Shown here one piece after another: positions 1 to 33,153 of a stretch of DNA of 33,153 nucleotides. Under the pieces are notes generated by a model, which saw only the letters and a program-made list of their open reading frames with translations, did not search any database and was not told the DNA's origin. Source of the stretch: a virus. Lineage: Duplodnaviria; Heunggongvirae; Uroviricota; Caudoviricetes. The DNA is taken from the IMG/VR virus record IMGVR_UViG_2529292972_000025; one strand, given 5' to 3'. Within the stretch, counting starts at the first letter, position 1; every line of letters begins with the position of its first letter. The position numbers were made by a program, and so were the translations under genes.

Positions 1-1362
1 ATGTTTAAACCGGAACTCCTTTCCCCGGCGGGAACGCTGAAAAATATGCGTTACGCTTTCGCTTATGGCGCAGATGCTGTTTATGCGGGCCAGCCGCGTT
101 ACTCCCTGCGTGTGCGCAACAACGAATTCAACCACGAAAACCTTCAGCTCGGCATCAATGAAGCCCACGCGCTGGGGAAAAAGTTTTATGTCGTGGTCAA
201 CATTGCACCGCACAACGCCAAGCTGAAAACCTTTATCCGTGACCTGAAACCGGTGGTGGAAATGGGGCCGGATGCGCTGATTATGTCCGATCCAGGGCTG
301 ATTATGCTGGTGCGTGAGCACTTCCCTGAAATGCCGATCCATCTCTCGGTACAGGCTAACGCCGTGAACTGGGCGACGGTGAAATTCTGGCAGCAAATGG
401 GACTGACCCGCGTGATCCTCTCTCGCGAGCTGTCGCTGGAAGAGATTGAAGAGATCCGCAATCAGGTGCCGGATATGGAGATCGAGATCTTCGTTCACGG
501 CGCACTGTGCATGGCCTACTCCGGTCGCTGCCTGCTCTCTGGCTATATCAACAAGCGCGATCCGAACCAGGGTACCTGCACCAACGCCTGCCGCTGGGAG
601 TACAACGTCCAGGAAGGGAAAGAAGATGACGTTGGCAACATCGTACACAAGTACGAGCCGATTCCGGTGCAAAATGTTGAGCCGACGCTGGGTATCGGCG
701 CGCCAACCGACAAAGTGTTTATGATCGAAGAAGCCCAGCGTCCGGGCGAGTATATGACCGCGTTTGAAGATGAGCACGGCACTTACATCATGAACTCGAA
801 AGATCTGCGCGCCATCGCCCATGTAGAACGCCTGACCAAAATGGGCGTGCATTCGCTGAAAATCGAAGGCCGTACTAAATCTTTCTACTATTGCGCACGC
901 ACCGCACAGGTTTATCGTAAAGCTATCGATGATGCCGCTGCGGGCAAACCGTTCGATACCAGCCTGCTGGAAACTCTGGAAGGTCTGGCGCATCGTGGCT
1001 ATACCGAAGGTTTCCTGCGTCGTCATACTCACGACGATTATCAGAACTACGAATACGGTTATTCAGTTTCTGACCGCCAGCAGTTTGTTGGTGAGTTTAC
1101 CGGTGAGCGCAAGGGGGACCTCGCGGCGGTAGCGGTGAAAAATAAATTCTCCGTTGGCGACAGCCTTGAGCTGATGACGCCGCAAGGCAACATTAACTTT
1201 ACCCTTGAGCACATGGAAAACGCCAAAGGCGAAGCTATGCCGGTAGCACCAGGCGATGGTTATACTGTGTGGCTCCCGGTGCCGCAGGATCTTGAGCTAA
1301 ATTACGCGCTGCTGATGCGTAATTTCTCCGGGGAAACTACGCGTAACCCCCACGGTAAGTGA
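1..1362 (+). CDS. yegQ: U32-family peptidase-like protein YegQ (TrhP, tRNA hydroxylation)
   Basis: 453-aa ORF from ATG at position 1; translated sequence recognised as E. coli YegQ/U32 family; host flank left of attL. Confidence 0.85.
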   Translation: MFKPELLSPAGTLKNMRYAFAYGADAVYAGQPRYSLRVRNNEFNHENLQLGINEAHALGKKFYVVVNIAPHNAKLKTFIRDLKPVVEMGPDALIMSDPGLIMLVREHFPEMPIHLSVQANAVNWATVKFWQQMGLTRVILSRELSLEEIEEIRNQVPDMEIEIFVHGALCMAYSGRCLLSGYINKRDPNQGTCTNACRWEYNVQEGKEDDVGNIVHKYEPIPVQNVEPTLGIGAPTDKVFMIEEAQRPGEYMTAFEDEHGTYIMNSKDLRAIAHVERLTKMGVHSLKIEGRTKSFYYCARTAQVYRKAIDDAAAGKPFDTSLLETLEGLAHRGYTEGFLRRHTHDDYQNYEYGYSVSDRQQFVGEFTGERKGDLAAVAVKNKFSVGDSLELMTPQGNINFTLEHMENAKGEAMPVAPGDGYTVWLPVPQDLELNYALLMRNFSGETTRNPHGK

Positions 1363-1446
1363 TTAATTTCGATTATTTTTCCCGGATGGAAAATTCTTAG
1401 AAACCGATCACATACAGCTGCATTTATTAAGGTTATCATCCGTTTC

Positions 1447-1533
1447 GCTGAAAAACATAACCCATAAAATGCTAGCTGTACCAGGAACCACCTCCTTAGC
1501 CTGTGTAATCTCCCTTACACGGGCTTATTTTTT
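1447..1533 (+). ncRNA. cyaR: CyaR (RyeE) Hfq-dependent sRNA
   Basis: Sequence GCTGAAAAACATAACCCATAAAATGCTAGCTGTACCAGGAACCACCTCCTTAGCCTGTGTAATCTCCCTTACACGGGCTTATTTTTT recognised as CyaR; ends in terminator hairpin plus U-run; 3' end overlaps the att core. Confidence 0.8.
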
Positions 1534-1534
1534 A
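1507..1534. repeat. attL core (28 bp)
   Basis: Identical to 32651-32678; flanking bases differ on both sides (t/a before, c/t after). Confidence 0.8.
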
Positions 1535-1597
1535 CGCGTAATACAATGAAATAAAAGGATTTATTTCTGGTCACGTCCACACATTGACCACATCGAC

Positions 1598-1623
1598 AAA
1601 AAAAGCCCCTCGACTGAGGGGCT
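1598..1623 (-). terminator. Intrinsic terminator downstream of ogr (bidirectional-looking)
   Basis: A-run 1598-1604, stem AGCCCCTC (1604-1611) / GAGGGGCT (1616-1623) with 4-nt loop; reads as hairpin plus U-run on the minus strand. Confidence 0.6.
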
Positions 1624-1636
1624 TCCTGTTTGTTAA

Positions 1637-1855
1637 TTACATCCACATAATTTGCTGCCCTGACGGCAACGGGTGCGGCCTTACGGCGTGGACTTCTCCC
1701 GGCTTCACGATGTATCGCTGTACCGACTCATAAGTGATGAACGTGGCGCTGCAATTCACGTTCTGACACTGGTGATAACGCTCTTTTGTCGTGTCAGTGA
1801 TATAGCGACTTGTACGCGCATGTGCGGCATGCTGGCATAAAGGACAATGAAACAT
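1637..1855 (-). CDS. ogr: Late-gene transcriptional activator Ogr (zinc finger)
   Basis: 72-aa product MFHCPLCQHAAHARTSRYITDTTKERYHQCQNVNCSATF... from ATG at 1855 (ORF track extends upstream to 1918); Cys-rich zinc-finger; P2 Ogr-like. Confidence 0.9.
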   Translation of the reverse strand: MFHCPLCQHAAHARTSRYITDTTKERYHQCQNVNCSATFITYESVQRYIVKPGEVHAVRPHPLPSGQQIMWM

Positions 1856-1936
1856 CGCGAGCACCTCTTCCGGTTTTGTTGATGGTGCCATTTTAGTTAA
1901 TTTATCCTTACAAAACAAACAGATAAATAAAACACA

Positions 1937-3100
1937 TCATTCTTCATCTTCTGTTTCGTACTCCACATCAGAAAGCCTGACCTCAAGCTCCAAGGACGTC
2001 GTGAAGCCGCTATTATTCAGAAAATGTGTCACCTTAGTGATTGTCCAGTCCTGCTCGTCTATGACGCGCTTAAAGCCTGACACTTTGACCGGCGTTTCCG
2101 TGTAAATATCTGCACGACCGGTAGCCAGGCTGATGGAGAACTCCGCAACGCCCCGTTGCAGCTTATCCCACTTCGCCTGAGCGGCGCGCATGGCCTGCGC
2201 TTTCGTGGCATATACCGTGGTCAGGGCAAAAACGTTGTCAGCCTCACCGGCCATGTATTCACCTTCGCGCGCTTCCGGTACTTTTGGCGCTTTCTTCTGC
2301 GTGACCGGTTTCGCTTTGGGGTGCTCCAGTGCGCGCAGGTGTTTTTCTTTCTTTTTGCGTTTCAGTTTTACCTTCTGCTTTTGAGGCTTCGGGTCTTTAG
2401 TGTGTAGCCATTTTGCCGTTACACCGGTGTAGGCTCCACGGTCAGCAATCGCAAAATGATGACGGTCGCCGTCGCTGCGGGTGATGATGACCTGCGGGAT
2501 TTTCTTACCGCTGGCCGTCACCCCCCGCCCCGCCTTAAGAAATAACAGTTTTCCCATTTTTACCGACACCTCACCGCCGTTGCGTTCAGCAAGGCGGGTC
2601 AGGAATTTTGCATCAGACTCCTGCGACTGGTCGATGTGCGGGATTTTAATTCCGGCCAGCGACGGAGCGACACTGGCTTCCAGCCTGTTACGGGTGGCTA
2701 TCGCCTCAACAATCGCACCAAGCGTGGTGTCATGCCAGGAGCCTTCCCGGCGGGAATTGAGCGTCCCGCGAAAATCTGCACTCCGGGCGCGGATGGTGAC
2801 CACATCCGGCGCGCCCCGGTGTTCAACCTCATCAACGGTAAATTTCCCTTTGCATACCAGGGCAAAACCTTTCCAGCCGATATACACCGTCAGGACAGCG
2901 CCACGAACCGGCAGTCCGACCTGCCCGTCGGCATCGTTCAGTTCAATATCAAGCTGGTCAGCCTCAAAGCCCCGGTTATCCGTCAGAGTCATGCTCATCA
3001 GACGGTCGCTGATATTGCCGGTAATATCCCTGCTGTCGAGCATCAGCATGTAATCCGGCGTCAGCGTACTGCCTGCATCAAATGTCAGTGCATCCAGCAT
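1937..3100 (-). CDS. D: Tail protein gpD
   Basis: 387-aa ORF immediately upstream of ogr, as in P2; position and size. Confidence 0.8.
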   Translation of the reverse strand: MLDALTFDAGSTLTPDYMLMLDSRDITGNISDRLMSMTLTDNRGFEADQLDIELNDADGQVGLPVRGAVLTVYIGWKGFALVCKGKFTVDEVEHRGAPDVVTIRARSADFRGTLNSRREGSWHDTTLGAIVEAIATRNRLEASVAPSLAGIKIPHIDQSQESDAKFLTRLAERNGGEVSVKMGKLLFLKAGRGVTASGKKIPQVIITRSDGDRHHFAIADRGAYTGVTAKWLHTKDPKPQKQKVKLKRKKKEKHLRALEHPKAKPVTQKKAPKVPEAREGEYMAGEADNVFALTTVYATKAQAMRAAQAKWDKLQRGVAEFSISLATGRADIYTETPVKVSGFKRVIDEQDWTITKVTHFLNNSGFTTSLELEVRLSDVEYETEDEE

Positions 3101-3579
3101 TATCCCGCCCCCGTCATACCTGTGAATTTAGTCGCCATACTGCCAGCCTTACCGATGAGCGATTCCGCCTGTTTACCGATATCGCCATAAAGCGCGGCCA
3201 GTGATTCGTCAACGCGGGTGAGCGACAGCGTAAAATCAATTTTTCGGGGTGTGCCGTCTGCAAAGAAAATACTCCCTGTTTCACTCACCCTGCTGATGAC
3301 ATACATGCCGTAAATCATGCCGGTGCCATCCAGCAACGGCCACGCCCGACCTTCCTCTGCCATCAGCCTGAGCGTGGTCATCGTCAGCTTGCCGCCGGTC
3401 AGTTCGGGATAAAGCACACCGGCCAGCGTCATGTTTTCCTCGCCAACGCCGAGAAACTGGTAGGCATCCCGTTTACCGATACGGGAATTTGACGGCCAGC
3501 GATAATCTGATTCACGCTGCATGGTCTGGTGTGGCAGCGTCTGGCGCATAAAAACAAACATACCTAGCGCGAGCATCAT
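3100..3579 (-). CDS. U: Tail protein gpU
   Basis: 159-aa ORF between T and D; P2 order. Confidence 0.8.
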   Translation of the reverse strand: MMLALGMFVFMRQTLPHQTMQRESDYRWPSNSRIGKRDAYQFLGVGEENMTLAGVLYPELTGGKLTMTTLRLMAEEGRAWPLLDGTGMIYGMYVISRVSETGSIFFADGTPRKIDFTLSLTRVDESLAALYGDIGKQAESLIGKAGSMATKFTGMTGAG

Positions 3580-3593
3580 TTTTCGTCACCTCC

Positions 3594-6041
3594 TTAACCG
3601 TCATGCATCATGCTGGCACGGGCGCGCGCACGTTTATCCCGCTCGTATTTTTCGAGCGCATCCTGTAACTGGCGGTCAAGCTGTGTCCCCGGCGCAGTAC
3701 CACCCGTCAGGCTGATGTGATATTCGTTTTTACTCTGGTCCACATAAGAGCGGCCAGCCGGTGCCGTGACCGGCTGATAAGCCTGATAGCCTGCATAAGA
3801 GCTGGTCGCCGGAATATAACCACCGGTGCCATACGTGGTGGCATGAGTTCTGGCGGCGGTCTGGTCAAGTGTGTCTGACTCTTTGTTGATGACCCCGAGT
3901 TTTTCCAGTACCCAGTCAATACCGCTGCGCAGTTTGTTGAACGCATTAAGCGGCAGCATCAGCGCGTCAGCCAGTGCCTGCCCGAACATGACGCCCGTGT
4001 CACGGCAACGGTTCAGGGTGTCCTGTGTGGCTTTGACCGGGGCAATCAGGTTTTTAAACCACTGCCACGCGGCCTGTAACTTTTCGCCCAGCCAGTCAAA
4101 CACCGGCTTAAGTGGCGTGAACAGTTCTCCCACCGGCGCAAATGCCGCTTTCAGCCCTTCCACCACACCGCCAAAGAATGCGCTGACAGGCTCCCAGTAT
4201 TTACGGATAAGCAACGCCCCGGCGACAATTGCAGCCACCACGGCCACAACCGGCCAGCTAATCGCCCCGATGGCCGTCATAACGGCACTACCAACCGTCG
4301 TGAAGATTGCCCCCATTGCGCCTGCTGCCGCGATGATGGCATTGATGCCGGTGATAACCGGCCAGGCTACGAGGCCAATGGCACCGATGACACCAGTCAG
4401 CGCCAGTGCACCACCGACAATGAGGCCGATGGTTGACGCCAGTGATTTGTTTTTCTGGATCCAGCCGTCGAGTTTTAACACATACTTTGTGGCCGTCTGC
4501 GTGAGATTACGCAGTGCGCCTTCCTGCTGGTCAAACAGGTCAGTCCCCACCGCCTCATAAGCGGACTGAAACTCCTTAAAGTCACCGCCGAGGTTATCCT
4601 GCATGATTTTAACCAGCTCTTCCGTTTTACCGTCCGAGGCTTTCAGCGTGGCGGTCAGCTTATCCAGTTTTCCGCTTGCTGCCGCTGCCAGTAAAACGTT
4701 CGCTGATTTCAGGGCTTCCTCACCAAAAATGGTTTTAAGGTATTCCCCCTTCTGAGACGTTCCCAGCTTGTGTTTATCAAAGCTGGCCTGAATCTCTTTC
4801 AGAATGGTGAACAACGGACGCATATTTCCCTTTTTGTCCGAGGTTTTAACGCCAAGCTCTTTGAGTGCATCCCATGCTTTTCCAGTCGGTGCCTGTAATC
4901 GGGTGACAACGGCGCTGCTACCCGTCCCCGCCATTGACCCCCTGATGTTATTGTCATGCAGCACACCTGTCATGGCTGCTGCCTGTTCAAGACTTACACC
5001 TGCCGTCTTCGCAACCGGGCCGAGGTAAGTCAGTGCATCACTGAGTCCCTGAAAATCAGCCGCCGACTTATTCATCGTTGCCGACAACACGTCGCCCACA
5101 TGGCTGACATCATCATTTGACAGTTGAAACGATGCCTTAGTCCCCAGCAACAGTTGCGCGTTTTCTTCCATCGACCGCTGATTCGCCAGTGCCATATTCA
5201 GCGTGACCGGCGTTGCCGCCTGAATAGCCGCAGCATCTCCACCCGCTTTCGCAATAATAATCTGCGCACCGGCCGCATCATCCGCCGAGGCGGCGGTATT
5301 GTCGCCGAGCTGGCGCGCCTGTTTGCGTAATGCGGCCATTTCGGTGGAGTCTTTTGCCACACCGAGCACGGCCTGTAATTCTGAGTTTTTCTGCGCAAAC
5401 TCATAACCGGGCATCAGCAGCTTAACTCCGGCCATCGTTCCCGCCGCCGCAATCCCCACACCGGCAGCGCCTACTGAGGCCATATTTCCGGCCAGTTCCT
5501 TTCCTGCCTGATAACGCTGTTTGACTGCGTTAAGTTTTGCCTGTTGTGCACTGACACGCGCCAGCGCGTCACGCTGACGGTTAAGCTGGGCGGTGGTTTC
5601 AGTGATACGGTTTTTCAGCCCTCGTTCATCATGCGCCAGATTACGGGTATTAATACCCGCCTGACTCAATTCCTGACGCTGGCGCTGTACCGACAGTCTC
5701 AGGCTGTTATATTTCGCCTGTAACTCAGACGCATTTTTACGCGCGGCTTCCATTGCCTTTGCCTGTGCATTTGTCGGTCGTTCAGTATTTTTAAACTGGA
5801 CAGCCAGAGCTGCGGCTTCCTGTCTGGCTTTTTTCAGTTCCTGACCAGTCACGGCGAGCTGTGCACTGGTCTTGCGAAATCCCTCAATACGGGATGCCTG
5901 ACCGTTCAGCTCGCGCAGTGATTTTTGTGTGTCCCGGATATCCCCCGACAGCGACTTGCTCGCTGTACGGATGGATTTAAACGGGCGGGATGCCTGGTCA
6001 ACAGCCCTGAGCAATACCTGTAATTTTACATTGTTACTCAT
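3594..6041 (-). CDS. T: Tail tape measure protein gpT
   Basis: 815-aa ORF, coiled-coil N-terminal part then Gly/Ala-rich hydrophobic region typical of tape measure proteins. Confidence 0.9.
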   Translation of the reverse strand: MSNNVKLQVLLRAVDQASRPFKSIRTASKSLSGDIRDTQKSLRELNGQASRIEGFRKTSAQLAVTGQELKKARQEAAALAVQFKNTERPTNAQAKAMEAARKNASELQAKYNSLRLSVQRQRQELSQAGINTRNLAHDERGLKNRITETTAQLNRQRDALARVSAQQAKLNAVKQRYQAGKELAGNMASVGAAGVGIAAAGTMAGVKLLMPGYEFAQKNSELQAVLGVAKDSTEMAALRKQARQLGDNTAASADDAAGAQIIIAKAGGDAAAIQAATPVTLNMALANQRSMEENAQLLLGTKASFQLSNDDVSHVGDVLSATMNKSAADFQGLSDALTYLGPVAKTAGVSLEQAAAMTGVLHDNNIRGSMAGTGSSAVVTRLQAPTGKAWDALKELGVKTSDKKGNMRPLFTILKEIQASFDKHKLGTSQKGEYLKTIFGEEALKSANVLLAAAASGKLDKLTATLKASDGKTEELVKIMQDNLGGDFKEFQSAYEAVGTDLFDQQEGALRNLTQTATKYVLKLDGWIQKNKSLASTIGLIVGGALALTGVIGAIGLVAWPVITGINAIIAAAGAMGAIFTTVGSAVMTAIGAISWPVVAVVAAIVAGALLIRKYWEPVSAFFGGVVEGLKAAFAPVGELFTPLKPVFDWLGEKLQAAWQWFKNLIAPVKATQDTLNRCRDTGVMFGQALADALMLPLNAFNKLRSGIDWVLEKLGVINKESDTLDQTAARTHATTYGTGGYIPATSSYAGYQAYQPVTAPAGRSYVDQSKNEYHISLTGGTAPGTQLDRQLQDALEKYERDKRARARASMMHDG

Positions 6042-6461
6042 TCGTGTTTCCGCTTCGCCGGAGCGCCTTTTCGCGCCATGTGATGAGTTCGGTCAGGCTC
6101 ATGGGATACAGTTCTGATGGCGGCCAGTGAAATATCACTGCCACATCCGCCATCAGGTCATCGACCGAGAGATTTTTCGGAAACGTCACTGCACCGAGTT
6201 CGGCGACAAAAAACCGACCACCTTACCTGCCAGCGCCACAAGGTCAGGCAGTTCCAGCGCGGCGACTTCCTGCTCAGTCAGCATCGGTGCGGTCATGCGC
6301 GGCAGCACCTTAATCAGTGCATCGACTTCGGAGTTTGCGACCGCAGCCAGACTGACACCGCGCAGCGTCCCCGCACTGGGTTTCATCAGCGTGACCTGTT
6401 CGATAACCTGCTCACCACGCTTGACCGGATTGTCCAGGGTAATCACATTTTCTTTGTTCAT
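6034..6461 (-). CDS. Tail assembly chaperone gpE+E-prime (programmed -1 frameshift product)
   Basis: Slippery heptamer T-TTT-TTG on minus strand at 6207-6213; the -1 frame is open for 59 codons (FFVAELGAVTFPKNLSVDDLMADVAVIFHWPPSELYPMSLTELITWREKALRRSGNTNE) to a TAA at 6034-6036 overlapping the T start. Confidence 0.75.
6186..6461 (-). CDS. E: Tail assembly chaperone gpE
   Basis: 91-aa ORF between FII and T; ends ...VVGFLSPNSVQ with a TTTTTTG slippery site. Confidence 0.8.
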   Translation of the reverse strand: MNKENVITLDNPVKRGEQVIEQVTLMKPSAGTLRGVSLAAVANSEVDALIKVLPRMTAPMLTEQEVAALELPDLVALAGKVVGFLSPNSVQ

Positions 6462-6517
6462 GGTTTTCTCACTTCTGAATCGGTGTTAACCGGTCAGCCG
6501 GGCTGACCGGATGAAAA

Positions 6518-7036
6518 TCACAGGCCGATATTGCGGCGGTGTTGCTCCAGCCGGTCGACGCCGTTCACCTTCTCAATCATGTTGATGGTGTCAATTTCGA
6601 CCAGCTCCTTACCGTCCATCGTCAGCCGGAAATAGGTGCATACCACGGAGATTTTCGACTCGGTGTCTTCTCCCTGTTTCCCCTCGCCGGTGTCGATTTC
6701 TTTCTGACGGCCACGCATGACCACCTCGACGGCCACCGTTTCGCCGGTATCGTCGCGCTGGTAAGAGCCTGCAAAACGAATCGGCACGGCATCCACACCG
6801 GTTGCGGCGTAAAGCTCCCAGATAACCGAATCCGGGAAGCCCCCGAGCGACCACTCCATTGACAGCGCATCGTCATCAAGGCCGAGGTCTACCGGTGCGC
6901 TGCCGTTCATCCCCGCACCGCGATAGTTTTCGAGCTTACGGGTCAGTTTTGGCAGCGTGACGGATTTTGCAACGCCCTGATAGCTGTAGCCGTTCAGAAA
7001 GACGTTCATTAACTTGAGTTTGCGCGGCATTGCCAT
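6518..7036 (-). CDS. FII: Tail tube protein gpFII
   Basis: 172-aa ORF downstream of sheath gene; P2 order. Confidence 0.85.
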   Translation of the reverse strand: MAMPRKLKLMNVFLNGYSYQGVAKSVTLPKLTRKLENYRGAGMNGSAPVDLGLDDDALSMEWSLGGFPDSVIWELYAATGVDAVPIRFAGSYQRDDTGETVAVEVVMRGRQKEIDTGEGKQGEDTESKISVVCTYFRLTMDGKELVEIDTINMIEKVNGVDRLEQHRRNIGL

Positions 7037-7048
7037 CGGTCAGGCTCC

Positions 7049-8239
7049 TTAATTGCTGTTAACCGAGGTAACCAGACTTGCCAGGTATCTGGAAGTAATA
7101 CGCTGGCGCAGGGTCAGGTTTTCGAGAGGAGGCACCGGGGTATAGTCGTAGTCGATATACAGTTTTCCGGCCTTGAGGGTTTCCGCATCGTTGGATTCTT
7201 CGCTGAACCAGCAGGTCGCATCCACGATATAGCCGTTTGTTTTCAGCTCACGGAATTTGGCATTGATGCCGTCAACGATGTCGCGAATCAGCGTTGCGGT
7301 GATGGGCTTGTCCACCGCCCACATGTGCGCCTCAGCCATCGTGTCGGCCAGCACCTGCGCGGTGCGGGTGTAGTTTTCAAAGAGGAACAGCGGGTCATCA
7401 GAGCAGGTACGGTTACCCCAGAAGCGGAAACCGTCGCGGCGAATCAGCGTTGTGACGCCTGCCTCGTTCAGCAGGTCAGCATCGGTGCCGGACTCCTGCA
7501 AATCCCAGAATACAGATGCGCTGATGCCGGTAACACCGTTCACCCCGACGTTGGACAGCGTTTTATGCCAGCCCTGCTCCTGGTCGATTTTAGCGCGCAG
7601 ACCCAGCGCACGGGCGGTGGCATACGCGGTGGCGGTGGTACTGGTGACCGTATCCCATGCGAGGAAATCCGGCCAGATGACCATCAGCTCACGCTGGCTG
7701 AAATTCTGGCGGTAGGCTTTCACCTCGGAAATGGTTTTACAGCCCCATGCGCTGATATACCCGAAAGCGCGCAGCTTCTGACAGACTGATGCCAGTGCAA
7801 CAGCCACCTCTTTGGTGTCCAGTCCCGGCACACCGAGAATACGCGGTTTAACACCGGTTACCGACTCCGCCGCCAGCAGGGCTTTCAGTCCGGTGTACTG
7901 ACCGTTTTCGTCGGTGGTACCGATGATATTGGAAACGGTCTGCGCGAGTTTTGTTTCTTCGTCGTCGCCGGTGCCGTCTTCCACACGCACGACTACGGTG
8001 ACCGGTTTTGACTGGTCAGCGATGGCCTGCAACGACGCCGCCAGCGTGCCTTTTTTACCGGCCTTTGCAATTGCGCTTTGCACATTGGTAATCAGCACCG
8101 GTTTATTGAGGGGGAAGGTTTCCGCATCCGCATCGCTGGCCGTGCAGACCATGCCGACAATGGCAGTGGATACGGTGGAAATGACGCGGGTGCCGTCGTT
8201 AATCTCCAGCACCTGCACGCCGTGATGATAGTCACTCAT
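7049..8239 (-). CDS. FI: Contractile tail sheath protein gpFI
   Basis: 396-aa ORF; P2 order and size. Confidence 0.9.
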   Translation of the reverse strand: MSDYHHGVQVLEINDGTRVISTVSTAIVGMVCTASDADAETFPLNKPVLITNVQSAIAKAGKKGTLAASLQAIADQSKPVTVVVRVEDGTGDDEETKLAQTVSNIIGTTDENGQYTGLKALLAAESVTGVKPRILGVPGLDTKEVAVALASVCQKLRAFGYISAWGCKTISEVKAYRQNFSQRELMVIWPDFLAWDTVTSTTATAYATARALGLRAKIDQEQGWHKTLSNVGVNGVTGISASVFWDLQESGTDADLLNEAGVTTLIRRDGFRFWGNRTCSDDPLFLFENYTRTAQVLADTMAEAHMWAVDKPITATLIRDIVDGINAKFRELKTNGYIVDATCWFSEESNDAETLKAGKLYIDYDYTPVPPLENLTLRQRITSRYLASLVTSVNSN

Positions 8240-8298
8240 CCGTTTAACTCCGTGGTTAATGGGTGAGTGGTATTTTCAGTTGTGCCGGAGATGTCAGG

Positions 8299-8892
8299 CT
8301 ATTTGTCCCGGTTGGCTAAGGGATGACACAATTTATTCTTTGTCGCTGATGAGGGGAATTTTTTATAGAGCGTGGACAGGCCAATATCAAAAATCAGCGC
8401 CACACGTTGACGAGATTCCCCCGCAGCCAGCAACCGTCCGACCTGCTCCCACTCACTCGCGGTGAGTTTCGGTCGTCTGCCACCAATACGACCTTTGGCT
8501 CTGGCCGCTTCCAGCCCGGCCCGAGTCCGCTCGACAATGAGTTCTCGTTCCATTTCAGCCAGGGCACCCATCACATGAAAGAAAAAACGCCCCATCGGCG
8601 TGCTGGTATCAATAGCATCTGTCAGGCTGCGAAAATTAACGCCGCGTTCGCGCAGTTCCTCAACCAGAATGACCAGATGCCGCATACTACGCCCCAGCCT
8701 GTCCAGCTTCCAGACTACCAGAGTGTCACCTGCTGATAATGTCCTGAGCAGTTTTTTCAGTCCCGGCCTGTCGGACTTCGTGCCGCTGATTTTGTCCTCA
8801 AAAATCAGCTCACATCCTGCGCACTCCAGCGCATTACGCTGCAATTCCGTGTTCTGGTCATTTGTTGACACGCGTACATAGCCAATAAGCAT
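8299..8892 (-). CDS. Serine-recombinase DNA invertase (Gin/Cin/Pin/Hin family)
   Basis: Product MLIGYVRVSTNDQNTELQRNALECAGCELIFEDKISG... near-colinear with Gin as I recall it; start taken at second ATG (8892), 6 nt after a GGGGG Shine-Dalgarno; sits beside the invertible segment. Confidence 0.9.
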   Translation of the reverse strand: MLIGYVRVSTNDQNTELQRNALECAGCELIFEDKISGTKSDRPGLKKLLRTLSAGDTLVVWKLDRLGRSMRHLVILVEELRERGVNFRSLTDAIDTSTPMGRFFFHVMGALAEMERELIVERTRAGLEAARAKGRIGGRRPKLTASEWEQVGRLLAAGESRQRVALIFDIGLSTLYKKFPSSATKNKLCHPLANRDK

Positions 8893-8947
8893 GAGCATCC
8901 CCCTGAATAAAAACCGGAGATGATGCCAGTTACCCGTTATCTCTGCA

Positions 8948-8973
8948 TTTTCATAAACGTTGGTTTGGGAGAA
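8948..8973. repeat. Invertase crossover site, left (26 bp, hix/gix-like)
   Basis: TTTTCATAAACG-TT-GGTTTGGGAGAA; inverted relative to site at 10809-10834; 12-bp half sites around a 2-bp core like hix TTATCAAAAACC-TT-GGTTTTCAAGAA. Confidence 0.7.
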
Positions 8974-9411
8974 GGCTCTGCATTACCTGTTGGTGTCCCT
9001 GTTCCGTGGCCTTCAGCTACGCCGCCAACAGGCTGGCTGAAATGCAATGGCGCTGCCTTTGATAAGGTTAAATATCCCCGTCTTGCTACAGCATATCCAT
9101 CAGGGAAACTACCTGATCTCCGCGGTGAGTTTATTCGTGGCTGGGATGATGGGCGCGGCATTGATACAGGGCGTGCTTTATTGAGTATTCAGAGTGATGA
9201 AGTCAGAAAGCTCGCATTAAAATACTGGGGACCAGCTTCAAACAGTTCACCATCAAAAACATTTGCACTCAGCGACAGTGCCGGTGGCGGGTTGTACACG
9301 GATGGAATAAGTCAGGCAAGCGGTGGGATTATCAACGCTTTTCAGCTCCCTGGCGGTAACGAAACCCGCCCACGAAATGTTGCATTTAACTATATCGTGA
9401 GGGCTGCATAA
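8962..9411 (+). CDS. Alternative tail-fibre C-terminal segment (Sv-prime), promoterless, in frame with crossover site
   Basis: Reading frame continues from crossover site as GLGEGSALPVGVPVPWPSATPPTGWLKCNGAAFDKVKYPRLATAY...; would fuse in frame to the constant part of H after inversion. Confidence 0.7.
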   Translation, partial: GLGEGSALPVGVPVPWPSATPPTGWLKCNGAAFDKVKYPRLATAYPSGKLPDLRGEFIRGWDDGRGIDTGRALLSIQSDEVRKLALKYWGPASNSSPSKTFALSDSAGGGLYTDGISQASGGIINAFQLPGGNETRPRNVAFNYIVRAA

Positions 9412-10013
9412 TGGATAATGCTGTATTAAATAGCGAGTTTATTGCCACGAAGGCGGGGAATATTACCGTCTATAACTATGATAGTGAAACACGGGAATAT
9501 ATTTCCACATCAACTGAATATCTTGCTGTGGGGGTCGGTATTCCAGCATGTTCCTGTCTTGATGCACCTGGCATACATAAGGTTGGTTATGCAATCTGTC
9601 GTTCTGTGAATTTAAATTCATGGGAATATGTGCCAGACCATCGCGGTGAAATCGTCTATAGCACAGAAACAGGAGAATCAAAAGAAATCACAGCTCCGGG
9701 TGATTACCCTGAAAATACAACCACTATCGCCCCTTTATCTCCATACGATAAATGGGATGGTGAGAAATGGGTGACCGATACTGAGGCACAGCATAGCGCC
9801 GCAGTCGAAGCGGCAGAAGCACAGCGCCAGTCACTGATTGATGCTGCTATGGCTTCCATCAGTCTGATTCAACTGAAATTGCAGGCCGGACGGAAACTGA
9901 CGCAGGCAGAAACAACCCGACTTAACGCCGTGCTGGATTACACTGACGCGGTGACGGCAACAGATACCAGCACCGCGCCGGATGTCATCTGGCCTGAACT
10001 GCCGGAGGCGTAG
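9411..10013 (+). CDS. Tail-fibre assembly chaperone, alternative (U-prime)
   Basis: 200-aa ORF starting at TAATG overlap with Sv-prime stop; inside invertible segment. Confidence 0.7.
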   Translation: MDNAVLNSEFIATKAGNITVYNYDSETREYISTSTEYLAVGVGIPACSCLDAPGIHKVGYAICRSVNLNSWEYVPDHRGEIVYSTETGESKEITAPGDYPENTTTIAPLSPYDKWDGEKWVTDTEAQHSAAVEAAEAQRQSLIDAAMASISLIQLKLQAGRKLTQAETTRLNAVLDYTDAVTATDTSTAPDVIWPELPEA

Positions 10014-10437
10014 GCCATTTAATATCTGGCGCACCGGAAGTATCGACCAGTTCCAGTGCGTCCAGATAATCCAGCCACAGATTATATTGCGCCAGTTCCT
10101 CGCCTTTCAGACGACCAATAGCCGCTTTACCAGGCCATTGTTTACTGTTCATATAATCGTTGGCCTGATTAATTAGTAGCTGTCTTTCTGATTCAGTAAT
10201 TTCAATAAGTTCTTCATGCGTAGGGGCAGGAATATCCGCCCACGCGGGCAGCCCATCACCTCCGGCAATACGGATTTTTCCTTGTGGCGGTTCAGCCATA
10301 AATTCACTGATAATATTTTGACTCACCTCCTTAGCATCTGATAAATCCCATCCCTCTGATTTATATTTATCAATCATATCCACAGGGAAAAAAGCATTAT
10401 GCCTTGCGCTATAAACATATTCGTTCATATAAATCAT
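9985..10437 (-). CDS. G: Tail-fibre assembly chaperone (gpG-like)
   Basis: 150-aa ORF directly downstream of H; true start may be ATG at 10428 (AGGA Shine-Dalgarno); C-terminal ...DIKWPTPPAVQAR resembles the U-prime C-terminus. Confidence 0.7.
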   Translation of the reverse strand: MIYMNEYVYSARHNAFFPVDMIDKYKSEGWDLSDAKEVSQNIISEFMAEPPQGKIRIAGGDGLPAWADIPAPTHEELIEITESERQLLINQANDYMNSKQWPGKAAIGRLKGEELAQYNLWLDYLDALELVDTSGAPDIKWPTPPAVQAR

Positions 10438-10448
10438 CCTGAATAAAA

Positions 10449-11870
10449 TTATTCACCAACAGCCCACCAACTGTAAGTCATTGACACCTTGTCGCTGGTT
10501 GATGCAGTTCTGTAAGCAGAATTAAAGCCGGTTAATGTTGGGCCTTCTACGGACATAACGAATCCACGCCCTGCACCAAAAGGCGCACCGCCATCGCCAG
10601 AATGGGTAAGAATGGCGATATCCGCTTTTTTAGGGAAAGGGATAGGAAATGTAATCCTCATTGTTTGCGTCGATAATTTCGGCATAGCCTCACCTCGACC
10701 ATATTGCAGGATTTTCCCGTTGGGTAATTTCATCCATCCATCACCACTGGCAAACGAGGCCATGTCCGGTATCTGATTTTCCCCTGTCCCCACATTCCGT
10801 TTTGCCGCTTCTCCCAAACCAAGGTATGCGAGAAGACCAGCCACATCCTTTCCACTCAAATTAGTAAGCGTATTGTCCAGCGGTTGTTTGCCTGCCAGTG
10901 CATTAAGCACTGTTGTTGAAAAGTTAGGGTCATTCCCCAGCGCCGCCGCCAGTTCATTCAGTGTATCCAGTGCCGCAGGGGCAGAACCCACCATTGCCGC
11001 AATTGCTGATTTCACAAAAGCCGTGGTGGCAATCTGTGTATTGTTGACCGACTGTGCCGCAGTAGGTGCTGTTGGCGTTCCGGTAAGTGCGGGACTCGAC
11101 AGCGGCGCTTTCAGTGCCAGCGCATTGTTAATGGTGGTGCTGAATTTCGGGTCATTGTTAATGGCTGCGGCAATTTCTTTCAGTGTGTCCAGCGTGGCTG
11201 GCGCGCCGTTAATCAGAGCGGTAATAGCAGCCTGTACAAACGCAGTGGTCGCAATCCGCGTGGTGTTATTTCCTGCATCAGGCGTCGGCGCTTTTGGTTC
11301 TCCGGTAAATGTCGGATTATGTTTCTGTGCATACTGGGTATGAGGATCCTGTGCGGCAATGTGGTTTCTCATCTGGTCATCCACATACAGCCTTAATTCC
11401 AGGACTTCATCATCCACGTATTTACGGGTCGCCAGTACCACCGACGGGTCGATTTTCAGCGTGATGGCTTCGGTATTCGTGACAACCAGAATCATGCGGA
11501 TAGTCTGGGTACGACCACTGCCTTCCTGTAACTGCGGTTTGTACGTTTCCGGGCAGTTCGCCACCGCAATGAGTACGCCTTCATCATCATAAAGCCCAAT
11601 CTCACGGATCCAGAATCCGCCCTCGTTCTCAGGGATGATTTGCTCCGCAATAATCTGGCTCTGGTTATTCGGGTCAACACTCAGAAGATTCAGCGGCGCG
11701 ATGCGTTTCTGGTTAATCAGTTTTGTCTGTGCCGGGTCTGGTGTCGGCAAGACACCATTCGCATCACCAACGGCCATTTGCGTCAGATTCAGCTTACTGC
11801 CGAGCATCGTCGCGTTAGCCAGCCGTGCTGCGCCCTGATTAGTCAGAATGGCGTAGTATTTCACTGTCAT
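10449..11870 (-). CDS. H: Tail fibre protein gpH (constant N-terminal part fused to variable part Sv)
   Basis: 473-aa ORF; crossover site 10809-10834 lies inside it and encodes ..YLGLGE.. Confidence 0.85.
   Translation of the reverse strand: MTVKYYAILTNQGAARLANATMLGSKLNLTQMAVGDANGVLPTPDPAQTKLINQKRIAPLNLLSVDPNNQSQIIAEQIIPENEGGFWIREIGLYDDEGVLIAVANCPETYKPQLQEGSGRTQTIRMILVVTNTEAITLKIDPSVVLATRKYVDDEVLELRLYVDDQMRNHIAAQDPHTQYAQKHNPTFTGEPKAPTPDAGNNTTRIATTAFVQAAITALINGAPATLDTLKEIAAAINNDPKFSTTINNALALKAPLSSPALTGTPTAPTAAQSVNNTQIATTAFVKSAIAAMVGSAPAALDTLNELAAALGNDPNFSTTVLNALAGKQPLDNTLTNLSGKDVAGLLAYLGLGEAAKRNVGTGENQIPDMASFASGDGWMKLPNGKILQYGRGEAMPKLSTQTMRITFPIPFPKKADIAILTHSGDGGAPFGAGRGFVMSVEGPTLTGFNSAYRTASTSDKVSMTYSWWAVGE
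10809..10834. repeat. Invertase crossover site, right (26 bp)
   Basis: TTCTCCCAAACC-AA-GGTATGCGAGAA on plus strand; left half is the reverse complement of GGTTTGGGAGAA at 8962-8973. Confidence 0.7.
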
Positions 11871-12478
11871 GCGTTTACTCTCAGGTTATCAATTAAATGA
11901 ATGGCCGAGGCCGGGAAATAATCCCCTCCGACAATAATGGCCTCCGGGGTGTAGGGATAAACCGTCAGGGCGTCACCGTGATAGCATCCCGCACCGGCAA
12001 AAATGTTGCCGGTTGTACTTAAACTGATAGCCAGTCCCGTCAGATGGCGGCTTGCCGGTTTTGCATCAGCAACGAGACGCTCCAGCTCCTGATACATTTC
12101 TTCGGTAATACCCTGCTCAAGCACGCCAACAACGATACGGAACGTCCCCGGCTCCTCGTTGAGCTGCCACCACTCCCTCACCTCAATCAGATAGCCGAGC
12201 GGCTCCACCACACGGCGAATCGCACCAATAGTGCCCTTATGACAGTGGATGAAATACGCATCGCGGATAACAGCGCGTTTTGTCGCTTCCGGCCAATTAT
12301 CATCCCAGCGGTCAACCGAAAATGACCACGCCAGCCACGGCAGCAGATTTGCCGGGCAGGTGTCCGGGTTCCACAGCTCACGAATACTGACCGGCGTTTT
12401 TTCAATTTCCGCACAGGCTTTTGCGGCGGCAACTTCAAGCGGTGATGAGCCGGTCGGCAGCAGTCGCGAATCACTCAT
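11867..12478 (-). CDS. I: Baseplate protein gpI
   Basis: 203-aa ORF, GGAGG Shine-Dalgarno, stop overlaps H start; P2 order. Confidence 0.8.
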   Translation of the reverse strand: MSDSRLLPTGSSPLEVAAAKACAEIEKTPVSIRELWNPDTCPANLLPWLAWSFSVDRWDDNWPEATKRAVIRDAYFIHCHKGTIGAIRRVVEPLGYLIEVREWWQLNEEPGTFRIVVGVLEQGITEEMYQELERLVADAKPASRHLTGLAISLSTTGNIFAGAGCYHGDALTVYPYTPEAIIVGGDYFPASAIHLIDNLRVNA

Positions 12479-13379
12479 CCGAGCCTCCGGTCACAACGCT
12501 GTATTCGGTACAGAAAGACGCCTGCGTATTGTTGAGCACGATGTCGGCCAGTGGTGCAGCCAGTTCGACACGCTGCACGCCTTCCACATGCAAAGCGGCA
12601 TAAATGGCAGACAGACGGATGTCGCGCCCCAGCCGGTGCTGTGCCGTGATGTACGCTTCCAGTTTTTTCACGGCAGCAGCGCGGATGGGTTCGCTTTCGG
12701 GACCAGGGTAAAGGTAAAGCGTGGCGTTTATCTGGTATTCAACGATGGCGGCAGACTGCACGGTCACGCGGTCGGCCACCGGCCTGACGTCCTCGCCATT
12801 AAGGGCGTTACGCACCGCCGCCAGCAGGTCTTCGGATGCCACACCGTTATTTTCGCGAGACAGCACGGAGATGGTGACGCAGGCCGGAGAAGGGCTGGTG
12901 ACAGAGATATCTGCGACACGCCCGTCGGCACTGCGACCATGATACTGATAGGCACCCACCGACCCGGCGACGCTTAAACCTTCAAACGCCTGCTGAATAC
13001 GCAGACGATAATCGGTGTCAGATTCCATCACTGCCGGTGTCGGCGGGATGGTCGAATCATCTGCCGGGGTGATAGTCAGGCGCGTGGTGTTGTAATTGGC
13101 ACCAATCACATCAAGGTCATTACCGGCGGCACAGGCCAGCATCACCGCCCGTGCGGCCTCATTCACACGCTGACGCCAGATAAGCTCACGATAAGCATTT
13201 TCCTCCAGCAGTTTGACGAGAGGCTCAGATTCCAGCGTCAGGGTACGGGCGACCGCCTCCTGCTGGTCTTCCGGGTAAAGGGAAATCAGTGTCGCCTTGC
13301 GTTCGGCAAGAATGGTTTCAAAGTCCAGCTCCTCGACCACATCCGGTGCGGGTAGCTGGTTCAGGTCGATAATCGGCAT
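12471..13379 (-). CDS. J: Baseplate protein gpJ
   Basis: 302-aa ORF; P2 order. Confidence 0.85.
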   Translation of the reverse strand: MPIIDLNQLPAPDVVEELDFETILAERKATLISLYPEDQQEAVARTLTLESEPLVKLLEENAYRELIWRQRVNEAARAVMLACAAGNDLDVIGANYNTTRLTITPADDSTIPPTPAVMESDTDYRLRIQQAFEGLSVAGSVGAYQYHGRSADGRVADISVTSPSPACVTISVLSRENNGVASEDLLAAVRNALNGEDVRPVADRVTVQSAAIVEYQINATLYLYPGPESEPIRAAAVKKLEAYITAQHRLGRDIRLSAIYAALHVEGVQRVELAAPLADIVLNNTQASFCTEYSVVTGGSDE

Positions 13380-13383
13380 GGTT

Positions 13384-13731
13384 TCAACTCACAGGGATGG
13401 TTAACGAAAGTGGCTGGCCGGTGTCGTTGTGCTGGCCGGTTAATGTAACTGTCATTCGCCCGTCAAAGCTGCGCGCCGTGGTGACGGATGACAGGGTGAC
13501 GCGGGGTTCCCATTTCAGCACCGCCATGTAACAGGCGACCTTAATCTGCAACTCAAGTGCCGGGGTCTGCGGCTGGTCAATCATTGACGCCAGCAACGAG
13601 CCGTAATCACGACGCATCACCCGTGAGCCGACCGGTGTGCGCAGGATATCGCCGATACTCTGGCTGATATGCTCAAGGTCAGTGACAGTCTGGCCATCAC
13701 TGCGATTCATTCCGAGATAACGCGCTGTCAT
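13384..13731 (-). CDS. W: Baseplate protein gpW
   Basis: 115-aa ORF; P2 order. Confidence 0.85.
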   Translation of the reverse strand: MTARYLGMNRSDGQTVTDLEHISQSIGDILRTPVGSRVMRRDYGSLLASMIDQPQTPALELQIKVACYMAVLKWEPRVTLSSVTTARSFDGRMTVTLTGQHNDTGQPLSLTIPVS

Positions 13732-14363
13732 AGAGGACTCCCGGTTGTGCCGCCGCTGTCGCCGGGGTGTTTATGGGTATGCAGTACCTTACCGTTTGAT
13801 GAGAGTTCACCGCCGGTGTGTTCAATGTTGCCGCGCATCGTCCCGCCCTTCTGCACTTCCAGCGTGCCGGTAATCAGCTTGTTTGTGCAGACCACCTCCG
13901 GTGTGTCCAGGGTGACGCGGGTTGATGCTTTCACCATGACCACCGGCACCGTGGCAGTAACAGAATCAGAAGCCGTCACGCTGGCCGTTTTAATTCCGCT
14001 TGCCGTGAGTGCACTGGTTTCAGGTTCATACTCAATCACCGCCCCGTCAGGAAAACGGATATGCAGGGCATCCGCCGACGCAGACGGCGCGGGGTTATCA
14101 CCGGAATAAATCCCCGGCAGAACGAACGCCGTGTCGAGTTCACCGCCCACGGCCAGAATCAGCACCTGTTCCCCCACGGAAGGTGCCCACCATGTGCGCG
14201 AACGACCGGCGCGATGGGTCAGCCACTGCAGCCAGTCGGTACACATGCCGCCGGTCTGCACACGGCAGCGACCGGCGTTAAGGTCGGTTTCGACGATAAC
14301 GCCGGTGCGAATCATGTTGCGCAGTGCGCGCGCGAGTTCCTGAATATTTGCGAGAGTGTTCAT
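13728..14363 (-). CDS. V: Baseplate spike protein gpV
   Basis: 211-aa ORF, stop overlaps W start; P2 order. Confidence 0.85.
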   Translation of the reverse strand: MNTLANIQELARALRNMIRTGVIVETDLNAGRCRVQTGGMCTDWLQWLTHRAGRSRTWWAPSVGEQVLILAVGGELDTAFVLPGIYSGDNPAPSASADALHIRFPDGAVIEYEPETSALTASGIKTASVTASDSVTATVPVVMVKASTRVTLDTPEVVCTNKLITGTLEVQKGGTMRGNIEHTGGELSSNGKVLHTHKHPGDSGGTTGSPL

Positions 14364-14429
14364 AACGGGAAGGATGCCGCCGGGTCATACCGGCGGCAAT
14401 GTGACGATGAGGTGTCGGGAATGGCACAA

Positions 14430-14882
14430 CTAACGGTCGAGGTGCGCCAGAATAATCTCTTCAATCATCTGCACATCCTCACCGGTGAAGCCGAGCAGAG
14501 GGCGCGCCGGATAATCAATTTTCTTACCGTCTTTCCGGTTTTCTTCCGACAGACCAAACTGATGCACACTGGCGATTTTCGGTGACTTCCCGCCGTAAAA
14601 TTCCATTGCTGCCTGTTCCGGGCTGGCGCGGATATGCAAAAAACGACTGGTGATAAGTTTCGCAAACATTTTTCGCTTAACGCGACCGGTCTTTTTTCTG
14701 GCGCTCTGCTGCTGGCGTGGCGCGTAGGGTGTGCCGTCCGGGGCTTTCTGTGCCATCACCCGACGCTGCTGACTCTGCCGCAGACGTTTCGCCAGTTCGG
14801 CACTCAGTCGCCGACGCCCTGACGGTGACAGCGATTCAATCAGTCCGGTCAGCCGGTCTTCAAAACGCTTAAACTCATTCAT
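14430..14882 (-). CDS. S: Tail completion protein gpS
   Basis: 150-aa ORF; P2 order. Confidence 0.8.
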   Translation of the reverse strand: MNEFKRFEDRLTGLIESLSPSGRRRLSAELAKRLRQSQQRRVMAQKAPDGTPYAPRQQQSARKKTGRVKRKMFAKLITSRFLHIRASPEQAAMEFYGGKSPKIASVHQFGLSEENRKDGKKIDYPARPLLGFTGEDVQMIEEIILAHLDR

Positions 14883-15342
14883 CCCACTTGCTCACCAGTT
14901 CGCCATTGATATAAAGCTCCATCGGGCGGGTGACCGGCTCCGGCGGCGTGGGTTCCGGGATATTCTTCACATGCAGCGCGCCGTCCACCTCACTGACCAG
15001 CGTGCGCTCGGTCAGCATCAGGCTGATGCTGATATCAAAGCTGCTGTCATTGTTGATGTCTGCATAAAACGTGAAACCTTTTTTCTGGCCTTCGTCGGTG
15101 GTCATGATGTCGGGCTGATTTTCCCGCAGCCACGCCAGCACCGGCACGATGAGCAGGTCAAAATCACCGGTAAAGTCGGTCACAATGACATTGAGCGTGT
15201 AACGCTTTTCGAATGACAACGACGCCGCCAGCGTGGAGGCAATACTCCCGTTATCCACGAATATCCGAAGCATCTCTGGACTGGTTTTCAGCACCGTGAC
15301 GGCATCAGTCAGCGCCCTGCGCAGGCTGTCGGGTTTGAGCAT
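14875..15342 (-). CDS. R: Tail completion protein gpR
   Basis: 155-aa ORF; P2 order. Confidence 0.8.
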   Translation of the reverse strand: MLKPDSLRRALTDAVTVLKTSPEMLRIFVDNGSIASTLAASLSFEKRYTLNVIVTDFTGDFDLLIVPVLAWLRENQPDIMTTDEGQKKGFTFYADINNDSSFDISISLMLTERTLVSEVDGALHVKNIPEPTPPEPVTRPMELYINGELVSKWDE

Positions 15343-15595
15343 CGTTTTCGTCCTGACAGTGTTTAATCATTTTTACCTGGCTGGCACAGCGTGCCAGCGC
15401 GTTCTCAAGCTGCCGGATATCGGCACTTAAATCGCCGTTCGTCTGCGGGTCACTGCCCGGCATCGGGCAAAGGCTCACTTTCGGGCAGGCGTTGGCGACA
15501 ATCACTGGCGTCTGCGCAGGCGGGGCGCTGGTGCAACCGGCGCACAGCATCAGGCAGGTCAGCGCCGTACCAGCGGCGAAAATCTTCGTTTTCAT
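15305..15595 (-). CDS. lysC: Outer-membrane spanin lipoprotein LysC (Rz1-like), embedded in lysB
   Basis: Start at ATG 15595 (GAGG Shine-Dalgarno) gives MKTKIFAAGTALTCLMLCAGC... signal peptide with lipobox-like LCAGC; alternative frame inside lysB 3' end. Confidence 0.7.
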   Translation of the reverse strand: MKTKIFAAGTALTCLMLCAGCTSAPPAQTPVIVANACPKVSLCPMPGSDPQTNGDLSADIRQLENALARCASQVKMIKHCQDENDAQTRQPAQGAD

Positions 15596-15875
15596 TAAGT
15601 AACCTCGTGATGGTTTTCTCGCGCTGTGCTTCACGCTTCGCGGCGTTCTCCAGTTCCTGACGCAGTGCCACCTGCGCCAGCTCGTTTTTGTCTGCCCTGG
15701 TGAGGGCAACATGAAGCTGATTTTTCAGCATGGTGATGGTCGCCTGCTGTTCACTGGCGACGTTGTTCGCCCTGTCCAGCGAGGCGCGCAGGCTGGCATT
15801 TTTGTGTTTCACCAGAAACAGACCGGCCACCGCCAGCGATAACAACACGACCAGCACAATCATCAGCTTTGACAT
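15450..15875 (-). CDS. lysB: Inner-membrane spanin LysB (Rz-like)
   Basis: 141-aa product with N-terminal transmembrane helix then coiled-coil; P2 order. Confidence 0.8.
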   Translation of the reverse strand: MSKLMIVLVVLLSLAVAGLFLVKHKNASLRASLDRANNVASEQQATITMLKNQLHVALTRADKNELAQVALRQELENAAKREAQREKTITRLLNENEDFRRWYGADLPDAVRRLHQRPACADASDCRQRLPESEPLPDAGQ

Positions 15876-16288
15876 GGTTCCCGCCCCTCAAAACGCTGAC
15901 GGCAGGCCGTACGTATCAGCCGGAAGAACACCGATGCCACGAGATAAATCAGCGCGGTAAAAATCCACCCGGCAGCAACCAGCGAGATAAACGTCGCCAC
16001 CATCACTACCAGAGCCACTGGCCGCCTGCGCCACGGCACCGGCTGCAAAAACAGCGCCGTGACAATTTTCACGGCCAGCGATTCCGGCGGCAGCTCCCGC
16101 CCGTAGCGTTCCAGCACATACTCAGTGGCATACACCCCGACACCACCGGCAACCACACAGATAACCGTCGCCAGAATCGCCCAGGCAGCGACAAAACTGA
16201 CGGCCACGCTCTGCGGATAAATCAGGGACAGTGCCAGCATCAGCGCCAGCGACACGTTCAGCATCAGTGAAAGGGATAATTTCTTCAT
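15863..16288 (-). CDS. lysA: Lysis regulator LysA (membrane protein)
   Basis: 141-aa multi-transmembrane product between K and lysB. Confidence 0.75.
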   Translation of the reverse strand: MKKLSLSLMLNVSLALMLALSLIYPQSVAVSFVAAWAILATVICVVAGGVGVYATEYVLERYGRELPPESLAVKIVTALFLQPVPWRRRPVALVVMVATFISLVAAGWIFTALIYLVASVFFRLIRTACRQRFEGREPCQS

Positions 16289-16302
16289 GGTGTTTACTCC
16301 GT

Positions 16303-16800
16303 TTAAGCCGGTACGCCGCCAGCGGTACGCCAGACGGTGACCAGTTTTTCCAGTGAATGCTCACGCTGACCGTAACCGGCACCCGGCAGGGACGCCCAGA
16401 TATTGCGACAGCGTGAAATGGCGCGCTCAATGCGTCCCGCCCGGATGTCATCCAGTGCACCGCGTTCGCGGATCAACTGAATGGCGAGTCTGTCCTGTGA
16501 CAACGGACTGAAATCCGGCAGGGCAAGCTGTTTGCGGTAATGCGGCCAGAACAGGTAAAGCTGCTGATAGCGACCGGAGGCCGTGGATTTTTCACCGCGA
16601 CGGTTAAACACCTTCGCCGGTCGACCATGTGCGAACGGGTGGTCACTGTAGTCGGTGAAAATTTCCTGCTTTCCGTCCAGTCCGGTGACTATCACGTCAT
16701 AGCCCCGGTTTTTCGTCAGCGGATGGTTCGCCGTCCCTTCGGACACGGCCAGCATGTCGAGAAAGGCGGCGATATTCTGATGCGTGTTAATTACCGGCAT
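16303..16800 (-). CDS. K: Endolysin gpK (lysozyme)
   Basis: 165-aa ORF downstream of holin; P2 order. Confidence 0.85.
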   Translation of the reverse strand: MPVINTHQNIAAFLDMLAVSEGTANHPLTKNRGYDVIVTGLDGKQEIFTDYSDHPFAHGRPAKVFNRRGEKSTASGRYQQLYLFWPHYRKQLALPDFSPLSQDRLAIQLIRERGALDDIRAGRIERAISRCRNIWASLPGAGYGQREHSLEKLVTVWRTAGGVPA

Positions 16801-17081
16801 TACGGTTTCCCCCTGCTCTTAAAGCGGCGCTGAATGGCAATCTCAATCACCTGATAACCGGCGATACCCAGCATGGAGCCGATGCCGCACACCGCAGGCA
16901 GTGACAGGTCAGGAAACTGCACCAGAACAACACCGGCAACCATCGAGACAAAACCACCGAGCAACATGCGCCCGATAAACAGACGCGGGGTGATGGGTTC
17001 ACCACCGGCAAGCACCTTGCCGACAACAATCAGCACCCCAATCATGAAAAGCGACAGGACGCTTTTTTCTTCTGCTGTCAT
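16800..17081 (-). CDS. Y: Holin gpY
   Basis: 93-aa hydrophobic product with charged C-terminus; precedes endolysin. Confidence 0.8.
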   Translation of the reverse strand: MTAEEKSVLSLFMIGVLIVVGKVLAGGEPITPRLFIGRMLLGGFVSMVAGVVLVQFPDLSLPAVCGIGSMLGIAGYQVIEIAIQRRFKSRGKP

Positions 17082-17084
17082 GCG

Positions 17085-17288
17085 TTACTCCCACAGATTG
17101 ACAGTTTCAGCCACGGGCGCGGTCTGAACGTCGGGCAGTTCGACGGCGGTGCCATGTGGCAGCACCGCCCCCAGTTCAGCCAGTCCCGGATTTGCGGCGA
17201 GCACGGCTTCGACCACGCCCTCAGTGCGCCCGTAATACCGGACACAAATGGCGTCGAGCGTGTCGCCCTGTAGCGCAAAGGTCTTCAT
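17085..17288 (-). CDS. X: Tail protein gpX
   Basis: 67-aa product from ATG at 17288 (MKTFALQGDTLDAICVRYYGRTEG...), start overlaps L stop as TGATG; ORF track extends further upstream. Confidence 0.8.
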   Translation of the reverse strand: MKTFALQGDTLDAICVRYYGRTEGVVEAVLAANPGLAELGAVLPHGTAVELPDVQTAPVAETVNLWE

Positions 17289-17797
17289 CAGATTTGACTC
17301 ACGATGCAGCGCGGCTTGTCCTGGATACGCGCCACCGCCCAGCGCATATCCCGCCACAGCTCATCAATGGTGCTGTCAATGCTGTCGGCCTTCTTGTCGC
17401 CTTTCGCACTGGCATCCACGCCGCGATAACGCTCATAAAGCGATGCGGTCGCCATCGCACACACGGCGCGCTCGTAGTAAAAAACTTTGATGCTTTCACC
17501 GTCGATGTCGTCCGCCGGGACGTCCGCCAGACGCGTAAAACCGGCGGCAATTTTCTGTTCGCGGTACTCGTACAGCTCCGCATTCGTTTCAGCCATGCCT
17601 GACTTGATGGCCTCACGCAGACGGGCGGGGGCGACGGTCTGCTCAAGGCGCATACGTTCCCGGACGCGCTTCGGGTCGATATCGGGAAAAAAGAACGTGT
17701 TTTTAATCACCGGCTCGTCGCCTGCCGGTTGCGGGATGACCACCGTACCCTCACCGGACACGGGAGCCTCCTTTCGCGGAATAATCAGCGTCATCAT
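17288..17797 (-). CDS. L: Head completion protein gpL
   Basis: Start at ATG 17797 (MMTLIIPRKEAP...) with AGAGGT Shine-Dalgarno; P2 order. Confidence 0.8.
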   Translation of the reverse strand: MMTLIIPRKEAPVSGEGTVVIPQPAGDEPVIKNTFFFPDIDPKRVRERMRLEQTVAPARLREAIKSGMAETNAELYEYREQKIAAGFTRLADVPADDIDGESIKVFYYERAVCAMATASLYERYRGVDASAKGDKKADSIDSTIDELWRDMRWAVARIQDKPRCIVSQI

Positions 17798-17896
17798 GAC
17801 TACCTCTGAAAAGTCGGGCGGTGGACGCCGGTGCAGTGTCAGGTGATTCACCCTCACTGACCGGCGTGCCGCCCTGGCGCGGGGCGCATTCGGTTG

Positions 17897-18640
17897 TTAA
17901 CTGGCTTTCTTTTTCGGGCGTCCACGTTTTGCCGGTGTCACGCTCCGGGTCTTACGCGGGGCACGGGTGGCCGCTTTTGGCTGCGGCTCCGGCTTCGGTT
18001 TCAGCTCCCGCTCCAGTCGTTCAATCTCTTTTTTGACGCCTGCCTGACAGTCGAGCTGTGTCGCACGTTGCAGGTGAGCCAGCGCACCGGCGGCATCACC
18101 AGCGTCACGCAGAAACAGACCGGTGATTTTGTGCAGCTTTGCGCGCACTTCATCAGGCATGTCAGCCGTGGCGGTCAGTTCAAGGGTGTCCGTCAGCAGG
18201 CGGGTATCCACAGACTCACCGGCAGCGTGGGCACGCATGGCCGCAAGCGCGACCTCCTCGGTGAACATGTACGGCGGGGTGCGGCGGTGTTTTCCCGGCA
18301 TGGTCAGACCGTACTTCAGGGCATAACGGGCAATCTCCAGCGCACCGGCAATATCGCCGGTATCCAGACGCCACAGCATGACCGTCATCAGAATGTCATC
18401 CTGTGCACCTTTGCCCTGCTCCAGAACGCCGTTCACCCACGGCAACCAGAACGGCAGCAGTTCGCGTTTTTTCGCGGCCTTCAGCTCTTTTGAATAAATC
18501 GCTTTCAGTGTGCGCTGGTCTGCGGCGAGCTTAACCAGCATCTGCTCATAGACAGTTGCATGTCGCAGCGGGGCGGCTTCCCGCTGCGCGGTCATCGCTG
18601 CCGAGACCCGCATCATGTGGCGCTGTGCGGGACTCGTCAT
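17897..18640 (-). CDS. M: Terminase small subunit gpM
   Basis: 247-aa ORF; P2 order. Confidence 0.85.
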   Translation of the reverse strand: MTSPAQRHMMRVSAAMTAQREAAPLRHATVYEQMLVKLAADQRTLKAIYSKELKAAKKRELLPFWLPWVNGVLEQGKGAQDDILMTVMLWRLDTGDIAGALEIARYALKYGLTMPGKHRRTPPYMFTEEVALAAMRAHAAGESVDTRLLTDTLELTATADMPDEVRAKLHKITGLFLRDAGDAAGALAHLQRATQLDCQAGVKKEIERLERELKPKPEPQPKAATRAPRKTRSVTPAKRGRPKKKAS

Positions 18641-18643
18641 CGG

Positions 18644-19717
18644 TTACGCTCCCGGCTCTGCGGTCGCCTTAGCCGGTGTGGAGAAATCACCGACCTTAAT
18701 TTTTTCCACCAGACAACCGGCGGCGTAGTCTTCCACCACGTAATCAATGTTCATTGACTCGTAGTTCTCCACGCGGTCGAGTTTCGGGTTTTCCTCAATC
18801 ACGCGGCGATGGCTGTCATCCATGTAGTAGATGGACAGGTTTTCCAGCTTCGTGATGAGCATCGCATCCGCCGGGAAGTACGGGACGCGTACCGCTGGCA
18901 GGTTACCGATGCGTTTCTGGCTGATGATGACGTCAGCGGCCAGCATTTCGCTGTTGTCCTGCTCCTTGTTAACGATGGGGAAATACTTGTCCGCCAGTAG
19001 CTGACGCCCCACAATCACCACAAGGTCAGGGTCTTCCTGATACCACGGCTCAATCAGGTTGTTGGTCGCATCCATCACCAGTGCGTCGAGGCTGGCATAA
19101 TCACCGCCCTTACCCACGCGGATGACCTCAGAGGTGGTGCGACCTTCCTCGTCAGTGACCTTGCTCATCACGCGCGCCGGGGCTTCATTGCGGTATTTCT
19201 GCAGCCAGCCGACCGCCACATCCTGCAACATCGGATTGCTGCTGCGGTCAGAGGTTTCGGCACGCTTCACGCCGTTAAAACCGGCCATGATGAAATCAAG
19301 GGACTGGCGTTTGATAATGGCGTTACGGACACGGAGCTGGAAATCCTGATAACGCGCCCACAGGTCAAGCGTTTTGTAGCGGATATAAAAATCGAAGTTA
19401 ATCTGGTCGCATTCGTACTTGTTTGACGCCAGCTTCGAGAAGTCCTTCGGCTGACGCTCGGTGCCACCGGCGGTGTCGGTGGTGCTGGCGATGGAGCCGG
19501 TGACACCAATACCAATTTTTTCCCCTTTCATTTCGCTGACCGGCACAATGTTGATGCGGGTCAGAAAGTCAGAGGACTCCTGCATGGTGTTCATCAGGGT
19601 CTGGGTGACCGAAGGTTCAACGGTGAATTTTTTCGACACATCACCGGCGTCGATGCCGTTCAGTTCGGCAACACGGGACAGGTAGGCATTAAATTTAAAG
19701 CGGGTTTCCTGGCGCAT
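18644..19717 (-). CDS. N: Major capsid protein gpN
   Basis: 357-aa ORF; P2 order. Confidence 0.9.
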   Translation of the reverse strand: MRQETRFKFNAYLSRVAELNGIDAGDVSKKFTVEPSVTQTLMNTMQESSDFLTRINIVPVSEMKGEKIGIGVTGSIASTTDTAGGTERQPKDFSKLASNKYECDQINFDFYIRYKTLDLWARYQDFQLRVRNAIIKRQSLDFIMAGFNGVKRAETSDRSSNPMLQDVAVGWLQKYRNEAPARVMSKVTDEEGRTTSEVIRVGKGGDYASLDALVMDATNNLIEPWYQEDPDLVVIVGRQLLADKYFPIVNKEQDNSEMLAADVIISQKRIGNLPAVRVPYFPADAMLITKLENLSIYYMDDSHRRVIEENPKLDRVENYESMNIDYVVEDYAAGCLVEKIKVGDFSTPAKATAEPGA

Positions 19718-19771
19718 AGTTATTCCTGAAATTAAGGGTTAATCGTGAAGGTTTTCCCGGACTGACGCCGG

Positions 19772-20626
19772 TCAGCAGTTCGTCATCAGGGCGTCACCGC
19801 CACCGCCGGTGGCCTTGCTGCGGCGCTGCTGGGTCAGACTTTCGGTGTGGTCGAGACTGTTTTTCAGGCGGGTGAATGCCTGGCTGGTTTCATCCGCCCT
19901 GTCAGTCACATCCTGCTTAAGTGCGGAAAAGGCGTTTTCCATCTCAGCGAGGCGCTGCTCAGTGGCGCTCAGTTTTTCCTGCACATGTTCAGCAACAGCG
20001 GTCACCGCTTCATGCACGTCATTCAGACGGGCGTCATCGCTGGCCTGTTTGCGGCCAAAAATGGACTTCACCTTTTCGGTCAGGGCGGTGAACACGGTTT
20101 CAGGCAGGTCTTCAAATTCCAGCTCAACAGGCGTTGCCACTGAAATCAGGTTTTCAGGGCTTAATTTGAAGCGGTTCAGGGGGTTGTGTTTTGCCGTGCG
20201 GCAGAATTCCAGGTATTCCGTGCCGAGGCTTGCCGGGTCATCGGTGACGGCCAGACCCACCAGATAACATTTGCCGGTATTGGCAAAGTTCGGCTGAATT
20301 TCCATTGAGGTATAGACCTTCTGCGCGGCCTTGTTCATCGCGATAAGGTCATCGGTCGGGGTGATTTTCGCAAACAGCGCCCATTTGCCTTTCAGCGCCG
20401 AATCATCGTCAATCTTTTCGGCCTTCAGTTCGACCACATCGCCATAACGCTTAAAAATACCGTCAGGCAGGATGCCGCGCAGATGTTCCAGGTTAATGCG
20501 GCAACCATAGACTCGCGGGTCAAAGGTTTCGGCCATTTCCTGAATATCCTGCGCACTGATGACACGCCCGTCACAGGTGTCACCCTCAACGCCGATACGA
20601 AAGAATTTTGAGACTTTTTTTGCCAT
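19772..20626 (-). CDS. O: Capsid scaffold protein gpO
   Basis: Start at ATG 20626 (MAKKVSKFFRIGVEG...); ORF track extends upstream without a plausible start. Confidence 0.85.
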   Translation of the reverse strand: MAKKVSKFFRIGVEGDTCDGRVISAQDIQEMAETFDPRVYGCRINLEHLRGILPDGIFKRYGDVVELKAEKIDDDSALKGKWALFAKITPTDDLIAMNKAAQKVYTSMEIQPNFANTGKCYLVGLAVTDDPASLGTEYLEFCRTAKHNPLNRFKLSPENLISVATPVELEFEDLPETVFTALTEKVKSIFGRKQASDDARLNDVHEAVTAVAEHVQEKLSATEQRLAEMENAFSALKQDVTDRADETSQAFTRLKNSLDHTESLTQQRRSKATGGGGDALMTNC

Positions 20627-20799
20627 TGTCAGGAGTCCTGAATAGTGATTAGAGGAGTCACATGTCGGCATCAGTTTCCCGACGATGCGCATCCTCCGCC
20701 ATCAGTCCCGGATGGCTTATCACTGACACAACAGCACCTTAGCGAATCGCGGGGCGCGACTCAGTAGCCTTGCCGTGTATTCATCACGGCGAGGTATTC

Positions 20800-22572
20800 A
20801 TGACCATCACCACAGACACCACTCTTTTACACGACCCGCGTCGTCAGGCGGCGCTGCTGTACTGGCAGGGGTTTTCCGTGCCGCAGATTGCCGCCATGTT
20901 GCAGATGAAACGCCCGACAGTGCAGAGCTGGAAACAGCGCGACGGCTGGGACAGCGTTGCCCCCATCAGCCGTGTCGAAATGAGTCTGGAAGCGCGGCTG
21001 ACCCAGCTCATCATCAAACCGCAGAAAACCGGCGGTGACTTCAAGGAAATTGACCTGCTGGGACGCCAGATTGAACGACTGGCACGGGTAAACCGTTACA
21101 GCCAGACCGGCAACGAGGCAGACCTTAATCCGAACGTCGCTAACCGCAACAAAGGCGGGCGTCGCAAACCGAAAAAGAATTTTTTCAGTGACGAGGCCAT
21201 CGAAAAGCTGGAGCAGATTTTCTTTGAGCAGTCTTTCGACTATCAGTTGCACTGGTATCGCGCCGGGCTTGAGCACCGCATCCGCGATATCCTGAAATCC
21301 CGCCAGATTGGCGCGACGTTTTATTTTTCCCGCGAGGCGCTGCTGCGTGCCCTGAAAACCGGTCATAACCAGATTTTTCTGTCGGCCAGTAAAACGCAGG
21401 CGTATGTGTTCCGCGAATACATCATCGCCTTTGCCCGGCTGGTTGACGTTGACCTGACCGGTGACCCGATTGTCCTGGGCAATAACGGCGCAAAACTGAT
21501 TTTTCTCGGCACCAACTCCAACACCGCACAAAGCCATAACGGCGACCTGTACGTCGACGAGATTTTCTGGATACCGAATTTTCAGGTACTGCGTAAGGTG
21601 GCATCAGGTATGGCCTCACAGAGTCACCTGCGCTCGACCTATTTCTCCACCCCGTCCACGCTGGCGCACGACGCCTACCCGTTCTGGTCCGGTGAACTGT
21701 TTAACCGGGGACGCGCCAGCGCCGCTGAACGCGTGGAAATCGACGTCAGTCATAACGCCCTTGCCGGTGGGCTTCTCTGTGCGGACGGCCAGTGGCGGCA
21801 GATTGTCACCATTGAGGACGCGCTGAAAGGCGGCTGCACGCTGTTCGACATTGAGCAGCTCAAACGCGAAAACAGCGCCGACGATTTTAAAAACCTGTTC
21901 ATGTGTGAATTTGTTGACGACAAGGCGTCGGTGTTCCCGTTCGAGGAGCTGCAACGCTGCATGGTCGACACACTGGAAGAATGGGAAGACTATGCACCCT
22001 TTGCCGCAAATCCGTTCGGCTCCCGCCCGGTATGGATTGGTTACGACCCGTCACACCGTGGCGACAGCGCCGGATGCGTGGTACTGGCACCGCCGGTGGT
22101 GGCCGGTGGCAAATTCAGAATACTTGAGCGTCACCAGTGGAAAGGCATGGACTTTGCCACTCAGGCGGAATCCATCCGCAAACTCACCGAAAAATACAAC
22201 GTCGAATACATCGGAATTGATGCCACCGGCCTCGGTGTCGGCGTGTTCCAGCTCGTGCGCTCGTTCTATCCCGCCGCGCGCGATATCCGCTACACGCCGG
22301 AAATGAAAACCGCAATGGTGCTCAAGGCCAAAGACGTCATCCGCCGTGGCTGTCTGGAATATGACGTCAGCGCCACCGACATCACCAGCTCGTTCATGGC
22401 TATCCGCAAGACCATGACCAGCAGCGGACGCAGCGCCACCTATGAGGCCAGCCGCAGCGAGGAAGCCAGCCACGCCGACCTCGCCTGGGCAACCATGCAC
22501 GCCCTGTTAAATGAGCCACTCACCGCCGGTATCAGCACTCCGCTGACATCCACCATTCTGGAGTTTTACTGA
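20800..22572 (+). CDS. P: Terminase large subunit (ATPase) gpP
   Basis: Start at ATG 20800 (MTITTDTTLL...) 5 nt after GAGG; ORF track starts at a TTG at 20770; divergent from O as in P2. Confidence 0.9.
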   Translation: MTITTDTTLLHDPRRQAALLYWQGFSVPQIAAMLQMKRPTVQSWKQRDGWDSVAPISRVEMSLEARLTQLIIKPQKTGGDFKEIDLLGRQIERLARVNRYSQTGNEADLNPNVANRNKGGRRKPKKNFFSDEAIEKLEQIFFEQSFDYQLHWYRAGLEHRIRDILKSRQIGATFYFSREALLRALKTGHNQIFLSASKTQAYVFREYIIAFARLVDVDLTGDPIVLGNNGAKLIFLGTNSNTAQSHNGDLYVDEIFWIPNFQVLRKVASGMASQSHLRSTYFSTPSTLAHDAYPFWSGELFNRGRASAAERVEIDVSHNALAGGLLCADGQWRQIVTIEDALKGGCTLFDIEQLKRENSADDFKNLFMCEFVDDKASVFPFEELQRCMVDTLEEWEDYAPFAANPFGSRPVWIGYDPSHRGDSAGCVVLAPPVVAGGKFRILERHQWKGMDFATQAESIRKLTEKYNVEYIGIDATGLGVGVFQLVRSFYPAARDIRYTPEMKTAMVLKAKDVIRRGCLEYDVSATDITSSFMAIRKTMTSSGRSATYEASRSEEASHADLAWATMHALLNEPLTAGISTPLTSTILEFY

Positions 22573-23606
22573 TGAGCAAGAAAAAAGGGAAAACACCGCG
22601 ACCTGCGGCAAAAACAATCACCGCCAGCGCCCCGAAAATGGAAGCATTCACCTTTGGTGAGCCGGTGCCGGTACTCGACCGCCGTGACATTCTGGATTAC
22701 GTCGAGTGCATCAGTAACGGCAGATGGTATGAGCCACCGGTCAGCTTTACCGGTCTGGCAAAAAGCCTGCGTGCTGCCGTGCATCACAGCTCACCGATTT
22801 ACGTCAAACGTAATATTCTGGCCTCGACATTTATCCCGCATCCGTGGCTTTCCCAGCAGGATTTCAGCCGCTTTGTGCTGGATTTTCTGGTCTTCGGTAA
22901 TGCGTTTCTGGAAAAGCGATACAGCACCACCGGTAAGGTCATCAGACTGGAAACCTCACCGGCAAAATATACCCGCCGTGGTGTGGAGGAGGATGTTTAC
23001 TGGTGGGTGCCGTCCTTCAACGAGCCGACAGCCTTCGCGACCGGCTCCGTGTTTCACCTGCTGGAGCCGGATATTAATCAGGAGCTGTACGGCCTGCCGG
23101 AATATCTCAGCGCCCTTAACTCTGCCTGGCTGAATGAGTCGGCCACGCTGTTCCGCCGCAAGTATTACGAAAACGGCGCACATGCCGGATACATCATGTA
23201 CGTCACCGACGCATTGCAGGATCGCGATTACATTGACTCAATCCGCGAAAACATGGCTAATTCGAAAGGCCGCAATAACTTTAAAAATCTGTTTCTCTAT
23301 GCACCGCAGGGAAAGCCAGACGGCATCAAAATTATCCCGCTCAGTGAAGTGGCAACGAAGGACGATTTTTTTAATATCAAAAAAGCCAGCGCCGCTGACC
23401 TGCTGGACGCGCACCGCATCCCCTTTCAGTTGATGGGCGGCAAGCCGGAGAACGTCGGGTCGCTGGGTGATATTGAGAAAGTGGCAAAGGTCTTTGTCCG
23501 CAATGAGCTTATCCCGTTACAGGACAGGATTCGGGAAATAAACGGCTGGCTCGGCCAGGAGGTCATCCGCTTTAAAAACTACTCACTGGACACTGACAAC
23601 GGCTGA
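22572..23606 (+). CDS. Q: Portal protein gpQ
   Basis: 344-aa ORF, ATG overlaps P stop; P2 order. Confidence 0.9.
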   Translation: MSKKKGKTPRPAAKTITASAPKMEAFTFGEPVPVLDRRDILDYVECISNGRWYEPPVSFTGLAKSLRAAVHHSSPIYVKRNILASTFIPHPWLSQQDFSRFVLDFLVFGNAFLEKRYSTTGKVIRLETSPAKYTRRGVEEDVYWWVPSFNEPTAFATGSVFHLLEPDINQELYGLPEYLSALNSAWLNESATLFRRKYYENGAHAGYIMYVTDALQDRDYIDSIRENMANSKGRNNFKNLFLYAPQGKPDGIKIIPLSEVATKDDFFNIKKASAADLLDAHRIPFQLMGGKPENVGSLGDIEKVAKVFVRNELIPLQDRIREINGWLGQEVIRFKNYSLDTDNG

Positions 23607-23610
23607 ACAT

Positions 23611-23634
23611 CGCCGCCTGCGGGCGGCTTTTTTA
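23611..23634 (+). terminator. Intrinsic terminator after Q
   Basis: Stem GCCGCC / GGCGGC with TGCG loop followed by TTTTTT. Confidence 0.65.
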
Positions 23635-23775
23635 CACCCCGTCATCACGCCCTCACACGCTCACCACCGCACAAAACACCCCGCAGACACACCAACGCCC
23701 CGGCGCACACTCTAAACGCCATCACGACGCGCTCAGACGCTGAAAAAATAAAATCAGCACCACCGCCAGCGCGCA

Positions 23776-23794
23776 GTGCTTTCCCCGCCTCGCC
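23776..23794. other. cos cohesive-end site (19 nt)
   Basis: GTGCTTTCCCCGCCTCGCC is the reverse complement of GGCGAGGCGGGGAAAGCAC, the P2 cohesive end as I recall it; located just beyond Q as expected. Confidence 0.7.
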
Positions 23795-23953
23795 CGCCCG
23801 CTTCATGGGGCGGTTTTAATGCAGATGCACGAACACGCCGAAGGCGCGCCAGTACCGGCGGCGCTCACACGTGACTGGGAAGGAAAACGCATGCGATTCG
23901 ATGCAGTAATGCATGCAGAGCTAAAAATGGCAGAACATACTGAAAAAACGCAT

Positions 23954-23981
23954 AAAAAAACCGGCATTCAGGTTGCCGGTT
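23954..23981 (-). terminator. Intrinsic terminator for the minus-strand small-gene transcript
   Basis: Stem AACCGGCA (23959-23966) / TGCCGGTT (23974-23981), 7-nt loop; A-run 23954-23960 on plus gives a U-run on the minus strand. Confidence 0.6.
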
Positions 23982-24000
23982 TGAGTCGACTTCATTGTGG

Positions 24001-24102
24001 TTACTGGCCGCGCAATGCGCCAATAATACTGGTAAGGCAACAAGTGGCAACAATCAGCAAAAAAACCGTCGTCCACGGATTTTCATAAATGAGAGATAAC
24101 AT
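24001..24102 (-). CDS. Hypothetical 33-aa hydrophobic peptide (MLSLIYENPWTTVFLLIVATCCLTSIIGALRGQ)
   Basis: Not in ORF track (under 60 aa); ATG at 24102, AAGGA about 11 nt upstream, one predicted transmembrane stretch, ends just before the terminator. Confidence 0.35.
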   Translation of the reverse strand: MLSLIYENPWTTVFLLIVATCCLTSIIGALRGQ

Positions 24103-24118
24103 ATTGATAAAGATCCTT

Positions 24119-24250
24119 TTATTTGTTCATTCTGATGTGGTTTAAAAGGTGTTTGATAACGACCGTAAGCTCATCTTTACTGGCTTGCTCGACCATTTTT
24201 TCGGTGTAGCTTTCCACTTCGCGGGAACTCAGGTCGTTATTTGAGGCCAT
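24119..24250 (-). CDS. Hypothetical small protein (43 aa from ATG 24250; 64 aa if from ATG 24313)
   Basis: Open frame in cargo island; start ambiguous; MASNNDLSSREVESYTEKMVEQASKDELTVVIKHLLNHIRMNK. Confidence 0.35.
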   Translation of the reverse strand: MASNNDLSSREVESYTEKMVEQASKDELTVVIKHLLNHIRMNK

Positions 24251-24311
24251 TACAGTGAGTCTCTTTGCCCAGTCGGCATAAGGGTCTTTAATTGATGAAA
24301 GGGAATTATGC

Positions 24312-24749
24312 ATGTCCAAAAACCTCGAATTATTTAACCAGCAGACGGCTGAAATCTTTGCGGTGCTATGGGATAACTTTCCTGTACCACAAGTCATCAC
24401 CTACAAAAAATTTAACGCCGCGTTACCTGATGACTACTTTGACCAACTTAACTCACCAGAAATGAAAGCACTGAATCAGTTGCGTAGTGTGGTTGATGGC
24501 ACATTCACTTTCCTAAGCGAAAACGGCTATATTCTGTACGGAACAGACCATCAGACCGGTTTTCATGATGTGCGCCTGACCGAGAAAGCACTCGCGGTGC
24601 TCAACAAAAAACCCGAAGCACTTGGCGGTAATGAAACGATGGGAGATAAAATTATCAGTGCAGTAAAAGACGGGACTCCAGGTGTCATTGCTGGAGCAGT
24701 GACAAACCTGTTGACTCTTGGTGTTAATTTTGTGACGTCAGCTTCATAG
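24312..24749 (+). CDS. Hypothetical 145-aa cargo protein, no family recognised
   Basis: ATG at 24312 with AAGGGA Shine-Dalgarno 7 nt upstream; convergent with the RT gene. Confidence 0.6.
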   Translation: MSKNLELFNQQTAEIFAVLWDNFPVPQVITYKKFNAALPDDYFDQLNSPEMKALNQLRSVVDGTFTFLSENGYILYGTDHQTGFHDVRLTEKALAVLNKKPEALGGNETMGDKIISAVKDGTPGVIAGAVTNLLTLGVNFVTSAS

Positions 24750-24775
24750 CTAACTACTTTCTGAGGTTTCTAATC

Positions 24776-24818
24776 AACGCCGCCTGCACCGAAAGTAAAT
24801 TCCTGCACTGGCGGCGTT
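24776..24818. terminator. Hairpin between convergent genes (terminator-like)
   Basis: 9-bp stem AACGCCGCC (24776-24784) / GGCGGCGTT (24810-24818); no immediately adjacent U-run on either strand. Confidence 0.3.
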
Positions 24819-24873
24819 ACTAACGCCAAAGTTATTTTAATTATTGATGCTATTATGCAATACATTCAATATG

Positions 24874-25824
24874 TTAATTTGCAGTATTAGCCTTTAAAGT
24901 AAGCACCTTAGATTTGTAACGTTGCTCAATCACTCCCATTGAATGCAAACGACCAAAGAGCTTTTTGGCAATGATTGTTTCTCTCGCATTTTCGGCGTCT
25001 TTAATTATTTTCCAATAATCTATTTCCCTAGCCATCAAAAAATGCTGCTCATTCCTAACTTTTAATGCATTGCCTAATACAATAACTCCAGTTACCAACT
25101 TAGGCTTATCTCTGGCATATAGTTTTGTTTTCGTTGGGTGTATAACATGCCCATGCTTATTAACGATCTTACGAATTACAGCGCAGAACAATCGATTTAC
25201 GTTACTACCTGAAAAAGTGAGATCATCAACATAAACAGTCATGTTAACTCGTAACTTTTGGCAAAGTTGATATATTTCACCAAACATTCTTGAATTTGCA
25301 AAATATGCCAACGGCATACTGATGCGACTACCTGTTGGCAATCGGTCATGACAAGTACATATGTGAGACAAAACATCAGCAACATCAGATGACATTTTCA
25401 TCACCGAAAAGAAAAAAGAAAATATCATCCCTCTTGTAGTTGATGGAAAAAAAGCTTTAATATCTGTTGTCATCATCTTTTCATTATTAAGATGAGCTTT
25501 AGCATTCGTCACATTAGAGCACTTCTTCTTCCCTGAGTGCAGATATTCTGGCAAAGCAATCCGCGATAACAAACTTGCAATTCGTGTATGTACAAGTTCT
25601 AGTTTTTCTAAAGGCTTTTGTATTTTTCGTGCTTTCCCTTTTTTAGAAAGCTGCTCAAAAACGGAATAGTTTCCTTCATCTTTTCTCAAAGAGTATAAAT
25701 CATCAAGACTAACACAAAGCAAATTCGCCAGTTTTCTTTTACTTTTGAGTTTATAAAATGGCGAATCCATTATGTCATAAGATTTATTTTTAGTATTAAC
25801 TTTAAGCTTTTTCCGTTTTTTCAT
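24874..25824 (-). CDS. Reverse transcriptase, retron-type (defence-associated)
   Basis: 316-aa product with NAKAH (NAxxH), TTDIKAFFPS (motif A), LPTGSRISMPLAYFANS (motif B region), YVDD (catalytic motif C) and LVTGVIV (VTG) in the canonical order. Confidence 0.85.
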   Translation of the reverse strand: MKKRKKLKVNTKNKSYDIMDSPFYKLKSKRKLANLLCVSLDDLYSLRKDEGNYSVFEQLSKKGKARKIQKPLEKLELVHTRIASLLSRIALPEYLHSGKKKCSNVTNAKAHLNNEKMMTTDIKAFFPSTTRGMIFSFFFSVMKMSSDVADVLSHICTCHDRLPTGSRISMPLAYFANSRMFGEIYQLCQKLRVNMTVYVDDLTFSGSNVNRLFCAVIRKIVNKHGHVIHPTKTKLYARDKPKLVTGVIVLGNALKVRNEQHFLMAREIDYWKIIKDAENARETIIAKKLFGRLHSMGVIEQRYKSKVLTLKANTAN

Positions 25825-26110
25825 TTTTATTACTTACCCACTCCAGAACATCCAGAACTTTACCGGCTAAATTTAAACGCAATCGCTTAGACAAACGGCC
25901 TTGCGTGCCTAATGATTCCGAAAAGAATACTAAAGAGGATACTGGTATGTCGAAATGGGAGGCGTAACGCTCTAAGACTTCAATCGACGGTGACCAAACT
26001 CCGCTTTCAAGCGATACTATTTTGTCTTTTGGAATACCTAAAGATGAAGATAACTCAACTATTGATTCTTTATGGTATTGCCTTATTAAACGAAGGGCTT
26101 TATGTAACAT
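25802..26110 (-). CDS. XRE-family helix-turn-helix protein, RT-associated
   Basis: Start at ATG 26110 (GGAG 6 nt upstream) gives MLHKALRLIRQYHKESIVELSSSLGIPKDKIVSLESGVWSPSIEVLERYASHF...; stop overlaps RT start by 23 nt. Confidence 0.7.
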   Translation of the reverse strand: MLHKALRLIRQYHKESIVELSSSLGIPKDKIVSLESGVWSPSIEVLERYASHFDIPVSSLVFFSESLGTQGRLSKRLRLNLAGKVLDVLEWVSNKNEKTEKA

Positions 26111-26146
26111 AGGCAACTCCATGCTATTGAAACTAGGGAGGACGCA

Positions 26147-26302
26147 TTACTCATCACCCCCTTCGAAGTAGTCCAGTGCTCGAGTAACTAAATCAAACAG
26201 TCTAATACCCCATTTGATTAATTTCCAAGCGTAACCAGCCCACTTTTTCAGGTTTGACTTGTTCTGCGCCTGCTGTTCGTTGGTTAATTTATCATTCTTC
26301 AT
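26147..26302 (-). CDS. Hypothetical 51-aa protein, first gene of RT operon
   Basis: ATG at 26302 with AAGGAG Shine-Dalgarno 7 nt upstream; MKNDKLTNEQQAQNKSNLKKWAGYAWKLIKWGIRLFDLVTRALDYFEGGDE; ORF track's 130-aa version has no plausible upstream start. Confidence 0.55.
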   Translation of the reverse strand: MKNDKLTNEQQAQNKSNLKKWAGYAWKLIKWGIRLFDLVTRALDYFEGGDE

Positions 26303-26667
26303 GATTTGCTCCTTATGCCCATAGTGTGCAAACGGTATGTCTGCTCCAACACTATGGTTCGCCCTCATAAGGATGAGATTGAACAGCACTAGCCCCCTGC
26401 TCCACGAACCCTTGGTCGCCCAAAGGGTTCGAATACCCATACGCCATACCTCCTGATCCTGTGACTCCTGTCGCTGGCAGGGGCGTTGCGCGGGGTAAGT
26501 GTTAGAAAGCGTTAACTTTCCACGGGTAAAAATACCCAATTGATGGCGATATATCTCACTAACTAACCAATGTTTGCATCATAACAAGTAAACCGTTGTA
26601 TTTGCTCCCCCTGTATATGATATTTTTTCATATAAAACAAATATATAATAAGTTAAAGGCATATCAA
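26303..26667 (-). promoter_or_regulatory. Promoter plus ~330-nt structured leader of the RT operon (candidate ncRNA)
   Basis: Candidate sigma70 promoter on minus strand: -35 TTGATA (26667-26662), -10 TATATT (26645-26640); leader carries nested hairpin 26311-26372 and 9-bp-stem hairpin 26405-26431. Confidence 0.3.
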
Positions 26668-26710
26668 TGCAACATGGATATGCTTTCATTGCATTGAATT
26701 TTAAAGTGTT

Positions 26711-28999
26711 TTACATGAAAAATGACTCTTCATCTCGAAATCCGAACCACTCATTAATAACCATATACGTGAATTTTTTCCCGTCATAATTTACGGTTGC
26801 CCCACGCGCCAGCGCCTCAATCTCCCATCGCTGAGGCCTGATACCGTTCTGAGCAAGGTCAACGCGGATACGGGTAATTTGCATTCGTTCCGACCGGGTC
26901 AGTCTGGCCGATGGCGCTATTTCATGCGGTTTTAACGGGCTTCCGCTTCTTTGCTGACGGTTTGGTGTTCTCAGGTCGTGTTTTAATGCGCCCCTGAGCG
27001 CCCTCACGACCTCCGGGTCATTCCATTCGATAACACCGTCATCAACCAGATTAAGCACTGCGGCGGCGTGCTCAGAAGGTGTGGGAGCCGGTAACGAAGT
27101 ATCACCACCGGTGAGCTTTCCACAGTTATTGACAGGACTCCGAGGCGCGGCGATGCCGCTTTTTAAAGTCAAAGGCTCCACGACCGGAACTTTCGGCACA
27201 ATGCGCCAGTCCGTCGTTCTGGTGATATGAATATGACGCGCGCCGAGATGCGGCGCGTAAATGCCGACCACTCTCTCGACTTCTTCCTCGTACTCGTTAA
27301 CGTCATCCGACGGGCTACGGGCGACTCTGACAGTCTGGCAATCGCGCGGAACATTTGCCCCACCCTGCGCGCTGATATACAACGCAAAATCGCCACTGTC
27401 TGCGGCAGCACGTGCAGCCTCGACGCGTTCGTCAAACTCATCAGCAATGCTGACGCCGCGAGGCAATTTGCGTAGTTCACGGTAAGCCCCCATTGTCGGC
27501 AGGCCAACCGTTTTAAATTGCGGGATACGCCACGTTGACGCCCATGCGGTAACAGCCGCTGCAGTGTCTTTCAGCGGCCTGCCGGTATCGTTATCGAGCT
27601 GACCATCCAGTGCATAGCCGTCGATGTTTTTTGAAATGTATTTCGCGATATATCCCGCTGCACCGCCCCGGTTAAGGTGTTTTGCCTGAAAACGGTTTCG
27701 CGCAGCTCCTCTTTCATCGCCATCCTCTTTGAGCGCATAGCGACGCATGATTTCGATAATCTGGTTACGCTGGCGTGGATTACAAAAAAGCATCATATGC
27801 CAGTGCGGTGTTCCATCGTGGTGTGGCTCGACGACTCGCAAACCGTAGACCTGTAAATCATTATCCTTGAATGCCGTGCGCATCAGGCTCCAGATACGGC
27901 AGAGATAACGCTGCGCATCCTTTGGATTAAATGCCTCATCGTTCCAGCCGTGATTTAGCTGGACGGTTTTACTTTCGCCTTTTCCGACCTGACGTGTCGG
28001 GTGATACTTTGACGGCGTGGTCAGCGTGATAAACATCCCCACATCACCCTCTGCGGCGGCGTAACGCTCAATACCGGCAATGGTGTTCATCAGCTCCATC
28101 CGGCGAATTTCAGGATTAGAAATACTGCCCATCACCTTACTGATAAGGTCGATGCGTTCGCCGGTTTCCCTGTTTTCGAGGTCACACGATTTAAGAAATT
28201 CCAGATTTGCCTGGCGGCGCGCACGCACATCACGAATGGCGTGTTTACTGGCATAAGGAGAACGGTCTTTATTGACCTCCCCGACAGCAATCAGTAACGC
28301 CTCATGCCAGCGCATACGCTGGCCTTTAAGCTGATGAGTCCACCACTCATCGTTAAACAGGCGGGCAATGGCAGAATATGCCTGCCTCGTGGTCATCTGC
28401 CCTTTACGGTATTTTTTCCAGTAAAGCGGGGAAATATTGAAAGCACGTGCAGCGCCAGCAACATGACCATACAGGTGAGCCTGCGCCTCATCCGTAAACA
28501 GCGATTCTTTTTCGCCATGCGCATCCACCCAGGCATCGCAGATTTCCTCATACATCATGAAAAGCTGCGATGAGATACGGGCGGCAAACTTTTTCAGCTC
28601 CTTGTCATTCATTCCAGGCAGGCGCGCATAGTGGTCACGCTCTGCCAGAAACAGCAACGACGCGTCGGTGTTCATTTCATGGCGCTGATTCACGCGCTCA
28701 ATGCGCGGCCATAAACGACGCTGAAAAGTGGATGTGAGGAAATAAAACCCGTGCACCGGGCTTTTATTGCGCCGGATATAGTCATAGCGTGAAGTAAACA
28801 GCGAGCGCAAAAAGTAAGGCAGGCGGTTAATCGTGGATAAAACACCTTGCACCTGACGCATCTCGTCACGTGTAAGGGGTCTTTCGCGCCCGACAGCCTC
28901 ACGTGGCGCGTTCCATGCATAAGCACCGGTAAACGTCTTACCGGTGCCTGCGGCAAATGCTGACGAAGGGACAAAATGCCCGGAGGCTTTAACGGCCAT
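26711..28999 (-). CDS. A: Replication initiation protein gpA (rolling-circle endonuclease)
   Basis: Start taken at ATG 28999 (MAVKASGHFVPSSAFAAGTGK...); ORF track begins at a TTG at 29041. Confidence 0.85.
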   Translation of the reverse strand: MAVKASGHFVPSSAFAAGTGKTFTGAYAWNAPREAVGRERPLTRDEMRQVQGVLSTINRLPYFLRSLFTSRYDYIRRNKSPVHGFYFLTSTFQRRLWPRIERVNQRHEMNTDASLLFLAERDHYARLPGMNDKELKKFAARISSQLFMMYEEICDAWVDAHGEKESLFTDEAQAHLYGHVAGAARAFNISPLYWKKYRKGQMTTRQAYSAIARLFNDEWWTHQLKGQRMRWHEALLIAVGEVNKDRSPYASKHAIRDVRARRQANLEFLKSCDLENRETGERIDLISKVMGSISNPEIRRMELMNTIAGIERYAAAEGDVGMFITLTTPSKYHPTRQVGKGESKTVQLNHGWNDEAFNPKDAQRYLCRIWSLMRTAFKDNDLQVYGLRVVEPHHDGTPHWHMMLFCNPRQRNQIIEIMRRYALKEDGDERGAARNRFQAKHLNRGGAAGYIAKYISKNIDGYALDGQLDNDTGRPLKDTAAAVTAWASTWRIPQFKTVGLPTMGAYRELRKLPRGVSIADEFDERVEAARAAADSGDFALYISAQGGANVPRDCQTVRVARSPSDDVNEYEEEVERVVGIYAPHLGARHIHITRTTDWRIVPKVPVVEPLTLKSGIAAPRSPVNNCGKLTGGDTSLPAPTPSEHAAAVLNLVDDGVIEWNDPEVVRALRGALKHDLRTPNRQQRSGSPLKPHEIAPSARLTRSERMQITRIRVDLAQNGIRPQRWEIEALARGATVNYDGKKFTYMVINEWFGFRDEESFFM

Positions 29000-29264
29000 G
29001 TGTGCCAAAAGCCTCTGAACAACGCTTGCTGAGTTGCTCAACCTGCGCGTTTAAATCGGCAAAAGATTTTGCGCTTCCGGTCAGAATATCGTGATGCATC
29101 AGGCCGGAAACGAGCTGGCTTAATTTCGGGTAATAACCAACCACCGCCAGCCATTCCTGACCGGCGTTTTTACCGCTTTCCGCTCTCTTTTTCTCGTGGA
29201 GAATAAACTGAAAGCTGTCACTGGTAACGACATAACGTTCGCCAATTTCAATACGAATACTCAT
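28989..29264 (-). CDS. P2 orf83-like protein
   Basis: 91-aa ORF, GGAG Shine-Dalgarno, overlaps A start; position as in P2. Confidence 0.6.
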   Translation of the reverse strand: MSIRIEIGERYVVTSDSFQFILHEKKRAESGKNAGQEWLAVVGYYPKLSQLVSGLMHHDILTGSAKSFADLNAQVEQLSKRCSEAFGTHGR

Positions 29265-29485
29265 GCCGTTCTCCGGTAATGTTTGTTTTTTGCTTCAAAG
29301 ACTGACTGGCAGGAAACACAACGCGTGGCTGACGGATAAGCCGCACGACGGGCAGCAGGTATTGGCGCATCACACTCTTCGCAAACCAGCGCAGAAGCAC
29401 AGCAATGTTTTACCCTTGCCGCGTTAATCTGGCGCTCCAGTAATTCAGCCTGTTGTTCCTGAATGAAATCTACGTTGTCCGGCAT
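29261..29485 (-). CDS. DksA/TraR-type C4 zinc-finger protein (P2 orf82-like)
   Basis: 74-aa product with CxxC...CxxC motif (CEECDAPIP...RCVSCQ). Confidence 0.65.
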   Translation of the reverse strand: MPDNVDFIQEQQAELLERQINAARVKHCCASALVCEECDAPIPAARRAAYPSATRCVSCQSVFEAKNKHYRRTA

Positions 29486-29787
29486 TACCAGTTCCTTTTG
29501 TCGTTCAGTTTCTTAAATTCATCAGCGCAATAGCTGGCGAGTTCTGTCGTTAATTTAGTCAGTTCATCCACGGAGGAGATTTGCTTGTGGAATACAGCGC
29601 GTTTAACAAGTAAATTGACCACATCAGACAGGAGGTTTAATTCATTCTGATAAATCGCGATAACAGATTCAGTTATGTCGCGCTTTTCTTTATCAAGACC
29701 AAGTTGAATAAGAGACAAATCGCCATTTTCCATAACGGCGATTTTTAAGGCGTTATTCAGTAATACAATTGAACGAGAACAGGACAT
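29485..29787 (-). CDS. P2 orf81-like protein
   Basis: Start at ATG 29787 with GGAGG 8 nt upstream (track start 29790 is TTG). Confidence 0.6.
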   Translation of the reverse strand: MSCSRSIVLLNNALKIAVMENGDLSLIQLGLDKEKRDITESVIAIYQNELNLLSDVVNLLVKRAVFHKQISSVDELTKLTTELASYCADEFKKLNDKRNW

Positions 29788-30011
29788 CAAAGCACCTCCC
29801 CGCGAGACAATCCGATATTGTGAAATTTTTCCGACTCCTGACTGAGCAGCTCGACTATCTCCACGCGGGATAACTCCGCCTTTGTGATGTGGCGAATCAT
29901 GGCGTCAAGATGAGAAGAAAAGCGCGTCGCAGCGTCGGCCTGTGCTTCGGTTCTGGCCTGTTGCAGCAGTAATGCGTATATACCGCACTGATTTTCAGAA
30001 ACTGTATGCAT
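29787..30011 (-). CDS. P2 orf80-like protein
   Basis: 74-aa ORF between B and orf81. Confidence 0.6.
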
Positions 30012-30074
30012 GACTTTCTCCAGGCAAAAAGAAGCCCCGCACGATTAAGTGCGTTAAAAACTCTGGTTAATTAC

Positions 30075-30575
30075 TTAATGCAGATATTGCTCTGGTTTTA
30101 CCGACGTCAGAATTGTCGGTGCATACTCAAACAGACTGAATAATTCACGTAATGCACGGAATAAAGCATCACGCCAGTAACATGATTCTTCATTAATTCG
30201 CCAGTATGGCTGGTTAAATTCTTTTTCTGTCAGTCGTGCGTGCATAAATAAAGTGCGACGCTGACTGACTGTTAAAAAACTAATATATGCATACTCACTT
30301 GCGCCAACCTGACGGCGTTTTGAGAATGCCCCACGCAATTCATCAATTGCACATACCAGTCGTTCACGTTCGACGTCGTTCATTTCTTCAAAACGCATCG
30401 TTGCGTGACGCTGTTTTAACTGCGCATGGAAGCAAACCGTTAGCCGTTCACGTTCCATCATCTGATTATAATAATCGCATGTCTCCTGCCAGCGAGGGAC
30501 GGCCAGATGCTTACCAATTATCCGGCGCATAGCTGCTGGCTGTTTTTCAACGAGATTGAGCGTCATCACTGTCAT
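30075..30575 (-). CDS. B: Replication protein gpB (helicase loader)
   Basis: Start at ATG 30575 (MTVMTLNLVEKQ...) 7 nt after GGAGGG; P2 order. Confidence 0.8.
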   Translation of the reverse strand: MTVMTLNLVEKQPAAMRRIIGKHLAVPRWQETCDYYNQMMERERLTVCFHAQLKQRHATMRFEEMNDVERERLVCAIDELRGAFSKRRQVGASEYAYISFLTVSQRRTLFMHARLTEKEFNQPYWRINEESCYWRDALFRALRELFSLFEYAPTILTSVKPEQYLH

Positions 30576-30742
30576 TTCCATACCCTCCGGCTTTTCAGAA
30601 AGGTCAGAGCCTTTTTTAACGGACTCTGTTTTTTGGTACGGATAATGATTCCCTTACGCCCCTTACCGTGGGTGATGGTGAAGTCAATCGCCCTGGAGCT
30701 TTCGTTACGCAGTAACTGAGCAATACAACGAGGCTCATTCAT
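30572..30742 (-). CDS. P2 orf78-like small protein
   Basis: Start at ATG 30742 with AAGGAG 6 nt upstream (track start 30766 is GTG). Confidence 0.5.
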   Translation of the reverse strand: MNEPRCIAQLLRNESSRAIDFTITHGKGRKGIIIRTKKQSPLKKALTFLKSRRVWK

Positions 30743-30752
30743 ACGGTTCTCC

Positions 30753-31028
30753 TTAACGTGGTTCACCGAGACCTAACCACATCAACCAGCCGTCACGAAT
30801 CTCTTTAGGGCGGCTTTCATAAGCCAGTTTTAGTCCGTTATTCCATGCCGGAAGGTATACCCAATATTCACCTGCACGACCTGAAGCTGATTGTGGATCG
30901 GTCATATCAATTACAGGCAGCTTTCCTTTATCGATCATCCGACGAACCGCTCCTGTCGATTTTCCTATTAGTTTTGCGAACTCCTGATAAGGAATCGCAT
31001 CAGTCATGAGTGTTACTTGCTTGCTCAT
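30753..31028 (-). CDS. cox: Cox excisionase / repressor of Pc
   Basis: 91-aa product MSKQVTLMTDAIPYQEFAKLIGKSTGAVRRMIDKGKLPVIDM... with HTH; first gene of early operon, divergent from C. Confidence 0.9.
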   Translation of the reverse strand: MSKQVTLMTDAIPYQEFAKLIGKSTGAVRRMIDKGKLPVIDMTDPQSASGRAGEYWVYLPAWNNGLKLAYESRPKEIRDGWLMWLGLGEPR

Positions 31029-31040
31029 GTCGTCCTCTAG

Positions 31041-31150
31041 CCCTCATGAATTGCGTTTAATGTCTTATAATGCCTTTTAGTGCCCACATCCAAGCACTAA
31101 ACAATCTACATCTAAACTAAATACTATTGAGATCTAAACACTATGTCAAA
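31041..31150. promoter_or_regulatory. Immunity switch: convergent Pc / Pe promoters with two 8-bp operator repeats
   Basis: Plus-strand Pc: TTGCGT (31041-31046), TATAAT (31066-31071). Minus-strand Pe: -35 TTTGAC (31150-31145), -10 TAGTAT (31126-31121). Direct repeats ATCTAAAC at 31110-31117 and 31132-31139 flank the Pe -10, 22 bp apart. Confidence 0.65.
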
Positions 31151-31442
31151 CACGATAAGCGAGAAGATAGTCTTAATGCGAAAATCAGAGTATTTGAGCA
31201 GACAACAACTTGCTGATTTAACAGGGGTTCCGTATGGCACGCTGAGTTACTATGAAAGTGGTCGTTCAACACCTCCAACAGATGTCATGATGAACATCCT
31301 GCAGACCCCACAATTCACCAAATACACTTTATGGTTCATGACCAATCAGATCGCTCCTGAGTCCGGGCAAATTGCGCCCGCTCTCGCACACTTTGGGCAA
31401 AACGAAACAACGTCGCCCCACTCCGGTCAAAAGACTGGTTAA
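31143..31442 (+). CDS. C: Immunity repressor C
   Basis: 99-aa HTH product MSNTISEKIVLMRKSEYLSRQQLADLTGVPYGTLSYYESG...; between cox and int. Confidence 0.9.
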   Translation: MSNTISEKIVLMRKSEYLSRQQLADLTGVPYGTLSYYESGRSTPPTDVMMNILQTPQFTKYTLWFMTNQIAPESGQIAPALAHFGQNETTSPHSGQKTG

Positions 31443-31557
31443 CAATTCATCGTGAATATATTCATCACAAGTGCCTACTATTGGTGGCTAAATTTCAGCC
31501 ACCACGAAAAAAGCGATTAGTAGTCGCAAAAAAACACACCACTCGGAGGGTTTTCTG

Positions 31558-32571
31558 ATGGCAATCAAAAAACTCGATGATGGTCGATATGAAGTGGACA
31601 TCCGCCCTACTGGACGTAATGGAAAACGCATCCGTAGGAAGTTTGATAAGAAAAGCGAAGCTGTCGCTTTCGAGAAATACACGTTGTACAACCACCACAA
31701 TAAAGAATGGCTATCAAAACCAACAGACAAGCGACGTCTGTCGGAGCTGACACAGATCTGGTGGGATTTAAAGGGTAAACACGAAGAGCATGGGAAATCT
31801 AATCTTGGAAAAATTGAAATCTTCACAAAAATAACGAATGACCCATGCGCATTTCAAATTACGAAATCCCTTATCAGCCAGTACTGCGCCACCCGAAGAA
31901 GTCAGGGTATTAAACCTTCGAGTATCAATCGTGATTTAACATGTATTAGCGGCATGTTTACAGCCCTGATTGAAGCGGAGTTATTCTTTGGTGAGCACCC
32001 TATCAGAGGGACAAAGAGGCTTAAGGAGGAAAAACCAGAAACAGGCTATCTCACACAGGAAGAAATTGCCTTACTGCTTGCAGCACTTGACGGCGACAAT
32101 AAAAAGATTGCGATTCTTTGCCTGAGTACAGGAGCACGTTGGGGAGAAGCAGCTCGTTTGAAAGCAGAAAATATCATCCATAACCGCGTCACGTTTGTTA
32201 AAACGAAAACAAACAAACCACGCACCGTCCCGATCTCAGAGGCTGTTGCCAAAATGATCGCGGATAACAAACGAGGTTTTTTATTCCCTGATGCTGATTA
32301 CCCTCGCTTCAGACGAACAATGAAAGCAATAAAACCGGATTTGCCAACGGGGCAAGCCACACATGCACTAAGGCACAGCTTTGCCACTCATTTCATGATT
32401 AATGGAGGAAGTATTATCACGCTACAACGGATACTAGGTCACACGCGGATTGAGCAAACTATGGTTTACGCTCATTTTGCGCCAGAGTACCTTCAGGACG
32501 CCATTTCTCTTAATCCGCTAAGAGGTGGTACTGAGGCCGAGAGTGTCCACACAGTGTCCACAGTAGAGTAA
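31558..32571 (+). CDS. int: Tyrosine integrase
   Basis: 337-aa product, GGAGG Shine-Dalgarno, C-terminal HALRHSFATHF...GHTRIEQTMVYAHF catalytic region; ends 80 bp before attR. Confidence 0.9.
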   Translation: MAIKKLDDGRYEVDIRPTGRNGKRIRRKFDKKSEAVAFEKYTLYNHHNKEWLSKPTDKRRLSELTQIWWDLKGKHEEHGKSNLGKIEIFTKITNDPCAFQITKSLISQYCATRRSQGIKPSSINRDLTCISGMFTALIEAELFFGEHPIRGTKRLKEEKPETGYLTQEEIALLLAALDGDNKKIAILCLSTGARWGEAARLKAENIIHNRVTFVKTKTNKPRTVPISEAVAKMIADNKRGFLFPDADYPRFRRTMKAIKPDLPTGQATHALRHSFATHFMINGGSIITLQRILGHTRIEQTMVYAHFAPEYLQDAISLNPLRGGTEAESVHTVSTVE

Positions 32572-32650
32572 CGTTTAAGGGCTTTCAGTGGTAATTTATG
32601 CCGCTCAAACCCGCATTGTACCGTTGAAAGCCCCTACTGGTGACACCCTA

Positions 32651-32678
32651 AATCTCCCTTACACGGGCTTATTTTTTA
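32651..32678. repeat. attR core (28 bp)
   Basis: Identical to 1507-1534. Confidence 0.8.
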
Positions 32679-32835
32679 TGCATAAGCCCTATCCCTGATA
32701 ACCGTCTTCCATTGACCACATCGATAGAATCTCCCTTCATAGCACGATGCCTTTCACGTAACGGCATCGTGCTCGCACAGGTTCCGGCTAAGCACAACCA
32801 GAACGCGCATGTTTGACGCTTACCAAAAAATATTC

Positions 32836-33153
32836 TCACTCTCCACATTTGAATGTCAGACGAGCGACGCCATGTAATCCTGCACCTTCTGTCTTCAGGT
32901 CAACTATCTGCATTTTTTTGCCCTGAGTAACACAGAAATGGGCTGCATCATTTTTTACTATATTTTCTGCACCAGATATTCTGCCCCTGGCTAAAGAAGC
33001 TTCGGCTTCGGTGTAGTATTGGTTATCGAGTTTACGCTGAATATTACTTTTATATGCAAGACCAAATTTACCGATACTTGTCTCATCATTATGCACAGCA
33101 CAACCAGACATAAGAAAAACACTAATTAATGATATAGCAGCTATCTTTTTCAT
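32836..33153 (-). CDS. yegR: Putative lipoprotein YegR
   Basis: 105-aa product MKKIAAISLISVFLMSGC... with signal peptide and lipobox; start codon at window edge; host flank. Confidence 0.7.
   Translation of the reverse strand: MKKIAAISLISVFLMSGCAVHNDETSIGKFGLAYKSNIQRKLDNQYYTEAEASLARGRISGAENIVKNDAAHFCVTQGKKMQIVDLKTEGAGLHGVARLTFKCGE

Follow-up and report, generated by a model that had tools for sequence, protein, structure and literature searches.

A P2 prophage at the 3' end of the cyaR sRNA gene in Escherichia coli O157:H7

cyaR and its host neighbourhood

The stretch of DNA analysed here, which we refer to as the window (33,153 nucleotides in its entirety), has a host gene at either end: yegQ on the left and yegR on the right. 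The sRNA gene cyaR follows yegQ, and a prophage lies between cyaR and yegR. The features of the flanks and of the first phage sequence next to cyaR are:

1..1362, + strand: yegQ (trhP), left-flank host gene; an ORF, annotated in FRIK944, whose record is 100% identical, and in further genomes
1397..1412, + strand: CRP-like site TTAGAAACCGATCACA, which precedes cyaR and has its centre at about -42.5 relative to 1447; a two-mismatch match to TGTGAN6TCACA
1447..1533, + strand: cyaR (ryeE) sRNA gene, intact; from Rfam RF00112, the fold and identity to K-12
1498..1525, + strand: CyaR intrinsic terminator hairpin with an 11 bp stem and a 6-nt loop, then TATTTTTT; from a terminator scan and RNA fold
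1602..1625: terminator hairpin of ogr and the F operon; 23/24 against the terminator annotated in P2
32836..33153, - strand: yegR, coding for a 105-aa predicted lipoprotein, right-flank host gene inside a putative fossil island; an ORF, annotated in the K-12 derivative and in O157

Over its left 1600 bp the window shows 100% identity to E. coli O157:H7 FRIK944, whose annotation has the same prophage downstream of yegQ. The limits of the window are the start codons of yegQ (1) and of yegR (33153), and in many IMG/VR viral contigs the phage attachment core described below falls at the same coordinate, 1507-1533; this suggests that the window was delimited automatically, as a prophage call with host flanks included.

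The sRNA gene is recovered as Rfam family RF00112 (CyaR_RyeE), the sole Rfam family in the window, by a + strand match at 1445-1530 which covers the full model (1-85) and scores 100.7 bits against a gathering score of 47 (E = 3e-19). The interval 1447-1534 comprises the 87-nt cyaR transcript unit and, as its last position, the final base of a repeat considered in the next section. The gene is identical to K-12 cyaR, and its RNA folds into an anti-SD hairpin and a terminator hairpin (z = -3.2). The latter belongs to a Rho-independent terminator whose long U-tract forms the Hfq-binding 3' end of the RNA: the 11-bp stem is followed by UUAUUUUUU, and the sequence read 3' of the hairpin at 1498-1525 is UAUUUUUU.

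According to the literature, CyaR is under CRP control. The CRP-like site at 1397-1412 is suggestive only: two-mismatch matches to the same pattern, of which it is one, are not enriched in the window (19, against 14 expected). The promoter region of cyaR is identical to that of unoccupied strains, and CyaR is likely to be expressed normally in the lysogen. As regards the 3' end, read-through of the CyaR terminator has been reported to be substantial on plasmids in an hfq mutant (PMC9765468). In a lysogen such read-through would reach the ogr/F-operon hairpin, within which the terminator scan places a + strand terminator-like site (1603-1624), as a potential back-up terminator; at an empty site it would head toward yegR, in the antisense direction.

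The att cores and recombination at the cyaR 3' end

Two direct repeats delimit the prophage, and the sites that would serve its recombination lie around them:

1507..1534, + strand: attL core, a 28-bp repeat whose first 27 bp are the P2 attP core; from a repeat search and comparison with P2
1532..1565: attP IHF site (predicted), now within attL; transferred from the P2 annotation, 29/34 identical
1569..1596: P arm with Int arm-type sites (predicted); 28/28 against annotated P2
32537..32563: P' arm with Int arm-type sites (predicted); 27/27 against annotated P2
32561..32634: attP Cox binding region (predicted), now within attR; 74/74 against annotated P2
32651..32678, + strand: attR core, equal to the 3'-terminal 27 nt of cyaR (loop, 3' arm and U-run) and lacking a promoter; from the repeat search

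The repeat, AATCTCCCTTACACGGGCTTATTTTTTA, is exact at 1507-1534 and 32651-32678, with both copies on the + strand, and occurs only these two times in the window. Extension of the match stops at exactly 28 bp, the bases differing on either side, and its chance expectation is 0, no match having been obtained in 100 dinucleotide-preserving shuffles. The P2 reference was GenBank AF063097.1, where attP is annotated at 24356-24382 and where the minus strand corresponds to the + strand of the window. Compared base by base, the first 27 bp of the core are the P2 attP core in reverse complement, 27/27 for both copies. The original prediction had put the core in just this relation to P2, and the alignment with P2 attP by which it proposed to check this gave no difference over the 27 bp. 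The P2 record also annotates the Int core site, an IHF site, the P and P' arm-type Int sites and Cox sites, all with corresponding places in the window; from their positions and sequence, the arm-type, IHF and Cox sites around the core would be those annotated in P2.

Homology to P2 sets in at 1507, the first base of the repeat: in a megablast of 1300-4300 against phage records the alignments to P2 and its close relatives (~97% identity) begin at query base 208. Conversely, when the prophage is excised in silico, joining the window up to 1534 with the sequence from 32679 on, the resulting 405-nt site is present uninterrupted, at 405/405, between yegQ and yegR in the O157:H7 strains PV15-279 and PNUSAE151638. 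This match to an unoccupied attB shows integration to have been conservative and cyaR at attL to be, base for base, the native gene.

A short repeat could in principle be a coincidental or duplicated copy of the cyaR terminator, unrelated to site-specific recombination. The mere presence of the repeat is the one point that speaks for such a copy, and we regard it as having next to no likelihood: no shuffle produces the match, the repeats mark precisely both limits of the P2 homology, their sequence is that annotated as the P2 attP core, and sister strains have the precise empty site. The ends of the P2 homology, the attP annotation, the empty site and the core comparison together refute it, and the two copies are best read as the cores of attL and attR.

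With the repeat understood as the att core, its relation to cyaR can be specified. Of the terminator hairpin, the repeat supplies the loop and the whole 3' arm but only the final 2 nt of the 5' arm, and it also contains the U-run that follows; the other 9 nt of that 5' arm (1498-1506) come from the host alone. The earlier statement that the core forms the terminator stem and U-run thus stands for the loop, the 3' arm, the U-run and those 2 nt, but not for the other 9 nt of the 5' arm. That the 3' end of CyaR coincides with the repeat, as was also stated, is borne out by the Rfam match, which ends inside it. An intact cyaR had been expected at attL, and the joined flanks are indeed identical to the unoccupied O157:H7 site (405/405), the gene itself being that of K-12 too. 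At attR, where a promoterless 3' fragment had been expected, only the last 27 nt of cyaR are present, and the Rfam search, RNA fold and terminator scan find there no cyaR-type hairpin, terminator-like site or Rfam match.

A hairpin of GGGCTTAT and ATAAGCCC at attR was considered as a terminator and rejected; it folds no better than shuffles (z = -0.6).

We are nearly certain, from the sequence comparisons given above and in the next section, that the window represents the segment of E. coli O157:H7 from yegQ and cyaR to yegR with a complete P2 (Peduovirus P2) integrated at the cyaR 3' end, and with cyaR rebuilt; no sequence was found that contradicts the reading of P2 at cyaR. In P2, Int and IHF recombine the attP core with the identical 27 bp of the chromosome, and Cox, together with Int and IHF, reverses the reaction; the phage is not SOS-inducible. 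In the window, Int-mediated site-specific recombination would have joined the 27-bp attP core with the identical 3' end of cyaR, which comprises the loop and 3' arm of the terminator together with the U-tract. Such an exchange would rebuild a full-length cyaR with its terminator at attL, adjoining the phage P arm and ogr, and would leave a promoterless 27-nt tail of cyaR at attR, adjoining int. Both cyaR and its Hfq-binding U-tail would be regenerated because the phage copy covers everything 3' of the crossover region. Excision would probably use Int, Cox and IHF, as in P2.

In gene order, cos and orientation relative to cyaR the window is the same as P2 (Peduovirus P2, AF063097 / NC_001895) at its preferred cyaR/ryeE site between yegQ and yegR, whereas the identity with the host site amounts to 28 bp in the window rather than 27. 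There are similar arrangements at other loci: for phage 186 (tRNA-Ile), for Fels-2/SopEphi (ssrA) and at the Salmonella ryeB/sdsR locus, a phage copy of the 3' part of a structured RNA, including a hairpin, restores the gene, as it would here (PMC3448106, PMC3603311). In contrast to targets of the tRNA and tmRNA type, the target in the window is the terminator of an Hfq-dependent sRNA and not a tRNA-like acceptor or T-arm, and the core is short (27-28 bp). The locus is a clean textbook example of a host gene surviving integration, since the temperate phage brings along its own copy of the terminator it targets, here that of a regulatory sRNA. For annotation, it allows the prophage boundaries to be set exactly to the base, and it indicates that cyaR be entered as intact and that the fragment at attR not be entered as a second cyaR.

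Gene content of the prophage

The principal features of the prophage are:

1507..32678: P2 prophage, 31,172 bp including both cores; from blastn and tblastn against P2
1637..1855, - strand: ogr, late-gene activator; 72/72 aa identical to P2 Ogr; Pfam Ogr_Delta, 1e-21
23776..23794, - strand: cos, the 19-nt P2 cohesive end sequence; exact match to the P2 cosL 19-mer
23819-24088, 24312-24749 and 26147-26539: three small unassigned ORFs in the cargo slot
24874-25824, - strand: retron reverse transcriptase; PADLOC RT_VI, 4e-105; Pfam RVT_1
25802-26122, - strand: retron HTH protein; HTH_VI, 8e-31
30753..31028, - strand: cox, excisionase and Pc repressor; 91/91 aa identical to P2 Cox
31143..31442, + strand: C immunity repressor; 99/99 aa identical to P2 C
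31558..32571, + strand: int, P2 tyrosine integrase; 99.7% to P2 Int over 337 aa; Pfam Int_N and Phage_integrase

The order of the prophage is attL-ogr-D-U-T...Q-cos-cargo-A-B-cox-C-int-attR. In a tblastn search with all P2 proteins, full-length matches were obtained for Q, P, O, N, M, L, X, Y, K, R, S, V, W, J, I, H, FI, FII, E, T, U, D, ogr, int, C, cox, B and A. The essential proteins are all full length and 82-100% identical to those of P2, except for the diverged tail fibre protein H, and most of the structural proteins are 95-100% identical. The attP core is that of P2 at 27/27, the Int arm and Cox sites show no difference, Int reaches 99.7% identity, and C, Cox and Ogr are each at 100%. 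Three accessory slots depart from the reference P2: a retron (RT and HTH protein) stands in place of old/tin/orf91; a Cin-like invertase with an invertible tail-fibre segment stands in place of fun(Z)/G; and orf30 is absent. The tblastn search with the P2 proteins finds no counterpart of orf30, G, fun(Z), orf91, tin or old in the prophage. These genes are non-essential according to the P2 record, apart from G, at the position of which there are two Caudo_TAP tail-fibre assembly genes instead.

The fun(Z)/G region is occupied by a serine invertase of the Cin/Gin type (8299-8898; Resolvase and HTH_7 domains). Next to it is an invertible segment of ~1.9 kb, bounded by 27-nt inverted repeats at 8948-8974 and 10808-10834, which carries an alternative tail-fibre C-terminus and two tail-fibre assembly genes. 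H itself is only 42% identical to P2 H; it is a continuous ORF of 473 aa (10449-11870) with an N-terminal Phage_tail_fib domain and a C-terminal gp53-like domain. In the PGAP annotation of FRIK944, an identical record, the tail-fibre gene H is nevertheless split and labelled pseudo, with part of it given as an incomplete pseudogene; this split is probably due to the Cin-type invertible segment.

The pseudogene call raises the alternative that the element is a defective, cryptic P2-like remnant comparable to the ogrK-D' relic of K-12, rather than an intact and potentially active prophage. Besides the call of an incomplete pseudogene in FRIK944, the low identity of H to its P2 counterpart and the loss of G, orf30, fun(Z), old, tin and orf91 would fit such decay. 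However, the P2 record classes every missing gene except G as non-essential, and G is replaced by the two Caudo_TAP genes; H is an uninterrupted ORF with both of its domains; the invertible segment accounts for the PGAP split; and all other essential genes, cos and the att sites are intact. We therefore consider a defective remnant improbable and favour an intact prophage, which, judging from its gene complement, would be viable.

The old/tin/orf91 slot is a published defence hotspot of P2-like phages (PMC9122126). In the window it is replaced, between 23795 and 26738, by a type VI retron, which comprises the reverse transcriptase and HTH protein listed above. A search of Rfam for the retron msr/msd RNA near the reverse transcriptase returned nothing at E <= 1.

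Occurrence of the site and relics of earlier prophages

The frequency of the integration was assessed in a set of 5426 complete E. coli genomes, a junction being counted at coverage of at least 80%:

ogr-side junction (attL): 1195/5426 (22%)
int-side junction (attR): 812/5426 (15%)
empty site or small insert only: 4564/5426

The exact core is also present in more than 120 IMG/VR viral contigs. The site has been described before: the genome paper of E. coli W lists 'cyaR RNA' as the insertion site of Wphi2 (P2) in strain W, of ogr-D' in K-12 and of P2*B in strain B (Archer 2011, PMC3032704, Table 2), and Bobay et al. 2013, citing Wassarman et al. 2001, treat ryeE in E. coli as a previously known phage target (PMC3603311). 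In the Phollow preprint and in the 2026 P2/P4 hotspot paper cyaR goes unnamed. The placement of P2 at cyaR/ryeE is thus confirmed as correct, already known and very common. As a published site, with the same junction in about 15% of complete E. coli genomes, it offers no new biology, and the putative scar of an older P2-type integration, discussed below, is the sole element that might add something.

Outside these genomes, a diverged P2-like attL, with a P arm of ~80% similarity, occurs at the same core both in Kluyvera intermedia and in ECDA1023, a record which is labelled E. coli but has a Kluyvera-like cyaR. This implies that P2-type phages use the cyaR core beyond Escherichia. Two Enterobacter hormaechei records have a cyaR identical to that of E. 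coli, followed by unrelated sequence.

The K-12 derivative EC600 has the order yegQ(trhP)-cyaR-core-ogrK-D' pseudogene-yegR. Its remnant (ogrK and yegZ/D') displays the same attL junction as the window, running from cyaR through the core, the P arm and ogr into the 3' end of D; its identity with the window is 97.2% across 749 bp, and cyaR, the core, the P arm and the ogr terminator align to the attL of the window without gaps. K-12 keeps only ~0.6 kb, whereas the window has the full 31-kb phage. At the end of the EC600 remnant (L003 7136-7163), the interior of D runs directly into the second core, of which the last 18 nt, CTACACGGGCTTATTTTTT, are left, and after which the normal right flank follows. 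The fusion of CTACACGGGCTTATTTTTT to gene D implies that the deletion which removed the K-12 prophage ended inside the core. The original prediction had proposed an ogr-like remnant, ogrK, at this very locus of K-12, and this is what EC600 exhibits, down to the truncated attR core; its further proposal that the present prophage is the intact form of that relic is upheld by the alignment with EC600, in which the window is the intact counterpart.

The right flank of the prophage bears a second set of sequences resembling P2 attachment sites:

32679..32740: host B' flank, a putatively decayed copy of the P2 P-arm region, with CATTGACCACATCGA at 32711-32725; from local alignment

Here CATTGACCACATCGA matches the P-arm Int sites exactly, and the alignment continues into the bases around it. 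The alignment with the P arm scores 18 in the E. coli flank (shuffle maximum 17) and 26 in a cryptic-clade Escherichia, L025 (shuffle maximum 16), with 0/2000 shuffles reaching the score in either case; L025 has an even longer P-arm/IHF-like stretch beside an otherwise 'empty' core. To place these sequences we searched for the exact core in one genome per species and then compared the flanks. The core directly adjoins yegS in Kluyvera, as it also does at attR of a P2 prophage in E. ruysiae, and in these flanks the comparison finds neither yegR nor any P-arm-like sequence. To the right of its core, E. coli regains homology with the E. ruysiae core-to-yegS junction after 767 bp. Just before the point of resumption lies a degenerate core, matching at 17/27 in O157 and at 21/27 in L025, which is followed by the same B' sequence in all; as background, core matches of at least 17/27 occur at 2 of ~66,000 positions in the window. 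Immediately inward of the degenerate core there is also an alignment with the P'-proximal part of attP, at the same distance from the core, which in E. coli is weak taken alone (score 12, reached by 27/2000 shuffles) and in L025 scores 14 (reached by 1/2000). The yegR segment is missing from E. ruysiae and Kluyvera, and direct repeats of the att core lie at both its ends. A phage origin of yegR itself is not supported: the protein has no Pfam family, and its matches in the phage database are only prophage records that include the host flank.

We consider it fairly likely, and the simplest reading, that the ~770 bp between the cyaR core and yegS, with yegR, are the last relic of an earlier P2-type prophage. 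Under this scenario the intact core would have been kept by selection on cyaR, the P-arm and P'-proximal sequences would have decayed, and a degenerate second core would have persisted by the ancestral yegS flank; the present P2 would then have integrated into the surviving core of the older prophage. It is also conceivable that the P-arm-like and core-like sequences of the yegR flank are host sequence that a P2 ancestor captured through imprecise excision, or that they are functional host-encoded Int sites. The B' flank is truly homologous to the P arm, but this gives, by itself, no direction of transfer. Against capture or a host function stand the lack of the yegR segment in E. ruysiae and Kluyvera, where the core abuts yegS, the bounding of the segment by an intact and a degenerate core (17/27 in E. 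coli and 21/27 in L025, where the background has 2 in ~66,000 positions at 17/27 or better), and the layout of the remaining similarities: P-arm-like sequence inside the left end and P'-proximal sequence in register inside the right end are the arrangement of an integrated element, not of a captured flank. We therefore rate this alternative as unlikely and prefer the relic of an older prophage. In the literature searched, which did not extend to the classical P2 att-site papers, we found no report of a fossil P2-type prophage at yegR, and the fossil is possibly unreported. If it is real, the window would record tandem, serial lysogeny at cyaR, with yegR as a domesticated or left-over cargo gene of the older prophage.

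In some E. coli the 405-nt empty-site query matches in two pieces that span 575 bp (for example NZ_CP113503.1, 1887125-1887699), which implies an insertion of ~170 bp at or near the cyaR-yegR interval.

Follow-up and report, generated by a model that had tools for sequence, protein, structure and literature searches.

A Pin/Gin-type inversion switch very probably controls the receptor-binding fibre end of a complete P2-like prophage in Escherichia coli O157:H7

Many P2-like phages and prophages have invertible fibre arrangements that existing records annotate, and the switch they form is of a well-known kind. In the P2-like prophages of EPEC E2348/69, inversion was detected by whole-genome sequencing of clonal populations, in two-variant and three-repeat forms (PMC4272514). 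The Peduovirus records pro483 and Cartapus have an invertase annotated beside the tail-fibre genes, and the P2-like S164 also has an invertible tail-fibre locus; a search of the literature for pro483 together with an invertase returned nothing. Fels-2 Fin, cited in PMC4272514, is reportedly a parallel case among P2-like inversion systems. The classical systems are the P-segment of e14 in E. coli K-12 (stfP-tfaP / tfaE-stfE / pinE), inverted by PinE, the G segment of Mu with Gin and the C segment of P1 with Cin. P2 itself (NC_001895) has a fixed fibre and is without an invertase or second cassette, as the original prediction had stated: H and G are followed there by a terminator, fun(Z), pF and FI.

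The DNA analysed here, a stretch of 33,153 nucleotides (IMG/VR record IMGVR_UViG_2529292972_000025) referred to below as the window, represents a complete P2-like prophage of E. coli O157:H7, inserted between yegQ/cyaR and yegR. Some O157:H7 lineages have it, whereas Sakai and EDL933 lack it. Its backbone and gene order, taken from what RefSeq annotates for the identical BB24-1 region, are those of P2 (int, C, cox, A, portal/terminase, capsid, lysis, V-W-J-I-H-G, FI-FII-E-T-U-D, ogr), and the best phage matches to the window are Peduovirus records. The N-terminus of H shares 42–51% identity with P2 H and the pF promoter region is nearly identical to that of P2 from the activator site onward, but the position occupied by fun(Z) in canonical P2 is here taken by an invertase locus. 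The features of this locus (Table 1) make it very probable that a Pin/Gin-type site-specific inversion switch controls the receptor-binding fibre end of the phage.

Table 1. Features of the invertible tail-fibre locus (positions in the window).
Feature	Position	Strand	Details
Serine DNA invertase (Pin/Gin/Cin/Hin family), intact	8299..8892	-	197 aa, 594 nt from RefSeq start 8892
Putative recombinational (Fis) enhancer, 5' end of invertase gene (gene nt 19-90)	8803..8874	-	Homology only
Left (invertase-proximal) 26-bp site, TTTTCATAAACG-TT-GGTTTGGGAGAA	8948..8973	.	Crossover dinucleotide 8960-8961
Invertible segment, 1,861 bp between crossover dinucleotides	8961..10821	.	Strain 2-6-2 comparison
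Silent alternative fibre C-terminus Hv', Collar domain	8974..9411	+	Pfam Collar 8.4e-15
Chaperone cognate to Hv', silent in window orientation	9411..10013	+	Caudo_TAP 1.2e-32
Chaperone cognate to expressed Hv	9985..10437 (RefSeq start 10428)	-	Caudo_TAP 3.8e-30
Expressed fibre C-terminus Hv, gp53-like	10449..10808	-	Pfam Gp53-like_C 6.1e-11
Right 26-bp site inside H, TTCTCCCAAACC-AA-GGTATGCGAGAA	10809..10834	.	Crossover dinucleotide 10821-10822
Constant N-terminal part of H, baseplate-proximal	10835..11870	-	Pfam Phage_tail_fib N-terminal 3e-62

The invertase gene lies where it had been predicted (ORF 8299-8898, minus strand, 199 aa) and is intact, and its product combines a resolvase-type catalytic domain (PF00239 Resolvase, 2.8e-52) with a C-terminal helix-turn-helix (PF02796 HTH_7, 5.6e-13). 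A sequence search of the PDB gave full-length matches to the Gin structures 3UJ3 and 4M6F (E ~1e-93; 1.1e-93 for 3UJ3). Protein identity is 97% to the pro483 invertase, 86% to e14 PinE, 78% to P1 Cin and 76% to Mu Gin, PinE being closer than the Gin and Cin of the earlier label. The catalytic Ser9 (S9 in Gin, S10 in Hin) and the arginines R7, R42, R65 and R68 are all present, in columns that are invariant in an alignment with Gin, PinE, Cin and the pro483 protein. Residues K46, K47, R50, Q150, R153 and L154 are the equivalents of Hin K47, R48, K51, Q151, R154 and L155, basic helix-B and helix-1 residues that contact Fis and the enhancer and are specific to Fis-dependent invertases (PMC3798978). 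The C-terminus is 13 residues longer than that of PinE, the extension being encoded by the P2 pF promoter region, and the 3' end of the gene runs into the Ogr-activator site of this late promoter.

The 5' end of the invertase gene aligns ungapped with cin nt 19-90, which the P1 record marks as the enhancer; identity is 79% in this region compared with 67% over the rest of the gene, a comparison confounded by coding constraint. Fis-like 15-mers of the form G-N13-C lie at gene nt 22 and 71, as they also do in gin and pinE; their centres are 49 bp apart (G-N13-C count), and the second is G/C-rich at its centre. This G/C-rich centre, and a spacing that differs from the 48 bp between Fis-site centres in the Hin enhancer, count against the reading. 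Synonymous codons showed no consistent excess of conservation in the enhancer region over the rest of the gene in comparisons with gin (8/21 vs 56/117), pin (16/22 vs 72/129) and cin (10/21 vs 41/118), and for this reason were not used as evidence of an enhancer. By analogy with Hin, Gin and Cin, Fis bound to the putative enhancer would probably activate the invertase, and we infer that flipping depends on Fis.

The top inverted repeat of the region (8948-8974 / 10808-10834) contains the two 26-bp sites at exactly the coordinates first proposed. The two 26-mers match at 21/26 positions in inverted orientation, with a common central TT/AA, and share an exact 14-mer, TTCTCCCAAACCAA, that occurs nowhere else in the 33-kb window (0.24 matches at ≤2 mismatches expected there by chance). 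The left site is identical at 26/26 positions to the pinE-proximal site of e14, the other e14 site shares the half TTCTCCCAAACCAAGG with the right site, and the right site is identical to P1 cixR at 20/26 positions by hand count; both line up with the sites of Mu (gix), P1 (cix) and e14. Searches of the window with the 14-mer at ≤2 mismatches and the 26-mer at ≤9 mismatches found no further recombination sites; one 26-mer match with 9 mismatches, at 30747, was taken as chance. A multi-site shufflon like that of EPEC, where the locus has three repeats, was rejected because only two sites were found in the window.

Both sites lie in the reading frame of H, as the original prediction had it. Across the right site the protein reads ..LLAYLGLGE|AAKRN.., and the left site, in the same register, reads ..GLGE|GSALPVGVPVPWP..; inversion in silico at the central dinucleotides yields an uninterrupted, in-frame H of 499 aa, with no stop codon at the fusion, compared with 473 aa in the window orientation. 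Annotations of strain 2-6-2 and phage T22 include an H of 499 aa. Outside the segment, H shares 78% identity with the constant part of P1 S over residues 184–340. Inside it, Hv', which is expressed only after inversion, is related to the collar regions of T4 gp37 and gp12, and its stop overlaps the start of its chaperone gene (TAATG). The proposed pair of chaperones stood, both being Caudo_TAP proteins, apart from the start of the minus-strand gene, placed by RefSeq at 10428 rather than 10437. Their genes converge on opposite strands with 3' ends overlapping by 29 bp, and the proteins align only over the C-terminal ~70 aa (38% identity). Hv and Hv' have no significant similarity to one another, and a sequence search of the PDB with the gp53-like tip Hv gave no match; judged on sequence, the two variable ends are unrelated folds and not diverged copies.

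The closest relative of the switch is the e14 Pin system and not Gin or Cin. Gene order and orientation are those of e14, the invertase in both systems flanking the segment directly and pointing away from it, and the segment is of similar length (1,797 bp in e14, PMC12529663, and 1,861 bp here). However, e14 is a defective remnant whereas the present prophage is a complete P2-type phage, Hv has no match in the e14 locus, and similarity between TfaP and the Hv chaperone is confined to the latter's C-terminal 78 residues (67% identity). Mu and P1 have the same general plan, in which a constant fibre N-terminus lies outside and two convergent cassettes of tip plus chaperone lie inside, with 26-bp sites of AAACC..GGTTT core. 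Their enhancers lie at the start of the invertase gene, where the putative one is placed here. They differ in phage backbone and in the size of the segment (1.86 kb here; from annotated boundaries, ~3.06 kb for Mu and 4.26 kb for P1), and tblastn of the tips and chaperones against the Mu and P1 cassettes gave no significant match; P1 cin, moreover, faces its segment, whereas the present invertase is oriented as in Mu. Cassettes differ in content among the Peduovirus loci: pro483 has an identical gene layout and sites, although its Hv' is only 55% identical to that of the window.

Both orientations exist in natural genomes. Strain 2-6-2 (O157:H7) differs from the in-silico inverted window at 0 positions over 12.4 kb, being identical to the window outside 8974/10808 and to the inverted window over 8957-10822, while strain BB24-1 has the window orientation with 1 difference (at 16734, outside H). 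The P2-like phage T22 was set aside as an inverted counterpart, its invertase being frameshifted and its proximal site aberrant, and 2-6-2 was used instead. Among 5,426 complete E. coli genomes, the H-side junction was found at ≥98% identity in the window orientation in 12 and in the flipped orientation in 12, and both orientations are present within O157:H7. The evidence for inversion is comparative, between genomes, and the even split together with a zero-difference inverted counterpart argues that the switch is real and evidently active in nature, having flipped recently and repeatedly. Every testable element of the predicted Mu G-segment-style switch held.

That the locus is a frozen relic, its two orientations left by rare old events or by homologous recombination, might be suggested by the related P2-like prophage T22, which is locked by the invertase and site defects just described. 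We give this almost no credence: the window's own invertase is intact, the orientations are about evenly split, both within O157:H7, and RecA would not recombine efficiently over a shared core of only 14–18 bp. In addition, the 12.4 kb compared shows 0 and 1 differences in the two orientations, identical flanks that argue for a very recent inversion event.

Which enzyme does the flipping is a separate matter. Invertases of the Pin/Gin/Cin/Hin family complement one another, and other Pin-family invertases of the same genome might act mainly in trans, leaving the local gene dispensable or poorly expressed. For the e14 segment, inversion in trans by PinQ of the Qin prophage has been reported (PMC12529663), the left site has the sequence of an e14 site, and each O157:H7 record has 2–3 places matching the junction query, so that a paralogous invertase could act on the segment. 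Moreover, a crude sigma-70 consensus scan of 8100-11000 found no invertase promoter between 8893 and 8975 (a terminator scan of the same interval gave only weak terminator-like hairpins and was uninformative). Yet no catalytic or activation residue is missing from the intact local gene, its position 68 nt outside the left site agrees with gin and pinE, and the same invertase protein accession is found in 2-6-2 and BB24-1, strains of opposite orientation. Inversion chiefly in trans is thus very unlikely, and we infer that the local invertase, rather than a paralogue, does the flipping.

In the mechanism proposed for the local switch, the invertase would bind both 26-bp sites, cut each at the central TT/AA, and rotate and rejoin the ends, inverting the 1,861 bp between them. 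In the window orientation the late V-operon transcript would then give the constant part of H joined to Hv, a fibre with a gp53-like tip, together with the minus-strand chaperone; after inversion it would give the constant part joined to Hv', with a collar-domain tip, and the other chaperone. A population of lysogens would release two types of virion differing in receptor specificity. Different host ranges are likely because the tips fall into different Pfam families and have no sequence relationship, and would bear on which bacteria this phage, carried by a pathogen, can transduce.

Inversion might instead chiefly serve the host, with one chimeric fibre protein in the lysogen blocking the adsorption of other phages. 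Such an effect is reported for the homologous e14 segment, where StfE2 blocks adsorption of T2 (PMC12529663), and Hv' is 54% identical to e14 StfE and its chaperone 90.5% identical to TfaE. Here, however, the fibre gene is part of a complete late operon in an apparently intact prophage, and nothing in the locus points to expression in the lysogenic state. The P2 late operon needs Ogr and is silent in lysogens, and a mainly host-serving role is extremely improbable. Two related ideas, in which the switch would do more than diversify virions, are very improbable as well: that an H chimera or the free-standing ORF of the silent cassette is made in lysogens and blocks competing phages, and that overlap of the invertase gene with the pF Ogr site couples inversion frequency, or invertase expression, to late-gene activation.

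Taken as a phage fibre switch, the locus illustrates a textbook mechanism cleanly and in apparently functional form, and carries little weight as a discovery. One practical consequence concerns the reading of assemblies: two assemblies of one prophage can differ by this inversion and be wrongly taken to show structural variation or misassembly. Annotation is affected too. Three O157:H7 records were examined, and in these RefSeq gives the silent cassette as a protein in its own right, named 'phage tail protein' or 'gp53-like domain-containing protein'; in BB24-1 the intact H of the window orientation is annotated as fragments. A genuinely broken H in that strain was rejected: its sole difference from the window lies outside H, and the fragmentation is an annotation artefact.

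The locus exists in both orientations in nature. Among complete O157:H7 genomes, 100% matches over 400 nt were obtained both for the predicted junction of the inverted state and for the junction of the given state. Strain BB24-1 (NZ_CP038402.1), in the window's orientation, differed from the window at one base (16734) across the 12.4 kb surrounding the switch; strain 2-6-2 (NZ_CP038419.1), in the flipped orientation, showed 0 differences over the 12.4-kb region from the window inverted in silico at 8960-10822. The invertase and both tail-fibre chaperones carry the same protein accessions in the two strains, at the same chromosomal site. In the BLAST comparison with 2-6-2 the flanks match as far as 8974 and again beginning at 10808, and the inverted match covers 8957-10822; these breakpoints put the exchange within the core common to the two recombination sites. 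At 14–18 bp, that core would be too short to support efficient homologous recombination or to mislead a long-read assembly. When full-length junction matches at ≥98% identity were counted among 5,426 complete E. coli genomes, each orientation was found in 12 (8/12 O157:H7 for the window's orientation, 5/12 for the flipped one). Identical flanks and evenly divided orientations point to site-specific inversion that is both recent and repeated in this prophage, not to an old, fixed rearrangement, and make it unlikely that the locus is a frozen relic. The P2-like phage of O157:H43 T22 (NC_041848.1, 4853-5444) does appear to be locked. This close relative, in the inverted state, has an invertase frameshifted after approximately residue 130, and hence without the HTH, and an invertase-proximal site in which the complete H-side site is followed by GACC and by the outer half of the usual left site, suggesting a version that is locked or has recombined aberrantly.

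Features of the switch locus and neighbouring elements in the window
Feature	Position	Strand	Remarks
CyaR/RyeE sRNA gene	1445-1530	+	Rfam RF00112, 100.7 bits
Invertase	8299-8898	-	RefSeq start 8892
Invertase 3′ end	8299-8345	-	overlaps pF activator-binding site as annotated in P2
Putative Fis enhancer	8803-8874		within invertase gene
Silent cassette tip	8923-9411	+	RefSeq 'phage tail protein'
Left site	8948-8973		invertase-proximal
Top inverted repeat	8948-8974 / 10808-10834		within 7500-12000
Silent-cassette chaperone	9411-10013	+	Caudo_TAP; 603 nt
Expressed-tip chaperone	9985-10437	-	Caudo_TAP
H (tail fibre)	10449-11870	-	473 aa
Right site	10809-10834		inside H
H shaft, residues 184-340	10835-11400	-	directly upstream of right site
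Retron-like pair	24874-26110	-	HTH protein, then reverse transcriptase

The inverted 26-bp hix/gix-like sites of the original prediction are present, and both align with gix of Mu and cix of P1. Written in the same sense, they read TTTTCATAAACG-TT-GGTTTGGGAGAA and TTCTCGCATACC-TT-GGTTTGGGAGAA, matching at 21/26 positions, with the central dinucleotide and segment-proximal half identical. Their common 14-mer, TTCTCCCAAACCAA, occurs exactly twice in the window, both times at the sites (0.24 chance matches expected when ≤2 mismatches are allowed). H reads ...LLAYLGLGE across the right site and the left site reads ...GLGEGSALPVGVPVPWP in the codon register of H, as had been claimed.

The adjacent gene does encode a Gin-like serine invertase (Pfam Resolvase, 2.8e-52; HTH_7, 5.6e-13), with 97% identity to the invertase of phage pro483, 86% to PinE of the K-12 element e14, 78% to P1 Cin and 76% to Mu Gin; it matches Gin crystal structures (E ~1e-93), and Ser9 and the conserved arginines are in place. 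Residues kept only in Fis/enhancer-dependent invertases (Hin K47, R48, K51; Q151, R154, L155; PMC3798978) have counterparts in K46, K47, R50 and Q150, R153, L154. The start of the gene lies outside the segment, 68 nt from the crossover point, and transcription runs outward, the same placement and direction as for gin and pinE. It is plausible that a paralogous Pin-type enzyme contributes by flipping the segment in trans: PinQ inverts e14 in trans (PMC12529663), and the e14 pinE-proximal site is identical to the window's left site (26/26). However, the window's own invertase gene is intact. For its enhancer, the stretch homologous to the annotated Cin enhancer in the P1 record (cin nt 19-90) aligns without gaps at 79% identity (67% elsewhere in the gene) and contains two G-N13-C 15-mers at gene nt 22 and 71, the same positions as in gin and pinE. 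The same stretch encodes the catalytic N-terminus as well, and its synonymous codons showed no consistent excess of conservation; homology supports its designation as a putative Fis enhancer.

Inversion exchanges the C-terminus of H and its chaperone, as anticipated, the two chaperone genes lying convergently within the segment. H inverted in silico remains in frame, stop-free and 499 aa long, ending ...NVAFNYIVRAA, and its stop codon overlaps, in TAATG, with the start codon of the 603-nt chaperone gene. The tip expressed in the given orientation is a gp53-like C-terminal domain (PF21882, 6.1e-11); the alternative tip has a Collar domain (PF07484, 8.4e-15), with relatives in the collars of T4 gp37 and gp12. 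Comparison of tip with tip gave no significant similarity and the chaperones share only a C-terminal stretch (~70 residues, 38% identity), so that flipping swaps two unrelated receptor-binding modules together with their respective chaperones. Frames, paired chaperones and the natural flipped counterpart in 2-6-2 all favour the Mu G-segment-style reading, and the locus is very probably a Pin/Gin-type invertible host-range switch. A StfE2-like role in host defence is conceivable, although this analysis yielded no support for it. RefSeq/PGAP annotation of BB24-1, identical to the window here, splits the intact H into a pseudogene labelled 'partial, missing C-terminus' and an independent 411-nt 'gp53-like' CDS, and treats the silent cassette as free-standing, artefacts arising from the invertible fusion.

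The P2 record contains neither invertase nor second cassette, consistent with the expectation of a fixed fibre in canonical P2. There the order is H, G, terminator, fun(Z) on the opposite strand, pF activator site and FI, whereas in the window the second cassette and invertase occupy the position of fun(Z). Homology to P2 sets in again exactly where the activator site of the late promoter pF lies. The last invertase codons (...KLCHPLANRDK, then stop) are read from this site, making the C-terminus longer than in Gin, Pin and Cin; this extension, coded by promoter DNA, marks the junction between cassette and P2 backbone. The H N-terminus is P2 H-like and the shaft shares 78% identity with the constant region of P1 S, which has repeated elements; this shows the fibre shaft to be a P2/P1 chimera. 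TfaE of e14 is 90.5% identical to the silent-cassette chaperone and StfE 54% to its tip, and lambdoid and Klebsiella phages contain parts of the segment with 87–90% identity at the DNA level. Fibre modules that are familiar and known to be exchanged therefore make up this mosaic locus.

This type of switch is already known. Phage pro483 is annotated with the same arrangement (DNA invertase, two fibre ends, two assembly proteins) and has identical sites; Cartapus and S164 have invertases annotated next to fibre genes. Whole-genome sequencing of clonal populations detected tail-fibre inversion in two P2-like prophages of EPEC E2348/69, one two-variant and the other a three-repeat shufflon (Goldberg et al. 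2014, PMC4272514), and tail-fibre genes are among the families enriched in systematic screens for programmed inversions (PMC9881135). Given the phage precedents and those in EPEC, the finding is a known mechanism correctly recognised in a known phage group.

The window, 33 kb long, represents a complete P2-like prophage (int, C, cox; A; portal/terminase; capsid; lysis; V-W-J-I-H; FI-FII-E-T-U-D; ogr), inserted in E. coli O157:H7 with yegR on one side and yegQ/cyaR on the other. A prophage of ~32 kb has been reported at this position in the SS17 lineage, Sakai and EDL933 being without it (PMC4321836). The CyaR/RyeE gene adjoins yegQ at the ogr end, making cyaR a neighbour of the prophage. Between replication gene A and the portal gene lies a type VI retron-like pair (PADLOC HTH_VI, 6.7e-31; RT_VI, 4.1e-105), likely accessory defence cargo of the prophage.

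Follow-up and report, generated by a model that had tools for sequence, protein, structure and literature searches.

A complete Type VI retron within mosaic cargo at the tin/old hotspot of a P2-like Escherichia coli prophage

What occupies the region between cos and gene A in this P2-like prophage, where P2 itself carries tin and old, and is it a single defence cassette? A first-pass annotation of the stretch analysed here (33,153 nt, hereafter the window) described a cargo island of about 2.9 kb with entirely different genes, much more AT-rich than the rest and set between flanks colinear with P2. The landmarks that bound it are as follows.

20770-22572: terminase, left of the island
22572-23606: portal, left of the island
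23776-23794: cos, the 19-nt P2-type cohesive end GTGCTTTCCCCGCCTCGCC, aligned with annotated P2 cosR (L001 7576-7594) in a 48-nt match of 98% identity
26711-29041: gene A, right of the island (Phage_GPA, 1e-123)
26711-26738, minus strand: last codons of gene A, inside the non-P2 segment, so that the junction lies within A (P2 homology from 26739)

Both the colinearity and the composition were borne out. P2-like phages match the two flanks at ~96% and have differing genes between them, including a cdt toxin, Fic/VbhT, a retron Ec48 effector, paraMORC, DUF4238 and others. The GC content of 23795-26710 is 40.3%, compared with 54.1 ± 3.8% (minimum 0.443) in segments of the same size from the rest of the 33 kb. 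When 2.9 kb segments of the whole sequence are ranked, the five poorest in GC start at 23851-24051. GC declines from near 23900 and recovers near 26800; the first ~100 nt past cos are therefore still 60% GC, and the reverse transcriptase (RT) gene has 34%.

Given the cohesive end at 23776-23794, position 23795 is the first base after cos. Homology to P2 (NC_001895) continues to 23823, 29 nt past the end of cos, and restarts at 26739, 28 nt within the 3' end of gene A. The segment that lacks P2 homology thus spans 23824-26738, and nothing inside it has a P2 counterpart; it therefore replaces P2 orf91, tin and old. The C-terminus of A (...MVINEWFGFRDEESFFM) is unlike that of P2 (...PVADEWPGFSTVMEWT) and similar to that of the retron-bearing phage P22H1 (...WFGFQDEVSFFI). 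The replacement proposed at first thus stands, with shifted limits, and the ~190 nt next to cos (to 23982) turn out to be a 186-like flank. Across the island, E. coli O157:H7 strains FRIK944 and BB24-1 are 100% identical to the window. As the annotation had stated, the gpQ-gpA cos-proximal locus of P2-like prophages is a known variable hotspot of defence genes; Rousset et al. (2022; PMC9122126) describe 1,650 arrangements there. The segment 23824-26738 is accessory foreign cargo at this classical tin/old (gpQ-gpA) hotspot of a P2-like E. coli prophage.

The RT operon with small genes reported earlier is present, and makes up a complete Type VI retron (24874-26588), encoded on the minus strand directly downstream of gene A, in the order hybrid RNA (hyRNA), small protein (SP), HTH protein and RT.

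26640-26667, minus strand: tentative promoter-like site upstream of the hyRNA, TTGATA-16-TATATT (consensus scan, 10/12 matches)
26128-26588, minus strand: structured hyRNA, a non-coding 5' part plus the embedded SP ORF (fold and covariation)
26147-26302, minus strand: SP, 51 aa, WP_001302990, MKNDKLTNEQQAQNKSNLKKWAGYAWKLIKWGIRLFDLVTRALDYFEGGDE (phrog_15287, 2e-38)
25802-26110, minus strand: Cro/C1-type HTH protein, 102 aa, WP_001310277 (PADLOC HTH_VI, 7.7e-31, full profile)
24874-25824, minus strand: Type VI retron RT, 316 aa, WP_000746343 (PADLOC RT_VI, 4.1e-105)

None of the retron ORFs is truncated relative to its profile. The RT covers positions 1-278 of the 279 in RT_VI (runner-up RT_III-A, 5e-45), matches Pfam RVT_1 and phrog_2825 (2e-141), and carries the motifs NAKAH107, LPTG162, YVDD198 and VTG244. 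Its start is overlapped for 23 nt by the 3' end of the HTH gene, whose product is identical to a protein labelled 'Type-VI retron' in Table S5B of Rousset et al. (2022). The exact gene arrangement and that label were already given in Tables S5A and S5B of the same study (PMC9122126). The finding is therefore sound yet ordinary, because the hotspot and the arrangement are already known.

The SP ORF, the predicted toxic effector of the retron, has AAGGAG 7 nt upstream and is an annotated gene in RefSeq as well as in Klebsiella phage ST147-VIM1phi7.1. Its position and size class recur in Acinetobacter (54 aa) and in a high-GC viral contig, and are kept out to 46% and 36% RT identity, although no sequence similarity to proteins outside Enterobacterales was detectable. 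This small toxin ORF and the structured RNA, together the mechanistic core of the retron, were missing from the first-pass annotation. Between gene A and the retron, no terminator was recognisable. Promoter-like sites in the region are not more numerous than in shuffled sequences by the consensus scan, and the one listed is not kept in all relatives; Klebsiella-type loci are homologous only from 26588. The ends of the hyRNA transcript are predictions.

The hyRNA is the conserved core common to all relatives. Its minimum free energy is -179.7 kcal/mol (z = -5.0), 95.5% of cells are paired in the consensus structure, and 22 pairs show compensatory changes, as against 3-7 in slid controls, a number attained in 0/500 shuffles. 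An Rfam search gave no family match. The following elements, all on the minus strand, can be distinguished.

26434-26497, minus strand: 64-nt long stem-loop, candidate msd (reverse-transcription template), helices 6-8 of A2
26405-26431, minus strand: near-invariant hairpin GAACCCUUUGGGCGACCAAGGGUUC, its loop bearing the first direct-repeat copy, GGGCGA (26421-26416)
26393-26404, minus strand: IR1, pairing with IR2 (26128-26140, downstream of the SP stop)
26310-26373, minus strand: riboregulator, helices 12-14 of A2 and 14-16 of A3
26291-26305, minus strand: small hairpin AUCAUGAAGAAUGAU holding the SP start codon (26302-26300), helix 15 of A2, 5 pairs, 100% paired

The long stem-loop varies in sequence, contains compensatory pairs and differs in length, two relatives having an insertion of 18 nt. 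It may serve as the msd by analogy with Vpa2, in which basal msDNA is a 63-nt region spanning the long stem-loop (Zhang et al., 2025; bioRxiv 10.1101/2025.10.22.683967). The adjacent hairpin is invariant in 10 sequences, and E. coli C5 shows one compensatory replacement of U-A by C-G in it; in the Acinetobacter retron the equivalent repeat, GGCGACACCC, occurs twice and also lies in a hairpin loop. The SP Shine-Dalgarno (SD) sequence is sequestered by the riboregulator stem UCCUUAUG/CAUAAGGA (26373-26366 with 26317-26310), of which 8/8 pairs are invariant, and the inner hairpin has compensatory pairs switching A-U/G-C or U-A/C-G. The second GGGCGA copy (26364-26359) is situated in the riboregulator internal loop, and repeat analysis places both copies in unpaired, invariant loops. 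All 12 pairs between IR1 and IR2 are formed in every sequence (100% paired), and two of them alternate between G-U and A-U; in the adjoining helix, E. coli C5 has A-U in place of G-C, a compensatory change (columns 380/503). Because IR1 pairs with IR2 past the SP stop, the SP ORF is closed into the RNA scaffold. [quoted passage not shown]

The left part of the segment (23824-24830) is of a different nature.

23795-23982, minus strand: cos-proximal flank, backbone and not cargo (homology to 186-like and Yersinia P2-like phages)
23982-23958, minus strand: stem, then a T run, of the intrinsic terminator ending the flank (terminator scan)
24001-24102, minus strand: possible 33-aa single-pass hydrophobic peptide MLSLIYENPWTTVFLLIVATCCLTSIIGALRGQ, status uncertain
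24119-24313, minus strand: orf64, 64 aa, WP_000551925 (phrog_2454, 4e-41)
24312-24749, plus strand: orf145, 145 aa, WP_000042038 (phrog_2266)
24776-24827: GC-rich hairpins AACGCCGCC...GGCGGCGTT, then GGCGTTACTAACGCC and a T-rich tail (terminator scan and sequence)

Phage 186, Yersinia phages and EtG are homologous to 23968-23981, whereas P2 reaches only 23823, and a terminator is annotated in phage 186 at the equivalent flank end. One small annotated ORF here is not a gene: the 89-aa frame at 23819-24088 on the plus strand (WP_001177885 in RefSeq) is spurious, with stops in 6/7 homologous loci and no third-codon-position bias (e.g., 26/26/23 differences). The 33-aa frame has equal length in 6/7 loci and is broken in one, and no third-position bias was found for it across the homologous loci; the peptide has a peak 19-residue hydropathy of 2.38 and is annotated in Klebsiella phage ST147-VIM1phi7.1.

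Third-position bias (1/3/14 and 21/13/41 differences) marks orf64 as a real gene. It has the invariant motifs NNDLSSRE and LLNHIR and a predicted three-helix bundle (AF2 pLDDT 72.8), for which a fold search gave no informative match. Its homologues number 74 in Enterobacterales, with two clusters on >1000 contigs each. The Salmonella gene order is A, 60 aa, DinI, 69 aa, orf64, 60 aa, portal, and orf145 is absent. With the terminator, orf64 belongs to the 186/Eganvirus-type backbone adjoining cos and is not a retron component; thousands of Salmonella contigs carry it close to cos with no cargo at all. The divergent orf145, whose start codon overlaps that of orf64 within ATGCAT, encodes an N-terminal winged-helix domain and a hydrophobic, small-residue C-terminal helix (124-142). 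Purifying selection is seen for both genes. Orf145 is a real gene, inserted separately from the 186-type backbone and not part of the retron. The suggestion that every gene here is a defence or counter-defence candidate thus narrows: RT, HTH and SP belong to one known system, orf64 is backbone, the 89-aa ORF drops out, and orf145 is left as the sole candidate defence gene outside the retron.

The cargo is indeed foreign, as first proposed, and it is a mosaic of independently assorting modules, not one cassette. In a set of 5,426 complete E. coli genomes, 99-100 carry the retron and 94 the left module, and 29 have the two together. Phage P22H1 has the retron without the left module; Midge, FSL SP-004, 40EC, O25b:H4 and BS74R-D have the left module without the retron. 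Homology stops at 24736-24821 in left-module-only loci and begins at 24874-24884 in retron-only loci, and the hairpins at 24776-24827, between the convergent orf145 and RT, are a plus-strand terminator and module junction. That the whole 2.9 kb is one co-adapted cassette, with orf145, orf64 (and orf33) as retron components or regulators such as an extra sensor or anti-toxin, is very improbable. The two halves lie side by side in the window, as they do in Klebsiella phage ST147-VIM1phi7.1, each there being ~80% identical to the window, and orf145 has a nucleic-acid-binding fold. Against this, ~71 E. coli genomes and P22H1 keep the retron without orf145/orf64, ~65 genomes and several phages pair these two with unrelated cargo (DinI, Fic, ComEC, AAA+GNAT), orf64 stands alone on the Salmonella contigs, and hyRNA/SP, HTH and RT suffice in published Type VI operons. 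A reading of the island as a remnant that is decaying or silent, its AT-rich DNA shut down by H-NS and now without function, is very improbable. Its 34-45% GC is typical of H-NS-bound horizontally acquired DNA, and immunity loci are silenced by H-NS according to the abstract of a 2026 preprint; yet the retron ORFs are intact, the RNA has evolved by compensation, orf64 and orf145 are under purifying selection, several genomes share the island with 100% conservation, and ~2% of complete E. coli genomes have it. Silencing would in any case alter expression, not identity. The chance that the RT is not a retron RT can almost be dismissed. It would then be an Abi-P2/AbiK-like or DRT/UG defence RT, Abi-P2 being the name for the Abi-type RT at the P2 locus, or a group II intron maturase. 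Pfam alone gives a weak generic RVT_1 match, and some P2-like coliphages have an RT of Abi type at this locus (Odegrip et al., 2006, as cited in Rousset et al., 2022). However, the best 25 PADLOC matches are all retron RT models, with no DRT or Abi model among them; the best NCBIfam matches are retron families; and the retron-type NAxxH and VTG motifs, the partner HTH_VI and the structured upstream RNA are all present. A search for group II intron RNA found none, and 316 aa is too short for X/En domains.

The functional system of this cargo, assembled from exchangeable parts, is very probably the complete Type VI retron, most likely acting by a mechanism like that of Vpa2/Eco12; from these systems we infer, by analogy, that msDNA is produced, what triggers the system, that SP is toxic and that the locus defends at all. 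[quoted passage not shown] Recombination or anti-RecBCD functions of an infecting phage, e.g., lambda Red and Gam, may act as the trigger, upon which msDNA copied from the long stem-loop and adjacent hairpin would accumulate. Its 5' part, the complement of the GGGCGA loop repeat, would pair with the second copy in the riboregulator loop and free the SD, and translation of the small hydrophobic SP would then stop growth of the infected cell (abortive infection). Alternatively, the same retron may resemble Retron-Sen3 (Type VI, cl2075; Garcia-Rodriguez et al., 2026; bioRxiv 10.64898/2026.04.27.721009), which differs from the Vpa2-type model in that ssDNA and SP are constitutive and control is post-translational. 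HTH would be a protein antitoxin neutralising constitutive SP alongside RT-dependent ssDNA, and loss of RecBCD activity during infection would free the toxin without any need for newly made msDNA. Sen3, from the close enterobacterial host Salmonella, shares the SP-HTH-RT order, the HTH gene overlapping RT, the RBS in a basal stem, the long-range IR1-IR2 bracket around the SP ORF and covariation within the SP coding region; HTH mutation or removal is toxic in both published systems. On the other hand, Sen3-lineage SPs are ~79 aa with a 25-residue N-terminal extension and the main stem-loop is ~166 nt, whereas SP here has 51 aa and the stem-loop 64 nt, like the 55 aa and 63-nt msd region of Vpa2. 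The loop repeat through which msDNA is proposed to pair with the riboregulator is found here without variation, and Eco12, the tested E. coli Type VI retron, has no detectable msDNA at baseline. Sen3-like control is thus rather unlikely for this retron, although Type VI retrons are mechanistically diverse.

Among known systems at this place, P2 old and tin likewise lie between cos and A, as lysogenic-conversion genes that are non-essential and keep other phages out. Exclusion of lambda by Old depends on host RecBCD and on lambda red/gam (the Spi phenotype), a signal of the class to which the reported Type VI retron trigger belongs. The proteins, however, are unrelated, Old being an ATPase-nuclease and Tin a T-even exclusion protein; both genes are transcribed away from cos, on the strand opposite to the retron, and lack an RT and RNA component. 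The P2-EC30 RT is of Abi type and is not known to have a retron ncRNA. This RT (Odegrip, 2006), retron Ec48/Type IV of phage pro147, and Type IC and Type II entries (Rousset et al., 2022, Table S5B) occupy the same hotspot, each an RT-based abortive-infection cargo of a P2-like prophage; they differ from the present retron in RT clade and in effector (2TM protein, Toprim, NDT). By published architecture and sizes, the retron is close to Retron-Vpa2/Eco12 (Zhang et al., 2025). Unlike these, the present retron is carried by a P2 prophage, next to gene A on its downstream side; the host of Eco12 is also E. coli. The shared features are the operon order ncRNA, SP, HTH, RT; an SP of ~50-55 aa with an aromatic/hydrophobic C-terminal helix; a structured transcript of ~470-500 nt holding template and SP ORF; an RBS and AUG within stem-loops, with the 3' end pairing back to the first arm; a long stem-loop of ~63-64 nt; and a conserved direct repeat in the msd and riboregulator loops, 7 nt in the published description, with which GGGCGA agrees in placement.

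The prophage in the window is P2-like (Peduovirus) and lies in the orientation opposite to that of the standard P2 map. From the host flank, the tail and head genes are followed by the terminase, the portal gene, the cargo island, gene A, the early genes and the integrase:

1-1362, peptidase-U32 host gene at one end of the window
1445-1530, CyaR/RyeE sRNA in the host flank (100.7 bits)
8299-8898, minus strand, serine recombinase (Resolvase and HTH_7)
8920-9411, plus strand, tail-collar fragment adjoining the serine recombinase gene in opposite orientation
9411-10013 (plus strand) and 9985-10437 (minus strand), two tail-fibre assembly genes in opposed orientations
10449-11870, tail fibre gene H, with the assembly genes downstream of it
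20770-22572, plus strand, terminase
22572-23606, plus strand, portal (gpQ)
26711-29041, minus strand, replication gene A (Phage_GPA, 1e-123)
31558-32571, integrase

The prophage end adjoins the CyaR/RyeE sRNA locus, which itself comes after the peptidase-U32 gene. The segment 8299-10437 resembles an invertible host-range segment, placed where P2 has Z/fun, and its GC content is low as well (0.44-0.49).

The first-pass annotation had described 23795-26710 as an AT-rich cargo island that replaces P2 tin/old between colinear flanks, at a known variable defence hotspot. Both the observation and its interpretation are correct. The 19-nt cohesive end of P2 corresponds to 23776-23794, and position 23795 is the first base past cos. 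A windowed GC calculation gives 0.403 for 23795-26710, compared with a mean of 0.541 ± 0.038 (minimum 0.443) for equal-length windows elsewhere; the lowest-GC 2.9-kb windows of the whole sequence all start within 23851-24051, and the RT gene has a GC content of 34%. The early/immunity end (29042-33153) also has a GC content (0.448) below that of the structural genes, so that low GC alone is not specific to the cargo island. Alignment to P2 stops at 23823 and restarts at 26739, 28 nt inside the 3′ end of A, which makes 23824-26738 the exact non-P2 interval, and this segment occupies the place of P2 orf91, tin and old. In other P2-like phages both flanks match at ~96% and the cargo between them differs, the alternatives including cdt toxin, Fic/VbhT, the retron Ec48 effector, paraMORC, DUF4238 and DUF4209. 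Over the island, E. coli O157:H7 strains FRIK944 and BB24-1 have chromosomal sequence identical to that of the window (100%).

The island is flanked by portal gpQ and replication endonuclease gpA and adjoins cos, the prophage being P2-like, and its content varies among otherwise colinear relatives. The gpQ-gpA locus is by definition a defence hotspot in the work of Rousset et al. (2022; PMC9122126), by whom it is credited to Odegrip et al. (2006). This exact arrangement appears in their Table S5A as RefSeq protein ids, and Table S5B contains a system with the identical HTH sequence, named 'Type-VI retron', with 132 occurrences. The feature is of a known kind, and this instance of it is already catalogued.

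The right part of the island encodes the three proteins of a retron:

24874-25824, minus strand, RT (PADLOC RT_VI, 4.1e-105, 349 bits, profile positions 1-278 of 279)
upstream of RT and overlapping its start by 23 nt, minus strand, HTH protein of 102 aa (PADLOC HTH_VI, 7.7e-31, positions 1-91 of 92)
26302-26147, minus strand, ORF of the small protein SP (51 aa) with an AAGGAG SD, annotated in RefSeq and in Klebsiella phage ST147-VIM1phi7.1

The RT carries the motifs NAKAH107, LPTG162, YVDD198 and VTG244, and so combines a catalytic YxDD with NAxxH and VTG, the latter two being typical of retron RTs. A defence RT of the Abi-P2/DRT (UG) kind was considered and rejected: all 25 of the 25 best PADLOC matches are retron RTs, none is Abi or DRT, and the retron partners are present. 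Among the retron models, the second best for this RT is RT_III-A, with 152 bits. The RT clade (RT_VI), a Cro/C1-type HTH overlapping RT and an SP upstream of HTH are the features of a Type VI retron, for which SP-HTH-RT is the canonical order (Mestre et al., 2020); a further one, also present here, is a structured hybrid RNA (hyRNA) that extends upstream of SP and includes it, has a long-range inverted repeat and sequesters both the RBS and the start codon. Scans with the RT recovered only two distant loci from a genome collection with one genome per species, and 20 usable loci from a viral collection. The order SP-HTH-RT and the size class of SP persist where RT identity has fallen to 46% (Acinetobacter) and 36%. 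The SP ORF is kept in at least 10 relatives and in distant retrons; the SP homologues found by similarity search are all enterobacterial. Pfam, NCBIfam and PADLOC scans of SP gave no family match. A 130-aa ORF at 26147-26539 in the mechanical ORF list is rejected as a gene: it prolongs the SP frame in the upstream direction, through structured RNA, and in RefSeq and the phage records the 51-aa SP is the only call.

The left part of the island contains four further ORFs, a terminator and GC-rich hairpins:

23819-24088, plus strand, 89-aa RefSeq ORF (WP_001177885), with an annotated counterpart in phage Midge
23982-23958, minus strand, terminator closing the left unit next to cos
24001-24102, minus strand, hydrophobic ORF of 33 aa (orf33)
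24119-24313, minus strand, orf64 (64 aa)
24312-24749, plus strand, orf145 (145 aa, predicted winged-helix)
24776-24827, GC-rich hairpins between orf145 and the convergent RT gene

This part was aligned with seven homologous loci of 74-84% identity, and the differences were counted by codon position. The divergent orf64 and orf145, whose start codons overlap in ATGCAT, have a clear third-position bias and a frame that is intact everywhere; judged by this substitution pattern, both are real genes. The 89-aa ORF shows no third-position bias and is interrupted by stops in six of the seven loci; it is probably no gene but an artefact of annotation across the cos flank and the terminator. For orf33 the frame is kept in six of seven loci with no codon-position signal, and its status as a gene is uncertain. 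The predicted structure of orf64 is a three-helix bundle (pLDDT 72.8); NNDLSSRE and LLNHIR are invariant motifs of the protein, and neither a PDB profile search nor Foldseek returned relatives of known function for it. Scans of orf64, orf145 and orf33 against Pfam, NCBIfam and PADLOC yielded no family match, and for the small ORFs, SP included, PHROGs yielded unknown-function families only. In phages, orf145 has one distant homologue only, 34% identical over 85% of the protein, in a part of the uropathogenic E. coli phage PhiKM that carries no annotation (PQ738613.1, 31113-31454).

The two parts of the island are distributed independently. Of 5,426 complete E. coli genomes, 99-100 carry the retron module (from 24874 to 26588 at least), 28 of them as an allele at ≥95% identity (window type) and 71 as an allele at ~84% (P22H1 type); together these two types make up nearly all the related Type VI retrons found by DNA similarity in the complete E. 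coli genomes. The orf64-orf145 stretch occurs in 94 of the same genomes, and the whole island in only 29. In Peduovirus P22H1 the retron stands beside a different, 454-aa gene, and orf64-orf145 stands beside DinI, Fic, ComEC/Rec2 or an AAA-ATPase with GNAT in phages Midge and FSL SP-004 and in E. coli 40EC, O25b:H4 and BS74R-D. This independent assortment argues against a role of orf64 or orf145 in the retron. By itself, orf64 is very frequent in Salmonella, where it shares the strand of A and stands in the order A, 60 aa, DinI, 69 aa, orf64, 60 aa, portal, which identifies it as backbone of the 186/Eganvirus type. Only 11 of 50,697 phage records contain orf145, which is a separate insertion. 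At the other border, the last ~10-17 residues of A are unlike those of P2, and the final ~10 (WFGF.DE.SFF) are common to P22H1 (window 26711-26760). Because this C-terminus resembles that of a retron-bearing phage and not that of P2, the recombination junction is placed inside gene A, with the C-terminus travelling with the cargo. A repeat search for flanking repeats marking the cassette insertion or its junctions found short chance matches only.

Between a promoter-like site and the start of HTH, the 528 nt that contain the retron RNA fold with z = −5.0, into the following elements:

5′ part of hyRNA, minus strand, small hairpins
26497-26434, minus strand, long stem-loop of 64 nt, variable in sequence, with an 18-nt insertion in two relatives
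26431-26405, minus strand, nearly invariant hairpin
26404-26393 with 26140-26128, minus strand, long-range pairing of 12 bp (IR1-IR2), reaching just beyond the SP stop
26373-26366 with 26317-26310, minus strand, stem burying the SD, UCCUUAUG paired with CAUAAGGA
minus strand, small hairpin containing the SP AUG

Support for this fold comes from direct alignment (519 columns) and pair counting. In the first alignment, of 10 distinct sequences from IMG/VR and phage records, the consensus of 151 pairs is 98.3% paired and has nine compensatory pairs, as against 0-3 in slid controls. When the diverged retron of E. coli C5 is added, the same consensus is 95.5% paired and the compensatory pairs rise to 22, as against 3-7 in slid controls, a number reached by none of 500 shuffles. 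Extra helices with covariation lie inside the SP coding sequence. Rfam, at both gathering and E-value thresholds, has no family for the retron RNA; its sole match in the window is CyaR, outside the island. GGGCGA is present twice, unpaired and invariant each time: the copy at 26421-26416 is in the loop of the nearly invariant hairpin, and the one at 26364-26359 is in the riboregulator's internal loop. At both equivalent places the Acinetobacter retron has GGCGACACCC. A short conserved direct repeat with copies in the msd loop and the riboregulator loop has been described by Zhang et al. (2025; bioRxiv 10.1101/2025.10.22.683967); its sequence is given in a figure only, and the GGGCGA pair is likened to it by placement. 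The C5 locus (NZ_CP010122 2215996-2222336, locus 1652-3450) is a third, more diverged Type VI retron with an SP of 51 aa, an HTH of 98 aa and an RT of 316 aa, located outside a P2 prophage, near yeiP/yeiQ and beside YkgJ-family and DUF4236 genes. A DNA search detects only its hyRNA/SP part (75%), which implies that the RNA is more conserved than RT.

The interval from the gene A stop to the retron RNA (26588-26720) showed no intrinsic terminator, and read-through from the early operon of the phage may be a further source of retron transcripts. Klebsiella-type relatives have a different sequence upstream of 26588, so that the promoter-like site at 26667-26640 is replaced too.

To general knowledge this analysis adds little, since the hotspot, this precise arrangement and the retron type had been published before. 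What it provides is a worked natural example of a Type VI retron allele found in ~2% of complete E. coli genomes, O157:H7 included. The additions are the exact boundaries, the mosaic structure, the rejection of one annotated ORF, the transfer of orf64 to the backbone, with the practical result that it should not be counted as cargo, and covariation support for the hyRNA of this lineage, loop repeats included. The one remaining candidate defence gene outside the retron is orf145. It could be an independently mobile lysogenic-conversion gene for defence, superinfection exclusion or counter-defence, with a predicted winged-helix domain and a hydrophobic C-terminal helix, inserted head-to-head against the backbone gene orf64; taken as a whole, this reading is improbable. 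If it were true, prophage expression of orf145 would use the strand opposite to that of early phage transcription, and lytic read-through of the A operon would run antisense to orf145 and sense to orf64, forming a built-in lysogeny/lysis switch. As a second strand of the same reading, the lack of a recognisable terminator between A and the retron would let prophage early transcription alter the dosage of hyRNA on induction.

The mechanisms of Type VI retrons have been described in preprints of 2025-2026. In Retron-Vpa2, HTH represses reverse transcription; the msDNA, of 63 nt covering a long stem-loop and of 86 nt under RecBCD inhibition, builds up on infection or with lambda Red/Gam and is required for derepression of SP translation, and SP is toxic by itself (Zhang et al., 2025). 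Retron-Eco12 of E. coli defends against lambda-vir and has no basal msDNA. The hyRNA in the window has the architecture of the 'hybrid RNA' described for Retron-Vpa2, and its compensatory evolution and invariant loop repeats are of the kind expected under the translational-derepression model. There is likewise a match to the IR1-IR2 framework of Retron-Sen3, in which ssDNA and SP are constitutive, HTH is a protein antitoxin and the loss of RecBCD is the trigger. The Sen3 lineage, however, has an SP of 79 aa and a stem-loop of ~166 nt, compared with 51 aa and 64 nt here, and this mode is rated lower. The Vpa2-type mechanism, in which HTH would repress reverse transcription and msDNA would drive the derepression of SP translation, is most likely for the present retron, because it has a counterpart of every sequence-level element that this model needs.

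P2 Old, replaced here by the cargo, excludes lambda via lambda red/gam and host RecBCD (the Spi phenotype). Since Old responds to the same class of lambda functions as does Retron-Vpa2, its replacement by this cargo suggests that the hotspot has swapped one sensor of the Red/Gam-RecBCD signal for another, a functional turnover within one niche.

Follow-up and report, generated by a model that had tools for sequence, protein, structure and literature searches.

The main feature of this region, as judged from sequence comparison, is a head-to-head pair of genes with fused start codons that is conserved across distant temperate phages. The core of the cassette comprises a predicted winged-helix gene of ~145 aa and a predicted helical partner of 64-85 aa, the two starts being fused in the tetranucleotide CATG. 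Our preferred reading, to which we give a probability of roughly 0.35, is that this is an autonomous accessory ('moron') cassette acting as an antisense-coupled two-state switch, with a payoff that would likely lie in phage-phage competition or in lysogeny-lysis control. The window (the whole stretch of 33,153 nucleotides analysed; IMG/VR record IMGVR_UViG_2529292972_000025) is a P2-like prophage, and the region described here is 100% identical in E. coli O157:H7 strains, e.g., FRIK944. It encodes a capsid scaffold gpO (19772-20692, minus strand), a terminase (20770-22572, plus strand), a portal (22572-23606, plus strand) and a replication protein gpA (26711-29041, minus strand), and the module spans about 23,950-24,755 (~0.8 kb), filling the gap between a retron and cos.

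The sequence-only reading of this DNA had described a 145-aa protein, a divergent small protein, a 33-aa peptide, a terminator and an overlap of the two start codons, and each of these elements was found where it had been placed. The 145-aa gene (24312-24749, plus strand) encodes an acidic protein predicted to fold as a winged helix with a C-terminal helical hairpin (phrog_2266), and has a Shine-Dalgarno sequence (AAGGGA) 8 nt upstream, in agreement with the good ribosome-binding site ascribed to it. The 64-aa partner (24119-24313, minus strand; phrog_2454) is encoded divergently. The tetranucleotide common to both start codons (24311-24314) reads CAT on the minus strand and ATG on the plus strand; the overlap had been located correctly, but its naming as the palindrome ATGCAT was slightly wrong, as ATGCAT occupies 24308-24313 and the overlap is CATG. 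Purifying selection acts on each gene, pN/pS being 0.15 (145 aa) and 0.31 (64 aa), and full-length profile matches were obtained for both, to phrog_2266 (E = 2.4e-61) and phrog_2454 (E = 4.3e-41), each annotated as 'unknown function'. These PHROG families of unknown function were the only families matched, as expected from the earlier statement that the proteins belong to no recognised family.

The fused starts were conserved well beyond the window. Every one of the ~60 close loci, which contain 38 unique pairs, had the CATG overlap. Among 82 loci of distant relatives from IMG/VR, 51 had the exact 2-nt overlap in CATG and two more had abutting divergent starts, in the form CATATG, while 17 of the 82 carried no partner gene. 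At 27-33% identity the same layout occurred in prophages of Pseudomonas, Aeromonas and Morganella and in metagenomic myoviruses, as well as in a Mu-like E. coli phage, and Janthinobacterium was among the sources of distant viral contigs carrying the pair. The distant partner genes are divergent, encode 69-85 aa and form one family (phrog_25421) with the motif Q(L/V)xGxMDxVRAxxYW...L(A/V)xAL. Comparison of the 64-aa family with these distant partners gave a weak match (hhalign P = 0.011, gapless over 48 columns), and together with the synteny this makes the two families probably, not certainly, homologous; they may instead be analogues. About half of the distant partners (L086-L165) end in a Cys-rich tail of the CRCCRCC, CQCCGR or CNCCC type, which suggests metal binding; the 64-aa protein of the window lacks such a tail.

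Three further features of the pair were measured. Pairwise distances among the 145-aa proteins were correlated with those among the 64-aa proteins (r = 0.71), and the two proteins largely co-evolve. Synonymous diversity was modestly lower over the first 10-20 codons of both genes, which we read as overlapping constraints at the two 5' ends. Orientation was biased: the gene following the winged-helix gene was convergent with it in 64 of the 76 non-redundant viral contigs, and both flanking genes lay on the partner's strand in 42 of the 76, these contigs not being phylogenetically independent. From this bias, the winged-helix gene is counter-oriented in the manner of a moron, and the partner runs with the phage operons. 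The sites occupied were also moron-like, lying beside cos/terminase, a lysis cassette or an integrase, or between tail genes.

Structure prediction gave a three-helix bundle (pLDDT 74) for the 64-aa protein, which contains the invariant motifs NNDLSSRE and LLNHIR. A structural-neighbour search with the predicted model returned nothing informative. The small protein had been proposed to have either 43 or 64 aa; the longer form was upheld and the shorter one discarded, since Met22, at which it would start, is often Leu in homologues and residues 1-21 are conserved at the protein level, the 25 homologues compared, which range from Escherichia to Yersinia and Serratia, aligning with it over its whole length. 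The 64-aa gene comes in two diverged allele types, A and B, ~55-62% identical and differing mostly in residues 1-22. Type B alleles can be paired with 145-aa genes that are 90-92% identical to the partners of type A, a pattern suggestive of recombination in or close to the CATG junction. The only residues of the 145-aa protein that tracked the allele type were E6/D6 and D21/E21, which were uninformative. A likeness to T7 gp5.5/gp5.7 (H-NS inhibitor), taken from the GenBank annotation of phage Midge, was dismissed, with an hhalign probability of <1% for both proteins.

Downstream of the 64-aa gene on the same strand is a 16-nt spacer (24103-24118, minus strand), conserved in sequence across loci and containing a Shine-Dalgarno sequence (AGGA), followed by the gene for a 33-aa peptide (24001-24102, minus strand; MLSLIYENPWTTVFLLIVATCCLTSIIGALRGQ) predicted to be a single-pass membrane peptide. 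This ORF had been picked out as unannotated, and the comparative data bore it out as a real gene. Its length and position were constant in 11 of the first 14 related loci, and likewise in most of the 56 IMG/VR loci, and most related loci share the motif MLSL(I/V)YENPWTT(V/I)FLLIV.S.CLNS.IGALRGQ. Its pN/pS of 0.36 was the lowest of the six frames (the others ranging from 0.58 to 2.8), a moderate constraint only, and in one locus a serine codon had switched from TCT to AGC. The hydrophobic core that had been noted was also recovered, with a 19-residue Kyte-Doolittle maximum of 2.38, indicating a probable transmembrane helix. The ORF is among the protein calls of thousands of public contigs, named 'hypothetical' every time, and the annotation of Klebsiella phage ST147-VIM1phi7.1 includes it as a CDS. 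The operon of the 64-aa and 33-aa genes ends at an intrinsic terminator (23948-23982, minus strand; stem 23958-23982, U-tract 23948-23957) that adjoins the cos flank. This terminator, described as strong in the earlier reading, is genuine: the stem is followed by a U7 tract, the folding energy is -15.4 kcal/mol (z = -2.7), and the CCGGCA...TGCCGG stem with its T-run is kept in 12 of the first 14 related loci (the exceptions being L012 and L014).

It could be argued that the small ORFs arose by chance and that the 145-aa gene alone is real, or that the real gene near cos is an 89-aa CDS annotated by PGAP (WP_001177885; 23819-24088, plus strand). PGAP calls this CDS, which matches phrog_6595, yet leaves the 33-aa ORF uncalled. 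On the strand opposite the 33-aa gene, the 89-aa CDS overlies that gene, the terminator and the cos flank. Its reading frame is, however, unconserved, as the terminator T-run is 6 to 8 long depending on the locus and L008, L009 and L013 carry interruptions of the frame, and the CDS sits over a cos flank that is common with P4; on these two grounds it was ruled out as a real gene. The conservation of the 64-aa protein over its full length, the constraint on the 33-aa frame and its serine codon switch also contradict a chance origin, which we reject as highly improbable. Very likely, the 89-aa CDS is an annotation error that found its way into the PHROG family phrog_6595. For annotation, the lesson is that a true 33-aa gene is routinely overlooked and a spurious 89-aa CDS is called over cos.

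Three architectures of the module were found. In the first, the 145-aa, 64-aa and 33-aa genes are all present. In the second, the 145-aa/64-aa pair is present and the peptide gene is missing, replaced or frameshifted (L004, L012, L014, L054-61, L064, L066-69). In the third, the 64-aa and 33-aa genes are downstream of a DinI-like gene and on the same strand, and the 145-aa gene is reduced to its first 19 codons (L005, L008, L071-81). The homology breakpoint in this third architecture falls exactly 57 nt upstream of the 64-aa ATG, so that the first 57 nt of the 145-aa gene, which form the upstream region of the 64-aa gene (24314-24370, minus strand), are retained exactly in the deletion variants. 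This segment could serve the 64-aa operon as promoter or 5'UTR.

These architectures bear on the suggestion, made in the sequence-only reading, that a small soluble protein followed by a membrane peptide resembles a toxin-antitoxin or abortive-infection layout. Here the 33-aa peptide would be a depolarising toxin checked by the 64-aa protein and/or by the 145-aa protein, the latter as a repressor or antitoxin. The predicted single-pass helix is strongly hydrophobic and of the size of a type I toxin, the layout with a terminator at the operon end implies that the peptide is co-transcribed with the small soluble protein, and the module is located in a defence hotspot beside a retron with a small toxic protein of its own. 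As a conserved core, however, this layout did not hold up, because the peptide is lost, frameshifted or replaced in the many pair-keeping loci of the second architecture and was found in none of the distant loci. Moreover, the operon of the 64-aa and peptide genes outlives deletion of the 145-aa gene, and the 145-aa protein is therefore not an obligatory antidote to the peptide. Toxin and antidote were thus not strictly co-inherited, the HMMs for toxin-antitoxin and defence families gave no match, Rfam gave no antisense RNA, and the constraint on the peptide is moderate. The toxin-antitoxin reading is weakened overall and we regard it as unlikely, although it may still hold for the 64-aa/peptide pair. 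The peptide itself is a lineage-specific accessory add-on that is often lost.

A complete type VI retron (24874-26302, minus strand) adjoins the module, and the operon next door that had been described from its reverse transcriptase is this retron. Its genes encode an SP of 51 aa (26147-26302, minus strand), an HTH protein (25802-26122, minus strand; PADLOC HTH_VI, 8e-31) and an RT (24874-25824, minus strand; PADLOC RT_VI, 4e-105). A 130-aa ORF listed at 26147-26539 is a mere upstream extension of the SP frame, and the hybrid RNA, i.e., the msr-msd template of the retron, is likely located upstream at about 26303-26650. An Rfam scan of 23.5-26.9 kb, including the putative msr-msd region, gave no match. 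Between the 145-aa gene and the RT gene, which converge, is a stable hairpin (24776-24818; -22.8 kcal/mol, z = -3.8), with a U-tract on neither strand. As the homology of loci without the retron stops at the 145-aa stop codon, this hairpin belongs to the retron unit.

Because the module is adjacent to the RT gene and the 145-aa gene is convergent with it, the module genes might be accessory parts of the retron, and 29 E. coli genomes, as well as Klebsiella phage ST147-VIM1phi7.1, carry the two together. The distribution refutes such membership, which is barely credible. The module was present in 99 of 5,426 complete E. coli genomes and together with the retron in about 29, so that about 70 of the 99 module-bearing genomes have no retron and have unrelated neighbours instead, with homology ending at the 145-aa stop codon. 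The published SP-HTH-RT set of type VI, the canonical architecture, is already complete at 24874-26302 in the window without the module. The module is independent of the type VI retron, and the earlier description of a separate cargo module beside the RT operon was borne out. Its other neighbours include an AAA_15/21 ATPase pair with a GNAT gene, DinI/Tum-like genes in 186-like phages, and a gene of the ComEC/metallo-beta-lactamase fold. In phages Midge, FSL SP-004 and ST147-VIM1phi7.1 it occupies the cos-adjacent extreme right end of the genome. The idea of a plasmid module was dismissed, as just three plasmid matches were found.

The cos site itself was located by the 19-nt P2 cohesive-end sequence GTGCTTTCCCCGCCTCGCC (23776-23794), and comparison of the window with cloned P2 and P4 sequences showed that ~160 nt to the right of it (within 23776-23957) match a cos flank common to P2 and P4. 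The module terminator is at the very edge of this P4-like flank and may have an additional role in shielding cos against read-through transcription. The interval between cos and gpA is the P2 'hotspot' for anti-phage cargo (PMC9122126), which includes old/tin, the 'hp+hp+hp' (3HP) system and retrons (Rousset et al., 2022; PMC9122126); non-defence cargo is also present there. In the hotspot arrangements of Rousset et al. (2022; PMC9122126) the proteins of the module appear only as 'hypothetical', and its sequences are absent from the systems tested in that study. Some P2-like prophages, such as that of E. coli BS74R-D (L002, 1977-3724), have a pair of genes for an AAA_15/21 ATPase and a hypothetical protein inserted between portal gene and module terminator. 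If cos has its usual place directly beside the terminator there, this cargo would be on the portal side of cos, and the arrangement would indicate a second cargo slot flanking cos.

The family of the 145-aa protein is large and uniform. A profile search of 1.84 billion representative proteins gave 655 related clusters (at 50% identity), all of them single-domain proteins of ~125-160 aa, and all relatives that were tested belong to phrog_2266. They keep the motifs NI(D/E)xFN, LYExFP, W-L, LTxKGL and PxSL. The family is acidic, with a median net charge of -5 and 95% of its members acidic, and the MarR-type wing arginine varies across it. The C-terminal helix is hydrophobic in the window (Kyte-Doolittle 1.52) and amphipathic in distant relatives. 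Homology searches, which had been proposed as a check on the 145-aa protein, gave zero Pfam, NCBIfam or PADLOC family matches for the window's three proteins or 61 relatives, no significant match in PDB sequence searches (the best being a MarR protein, E = 0.24), and no relative of the cassette proteins in BFVD. The UniRef label 'DUF2513' on a Morganella relative was set aside, as Pfam support for it was absent in the 61 relatives. In one metagenomic myovirus (L024, 5001-6172), two paralogous winged-helix genes are in tandem between a Phage_TAC_7 tail-assembly-chaperone gene and a tail-tube gene, with a fused-start partner beside the second one only.

This fold raises the prospect of a regulatory pair without a defence role, in which a MarR-like winged-helix factor and a small anti-repressor-like antagonist would tune genes of the prophage or of the host, for example in lysogenic conversion or in the choice between lysis and lysogeny, with the peptide an incidental small membrane protein. 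The predicted winged helix has N- and C-terminal helices as in MarR, which was also the best PDB match, and MarR-type regulators typically have a divergent layout. In 186-like phages the 64-aa and peptide genes are directly downstream of a DinI/Tum-like gene on the same strand, and the Morganella partner is located within an early operon. The 145-aa protein is, however, acidic and lacks the conserved wing arginine, a Pfam MarR or HTH match is absent, an operator-like repeat was conserved nowhere among the alleles compared, and the variable positions between phages speak against a core regulatory role. DNA binding by the 145-aa protein would be plausible from the fold, but the acidic family and the unconserved wing arginine make it doubtful. 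A purely regulatory role fits the fold and the Tum-like neighbour but is, on balance, an unlikely account of the pair.

We return to the two-state switch, which is suggested by the fused starts, the orientation bias, the lower synonymous diversity at the 5' ends and the co-evolution of the two proteins. As the pair has no intergenic DNA, each promoter and 5'UTR must sit inside the opposite gene, and the two mRNAs, where both genes are transcribed, are complementary over the two ribosome-binding sites. We propose that antisense coupling of this kind would make expression mutually exclusive and so create a two-state switch. The winged-helix gene, which usually opposes the surrounding phage operons, would be the product of the lysogenic state, and the partner, here together with the peptide, would be made along with the phage operons upon induction or read-through. 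The partner would then interact with the winged-helix protein, antagonising it, or replace it. In the enterobacterial P2-like lineage, the strong terminator would halt transcription of the 64-aa and 33-aa genes short of the cos packaging site. A consensus scan and our own PWM found no sigma-70 promoters above shuffled background on either side. The only palindrome upstream of the 145-aa start (24276-24311) was rejected as an operator, since its conservation does not extend to type B alleles.

The payoff of the proposed switch could be phage-phage competition, through exclusion of other phages or abortive infection, or it could be regulation of when the prophage itself passes from lysogeny to lysis, and addiction is a further conceivable payoff. 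Only location, in the P2 defence hotspot and at classic moron sites, points to competition or lysogeny control, and a place in this hotspot, which takes non-defence cargo as well, is no more than guilt by association. A more specific version is offered tentatively: the fused-start pair may be an unrecognised, widespread mobile switch that gates a new exclusion/abortive-infection or self-immunity function, with the winged-helix protein acting in the lysogen, the partner as its induction-time antagonist and, in enterobacterial P2-like phages, the peptide enlisted as a further effector.

A literature search by accession, PHROG id and keywords found no paper on the cassette, and its proteins are publicly named 'hypothetical protein' throughout; as far as could be found, the head-to-head cassette is undescribed and unstudied. 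No characterised relative was found, and the cassette lies outside the systems described so far. It is nevertheless common: it is represented by 655 protein clusters and thousands of enterobacterial contigs, and it occurs in phages of several proteobacterial orders. If it functions in phage-phage competition or lysogeny control, a compact system of ~0.8 kb would be added to the known repertoire, and if the switch is true, it would have an unusual built-in regulatory logic in which two genes are readable solely through each other.

Comparison with known systems set the cassette apart from each of them. Among the defence systems in PADLOC-DB v2, including those of Rousset and Vassallo, no component matched the three proteins or the 61 relatives, bar one chance match to AriB (E = 0.0012), and in contrast to members of the MarR family, none of these proteins matched a MarR profile HMM in Pfam or NCBIfam. 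The module resembles other P2 hotspot cargo in occupying the same slot, between gpA and cos/gpQ, but it has no homology to old, tin or 3HP, and the proposal that it is the 3HP system was rejected, as the proteins are unrelated and those of 3HP are >200 aa each. It also differs in being always cos-adjacent, whereas the other cargo varies beside it; the P2 hotspot holds a semi-fixed element next to cos, with other defence cargo swapped alongside.

Type I toxin-antitoxin systems have small hydrophobic toxins (TisB, Hok, Ldr). Like these and the SP toxin of type VI retrons, the 33-aa ORF encodes a peptide of ~30 aa with a single predicted transmembrane helix on a mobile element, but the peptide has no sequence similarity to any of them. 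Unlike type I toxins, it is encoded behind the 64-aa gene in an operon, has no known antisense sRNA in the Rfam scan and is dispensable in many loci. In the excludons of Listeria, divergent genes have transcripts that overlap at their 5' ends, and expression of one gene can silence the other. The cassette would share this property, as its divergent transcripts must overlap at their 5' ends if both are made. Compared to excludons, however, its overlap is extreme, with starts fused in CATG and no intergenic DNA, and it is conserved as a mobile two-gene unit.

Follow-up and report, generated by a model that had tools for sequence, protein, structure and literature searches.

Type VI retrons are operons in which a non-coding RNA is followed by genes for a small protein (SP), an HTH protein, and a reverse transcriptase (RT). 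The type (PADLOC retron_VI) goes back to the classification of Mestre et al. (2020), in which the HTH protein is of the Cro/C1 type (cluster cl2_1) and is encoded directly upstream of the RT gene or overlaps it; experiments followed in 2025-2026. The members studied are Vpa2 from Vibrio parahaemolyticus and Eco12 from Escherichia coli (Zhang et al., bioRxiv 10.1101/2025.10.22.683967) and Sen3 from Salmonella enterica (cl2075; Garcia-Rodriguez et al., bioRxiv 10.64898/2026.04.27.721009), and both papers are preprints. Anti-phage abortive infection was reported for all three, and Vpa2 and Eco12 protect against lambda-vir from their native promoters (Zhang et al.).

Two different modes of regulation have been described. 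In Vpa2, there is no msDNA at baseline; it is induced by the phage trigger and is needed for translation of SP, which was shown by experiment to be the toxic effector and is toxic alone (Zhang et al.). In the Vpa2 RNA, stem-loops occlude the RBS and the AUG of SP. Within the msr-msd region, the long stem-loop is where the 63-nt msDNA maps, and an extra 23 nt at the msDNA 5' end form a stem-loop with a 7-nt repeat that is essential for SP derepression (Zhang et al.). Eco12 is phylogenetically related to Vpa2 and likewise has no detectable baseline msDNA (Zhang et al.). Sen3 has the same gene order, with SP as the toxin; its SP coding sequence lies in a structured RNA and is flanked by an inverted repeat. 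There, SP and ssDNA (about 112 and 145 nt) are constitutive and regulation is post-translational; the HTH protein is needed for viability and RT activity for defence, and the system needs Gam, Beta, and Exo together, or loss of RecBCD (Garcia-Rodriguez et al.).

More distant comparisons are offered by the type IV and V retrons (Retron-Eco6/Ec48 and Retron-Sen1/St85), sister groups in RT clade 3 with related RTs, which also sense phage interference with RecBCD or recombination. They differ in their abundant msDNA, which serves as antitoxin, in being fully triggered by Gam alone, and in their effectors, a 2TM protein and a cold-shock/nuclease pair (Zhang et al.). P2-like phages carry defence genes in a hotspot between gpA and gpQ, defined by Rousset et al. 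2022 (PMC9122126). The P2 genes old and tin and the P2-EC30 RT (Abi-P2) occupy this gene A-cos position and provide prophage-borne phage exclusion (PMC9122126). According to the OLD preprint, old responds to lambda recombination and anti-RecBCD functions, as type VI retrons do; the proteins and mechanisms of old/tin and the P2-EC30 RT are unrelated to those of the retron described here.

Identity and location of the operon

The window analysed here is the whole stretch of 33,153 nt of IMG/VR record IMGVR_UViG_2529292972_000025. An earlier note had described, between gene A and cos, where P2 carries tin and old, a three-gene minus-strand operon that ends in a 316-aa RT with ordered motifs. All of these elements are in the sequence and are not due to chance. 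One boundary of the hotspot is gene A (26711-29041, minus strand; Pfam Phage_GPA, E = 1e-123), the other is an exact 19-nt cos, and the nearby portal gene (22572-23606, plus strand) was confirmed by Pfam. The main features are as follows.

23776-23794, minus strand: P2 cos site, one boundary of the cargo hotspot (19/19 match, 0 expected by chance)
24874-25824, minus strand: retron RT, 316 aa (PADLOC RT_VI; YVDD intact; 23-nt overlap with the HTH gene)
25802-26110, minus strand: HTH protein of the Cro/C1-XRE type, 102 aa (PADLOC HTH_VI)
26147-26302, minus strand: SP, 51 aa, putative toxic effector (ORF, RBS, and a profile family shared with Vpa2 SP)
about 26303-26590, minus strand: non-coding 5' part of the hybrid RNA (msr-msd and riboregulator), about 290 nt (fold and covariation)
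26640-26667, minus strand: weak promoter-like site TTGATA-16-TATATT upstream of the RNA (10/12 matches)

The order ncRNA-SP-HTH-RT is that of the published type VI scheme. The extent first given to the operon, 24874-26302, was right for the three genes and left out the msr-msd/hybrid RNA at about 26303-26590; the RNA is an integral part of the system, and a retron call without it is incomplete. The proposal of a retron of the HTH-accessory class agreed with full-length matches to RT_VI and HTH_VI, and the alternative of a new variant or uncharacterised combination fell away, since this is the canonical type VI operon already studied in Vpa2, Eco12, and Sen3. Judged by its sequence, the locus is a complete, intact type VI retron consisting of structured RNA, SP, HTH, and RT, and routine profile scanning for defence systems would have identified it as such.

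The operon is cargo of the gpA-cos-gpQ defence hotspot in a P2-like prophage of E. coli O157:H7. GC content drops from 0.52-0.59 to 0.32-0.40 across it, and no homologue of old or tin was found at the locus. At least 12 O157:H7 genomes carry an intact, 100% identical copy of the locus, and RefSeq annotates the SP, HTH, and RT genes in identical O157:H7 genomes. Related loci occur in 100 of 5,426 complete E. coli genomes, and the same module lies between gpA and the portal gene in P2-like elements of Yersinia, Serratia, and Klebsiella. The ORFs at 24119-24749 were considered as members of the system and rejected because the genes past the RT differ between related P2-like loci.

The ends of the transcription unit gave fainter signals. 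The promoter-like site is weak evidence, because 7 such sites were found in the region against 7.4 expected from shuffles; two 14-nt palindromes (26656-26669/26673-26686 and 26626-26639/26707-26720) overlap it, and conservation among relatives starts only at about 26590. A second promoter candidate, TTGTTT-17-TATACA at 26640-26612, was seen by eye. Past the RT gene, a scan found no convincing intrinsic terminator; the stem GGCGTTA-GTA-ACGCC at 24813-24827 was rejected as a terminator, having no T-run on the minus strand.

The three proteins

A profile search had been proposed as a check on the three proteins, and the best match of the RT was PADLOC RT_VI (E = 4.1e-105, 349 bits, profile positions 1-278 of 279), followed by RT_III-A (E = 5e-45); all 25 PADLOC matches listed were retron RT models, and none were Abi-type models. 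The RT motifs are in order (NAKAH at residue 107, DIKAFFPS at 121, LPTG at 162, SMPLAYFANS at 169, YVDD at 198, and VTG at 244). NAxxH, YxDD, and VTG are motifs specific to retron RTs, and their positions were invariant in an alignment of 24 RT sequences. Among 360 homologues at E <= 1e-20, YVDD was present in 120/120 of the matches listed. The Pfam RVT_1 match was marginal, above the cut-off, and too general for classification, and the NCBIfam retron models scored below their curated cut-offs (retron_St85_RT, E = 2e-30, 106 vs 235 bits). The RT is 54% identical to that of Vpa2.

The HTH protein matched PADLOC HTH_VI (E = 7.7e-31); its Pfam matches (HTH_3/19/31) were weak and too general for classification. 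It shares 48% identity with the HTH protein of Vpa2. R7 stands in the same register in both, and its mutation to R7D is toxic in Vpa2 (Zhang et al.). The HTH gene was present as first described, ending at 25802, 23 nt past the RT start at 25824, and only its start had to be moved: the conserved start is the second ATG, at 26110, preceded by GGAG at 26120-26117, and the upstream ATG at 26122 is missing from most relatives. We picked this start from the alignment and the RefSeq annotation; a regex-based locator of HTH starts in related loci was patchy. Most of 80 related loci have the HTH gene in the same position. The protein probably partners the RT and serves as an antitoxin or a negative regulator.

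The 51-aa ORF was found where it had been reported (26147-26302), its ATG preceded by AAGGAG at a distance of 7 nt. In its product, the N-terminal third is polar, an amphipathic helix spans about residues 20-46, and the GGDE tail is acidic (hydropathy and hydrophobic moment); the helix may point to a membrane or protein-protein target. Plain tblastn finds SP in close relatives only, and we used a survey of ORF positions and an iterative profile search in its place. Nearly every related locus has a 47-65-aa ORF with an RBS in the SP position. The profile search over 9,363 ORF segments returned 45 matches, all in the SP slot and none elsewhere, and recovered Vpa2 SP (E = 4.6e-13). SP also matches PHROG 15287. 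It is about 33% identical to Vpa2 SP over the C-terminal 24 aa, with a strongly diverged N-terminus, and its K15, V39, L43, and Y45 share residue numbers with the positions that were mutated in Vpa2 SP, K15, I39, F43, and F45 (Zhang et al.). The earlier suggestion of an effector or toxin thus gains from the profile family that this protein shares with the toxic Vpa2 SP, by analogy with which it would be the toxic effector: a toxin of the type VI family, rather than an unknown protein. A 130-aa ORF with a TTG start (26147-26539) was rejected as a gene, since upstream it covers the conserved structured RNA, and it is the ATG at 26302 that is conserved as the start.

By these likenesses, the present retron belongs to the same sub-lineage as Vpa2, which has the same hybrid RNA-SP-HTH-RT operon with an HTH/RT overlap; the V. 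parahaemolyticus locus L083, to which the RT, HTH, and SP identities given above refer, has every residue named for Vpa2 (a 55-aa SP with K15, I39, F43, and F45, and HTH R7). The two differ in setting, as the Vpa2 locus adjoins hipA and rpoD whereas the present copy lies in a P2-like prophage hotspot of another host, and in the length of SP (55 aa in Vpa2, 51 aa here). The present retron may be Eco12; the obvious candidates are this copy and an E. coli variant 80-90% identical to it. The sequence or accession of Eco12 was absent from the preprint text and two supplements, and a full-text search for RefSeq accessions came back empty.

The hybrid RNA and its pairings

The present analysis yielded the identity of the four parts, their conservation, and the pairings of the RNA. 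Folding of 26110-26600 (minus strand) gave -170.8 kcal/mol (z = -4.83), and 0/100 shuffles were as stable. RNAalifold on nine Enterobacterales predicted 132 pairs, 34 of them with compensatory change. In these 9 loci 95.6% of cells were paired, against 39-45% when the partners were slid, and in 37 loci including Vpa2 72.9% were paired, against 41-48%. The covariation score in the 37 loci was 0.367, compared with 0.11-0.17 in controls; 0/500 shuffles reached the values observed in the 9 and the 37 loci, and the slid controls were far lower, by statistics that ignore shared ancestry. Long stretches of 26303-26590 are more conserved than the SP coding sequence, which itself doubles as part of the structured RNA. 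An Rfam scan of 23500-27200 (E-value mode) gave no match and no retron RNA, a result that is uninformative either way because Rfam has no family for the type VI RNA. The putative transcript (roughly 26590-26128) would be about 450-470 nt long, in agreement with the approximately 470 nt reported for Vpa2. Its elements, from 5' to 3', are as follows.

26538-26523 and 26521-26504, minus strand: two short conserved hairpins on the 5' side of the RNA (37-locus pairing)
26434-26497, minus strand: long stem with an apex variable in length and sequence, putative msd core and msDNA template (by homology)
26405-26431, minus strand: conserved hairpin CGAACCCUUUGG-GCGA-CCAAGGGUUCG, its loop with direct repeat 1, GGGCGA (26421-26416)
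26393-26404, minus strand: 5' arm (a2-like) of a long-range inverted repeat, pairing with 26128-26140 just past the SP stop
26381-26388, minus strand: UGCUGUUC, partner of GAACAGCA in SP codons 9-11 (26271-26278) (covariation)
26366-26373, minus strand: anti-RBS strand UCCUUAUG, pairing with the SP RBS CAUAAGGA (26310-26317) (8-bp perfect inverted repeat)
26359-26364, minus strand: second copy of GGGCGA (direct repeat 2), in the loop that separates the anti-RBS strand from the following hairpin (repeat concordance)
26319-26357, minus strand: hairpin of variable sequence right upstream of the SP RBS (helices 11-12)
26128-26146, minus strand: conserved non-coding stretch past the SP stop, UGCGUCCUCCCUAGUUUCA, nearly invariant though non-coding

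The two 5' hairpins were 98.5% and 93.3% paired in the 37 loci, with compensatory GC/AU changes at several pairs. Downstream of them, the long stem (helices 4-6) has arms that are conserved and covarying among the 9 close relatives, and the length of its apex differs between relatives. From the position of the msDNA template in Vpa2, we infer that this stem is the msd core. The following hairpin (helix 7) was 96.9% paired, with 2 compensatory pairs, and by analogy with the Vpa2 stem-loop it would template the 5' end of the full-length msDNA.

The best-supported helix joins 26381-26388 to SP codons 9-11 (26271-26278). It was 98.0% paired in the 37 loci, with compensatory changes at 8/8 pairs (for example UA:19/CG:17 and GC:20/AU:16). 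A neighbouring helix between 26141-26146 and SP codons 12-13 (26265-26270) was 94.5% paired, with 5/6 pairs compensatory. The long-range inverted repeat (26404-26393 x 26140-26128, the latter being its 3' arm) comprises 11 bp, all of them paired (100%) in the 9 close relatives; in the 37 loci it was 82.4% paired, with 9/11 pairs compensatory, and it matches the a1/a2-like repeats of the Vpa2 hyRNA. We sought a branching G just 3' of the a1-like arm and found no conserved G there apart from the HTH RBS. A pairing of the 5' GUGAGAUA with the HTH start codon was 69% paired in the wide set, and hence we make no claim for it.

The helix between RBS and anti-RBS strand is invariant in the 9 relatives, and in the noisier 37-locus alignment it was 72% paired, with 7/7 pairs compensatory; a small hairpin over the SP AUG (helix 13) was weakly supported. 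In the hairpin next to the RBS (26357-26350 x 26326-26319 and 26344-26339 x 26333-26328), 8/15 pairs were compensatory in just the 9 relatives, where the two helices were 99-100% paired, and the inner helix was 97.9% paired in the wider set. The two loop repeats change together between loci: the repeat is GGACGAA, twice, in Vpa2, and TGGTGAT, GTGCGAA, GGGTGAA, or AGCGAAG in other loci. The longest loop word shared within a locus had a mean length of 6.27, compared with 4.79 after permutation of the loops between loci, and 0/2000 permutations were as high, in a control that ignores phylogeny. We propose direct repeat 2 (26359-26364) as a candidate docking site for msDNA. The RNA thus resembles that of Vpa2 in the long variable stem followed by a hairpin, the sequestered SP RBS, the inverted repeat across SP, the pairing into SP codons 9-11, and the two direct repeats in loops, the present repeat being GGGCGA.

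Mode of action

We put at about 0.62 the probability that the locus is a type VI abortive-infection retron, carried as P2-borne cargo, that acts most likely as Vpa2 does. Its function is transferred from a homologue at the RT identity given above, so that defence, msDNA production, SP toxicity, and the trigger of the present copy are read across from Vpa2, as are the extent of msd and the steps of locking, msDNA accumulation, docking, and SP translation. On this model, a single transcript (about 26590-26128) would hold both the template for reverse transcription (stem 26497-26434 and hairpin 26431-26405) and the SP coding sequence. In the uninfected cell the SP RBS (26317-26310) would be locked in the helix with 26373-26366, and in a complex of RT, HTH protein, and RNA, the HTH protein would restrain reverse transcription, leaving little msDNA and little toxin. 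A phage with recombination or anti-RecBCD functions (lambda Red-type Beta and Exo, Gam) would cause msDNA to accumulate, and the msDNA 5' stem-loop, carrying the complement of GGGCGA, would dock on 26364-26359 beside the anti-RBS strand and free the RBS. SP would then be translated, growth of the infected cell would stop, and the lysogen population would be protected.

The main rival, possible if rather unlikely in our view, is that the locus works like Sen3, with constitutive ssDNA and SP and an HTH protein that neutralises SP as a protein antitoxin; loss of RecBCD on infection (Gam, besides Beta and Exo) would free the toxin at an unchanged level of ssDNA. Because Sen3 combines the same gene order and a sequestered SP RBS with another regulation, gene order and RNA structure alone cannot decide the mode; the SP-HTH-RT order, the RNA scaffold embedding SP's coding sequence, and the inverted repeat across SP fit Sen3 as well, and the Sen3 host, Salmonella, is also an enterobacterium. 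In addition, HTH loss is toxic in both Vpa2 and Sen3, which fits a direct antitoxin role, and the Sen3 authors stress the mechanistic divergence behind the shared architecture (Garcia-Rodriguez et al.). However, Sen3 falls in a different RT/SP sub-clade. The cl2075/Sen3 SPs are 79 aa long, start with MKYETL, and have N- and C-terminal extensions predicted as the HTH interface (Garcia-Rodriguez et al.), whereas the present 51-aa SP lacks both the N-terminal extension of about 25 residues and the extended amphipathic C-terminal helix. Moreover, the SP, HTH, RT, and RNA motifs of the present locus group with Vpa2, and Eco12, an E. coli type VI retron, resembles Vpa2 and not Sen3 in having no detectable baseline msDNA. 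As msDNA is undetectable at baseline in close relatives, a simple gel could give a false negative. We give little weight to the idea that the P2-borne enterobacterial branch with the 51-aa SP is regulated in a manner neither purely Vpa2-like nor purely Sen3-like. On this reading, ribosomes moving into SP codons 9-13 could, for instance, melt the two strongly covarying helices that link the coding sequence to the msr-msd (26388-26381 x 26278-26271 and 26270-26265 x 26146-26141), so that translation of SP and reverse transcription would each act back on the other. The joint evolution of the two loop repeats would then be the first support from sequence comparison for a switch based on DNA-RNA kissing.

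It is improbable that the HTH protein is mainly a transcriptional autorepressor, acting at the palindromes between gpA and the retron so that defence is switched transcriptionally. Its Cro/C1-XRE DNA-binding fold and the overlap of both palindromes with the promoter-like site would suit such a role, but the intergenic region upstream of about 26590 is unconserved among relatives while the HTH protein is conserved, the RT and the HTH protein purify together in Vpa2 and Sen3, along with the RNA in the case of Vpa2, and a constitutive native promoter is reported. Least probable is that this is no working retron but another class of RT (Abi-P2-type, DRT/UG, or group II intron maturase) or a decaying remnant: a non-retron RT does occur in the same variable locus of P2-like phages (Odegrip et al. 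2006, as cited in PMC9122126), and the NCBIfam scores and the empty Rfam scan might be read that way, but the full-length RT_VI match with only retron models among the 25 matches listed, the HTH_VI partner, the SP, the covarying ncRNA, the lack of an Rfam family for that RNA, the three intact ORFs with YVDD, and the identity of the locus across many genomes all speak against it.

The locus is a native E. coli/P2 copy of a retron type with two conflicting published mechanisms, and is thus convenient for asking which of them applies. The comparative RNA data, with helices into the SP coding sequence and co-varying loop repeats, pinpoint mutations for probing an msDNA-opened riboregulator. The locus also illustrates the exchange, in the P2 tin/old slot, of modules that are alike in function and answer to the recombination or anti-RecBCD functions of phages.

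Genes of the operon and their relatives

The locus carries three minus-strand ORFs, present as the earlier note had described them. All three are annotated in RefSeq, the small one as "hypothetical protein":

24874-25824, minus strand: reverse transcriptase (RT), ORF of 316 aa
end at 25802, minus strand: helix-turn-helix (HTH) protein ORF, overlapping the RT start by 23 nt
26147-26302, minus strand: small protein (SP), ORF of 51 aa, its ATG preceded by AAGGAG at a distance of 7 nt

Sequence inspection bore out both the 23-nt overlap and the AAGGAG ribosome-binding site (RBS) claimed for the 51-aa ORF, and the RT motifs named in that note were all found in the correct order (NAKAH at 107, DIKAFFPS at 121, LPTG at 162, SMPLAYFANS at 169, YVDD at 198, and VTG at 244). 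The PADLOC model for the retron type VI RT covered the whole RT (E = 4.1e-105), the second-best model being that of a different retron type (5e-45), and the HTH protein matched HTH_VI (E = 7.7e-31); this standard tool detects the locus as a type VI retron. The 51-aa protein matched no PADLOC model, and Pfam and NCBIfam gave only generic or sub-threshold matches to the operon proteins. The RT_VI and HTH_VI matches show that the retron reading was essentially right, but the suggestion of an uncharacterised or new system does not stand, because type VI is a known kind. The system is not new, since type VI retrons were classified in 2020, standard tools detect them, the SP has been shown to be the toxin, and experiments have been done on a member from E. 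coli.

The canonical type VI operon order is a predicted msr-msd RNA, SP, HTH protein, and RT (10.1101/2025.10.22.683967; 10.64898/2026.04.27.721009). In Retron-Vpa2 of Vibrio parahaemolyticus, the SP is the toxic effector (Zhang et al., 10.1101/2025.10.22.683967), and Retron-Eco12, an E. coli type VI retron, has undetectable msDNA yet defends against lambda-vir (10.1101/2025.10.22.683967). The window retron may be Retron-Eco12 or a close variant. A search for RT homologues returned 360 at E ≤ 1e-20, mainly from Gammaproteobacteria such as the Enterobacterales, Vibrio, and Shewanella. At L083, a locus of V. parahaemolyticus, the SP has 55 aa and carries K15, I39, F43, and F45, and the HTH protein carries R7; the Vpa2 paper mutated precisely this set of residues, so we took L083 as the Vpa2 reference. 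Against it, the window RT is 54% identical, the HTH protein 48%, and the SP ~33% over the C-terminal 24 residues. The motif YVDD occurs in all 120 listed RT homologues (P0001-P0120), among them that of L083, a locus that agrees with Vpa2 at all the other residues reported. In the Vpa2 preprint, the active-site motif is given as YADD>YAAA (10.1101/2025.10.22.683967), probably a generic notation.

Nearly all related loci examined have, immediately before the HTH gene, a 47- to 65-aa ORF with its own RBS. The encoded proteins share one layout, in which the N-terminal part is polar or basic and is followed by a helix of hydrophobic or amphipathic character and then by an acidic tail. When an iterative profile search from the window SP was run on the collected loci, divided into 9363 stop-to-stop segments, it converged on 45 matches, every one of them in the slot upstream of the HTH gene and the Vpa2 SP among them (E = 4.6e-13). 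In the window SP, a strongly amphipathic helix covers residues ~20-46, and hydropathy and hydrophobic moment revealed no classical transmembrane segment. Some phage annotations call a longer SP version, PHROG 5826 (97 aa). The SP of the type found in Retron-Sen3 of Salmonella enterica has 79 aa with N- and C-terminal extensions, whereas the window SP lacks both; this difference places the locus in the Vpa2-like branch rather than the Sen3/cl2075 branch.

A structured RNA upstream of the SP gene

On the minus strand, the interval from gene A to SP, a part that the earlier note had missed, is a structured RNA rather than a spacer. Across nine Enterobacterales relatives, sequence conservation starts at ~26590, and long stretches of the RNA region exceed the SP coding sequence in conservation, among them ~90 nt that are almost invariant and the 19 nt following the SP stop codon. 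The RNA 26600-26110 has a folding energy of -170.8 kcal/mol (z = -4.83). With the nine sequences as input, RNAalifold gave 132 pairs, 34 of them compensatory, with 95.6% of alignment cells paired versus 39-45% when partners were slid by 1-3 columns, and a covariation score of 0.252 versus 0.05-0.07. We projected this structure onto a 37-locus alignment that extends to ~41% RT identity and includes Vpa2; there, 72.9% of cells paired (41-48% slid) and the covariation score was 0.367 (0.11-0.17 slid). None of 500 shuffles reached the observed nine-sequence values, but this control takes no account of phylogeny and tests a structure built from the same sequences, so the compensatory counts per helix are more telling:

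26538-26523 and 26521-26504, minus strand: two short 5' hairpins
26497-26434, minus strand: long stem with variable apex
26431-26405, minus strand: hairpin
26404-26393 with 26140-26128, just past the SP stop codon, minus strand: 11-bp long-range pairing, 9 of 11 pairs compensated
26388-26381 with 26278-26271 (SP codons 9-11), minus strand: 8-bp pairing, 98% paired, 8 of 8 compensated
SP codons 12-13 with 26146-26141, minus strand: pairing, 94.5% paired, 5 of 6 compensated
26317-26310 (SP RBS) with 26373-26366, minus strand: 8-bp RBS-locking helix

The SP and the reverse-transcription template of Vpa2 lie on one ~470-nt "hybrid RNA", from which the SP is translationally repressed; it has three arms, namely, msr-msd, a riboregulator with the RBS and AUG, and a coding-sequence arm closed by a1/a2-like repeats (10.1101/2025.10.22.683967). 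The window elements match all three. Vpa2 also has a conserved pair of 7-nt direct repeats, the first in an msd loop where the msDNA has its 5' end and the second in a riboregulator loop, and its authors proposed that msDNA docks at the repeats and so opens the riboregulator (10.1101/2025.10.22.683967). Where Vpa2 has GGACGAA twice, the window has GGGCGA twice, once at 26421-26416, within the loop that the 26431-26405 hairpin forms, and once adjoining the anti-RBS strand (26364-26359). The two copies change jointly over the 37 loci (TGGTGAT, GTGCGAA, GGGTGAA, and AGCGAAG), and the longest word shared within a locus averaged 6.27 versus 4.79 with loops permuted between loci (0 of 2000 permutations as high, phylogeny ignored). 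By homology with the 63-nt and 86-nt Vpa2 msDNAs (10.1101/2025.10.22.683967), we infer that 26497-26405 is the putative template; the branching G was not located in the window RNA.

A conserved 'QQ' or 'WQ' near the SP N terminus (codons 9-11, 26271-26278 in the window, and in related loci) coincides with the most strongly covarying helix, and its conservation may reflect RNA pairing rather than protein function. We discarded a 130-aa TTG-initiated ORF (26147-26539, minus strand) from the mechanical ORF list, which overlies the structured RNA; the conserved start is the ATG at 26302.

Prophage setting and distribution

The window derives from a P2-like prophage carried by E. coli O157:H7. Gene A lies at 26711-29041 (minus strand; Pfam Phage_GPA, E = 1e-123), the portal gene at 22572-23606 (plus strand, by Pfam), and the 19-nt P2 cos sequence at 23776-23794 with zero mismatches, confirming the place claimed for the operon between gene A and cos. 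GC falls from 0.52-0.59 in the phage backbone to 0.32-0.40 in the operon. In P2-like phages, the cos-proximal gpA-gpQ locus is well known as a hotspot of antiphage cargo, retrons included (PMC9122126). The operon with its upstream region (24760-26710, 1951 bp) is 100% identical in FRIK944 and at least 11 further O157:H7 chromosomes. Of 5426 complete E. coli genomes, 100 carry a related locus, with identity of ≥95% in 28 and of 80-90% in 71. P2-like elements of Yersinia, Serratia, and Klebsiella carry the same module between gene A and the portal gene; the genes after RT differ among them, so we set the module bounds at the end of gene A and the RT stop codon. A 62%-identical copy in Dickeya (L089, 3727-5951) lies outside any P2-like phage and adjoins TatD, QueC, and QatB genes, which form a Qat-type defence system in a chromosomal defence island.

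Two low-GC cargo ORFs without assigned PHROG function, 24119-24313 (minus strand, 64 aa, PHROG 2454) and 24312-24749 (plus strand, 145 aa, PHROG 2266), are divergent, and their start codons overlap by 2 nt, leaving no room for promoters between them. The same pair adjoins the retron in Klebsiella phage ST147-VIM1phi7.1 and is absent from the Serratia and Yersinia P2-like loci; it appears to be cargo separate from the retron. Directly beside cos, an 89-aa ORF (23819-24088, plus strand; PHROG 6595, no PHROG function) is flanked by terminator-like hairpins (23612-23627, 23794-23813, and 23982-23958). The gene A-retron intergenic stretch 26620-26720, not conserved among relatives, holds two 14-nt palindromes (26656-26669/26673-26686 and 26626-26639/26707-26720), both overlapping a promoter-like site; the palindromes may serve the HTH protein as an operator or act as a gene A terminator. 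A serine invertase (8299-8898, minus strand; Resolvase and HTH_7) adjoins oppositely oriented tail-fibre collar and tail-fibre-assembly genes (8920-9411 and 9411-10013, plus strand; 9985-10437, minus strand), and this arrangement (8299-10437) resembles an invertible host-range segment, a feature missing from phage P2 itself. A U32-family peptidase gene at the left edge (1-1362, plus strand) is probably host DNA; together with an integrase (31558-32571, plus strand), it suggests that the window holds almost the entire prophage plus one junction.

Mode of action

In Vpa2, reverse transcription is held in check by the HTH protein, msDNA builds up in response to phage recombination proteins (lambda Beta and Exo, aided by Gam), and SP translation requires msDNA (10.1101/2025.10.22.683967). 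We put the probability that the window locus works in this mode at roughly 0.6. The parts and RNA pairings come from the present analysis, and the dynamic steps, all of which we infer, would run as follows. A complex of RT, HTH protein, and RNA would stand poised, with reverse transcription and SP translation held down; an incoming phage with Red-type recombination or anti-RecBCD functions would cause msDNA to accumulate, the msDNA would open the riboregulator, and the SP then translated would stop growth of the infected cell.

The main rival, considerably less probable, is a posttranslational mode like that of Sen3, in which ssDNA and SP are constitutive (Garcia-Rodriguez et al., 10.64898/2026.04.27.721009), the HTH protein is a protein antitoxin, and the trigger is loss of RecBCD activity (10.64898/2026.04.27.721009). 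Gene order and a sequestered RBS are common to Vpa2 and Sen3, so sequence alone does not decide against it, but the SP type and RNA motifs of the window favour Vpa2. A native copy in E. coli and a P2-like phage would allow the two competing published mechanisms to be compared in one system, and the comparative RNA evidence points to specific, testable mutations.

Follow-up and report, generated by a model that had tools for sequence, protein, structure and literature searches.

A hairpin-rich leader in an Escherichia coli P2-like prophage is probably part of the hybrid RNA of a Vpa2-like Type VI retron

The region at positions 26303-26667 of the window (the whole 33,153-nt stretch of DNA analyzed here, IMG/VR record IMGVR_UViG_2529292972_000025) lies upstream of a reverse transcriptase (RT) operon and very probably represents the 5' non-coding portion of a Type VI retron's hybrid RNA (hyRNA), located in the cargo hotspot of a P2-like prophage and operating by a mechanism like that of Retron-Vpa2. 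RNA of this kind was already described in 2025 as the Retron-Vpa2 hyRNA, and the leader of the E. coli O157:H7 prophage is newly placed in it. An initial annotation had proposed the leader as a candidate retron msr/msd RNA and described a nested hairpin in it. The retron assignment held, as the leader is homologous to the Vpa2 hyRNA and its helices covary; our data support an msr/msd part at 26405-26558 and identify the nested hairpin at 26311-26372 as a translational switch for a small protein (SP), not as msr/msd. Most likely, the functional RNA continues through the SP gene to about 26128. With the leader recognized as a Type VI hyRNA, the locus would gain a defense function, and an msDNA of about 93 nt together with a small toxic effector is predicted for it. 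The mechanism has so far been studied with a Vibrio retron in heterologous expression; the locus described here would be a native, prophage-borne E. coli example.

The operon and its prophage context

The retron genes and the landmarks of the surrounding DNA are as follows.

26147-26302, minus strand: SP gene, 51 aa (RefSeq WP_001302990.1), predicted toxic effector and third arm of the RNA
25802-26110, minus strand: HTH gene, 102 aa from the RefSeq start (PADLOC HTH_VI, 7.7e-31)
24874-25824, minus strand: retron RT gene, 316 aa (PADLOC RT_VI, 4.1e-105, 349 bits)
26711-29041, minus strand: replication gene A
about 20770-23606: portal and terminase genes
1445-1530: CyaR, the sole match in the window in an Rfam gathering scan

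By the RT_VI and HTH_VI assignments of PADLOC, the operon is a Type VI retron. The RT scored 349 bits with RT_VI, compared to 152 bits with the next family, its best matches were all retron RT models, and it carries the catalytic motif YVDD and the retron-specific motifs NAKAH and VTG. The gene order SP-HTH-RT is that of the published Type VI operon, with the HTH stop codon overlapping the RT start codon; an alternative HTH start at an upstream ATG (26122) would give a product of 106 aa. The HTH protein retains Arg7, as does the HTH protein of Vpa2. The ATG of the SP gene (26302-26300, minus strand) is preceded by an AAGGAG site (26314-26309) at a distance of six bases, and its product combines a hydrophobic C-terminal helix with an acidic tail. 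Closer relatives have an open reading frame of 47-55 aa at this position, and more distant ones have up to about 65 aa.

The window is a P2-like prophage, and its retron locus is identical to that of E. coli O157:H7 strain FRIK944. The retron is placed between gene A and the portal gene; in P2-like phages, this is the variable cargo locus, where defense systems, retrons included, are known to occur (PMC9122126). Related copies of the locus were found in 100 of 5,426 complete E. coli genomes, 28 of them at an identity of at least 95%. In all six copies inspected, the O157:H7 copy included, the annotation comprised the RT, the HTH protein, and a hypothetical protein only, and an RNA feature was annotated in none. 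The same RNA also occurs outside P2 prophages, beside yeiP in E. coli C5, where a second E. coli lineage of the retron resides (L002, RT 65% identical), and in Dickeya, Vibrio, and Providencia. The RNA therefore belongs to the retron rather than to the phage.

Structure and conservation of the leader RNA

All hairpins listed in the initial annotation were found at their positions. Read on the plus strand, the outer stem of the nested hairpin pairs CCTTATG (26311-26317) with CATAAGG (26366-26372), and the inner stem pairs CCATAGTGT (26319-26327) with ACACTATGG (26349-26357) around a 21-nt loop; a separate 9-bp stem is formed by CGAACCCTT (26405-26413) and AAGGGTTCG (26423-26431). The minus-strand RNA from 26710 to 26290 folded with a minimum free energy (MFE) of -133.5 kcal/mol, compared to -107 ± 5 kcal/mol for shuffled sequences (z = -5.3), and none of 100 shuffles folded as well. 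The nested hairpin alone reached -25.8 kcal/mol (z = -2.8), again with no shuffle of 200 as good.

In total, 95 related loci were collected from RT homologues, a scan of species-representative genomes, and exact-protein look-ups, together with E. coli variants. Twenty-one loci from Escherichia, Serratia, Yersinia, Dickeya, Acerihabitans, Providencia, Xenorhabdus, Vibrio, and Shewanella were aligned, and the alignment shows near-invariant sequence blocks between variable stems. Covariance models were built only from relatives with an RT identity of at most 75%, leaving out the window and its E. coli variants. Each of the two models matched the window once, inside the leader, and nowhere else in the 33 kb: model R1 at 26482-26558 (minus strand, 69.8 bits, E = 6.6e-16) and the second model, R2, at 26300-26451 (minus strand, 137.4 bits, E = 3.1e-35). 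In other loci, the models matched solely upstream of SP on the gene strand. The RNAalifold structure of R2 missed the 9-bp hairpin and the Shine-Dalgarno (SD) stem, so R2 was used for searching only and not for pair counts. A gathering scan of the whole window with Rfam returned no retron or other relevant family, CyaR being the single match, and in a permissive scan of the leader region the best E value was 0.77, far below gathering scores.

For the pair counts, the structure was written from the fold of the window and counted on the 21-locus alignment. Of the alignment cells, 91.4% pair, compared to 39-55% after a shift of the partners by one to three columns, a control that is partly inflated because the structure came from one of the aligned sequences. 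Compensatory changes on both sides, whose counts are independent of that, occurred in 33 of 69 pairs, and the observed values were reached in 0 of 500 shuffles. In the inner helices of the switch, covariation was seen at 13 of 15 pairs. The elements of the RNA, from 5' to 3', are given below.

26552-26558, minus strand: UGAGAUA motif, conserved in the alignment
26482-26558, minus strand: conserved msr-like 5' core matched by model R1, comprising the UGAGAUA motif, the 5' element, hairpins 1 and 2, and the start of the msd stem
26545-26549, minus strand: 5' element UCGCC, reverse complement of both GGCGA direct repeats
26523-26538, minus strand: hairpin 1 (UGGGUA...UACCCG), with 4 of 6 pairs compensatory and 99% of cells pairing
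26504-26521, minus strand: hairpin 2 (GGAAAG...CUUUCU), near-invariant in sequence, with 99% of cells pairing
26435-26496, minus strand: long variable stem-loop, predicted main msd template, with conserved ACCC/GGGU pairs and an interior variable in length and sequence
26405-26431, minus strand: conserved 9-bp hairpin with direct repeat 1 (GGGCGA, 26421-26416) in its loop, predicted 5' stem-loop of the msDNA
26393-26404, minus strand: IR1 (UGGAGC-A-GGGGG), 5' arm of an a1/a2-like repeat, pairing with 26128-26140
26381-26388, minus strand: 5' strand of the arm-closing helix (UGCUGUUC), pairing with SP codons 9-11 at 26271-26278
26309-26372, minus strand: translational switch (second-arm hairpin), with the outer stem CCUUAUG/CAUAAGG over the SD site and a variable inner hairpin
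26128-26140, minus strand: IR2 (CUCCC-UA-GUUUCA), 3' arm of the repeat, between the SP stop codon and the HTH start codon

Hairpin 2 is kept across Enterobacterales, Vibrio, Xenorhabdus, and Shewanella. The long variable stem has the position of the stem covered by the Vpa2 msDNA. The 9-bp hairpin is conserved in both sequence and stem, with CGAACC/GGUUCG alternating with CGCAAC/GUUGCG. All cells (100%) pair in the arm-closing helix, where compensatory changes affect 3 of 8 pairs (UGCUGUUC/GAACAGCA, ..GGUU/AACC.., and ..GAUC/GAUC..). Direct repeat 2 (GGGCGA, 26364-26359) lies in an internal loop of the switch; the two repeats agree exactly over 6 nt, or in 7 of 8 positions with their flanks, and they precede the SP start codon by 119 and 62 nt, in agreement with the description in the Vpa2 preprint.

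The initial annotation had been unable to place a1/a2 inverted repeats with confidence. IR1/IR2 is an a1/a2-like repeat, missed earlier because one has to look past the SP gene for its second arm; the repeat abuts the 3' end of the predicted msd. Its two arms covary, with GGGAG/CUCCC, GGGGG/CCCCC, and GGGAA/UUCCC in one segment and UGGAGC/GUUUCA versus UCGAGAC/GUUUCGA in the other. In the 21-locus alignment, neither IR2 nor the 5' element is followed by a conserved priming guanosine.

By sequence and structure, the leader is homologous to the Retron-Vpa2 hyRNA. As reference we took a V. parahaemolyticus locus (L091, RT 54% identical to that of the window), whose 55-aa SP contains K15, I39, F43, and F45 and whose HTH protein contains R7, i.e., the residues mutated in Retron-Vpa2. 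The identification of L091 as Retron-Vpa2 rests on these SP and HTH residues only; the accession WP_069548583.1 is absent from those listed for the cluster, and the RT has YVDD where the preprint gives YADD. The MFE folds of the reference and the window have the same three-arm architecture, and on this modeling the three-arm hyRNA is present in the window. Retron-Vpa2, a Type VI retron of V. parahaemolyticus, produces a hybrid RNA of about 470 nt composed of msr-msd, two stem-loops with the ribosome-binding site (RBS) of SP as well as its AUG, and the coding sequence of SP; at its 3' end, this RNA pairs back similarly to a1/a2, and it was shown to be the RT template (Zhang et al., 10.1101/2025.10.22.683967). 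The window shares with it the SP-HTH-RT operon, a short SP (51 aa compared to 55 aa in Vpa2), and HTH Arg7. The order of RNA elements is also shared: two small 5' hairpins come first, followed by a long, variable stem and a conserved hairpin with a loop repeat, then by IR1, a hairpin that hides the SD site and holds the second repeat, the arm of the SP coding sequence, and, past the stop codon, IR2. The two systems differ in RT sequence (only 54% identity), in the direct repeat (GGGCGA, 6 nt, in the window and GGACGAA, 7 nt, in Vpa2), in the sequence and length of the long stem, and in the length of the msDNA (about 93 nt predicted here versus 86 nt). The window also differs in its E. coli host and P2-like prophage carrier.

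Like canonical retrons such as Retron-Eco1 (Ec86), the locus combines an RT-adjacent RNA, msr-type hairpins followed by a long msd stem-loop, and closure by inverted repeats. In canonical retrons, however, the RNA is purely non-coding and a1 stands at its 5' end beside the priming G, whereas in the window the toxin gene is embedded in the RNA, the arm with the role of a1 follows on its 3' side, and a search for the priming G gave no position for it. Furthermore, msDNA activates the toxin in the Vpa2 model but restrains it in canonical retrons.

Upstream of the conserved RNA, the initial annotation had noted a hairpin at 26665-26696 and a plausible minus-strand promoter. The inverted repeat exists (TCAATGCAA at 26664-26672 with TTGCATTGA at 26689-26697) but is not conserved in the close E. 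coli variants or in other loci; it is thus not part of the conserved RNA and lies outside the retron RNA. As an HTH operator, this palindrome was rejected as a family feature; a similar one is found at 701-726 of the V. parahaemolyticus locus, and most loci have no counterpart. The promoter site, listed below, is likewise present.

26640-26667, minus strand: candidate sigma-70-like promoter, -35 TTGATA (26667-26662), 16-nt spacer, -10 TATATT (26645-26640), 10 of 12 consensus matches

The consensus scan found 3 sites, compared to 2.5 expected by chance, and E. coli variants with whole-locus identities of 96% and 84% have other hexamers; scanning the Vpa2 locus gave no site, and in an 84% variant the retron strand had none. 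With a near-chance count and unconserved hexamers, the promoter, and with it the transcription start, is a candidate.

Translational switch, predicted msDNA, and proposed mechanism

The initial annotation stated that the nested hairpin sequesters part of the AAGGAG site, and this was borne out, with AAGG lying within the outer stem. In all 18 distinct relatives examined, the anti-SD and the SD form a duplex, with energies of -9 to -13 kcal/mol. The anti-SD and SD strands averaged -10.96 kcal/mol with their own partners, compared to -8.86 kcal/mol with permuted partners, and no permutation mean reached the value of the own partners. As the SD stem is kept in 18 of 18 relatives, sequestration of the RBS is a conserved feature of the family. 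The SP AUG itself is weakly paired in the MFE fold.

By position relative to the 86-nt product of Vpa2, which covers the equivalents of the long stem and the conserved hairpin, the msDNA is predicted to correspond to the plus strand of 26405-26497 (93 nt). As DNA, this segment folds into a 5' stem-loop and a long stem (-22.4 kcal/mol, z = -3.8). The 5' stem-loop carries TCGCCC (26416-26421, plus strand), which is complementary to GGGCGA in the switch loop (26364-26359).

Several properties of Retron-Vpa2 bear on how these elements may work together. Its msDNA is undetectable at rest and appears on triggering in a 63-nt form and an 86-nt form, the latter with 23 extra 5' nucleotides; translation of its SP, which was shown to be toxic, needs msDNA, specifically the 5' stem-loop, and a 7-nt direct repeat shared by the msd loop and the switch loop was proposed to mediate SP translation (10.1101/2025.10.22.683967). 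For transcript ends, msDNA production and its trigger, and SP toxicity at the window locus, we infer a course of events by homology with this system. A single minus-strand transcript would start somewhere between about 26585 and 26633 and end at about 26128. Its first arm would comprise the msr-like core (26504-26558) and then the template for reverse transcription (about 26405-26497), its second arm (26309-26388) the hairpin switch that buries the SD site of the 51-aa SP gene, and its third arm the SP coding sequence, with IR1 (26393-26404) and IR2 (26128-26140) closing the RNA as a long-range repeat in the manner of a1/a2. At rest, little msDNA would accumulate and SP would stay untranslated. 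Phage recombination or anti-RecBCD functions would permit msDNA to accumulate; TCGCCC in its 5' stem-loop would then pair with GGGCGA in the switch loop and open the switch, and the SP made as a result would arrest growth of the infected cell.

RBS-sequestering riboregulators that are opened by a trans-acting strand include DsrA-rpoS and synthetic toehold switches. The switch in the window resembles them in its SD-hiding hairpin and in the proposed opening by a short strand complementary to the loop; it differs in that its proposed activator is a DNA reverse-transcribed from the same RNA molecule.

The Vpa2 mechanism is the most likely one for this locus, and the main alternative, which we consider unlikely, is that the same Type VI RNA operates in the mode published for the Salmonella Type VI retron Retron-Sen3. 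Retron-Sen3 belongs to another RT subclade, has a 79-aa SP, produces ssDNA and SP constitutively under post-translational control, uses its HTH protein as a protein antitoxin, and surveys RecBCD (Garcia-Rodriguez et al., 10.64898/2026.04.27.721009). In that mode, HTH would neutralize SP after translation, RecBCD loss would be the trigger, and the SD hairpin would only tune translation. In the Sen3 lineage, too, an RNA stem buries an SD site, and HTH is needed for viability in Vpa2 too, both of which would fit such control. Nonetheless, the 51-aa SP of the window lacks the N-terminal extension of about 25 residues seen in the 79-aa SPs of the Sen3 type (cl2075), and the window RNA aligns with that of Vpa2 over its whole length, both direct repeats included. 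In the same direction points Retron-Eco12, a relative of Vpa2 among the Type VI retrons of E. coli, which defends against lambda vir with no detectable msDNA at rest according to the preprint (10.1101/2025.10.22.683967), whose main text and supplement text give neither sequence nor accession for it. Since Retron-Sen3 works differently, the Vpa2 mechanism is not to be assumed for every Type VI member.

A leader with no template role is very improbable, whether the region is taken as an ordinary structured 5' UTR or attenuator for the operon or as an element of P2 located downstream of gene A. The lack of an Rfam match for the leader would agree with this, as would the fact that Type VI msDNA is undetectable in standard assays. 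Yet the RNA accompanies RT, HTH, and SP genes in non-phage contexts, the leader is homologous to the region where the Vpa2 msDNA was mapped, and covariation supports helices, such as the long stem and IR1/IR2 across the SP gene, for which a simple attenuator would have no use. Scarcely credible is a coding leader, in which an ORF at 26147-26539 (130 aa, TTG start) would encode a longer small protein: in the window, 92 open codons precede the SP ATG in frame, but this length ranges from 3 to 92 codons among relatives and the long ORF is not conserved, alignment indels are not multiples of three, substitutions track base-pairing rather than codon positions, and the ATG at 26302 has the conserved AAGGAG site and is the start of the 51-aa product called by RefSeq.

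The 5' element and the direct repeats

The 5' element occupies a fixed column of a model-based alignment that is blind to the repeats, and it covaries with them: UCGCC occurs with GGCGA, UCGUC with GGACGA (Vpa2), and (A/G)UCACCA with UGGUGA(U/C), and further combinations are UCUCGC with GCGAGA, UUCACC with GGUGAA, and UUCGCU with AGCGAA. The text of the two Type VI preprints, figures aside, makes no mention of this element. We also used an alignment-free test on 54 non-redundant loci, in which a triple consisted of a k-mer shared by the two repeat zones plus its reverse complement within the 5' zone; the numbers of loci with such a triple are given below with the two controls.

k = 5: 41 loci; 5' zone shuffled, mean 14, maximum 25; 5' zones swapped between loci, mean 24, maximum 33
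k = 6: 13 loci; 5' zone shuffled, mean 1.9, maximum 6; 5' zones swapped between loci, mean 4.3, maximum 10

As a tentative reading that may well prove wrong, the hyRNA could carry a third, antisense regulatory repeat, UCGCC, identical in sequence to the activating motif of the msDNA, and form a three-site switch in which derepression of the toxin is gated by an RNA-RNA contact too. At rest, the 5' element would occupy the repeat in the msd loop or that in the switch loop; reverse transcription, or binding of the msDNA to its template, would then free or displace it. The element might also set a different a1/a2-like duplex for priming, and the occurrence of a short and a long msDNA form could be explained in this way. 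A rival reading takes the three repeat sites as dsDNA operators for the HTH protein. The antisense copy bears on how msDNA opens the switch, a point that the Vpa2 authors state is unresolved.

In nested folding, all three sites are largely single-stranded and the 5' element pairs with neither repeat; any contact would therefore be a pseudoknot or belong to an alternative conformer. The duplex energies of the element with the two repeats are nearly equal (-10.0 versus -10.7 kcal/mol), and its better partner was repeat 2 in 23 loci and repeat 1 in 16.

Repeats and pairings in the leader RNA

The 5' end of the conserved leader RNA of this Type VI retron was found to hold a third, antisense copy of the direct repeat, at the following positions in the window and likewise at loci L009-L065 of the related set:

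26545-26549: 5' element, antisense copy
26416-26421 and 26359-26364: the two direct repeats

Comparison of related loci revealed at least six sequence variants in which the 5' element covaries with both direct repeats, and showed that the antisense element is commoner than in shuffled and in locus-permuted controls. The text of the two Type VI preprints, on Retron-Vpa2 and Retron-Sen3, contains no mention of this antisense copy.

The closing helix of the second arm pairs non-coding RNA (26381-26388) with codons 9-11 (E-Q-Q) of the small protein gene SP (26271-26278). Among relatives in which these codons are altered to N-Q-Q or D-Q-Q, compensatory changes are present upstream. Gln11 is the sole invariant SP residue beyond Met1, and its invariance may be explained by this pairing of codons 9-11 with the upstream RNA.

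An 8-nt direct repeat, UGGAGCAG, at 26396-26403 and 26340-26347, joins IR1 to the region of the switch hairpin around its apical loop. Only the E. coli P2-borne variants were seen to have this repeat, with a length of 9 nt in one related locus (L084); it may reflect chance or else an alternative partner for IR2.

Immediately beyond the gene A stop codon lies a 9-bp inverted repeat, TCAATGCAA-N16-TTGCATTGA (26664-26697), which overlaps the predicted -35 hexamer. The initial annotation had placed a further hairpin here, at 26665-26696; the inverted repeat does exist, but no palindrome of this type was found in most relatives, including the 96% and 84% E. coli variants. A similar palindrome is located upstream of the Vpa2-like RNA in the V. 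parahaemolyticus reference locus (L091, 701-726).

HTH start codon and a second E. coli lineage

Two in-frame candidate ATGs for the HTH gene fall within 26108-26122. RefSeq sets the start at 26110, with a GGAG site seven bases 5' of it, and this start places the conserved Arg at HTH position 7, matching Vpa2; the mechanical ORF list sets it at 26122.

E. coli C5 carries a second E. coli lineage of the Type VI retron (L002; NZ_CP010122.1, 2219256-2220685), whose RT and SP are 65% and 55% identical, respectively, to those of the window. This retron adjoins yeiP, is not within any prophage, and has a leader RNA homologous to that of the window. Retron-Eco12 as published could be of either lineage.

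Other contents of the window

More small ORFs separate the RT gene from the portal gene, and an sRNA gene lies near the window's left end:

24119-24749 and 23819-24088: small ORFs
24312-24749, opposite strand: 145-aa protein WP_000042038.1 (RefSeq annotation)
1445-1530: CyaR/RyeE sRNA gene (100.7 bits)

Neither WP_000042038.1 nor the ORF at 24119-24400 had a match in Pfam or PADLOC. In an 84% variant of the locus, an FRG-domain gene takes the place of these small ORFs, which may be a second cargo in the P2 hotspot. The CyaR/RyeE gene probably belongs to the host chromosome, on or close to the presumed prophage boundary.
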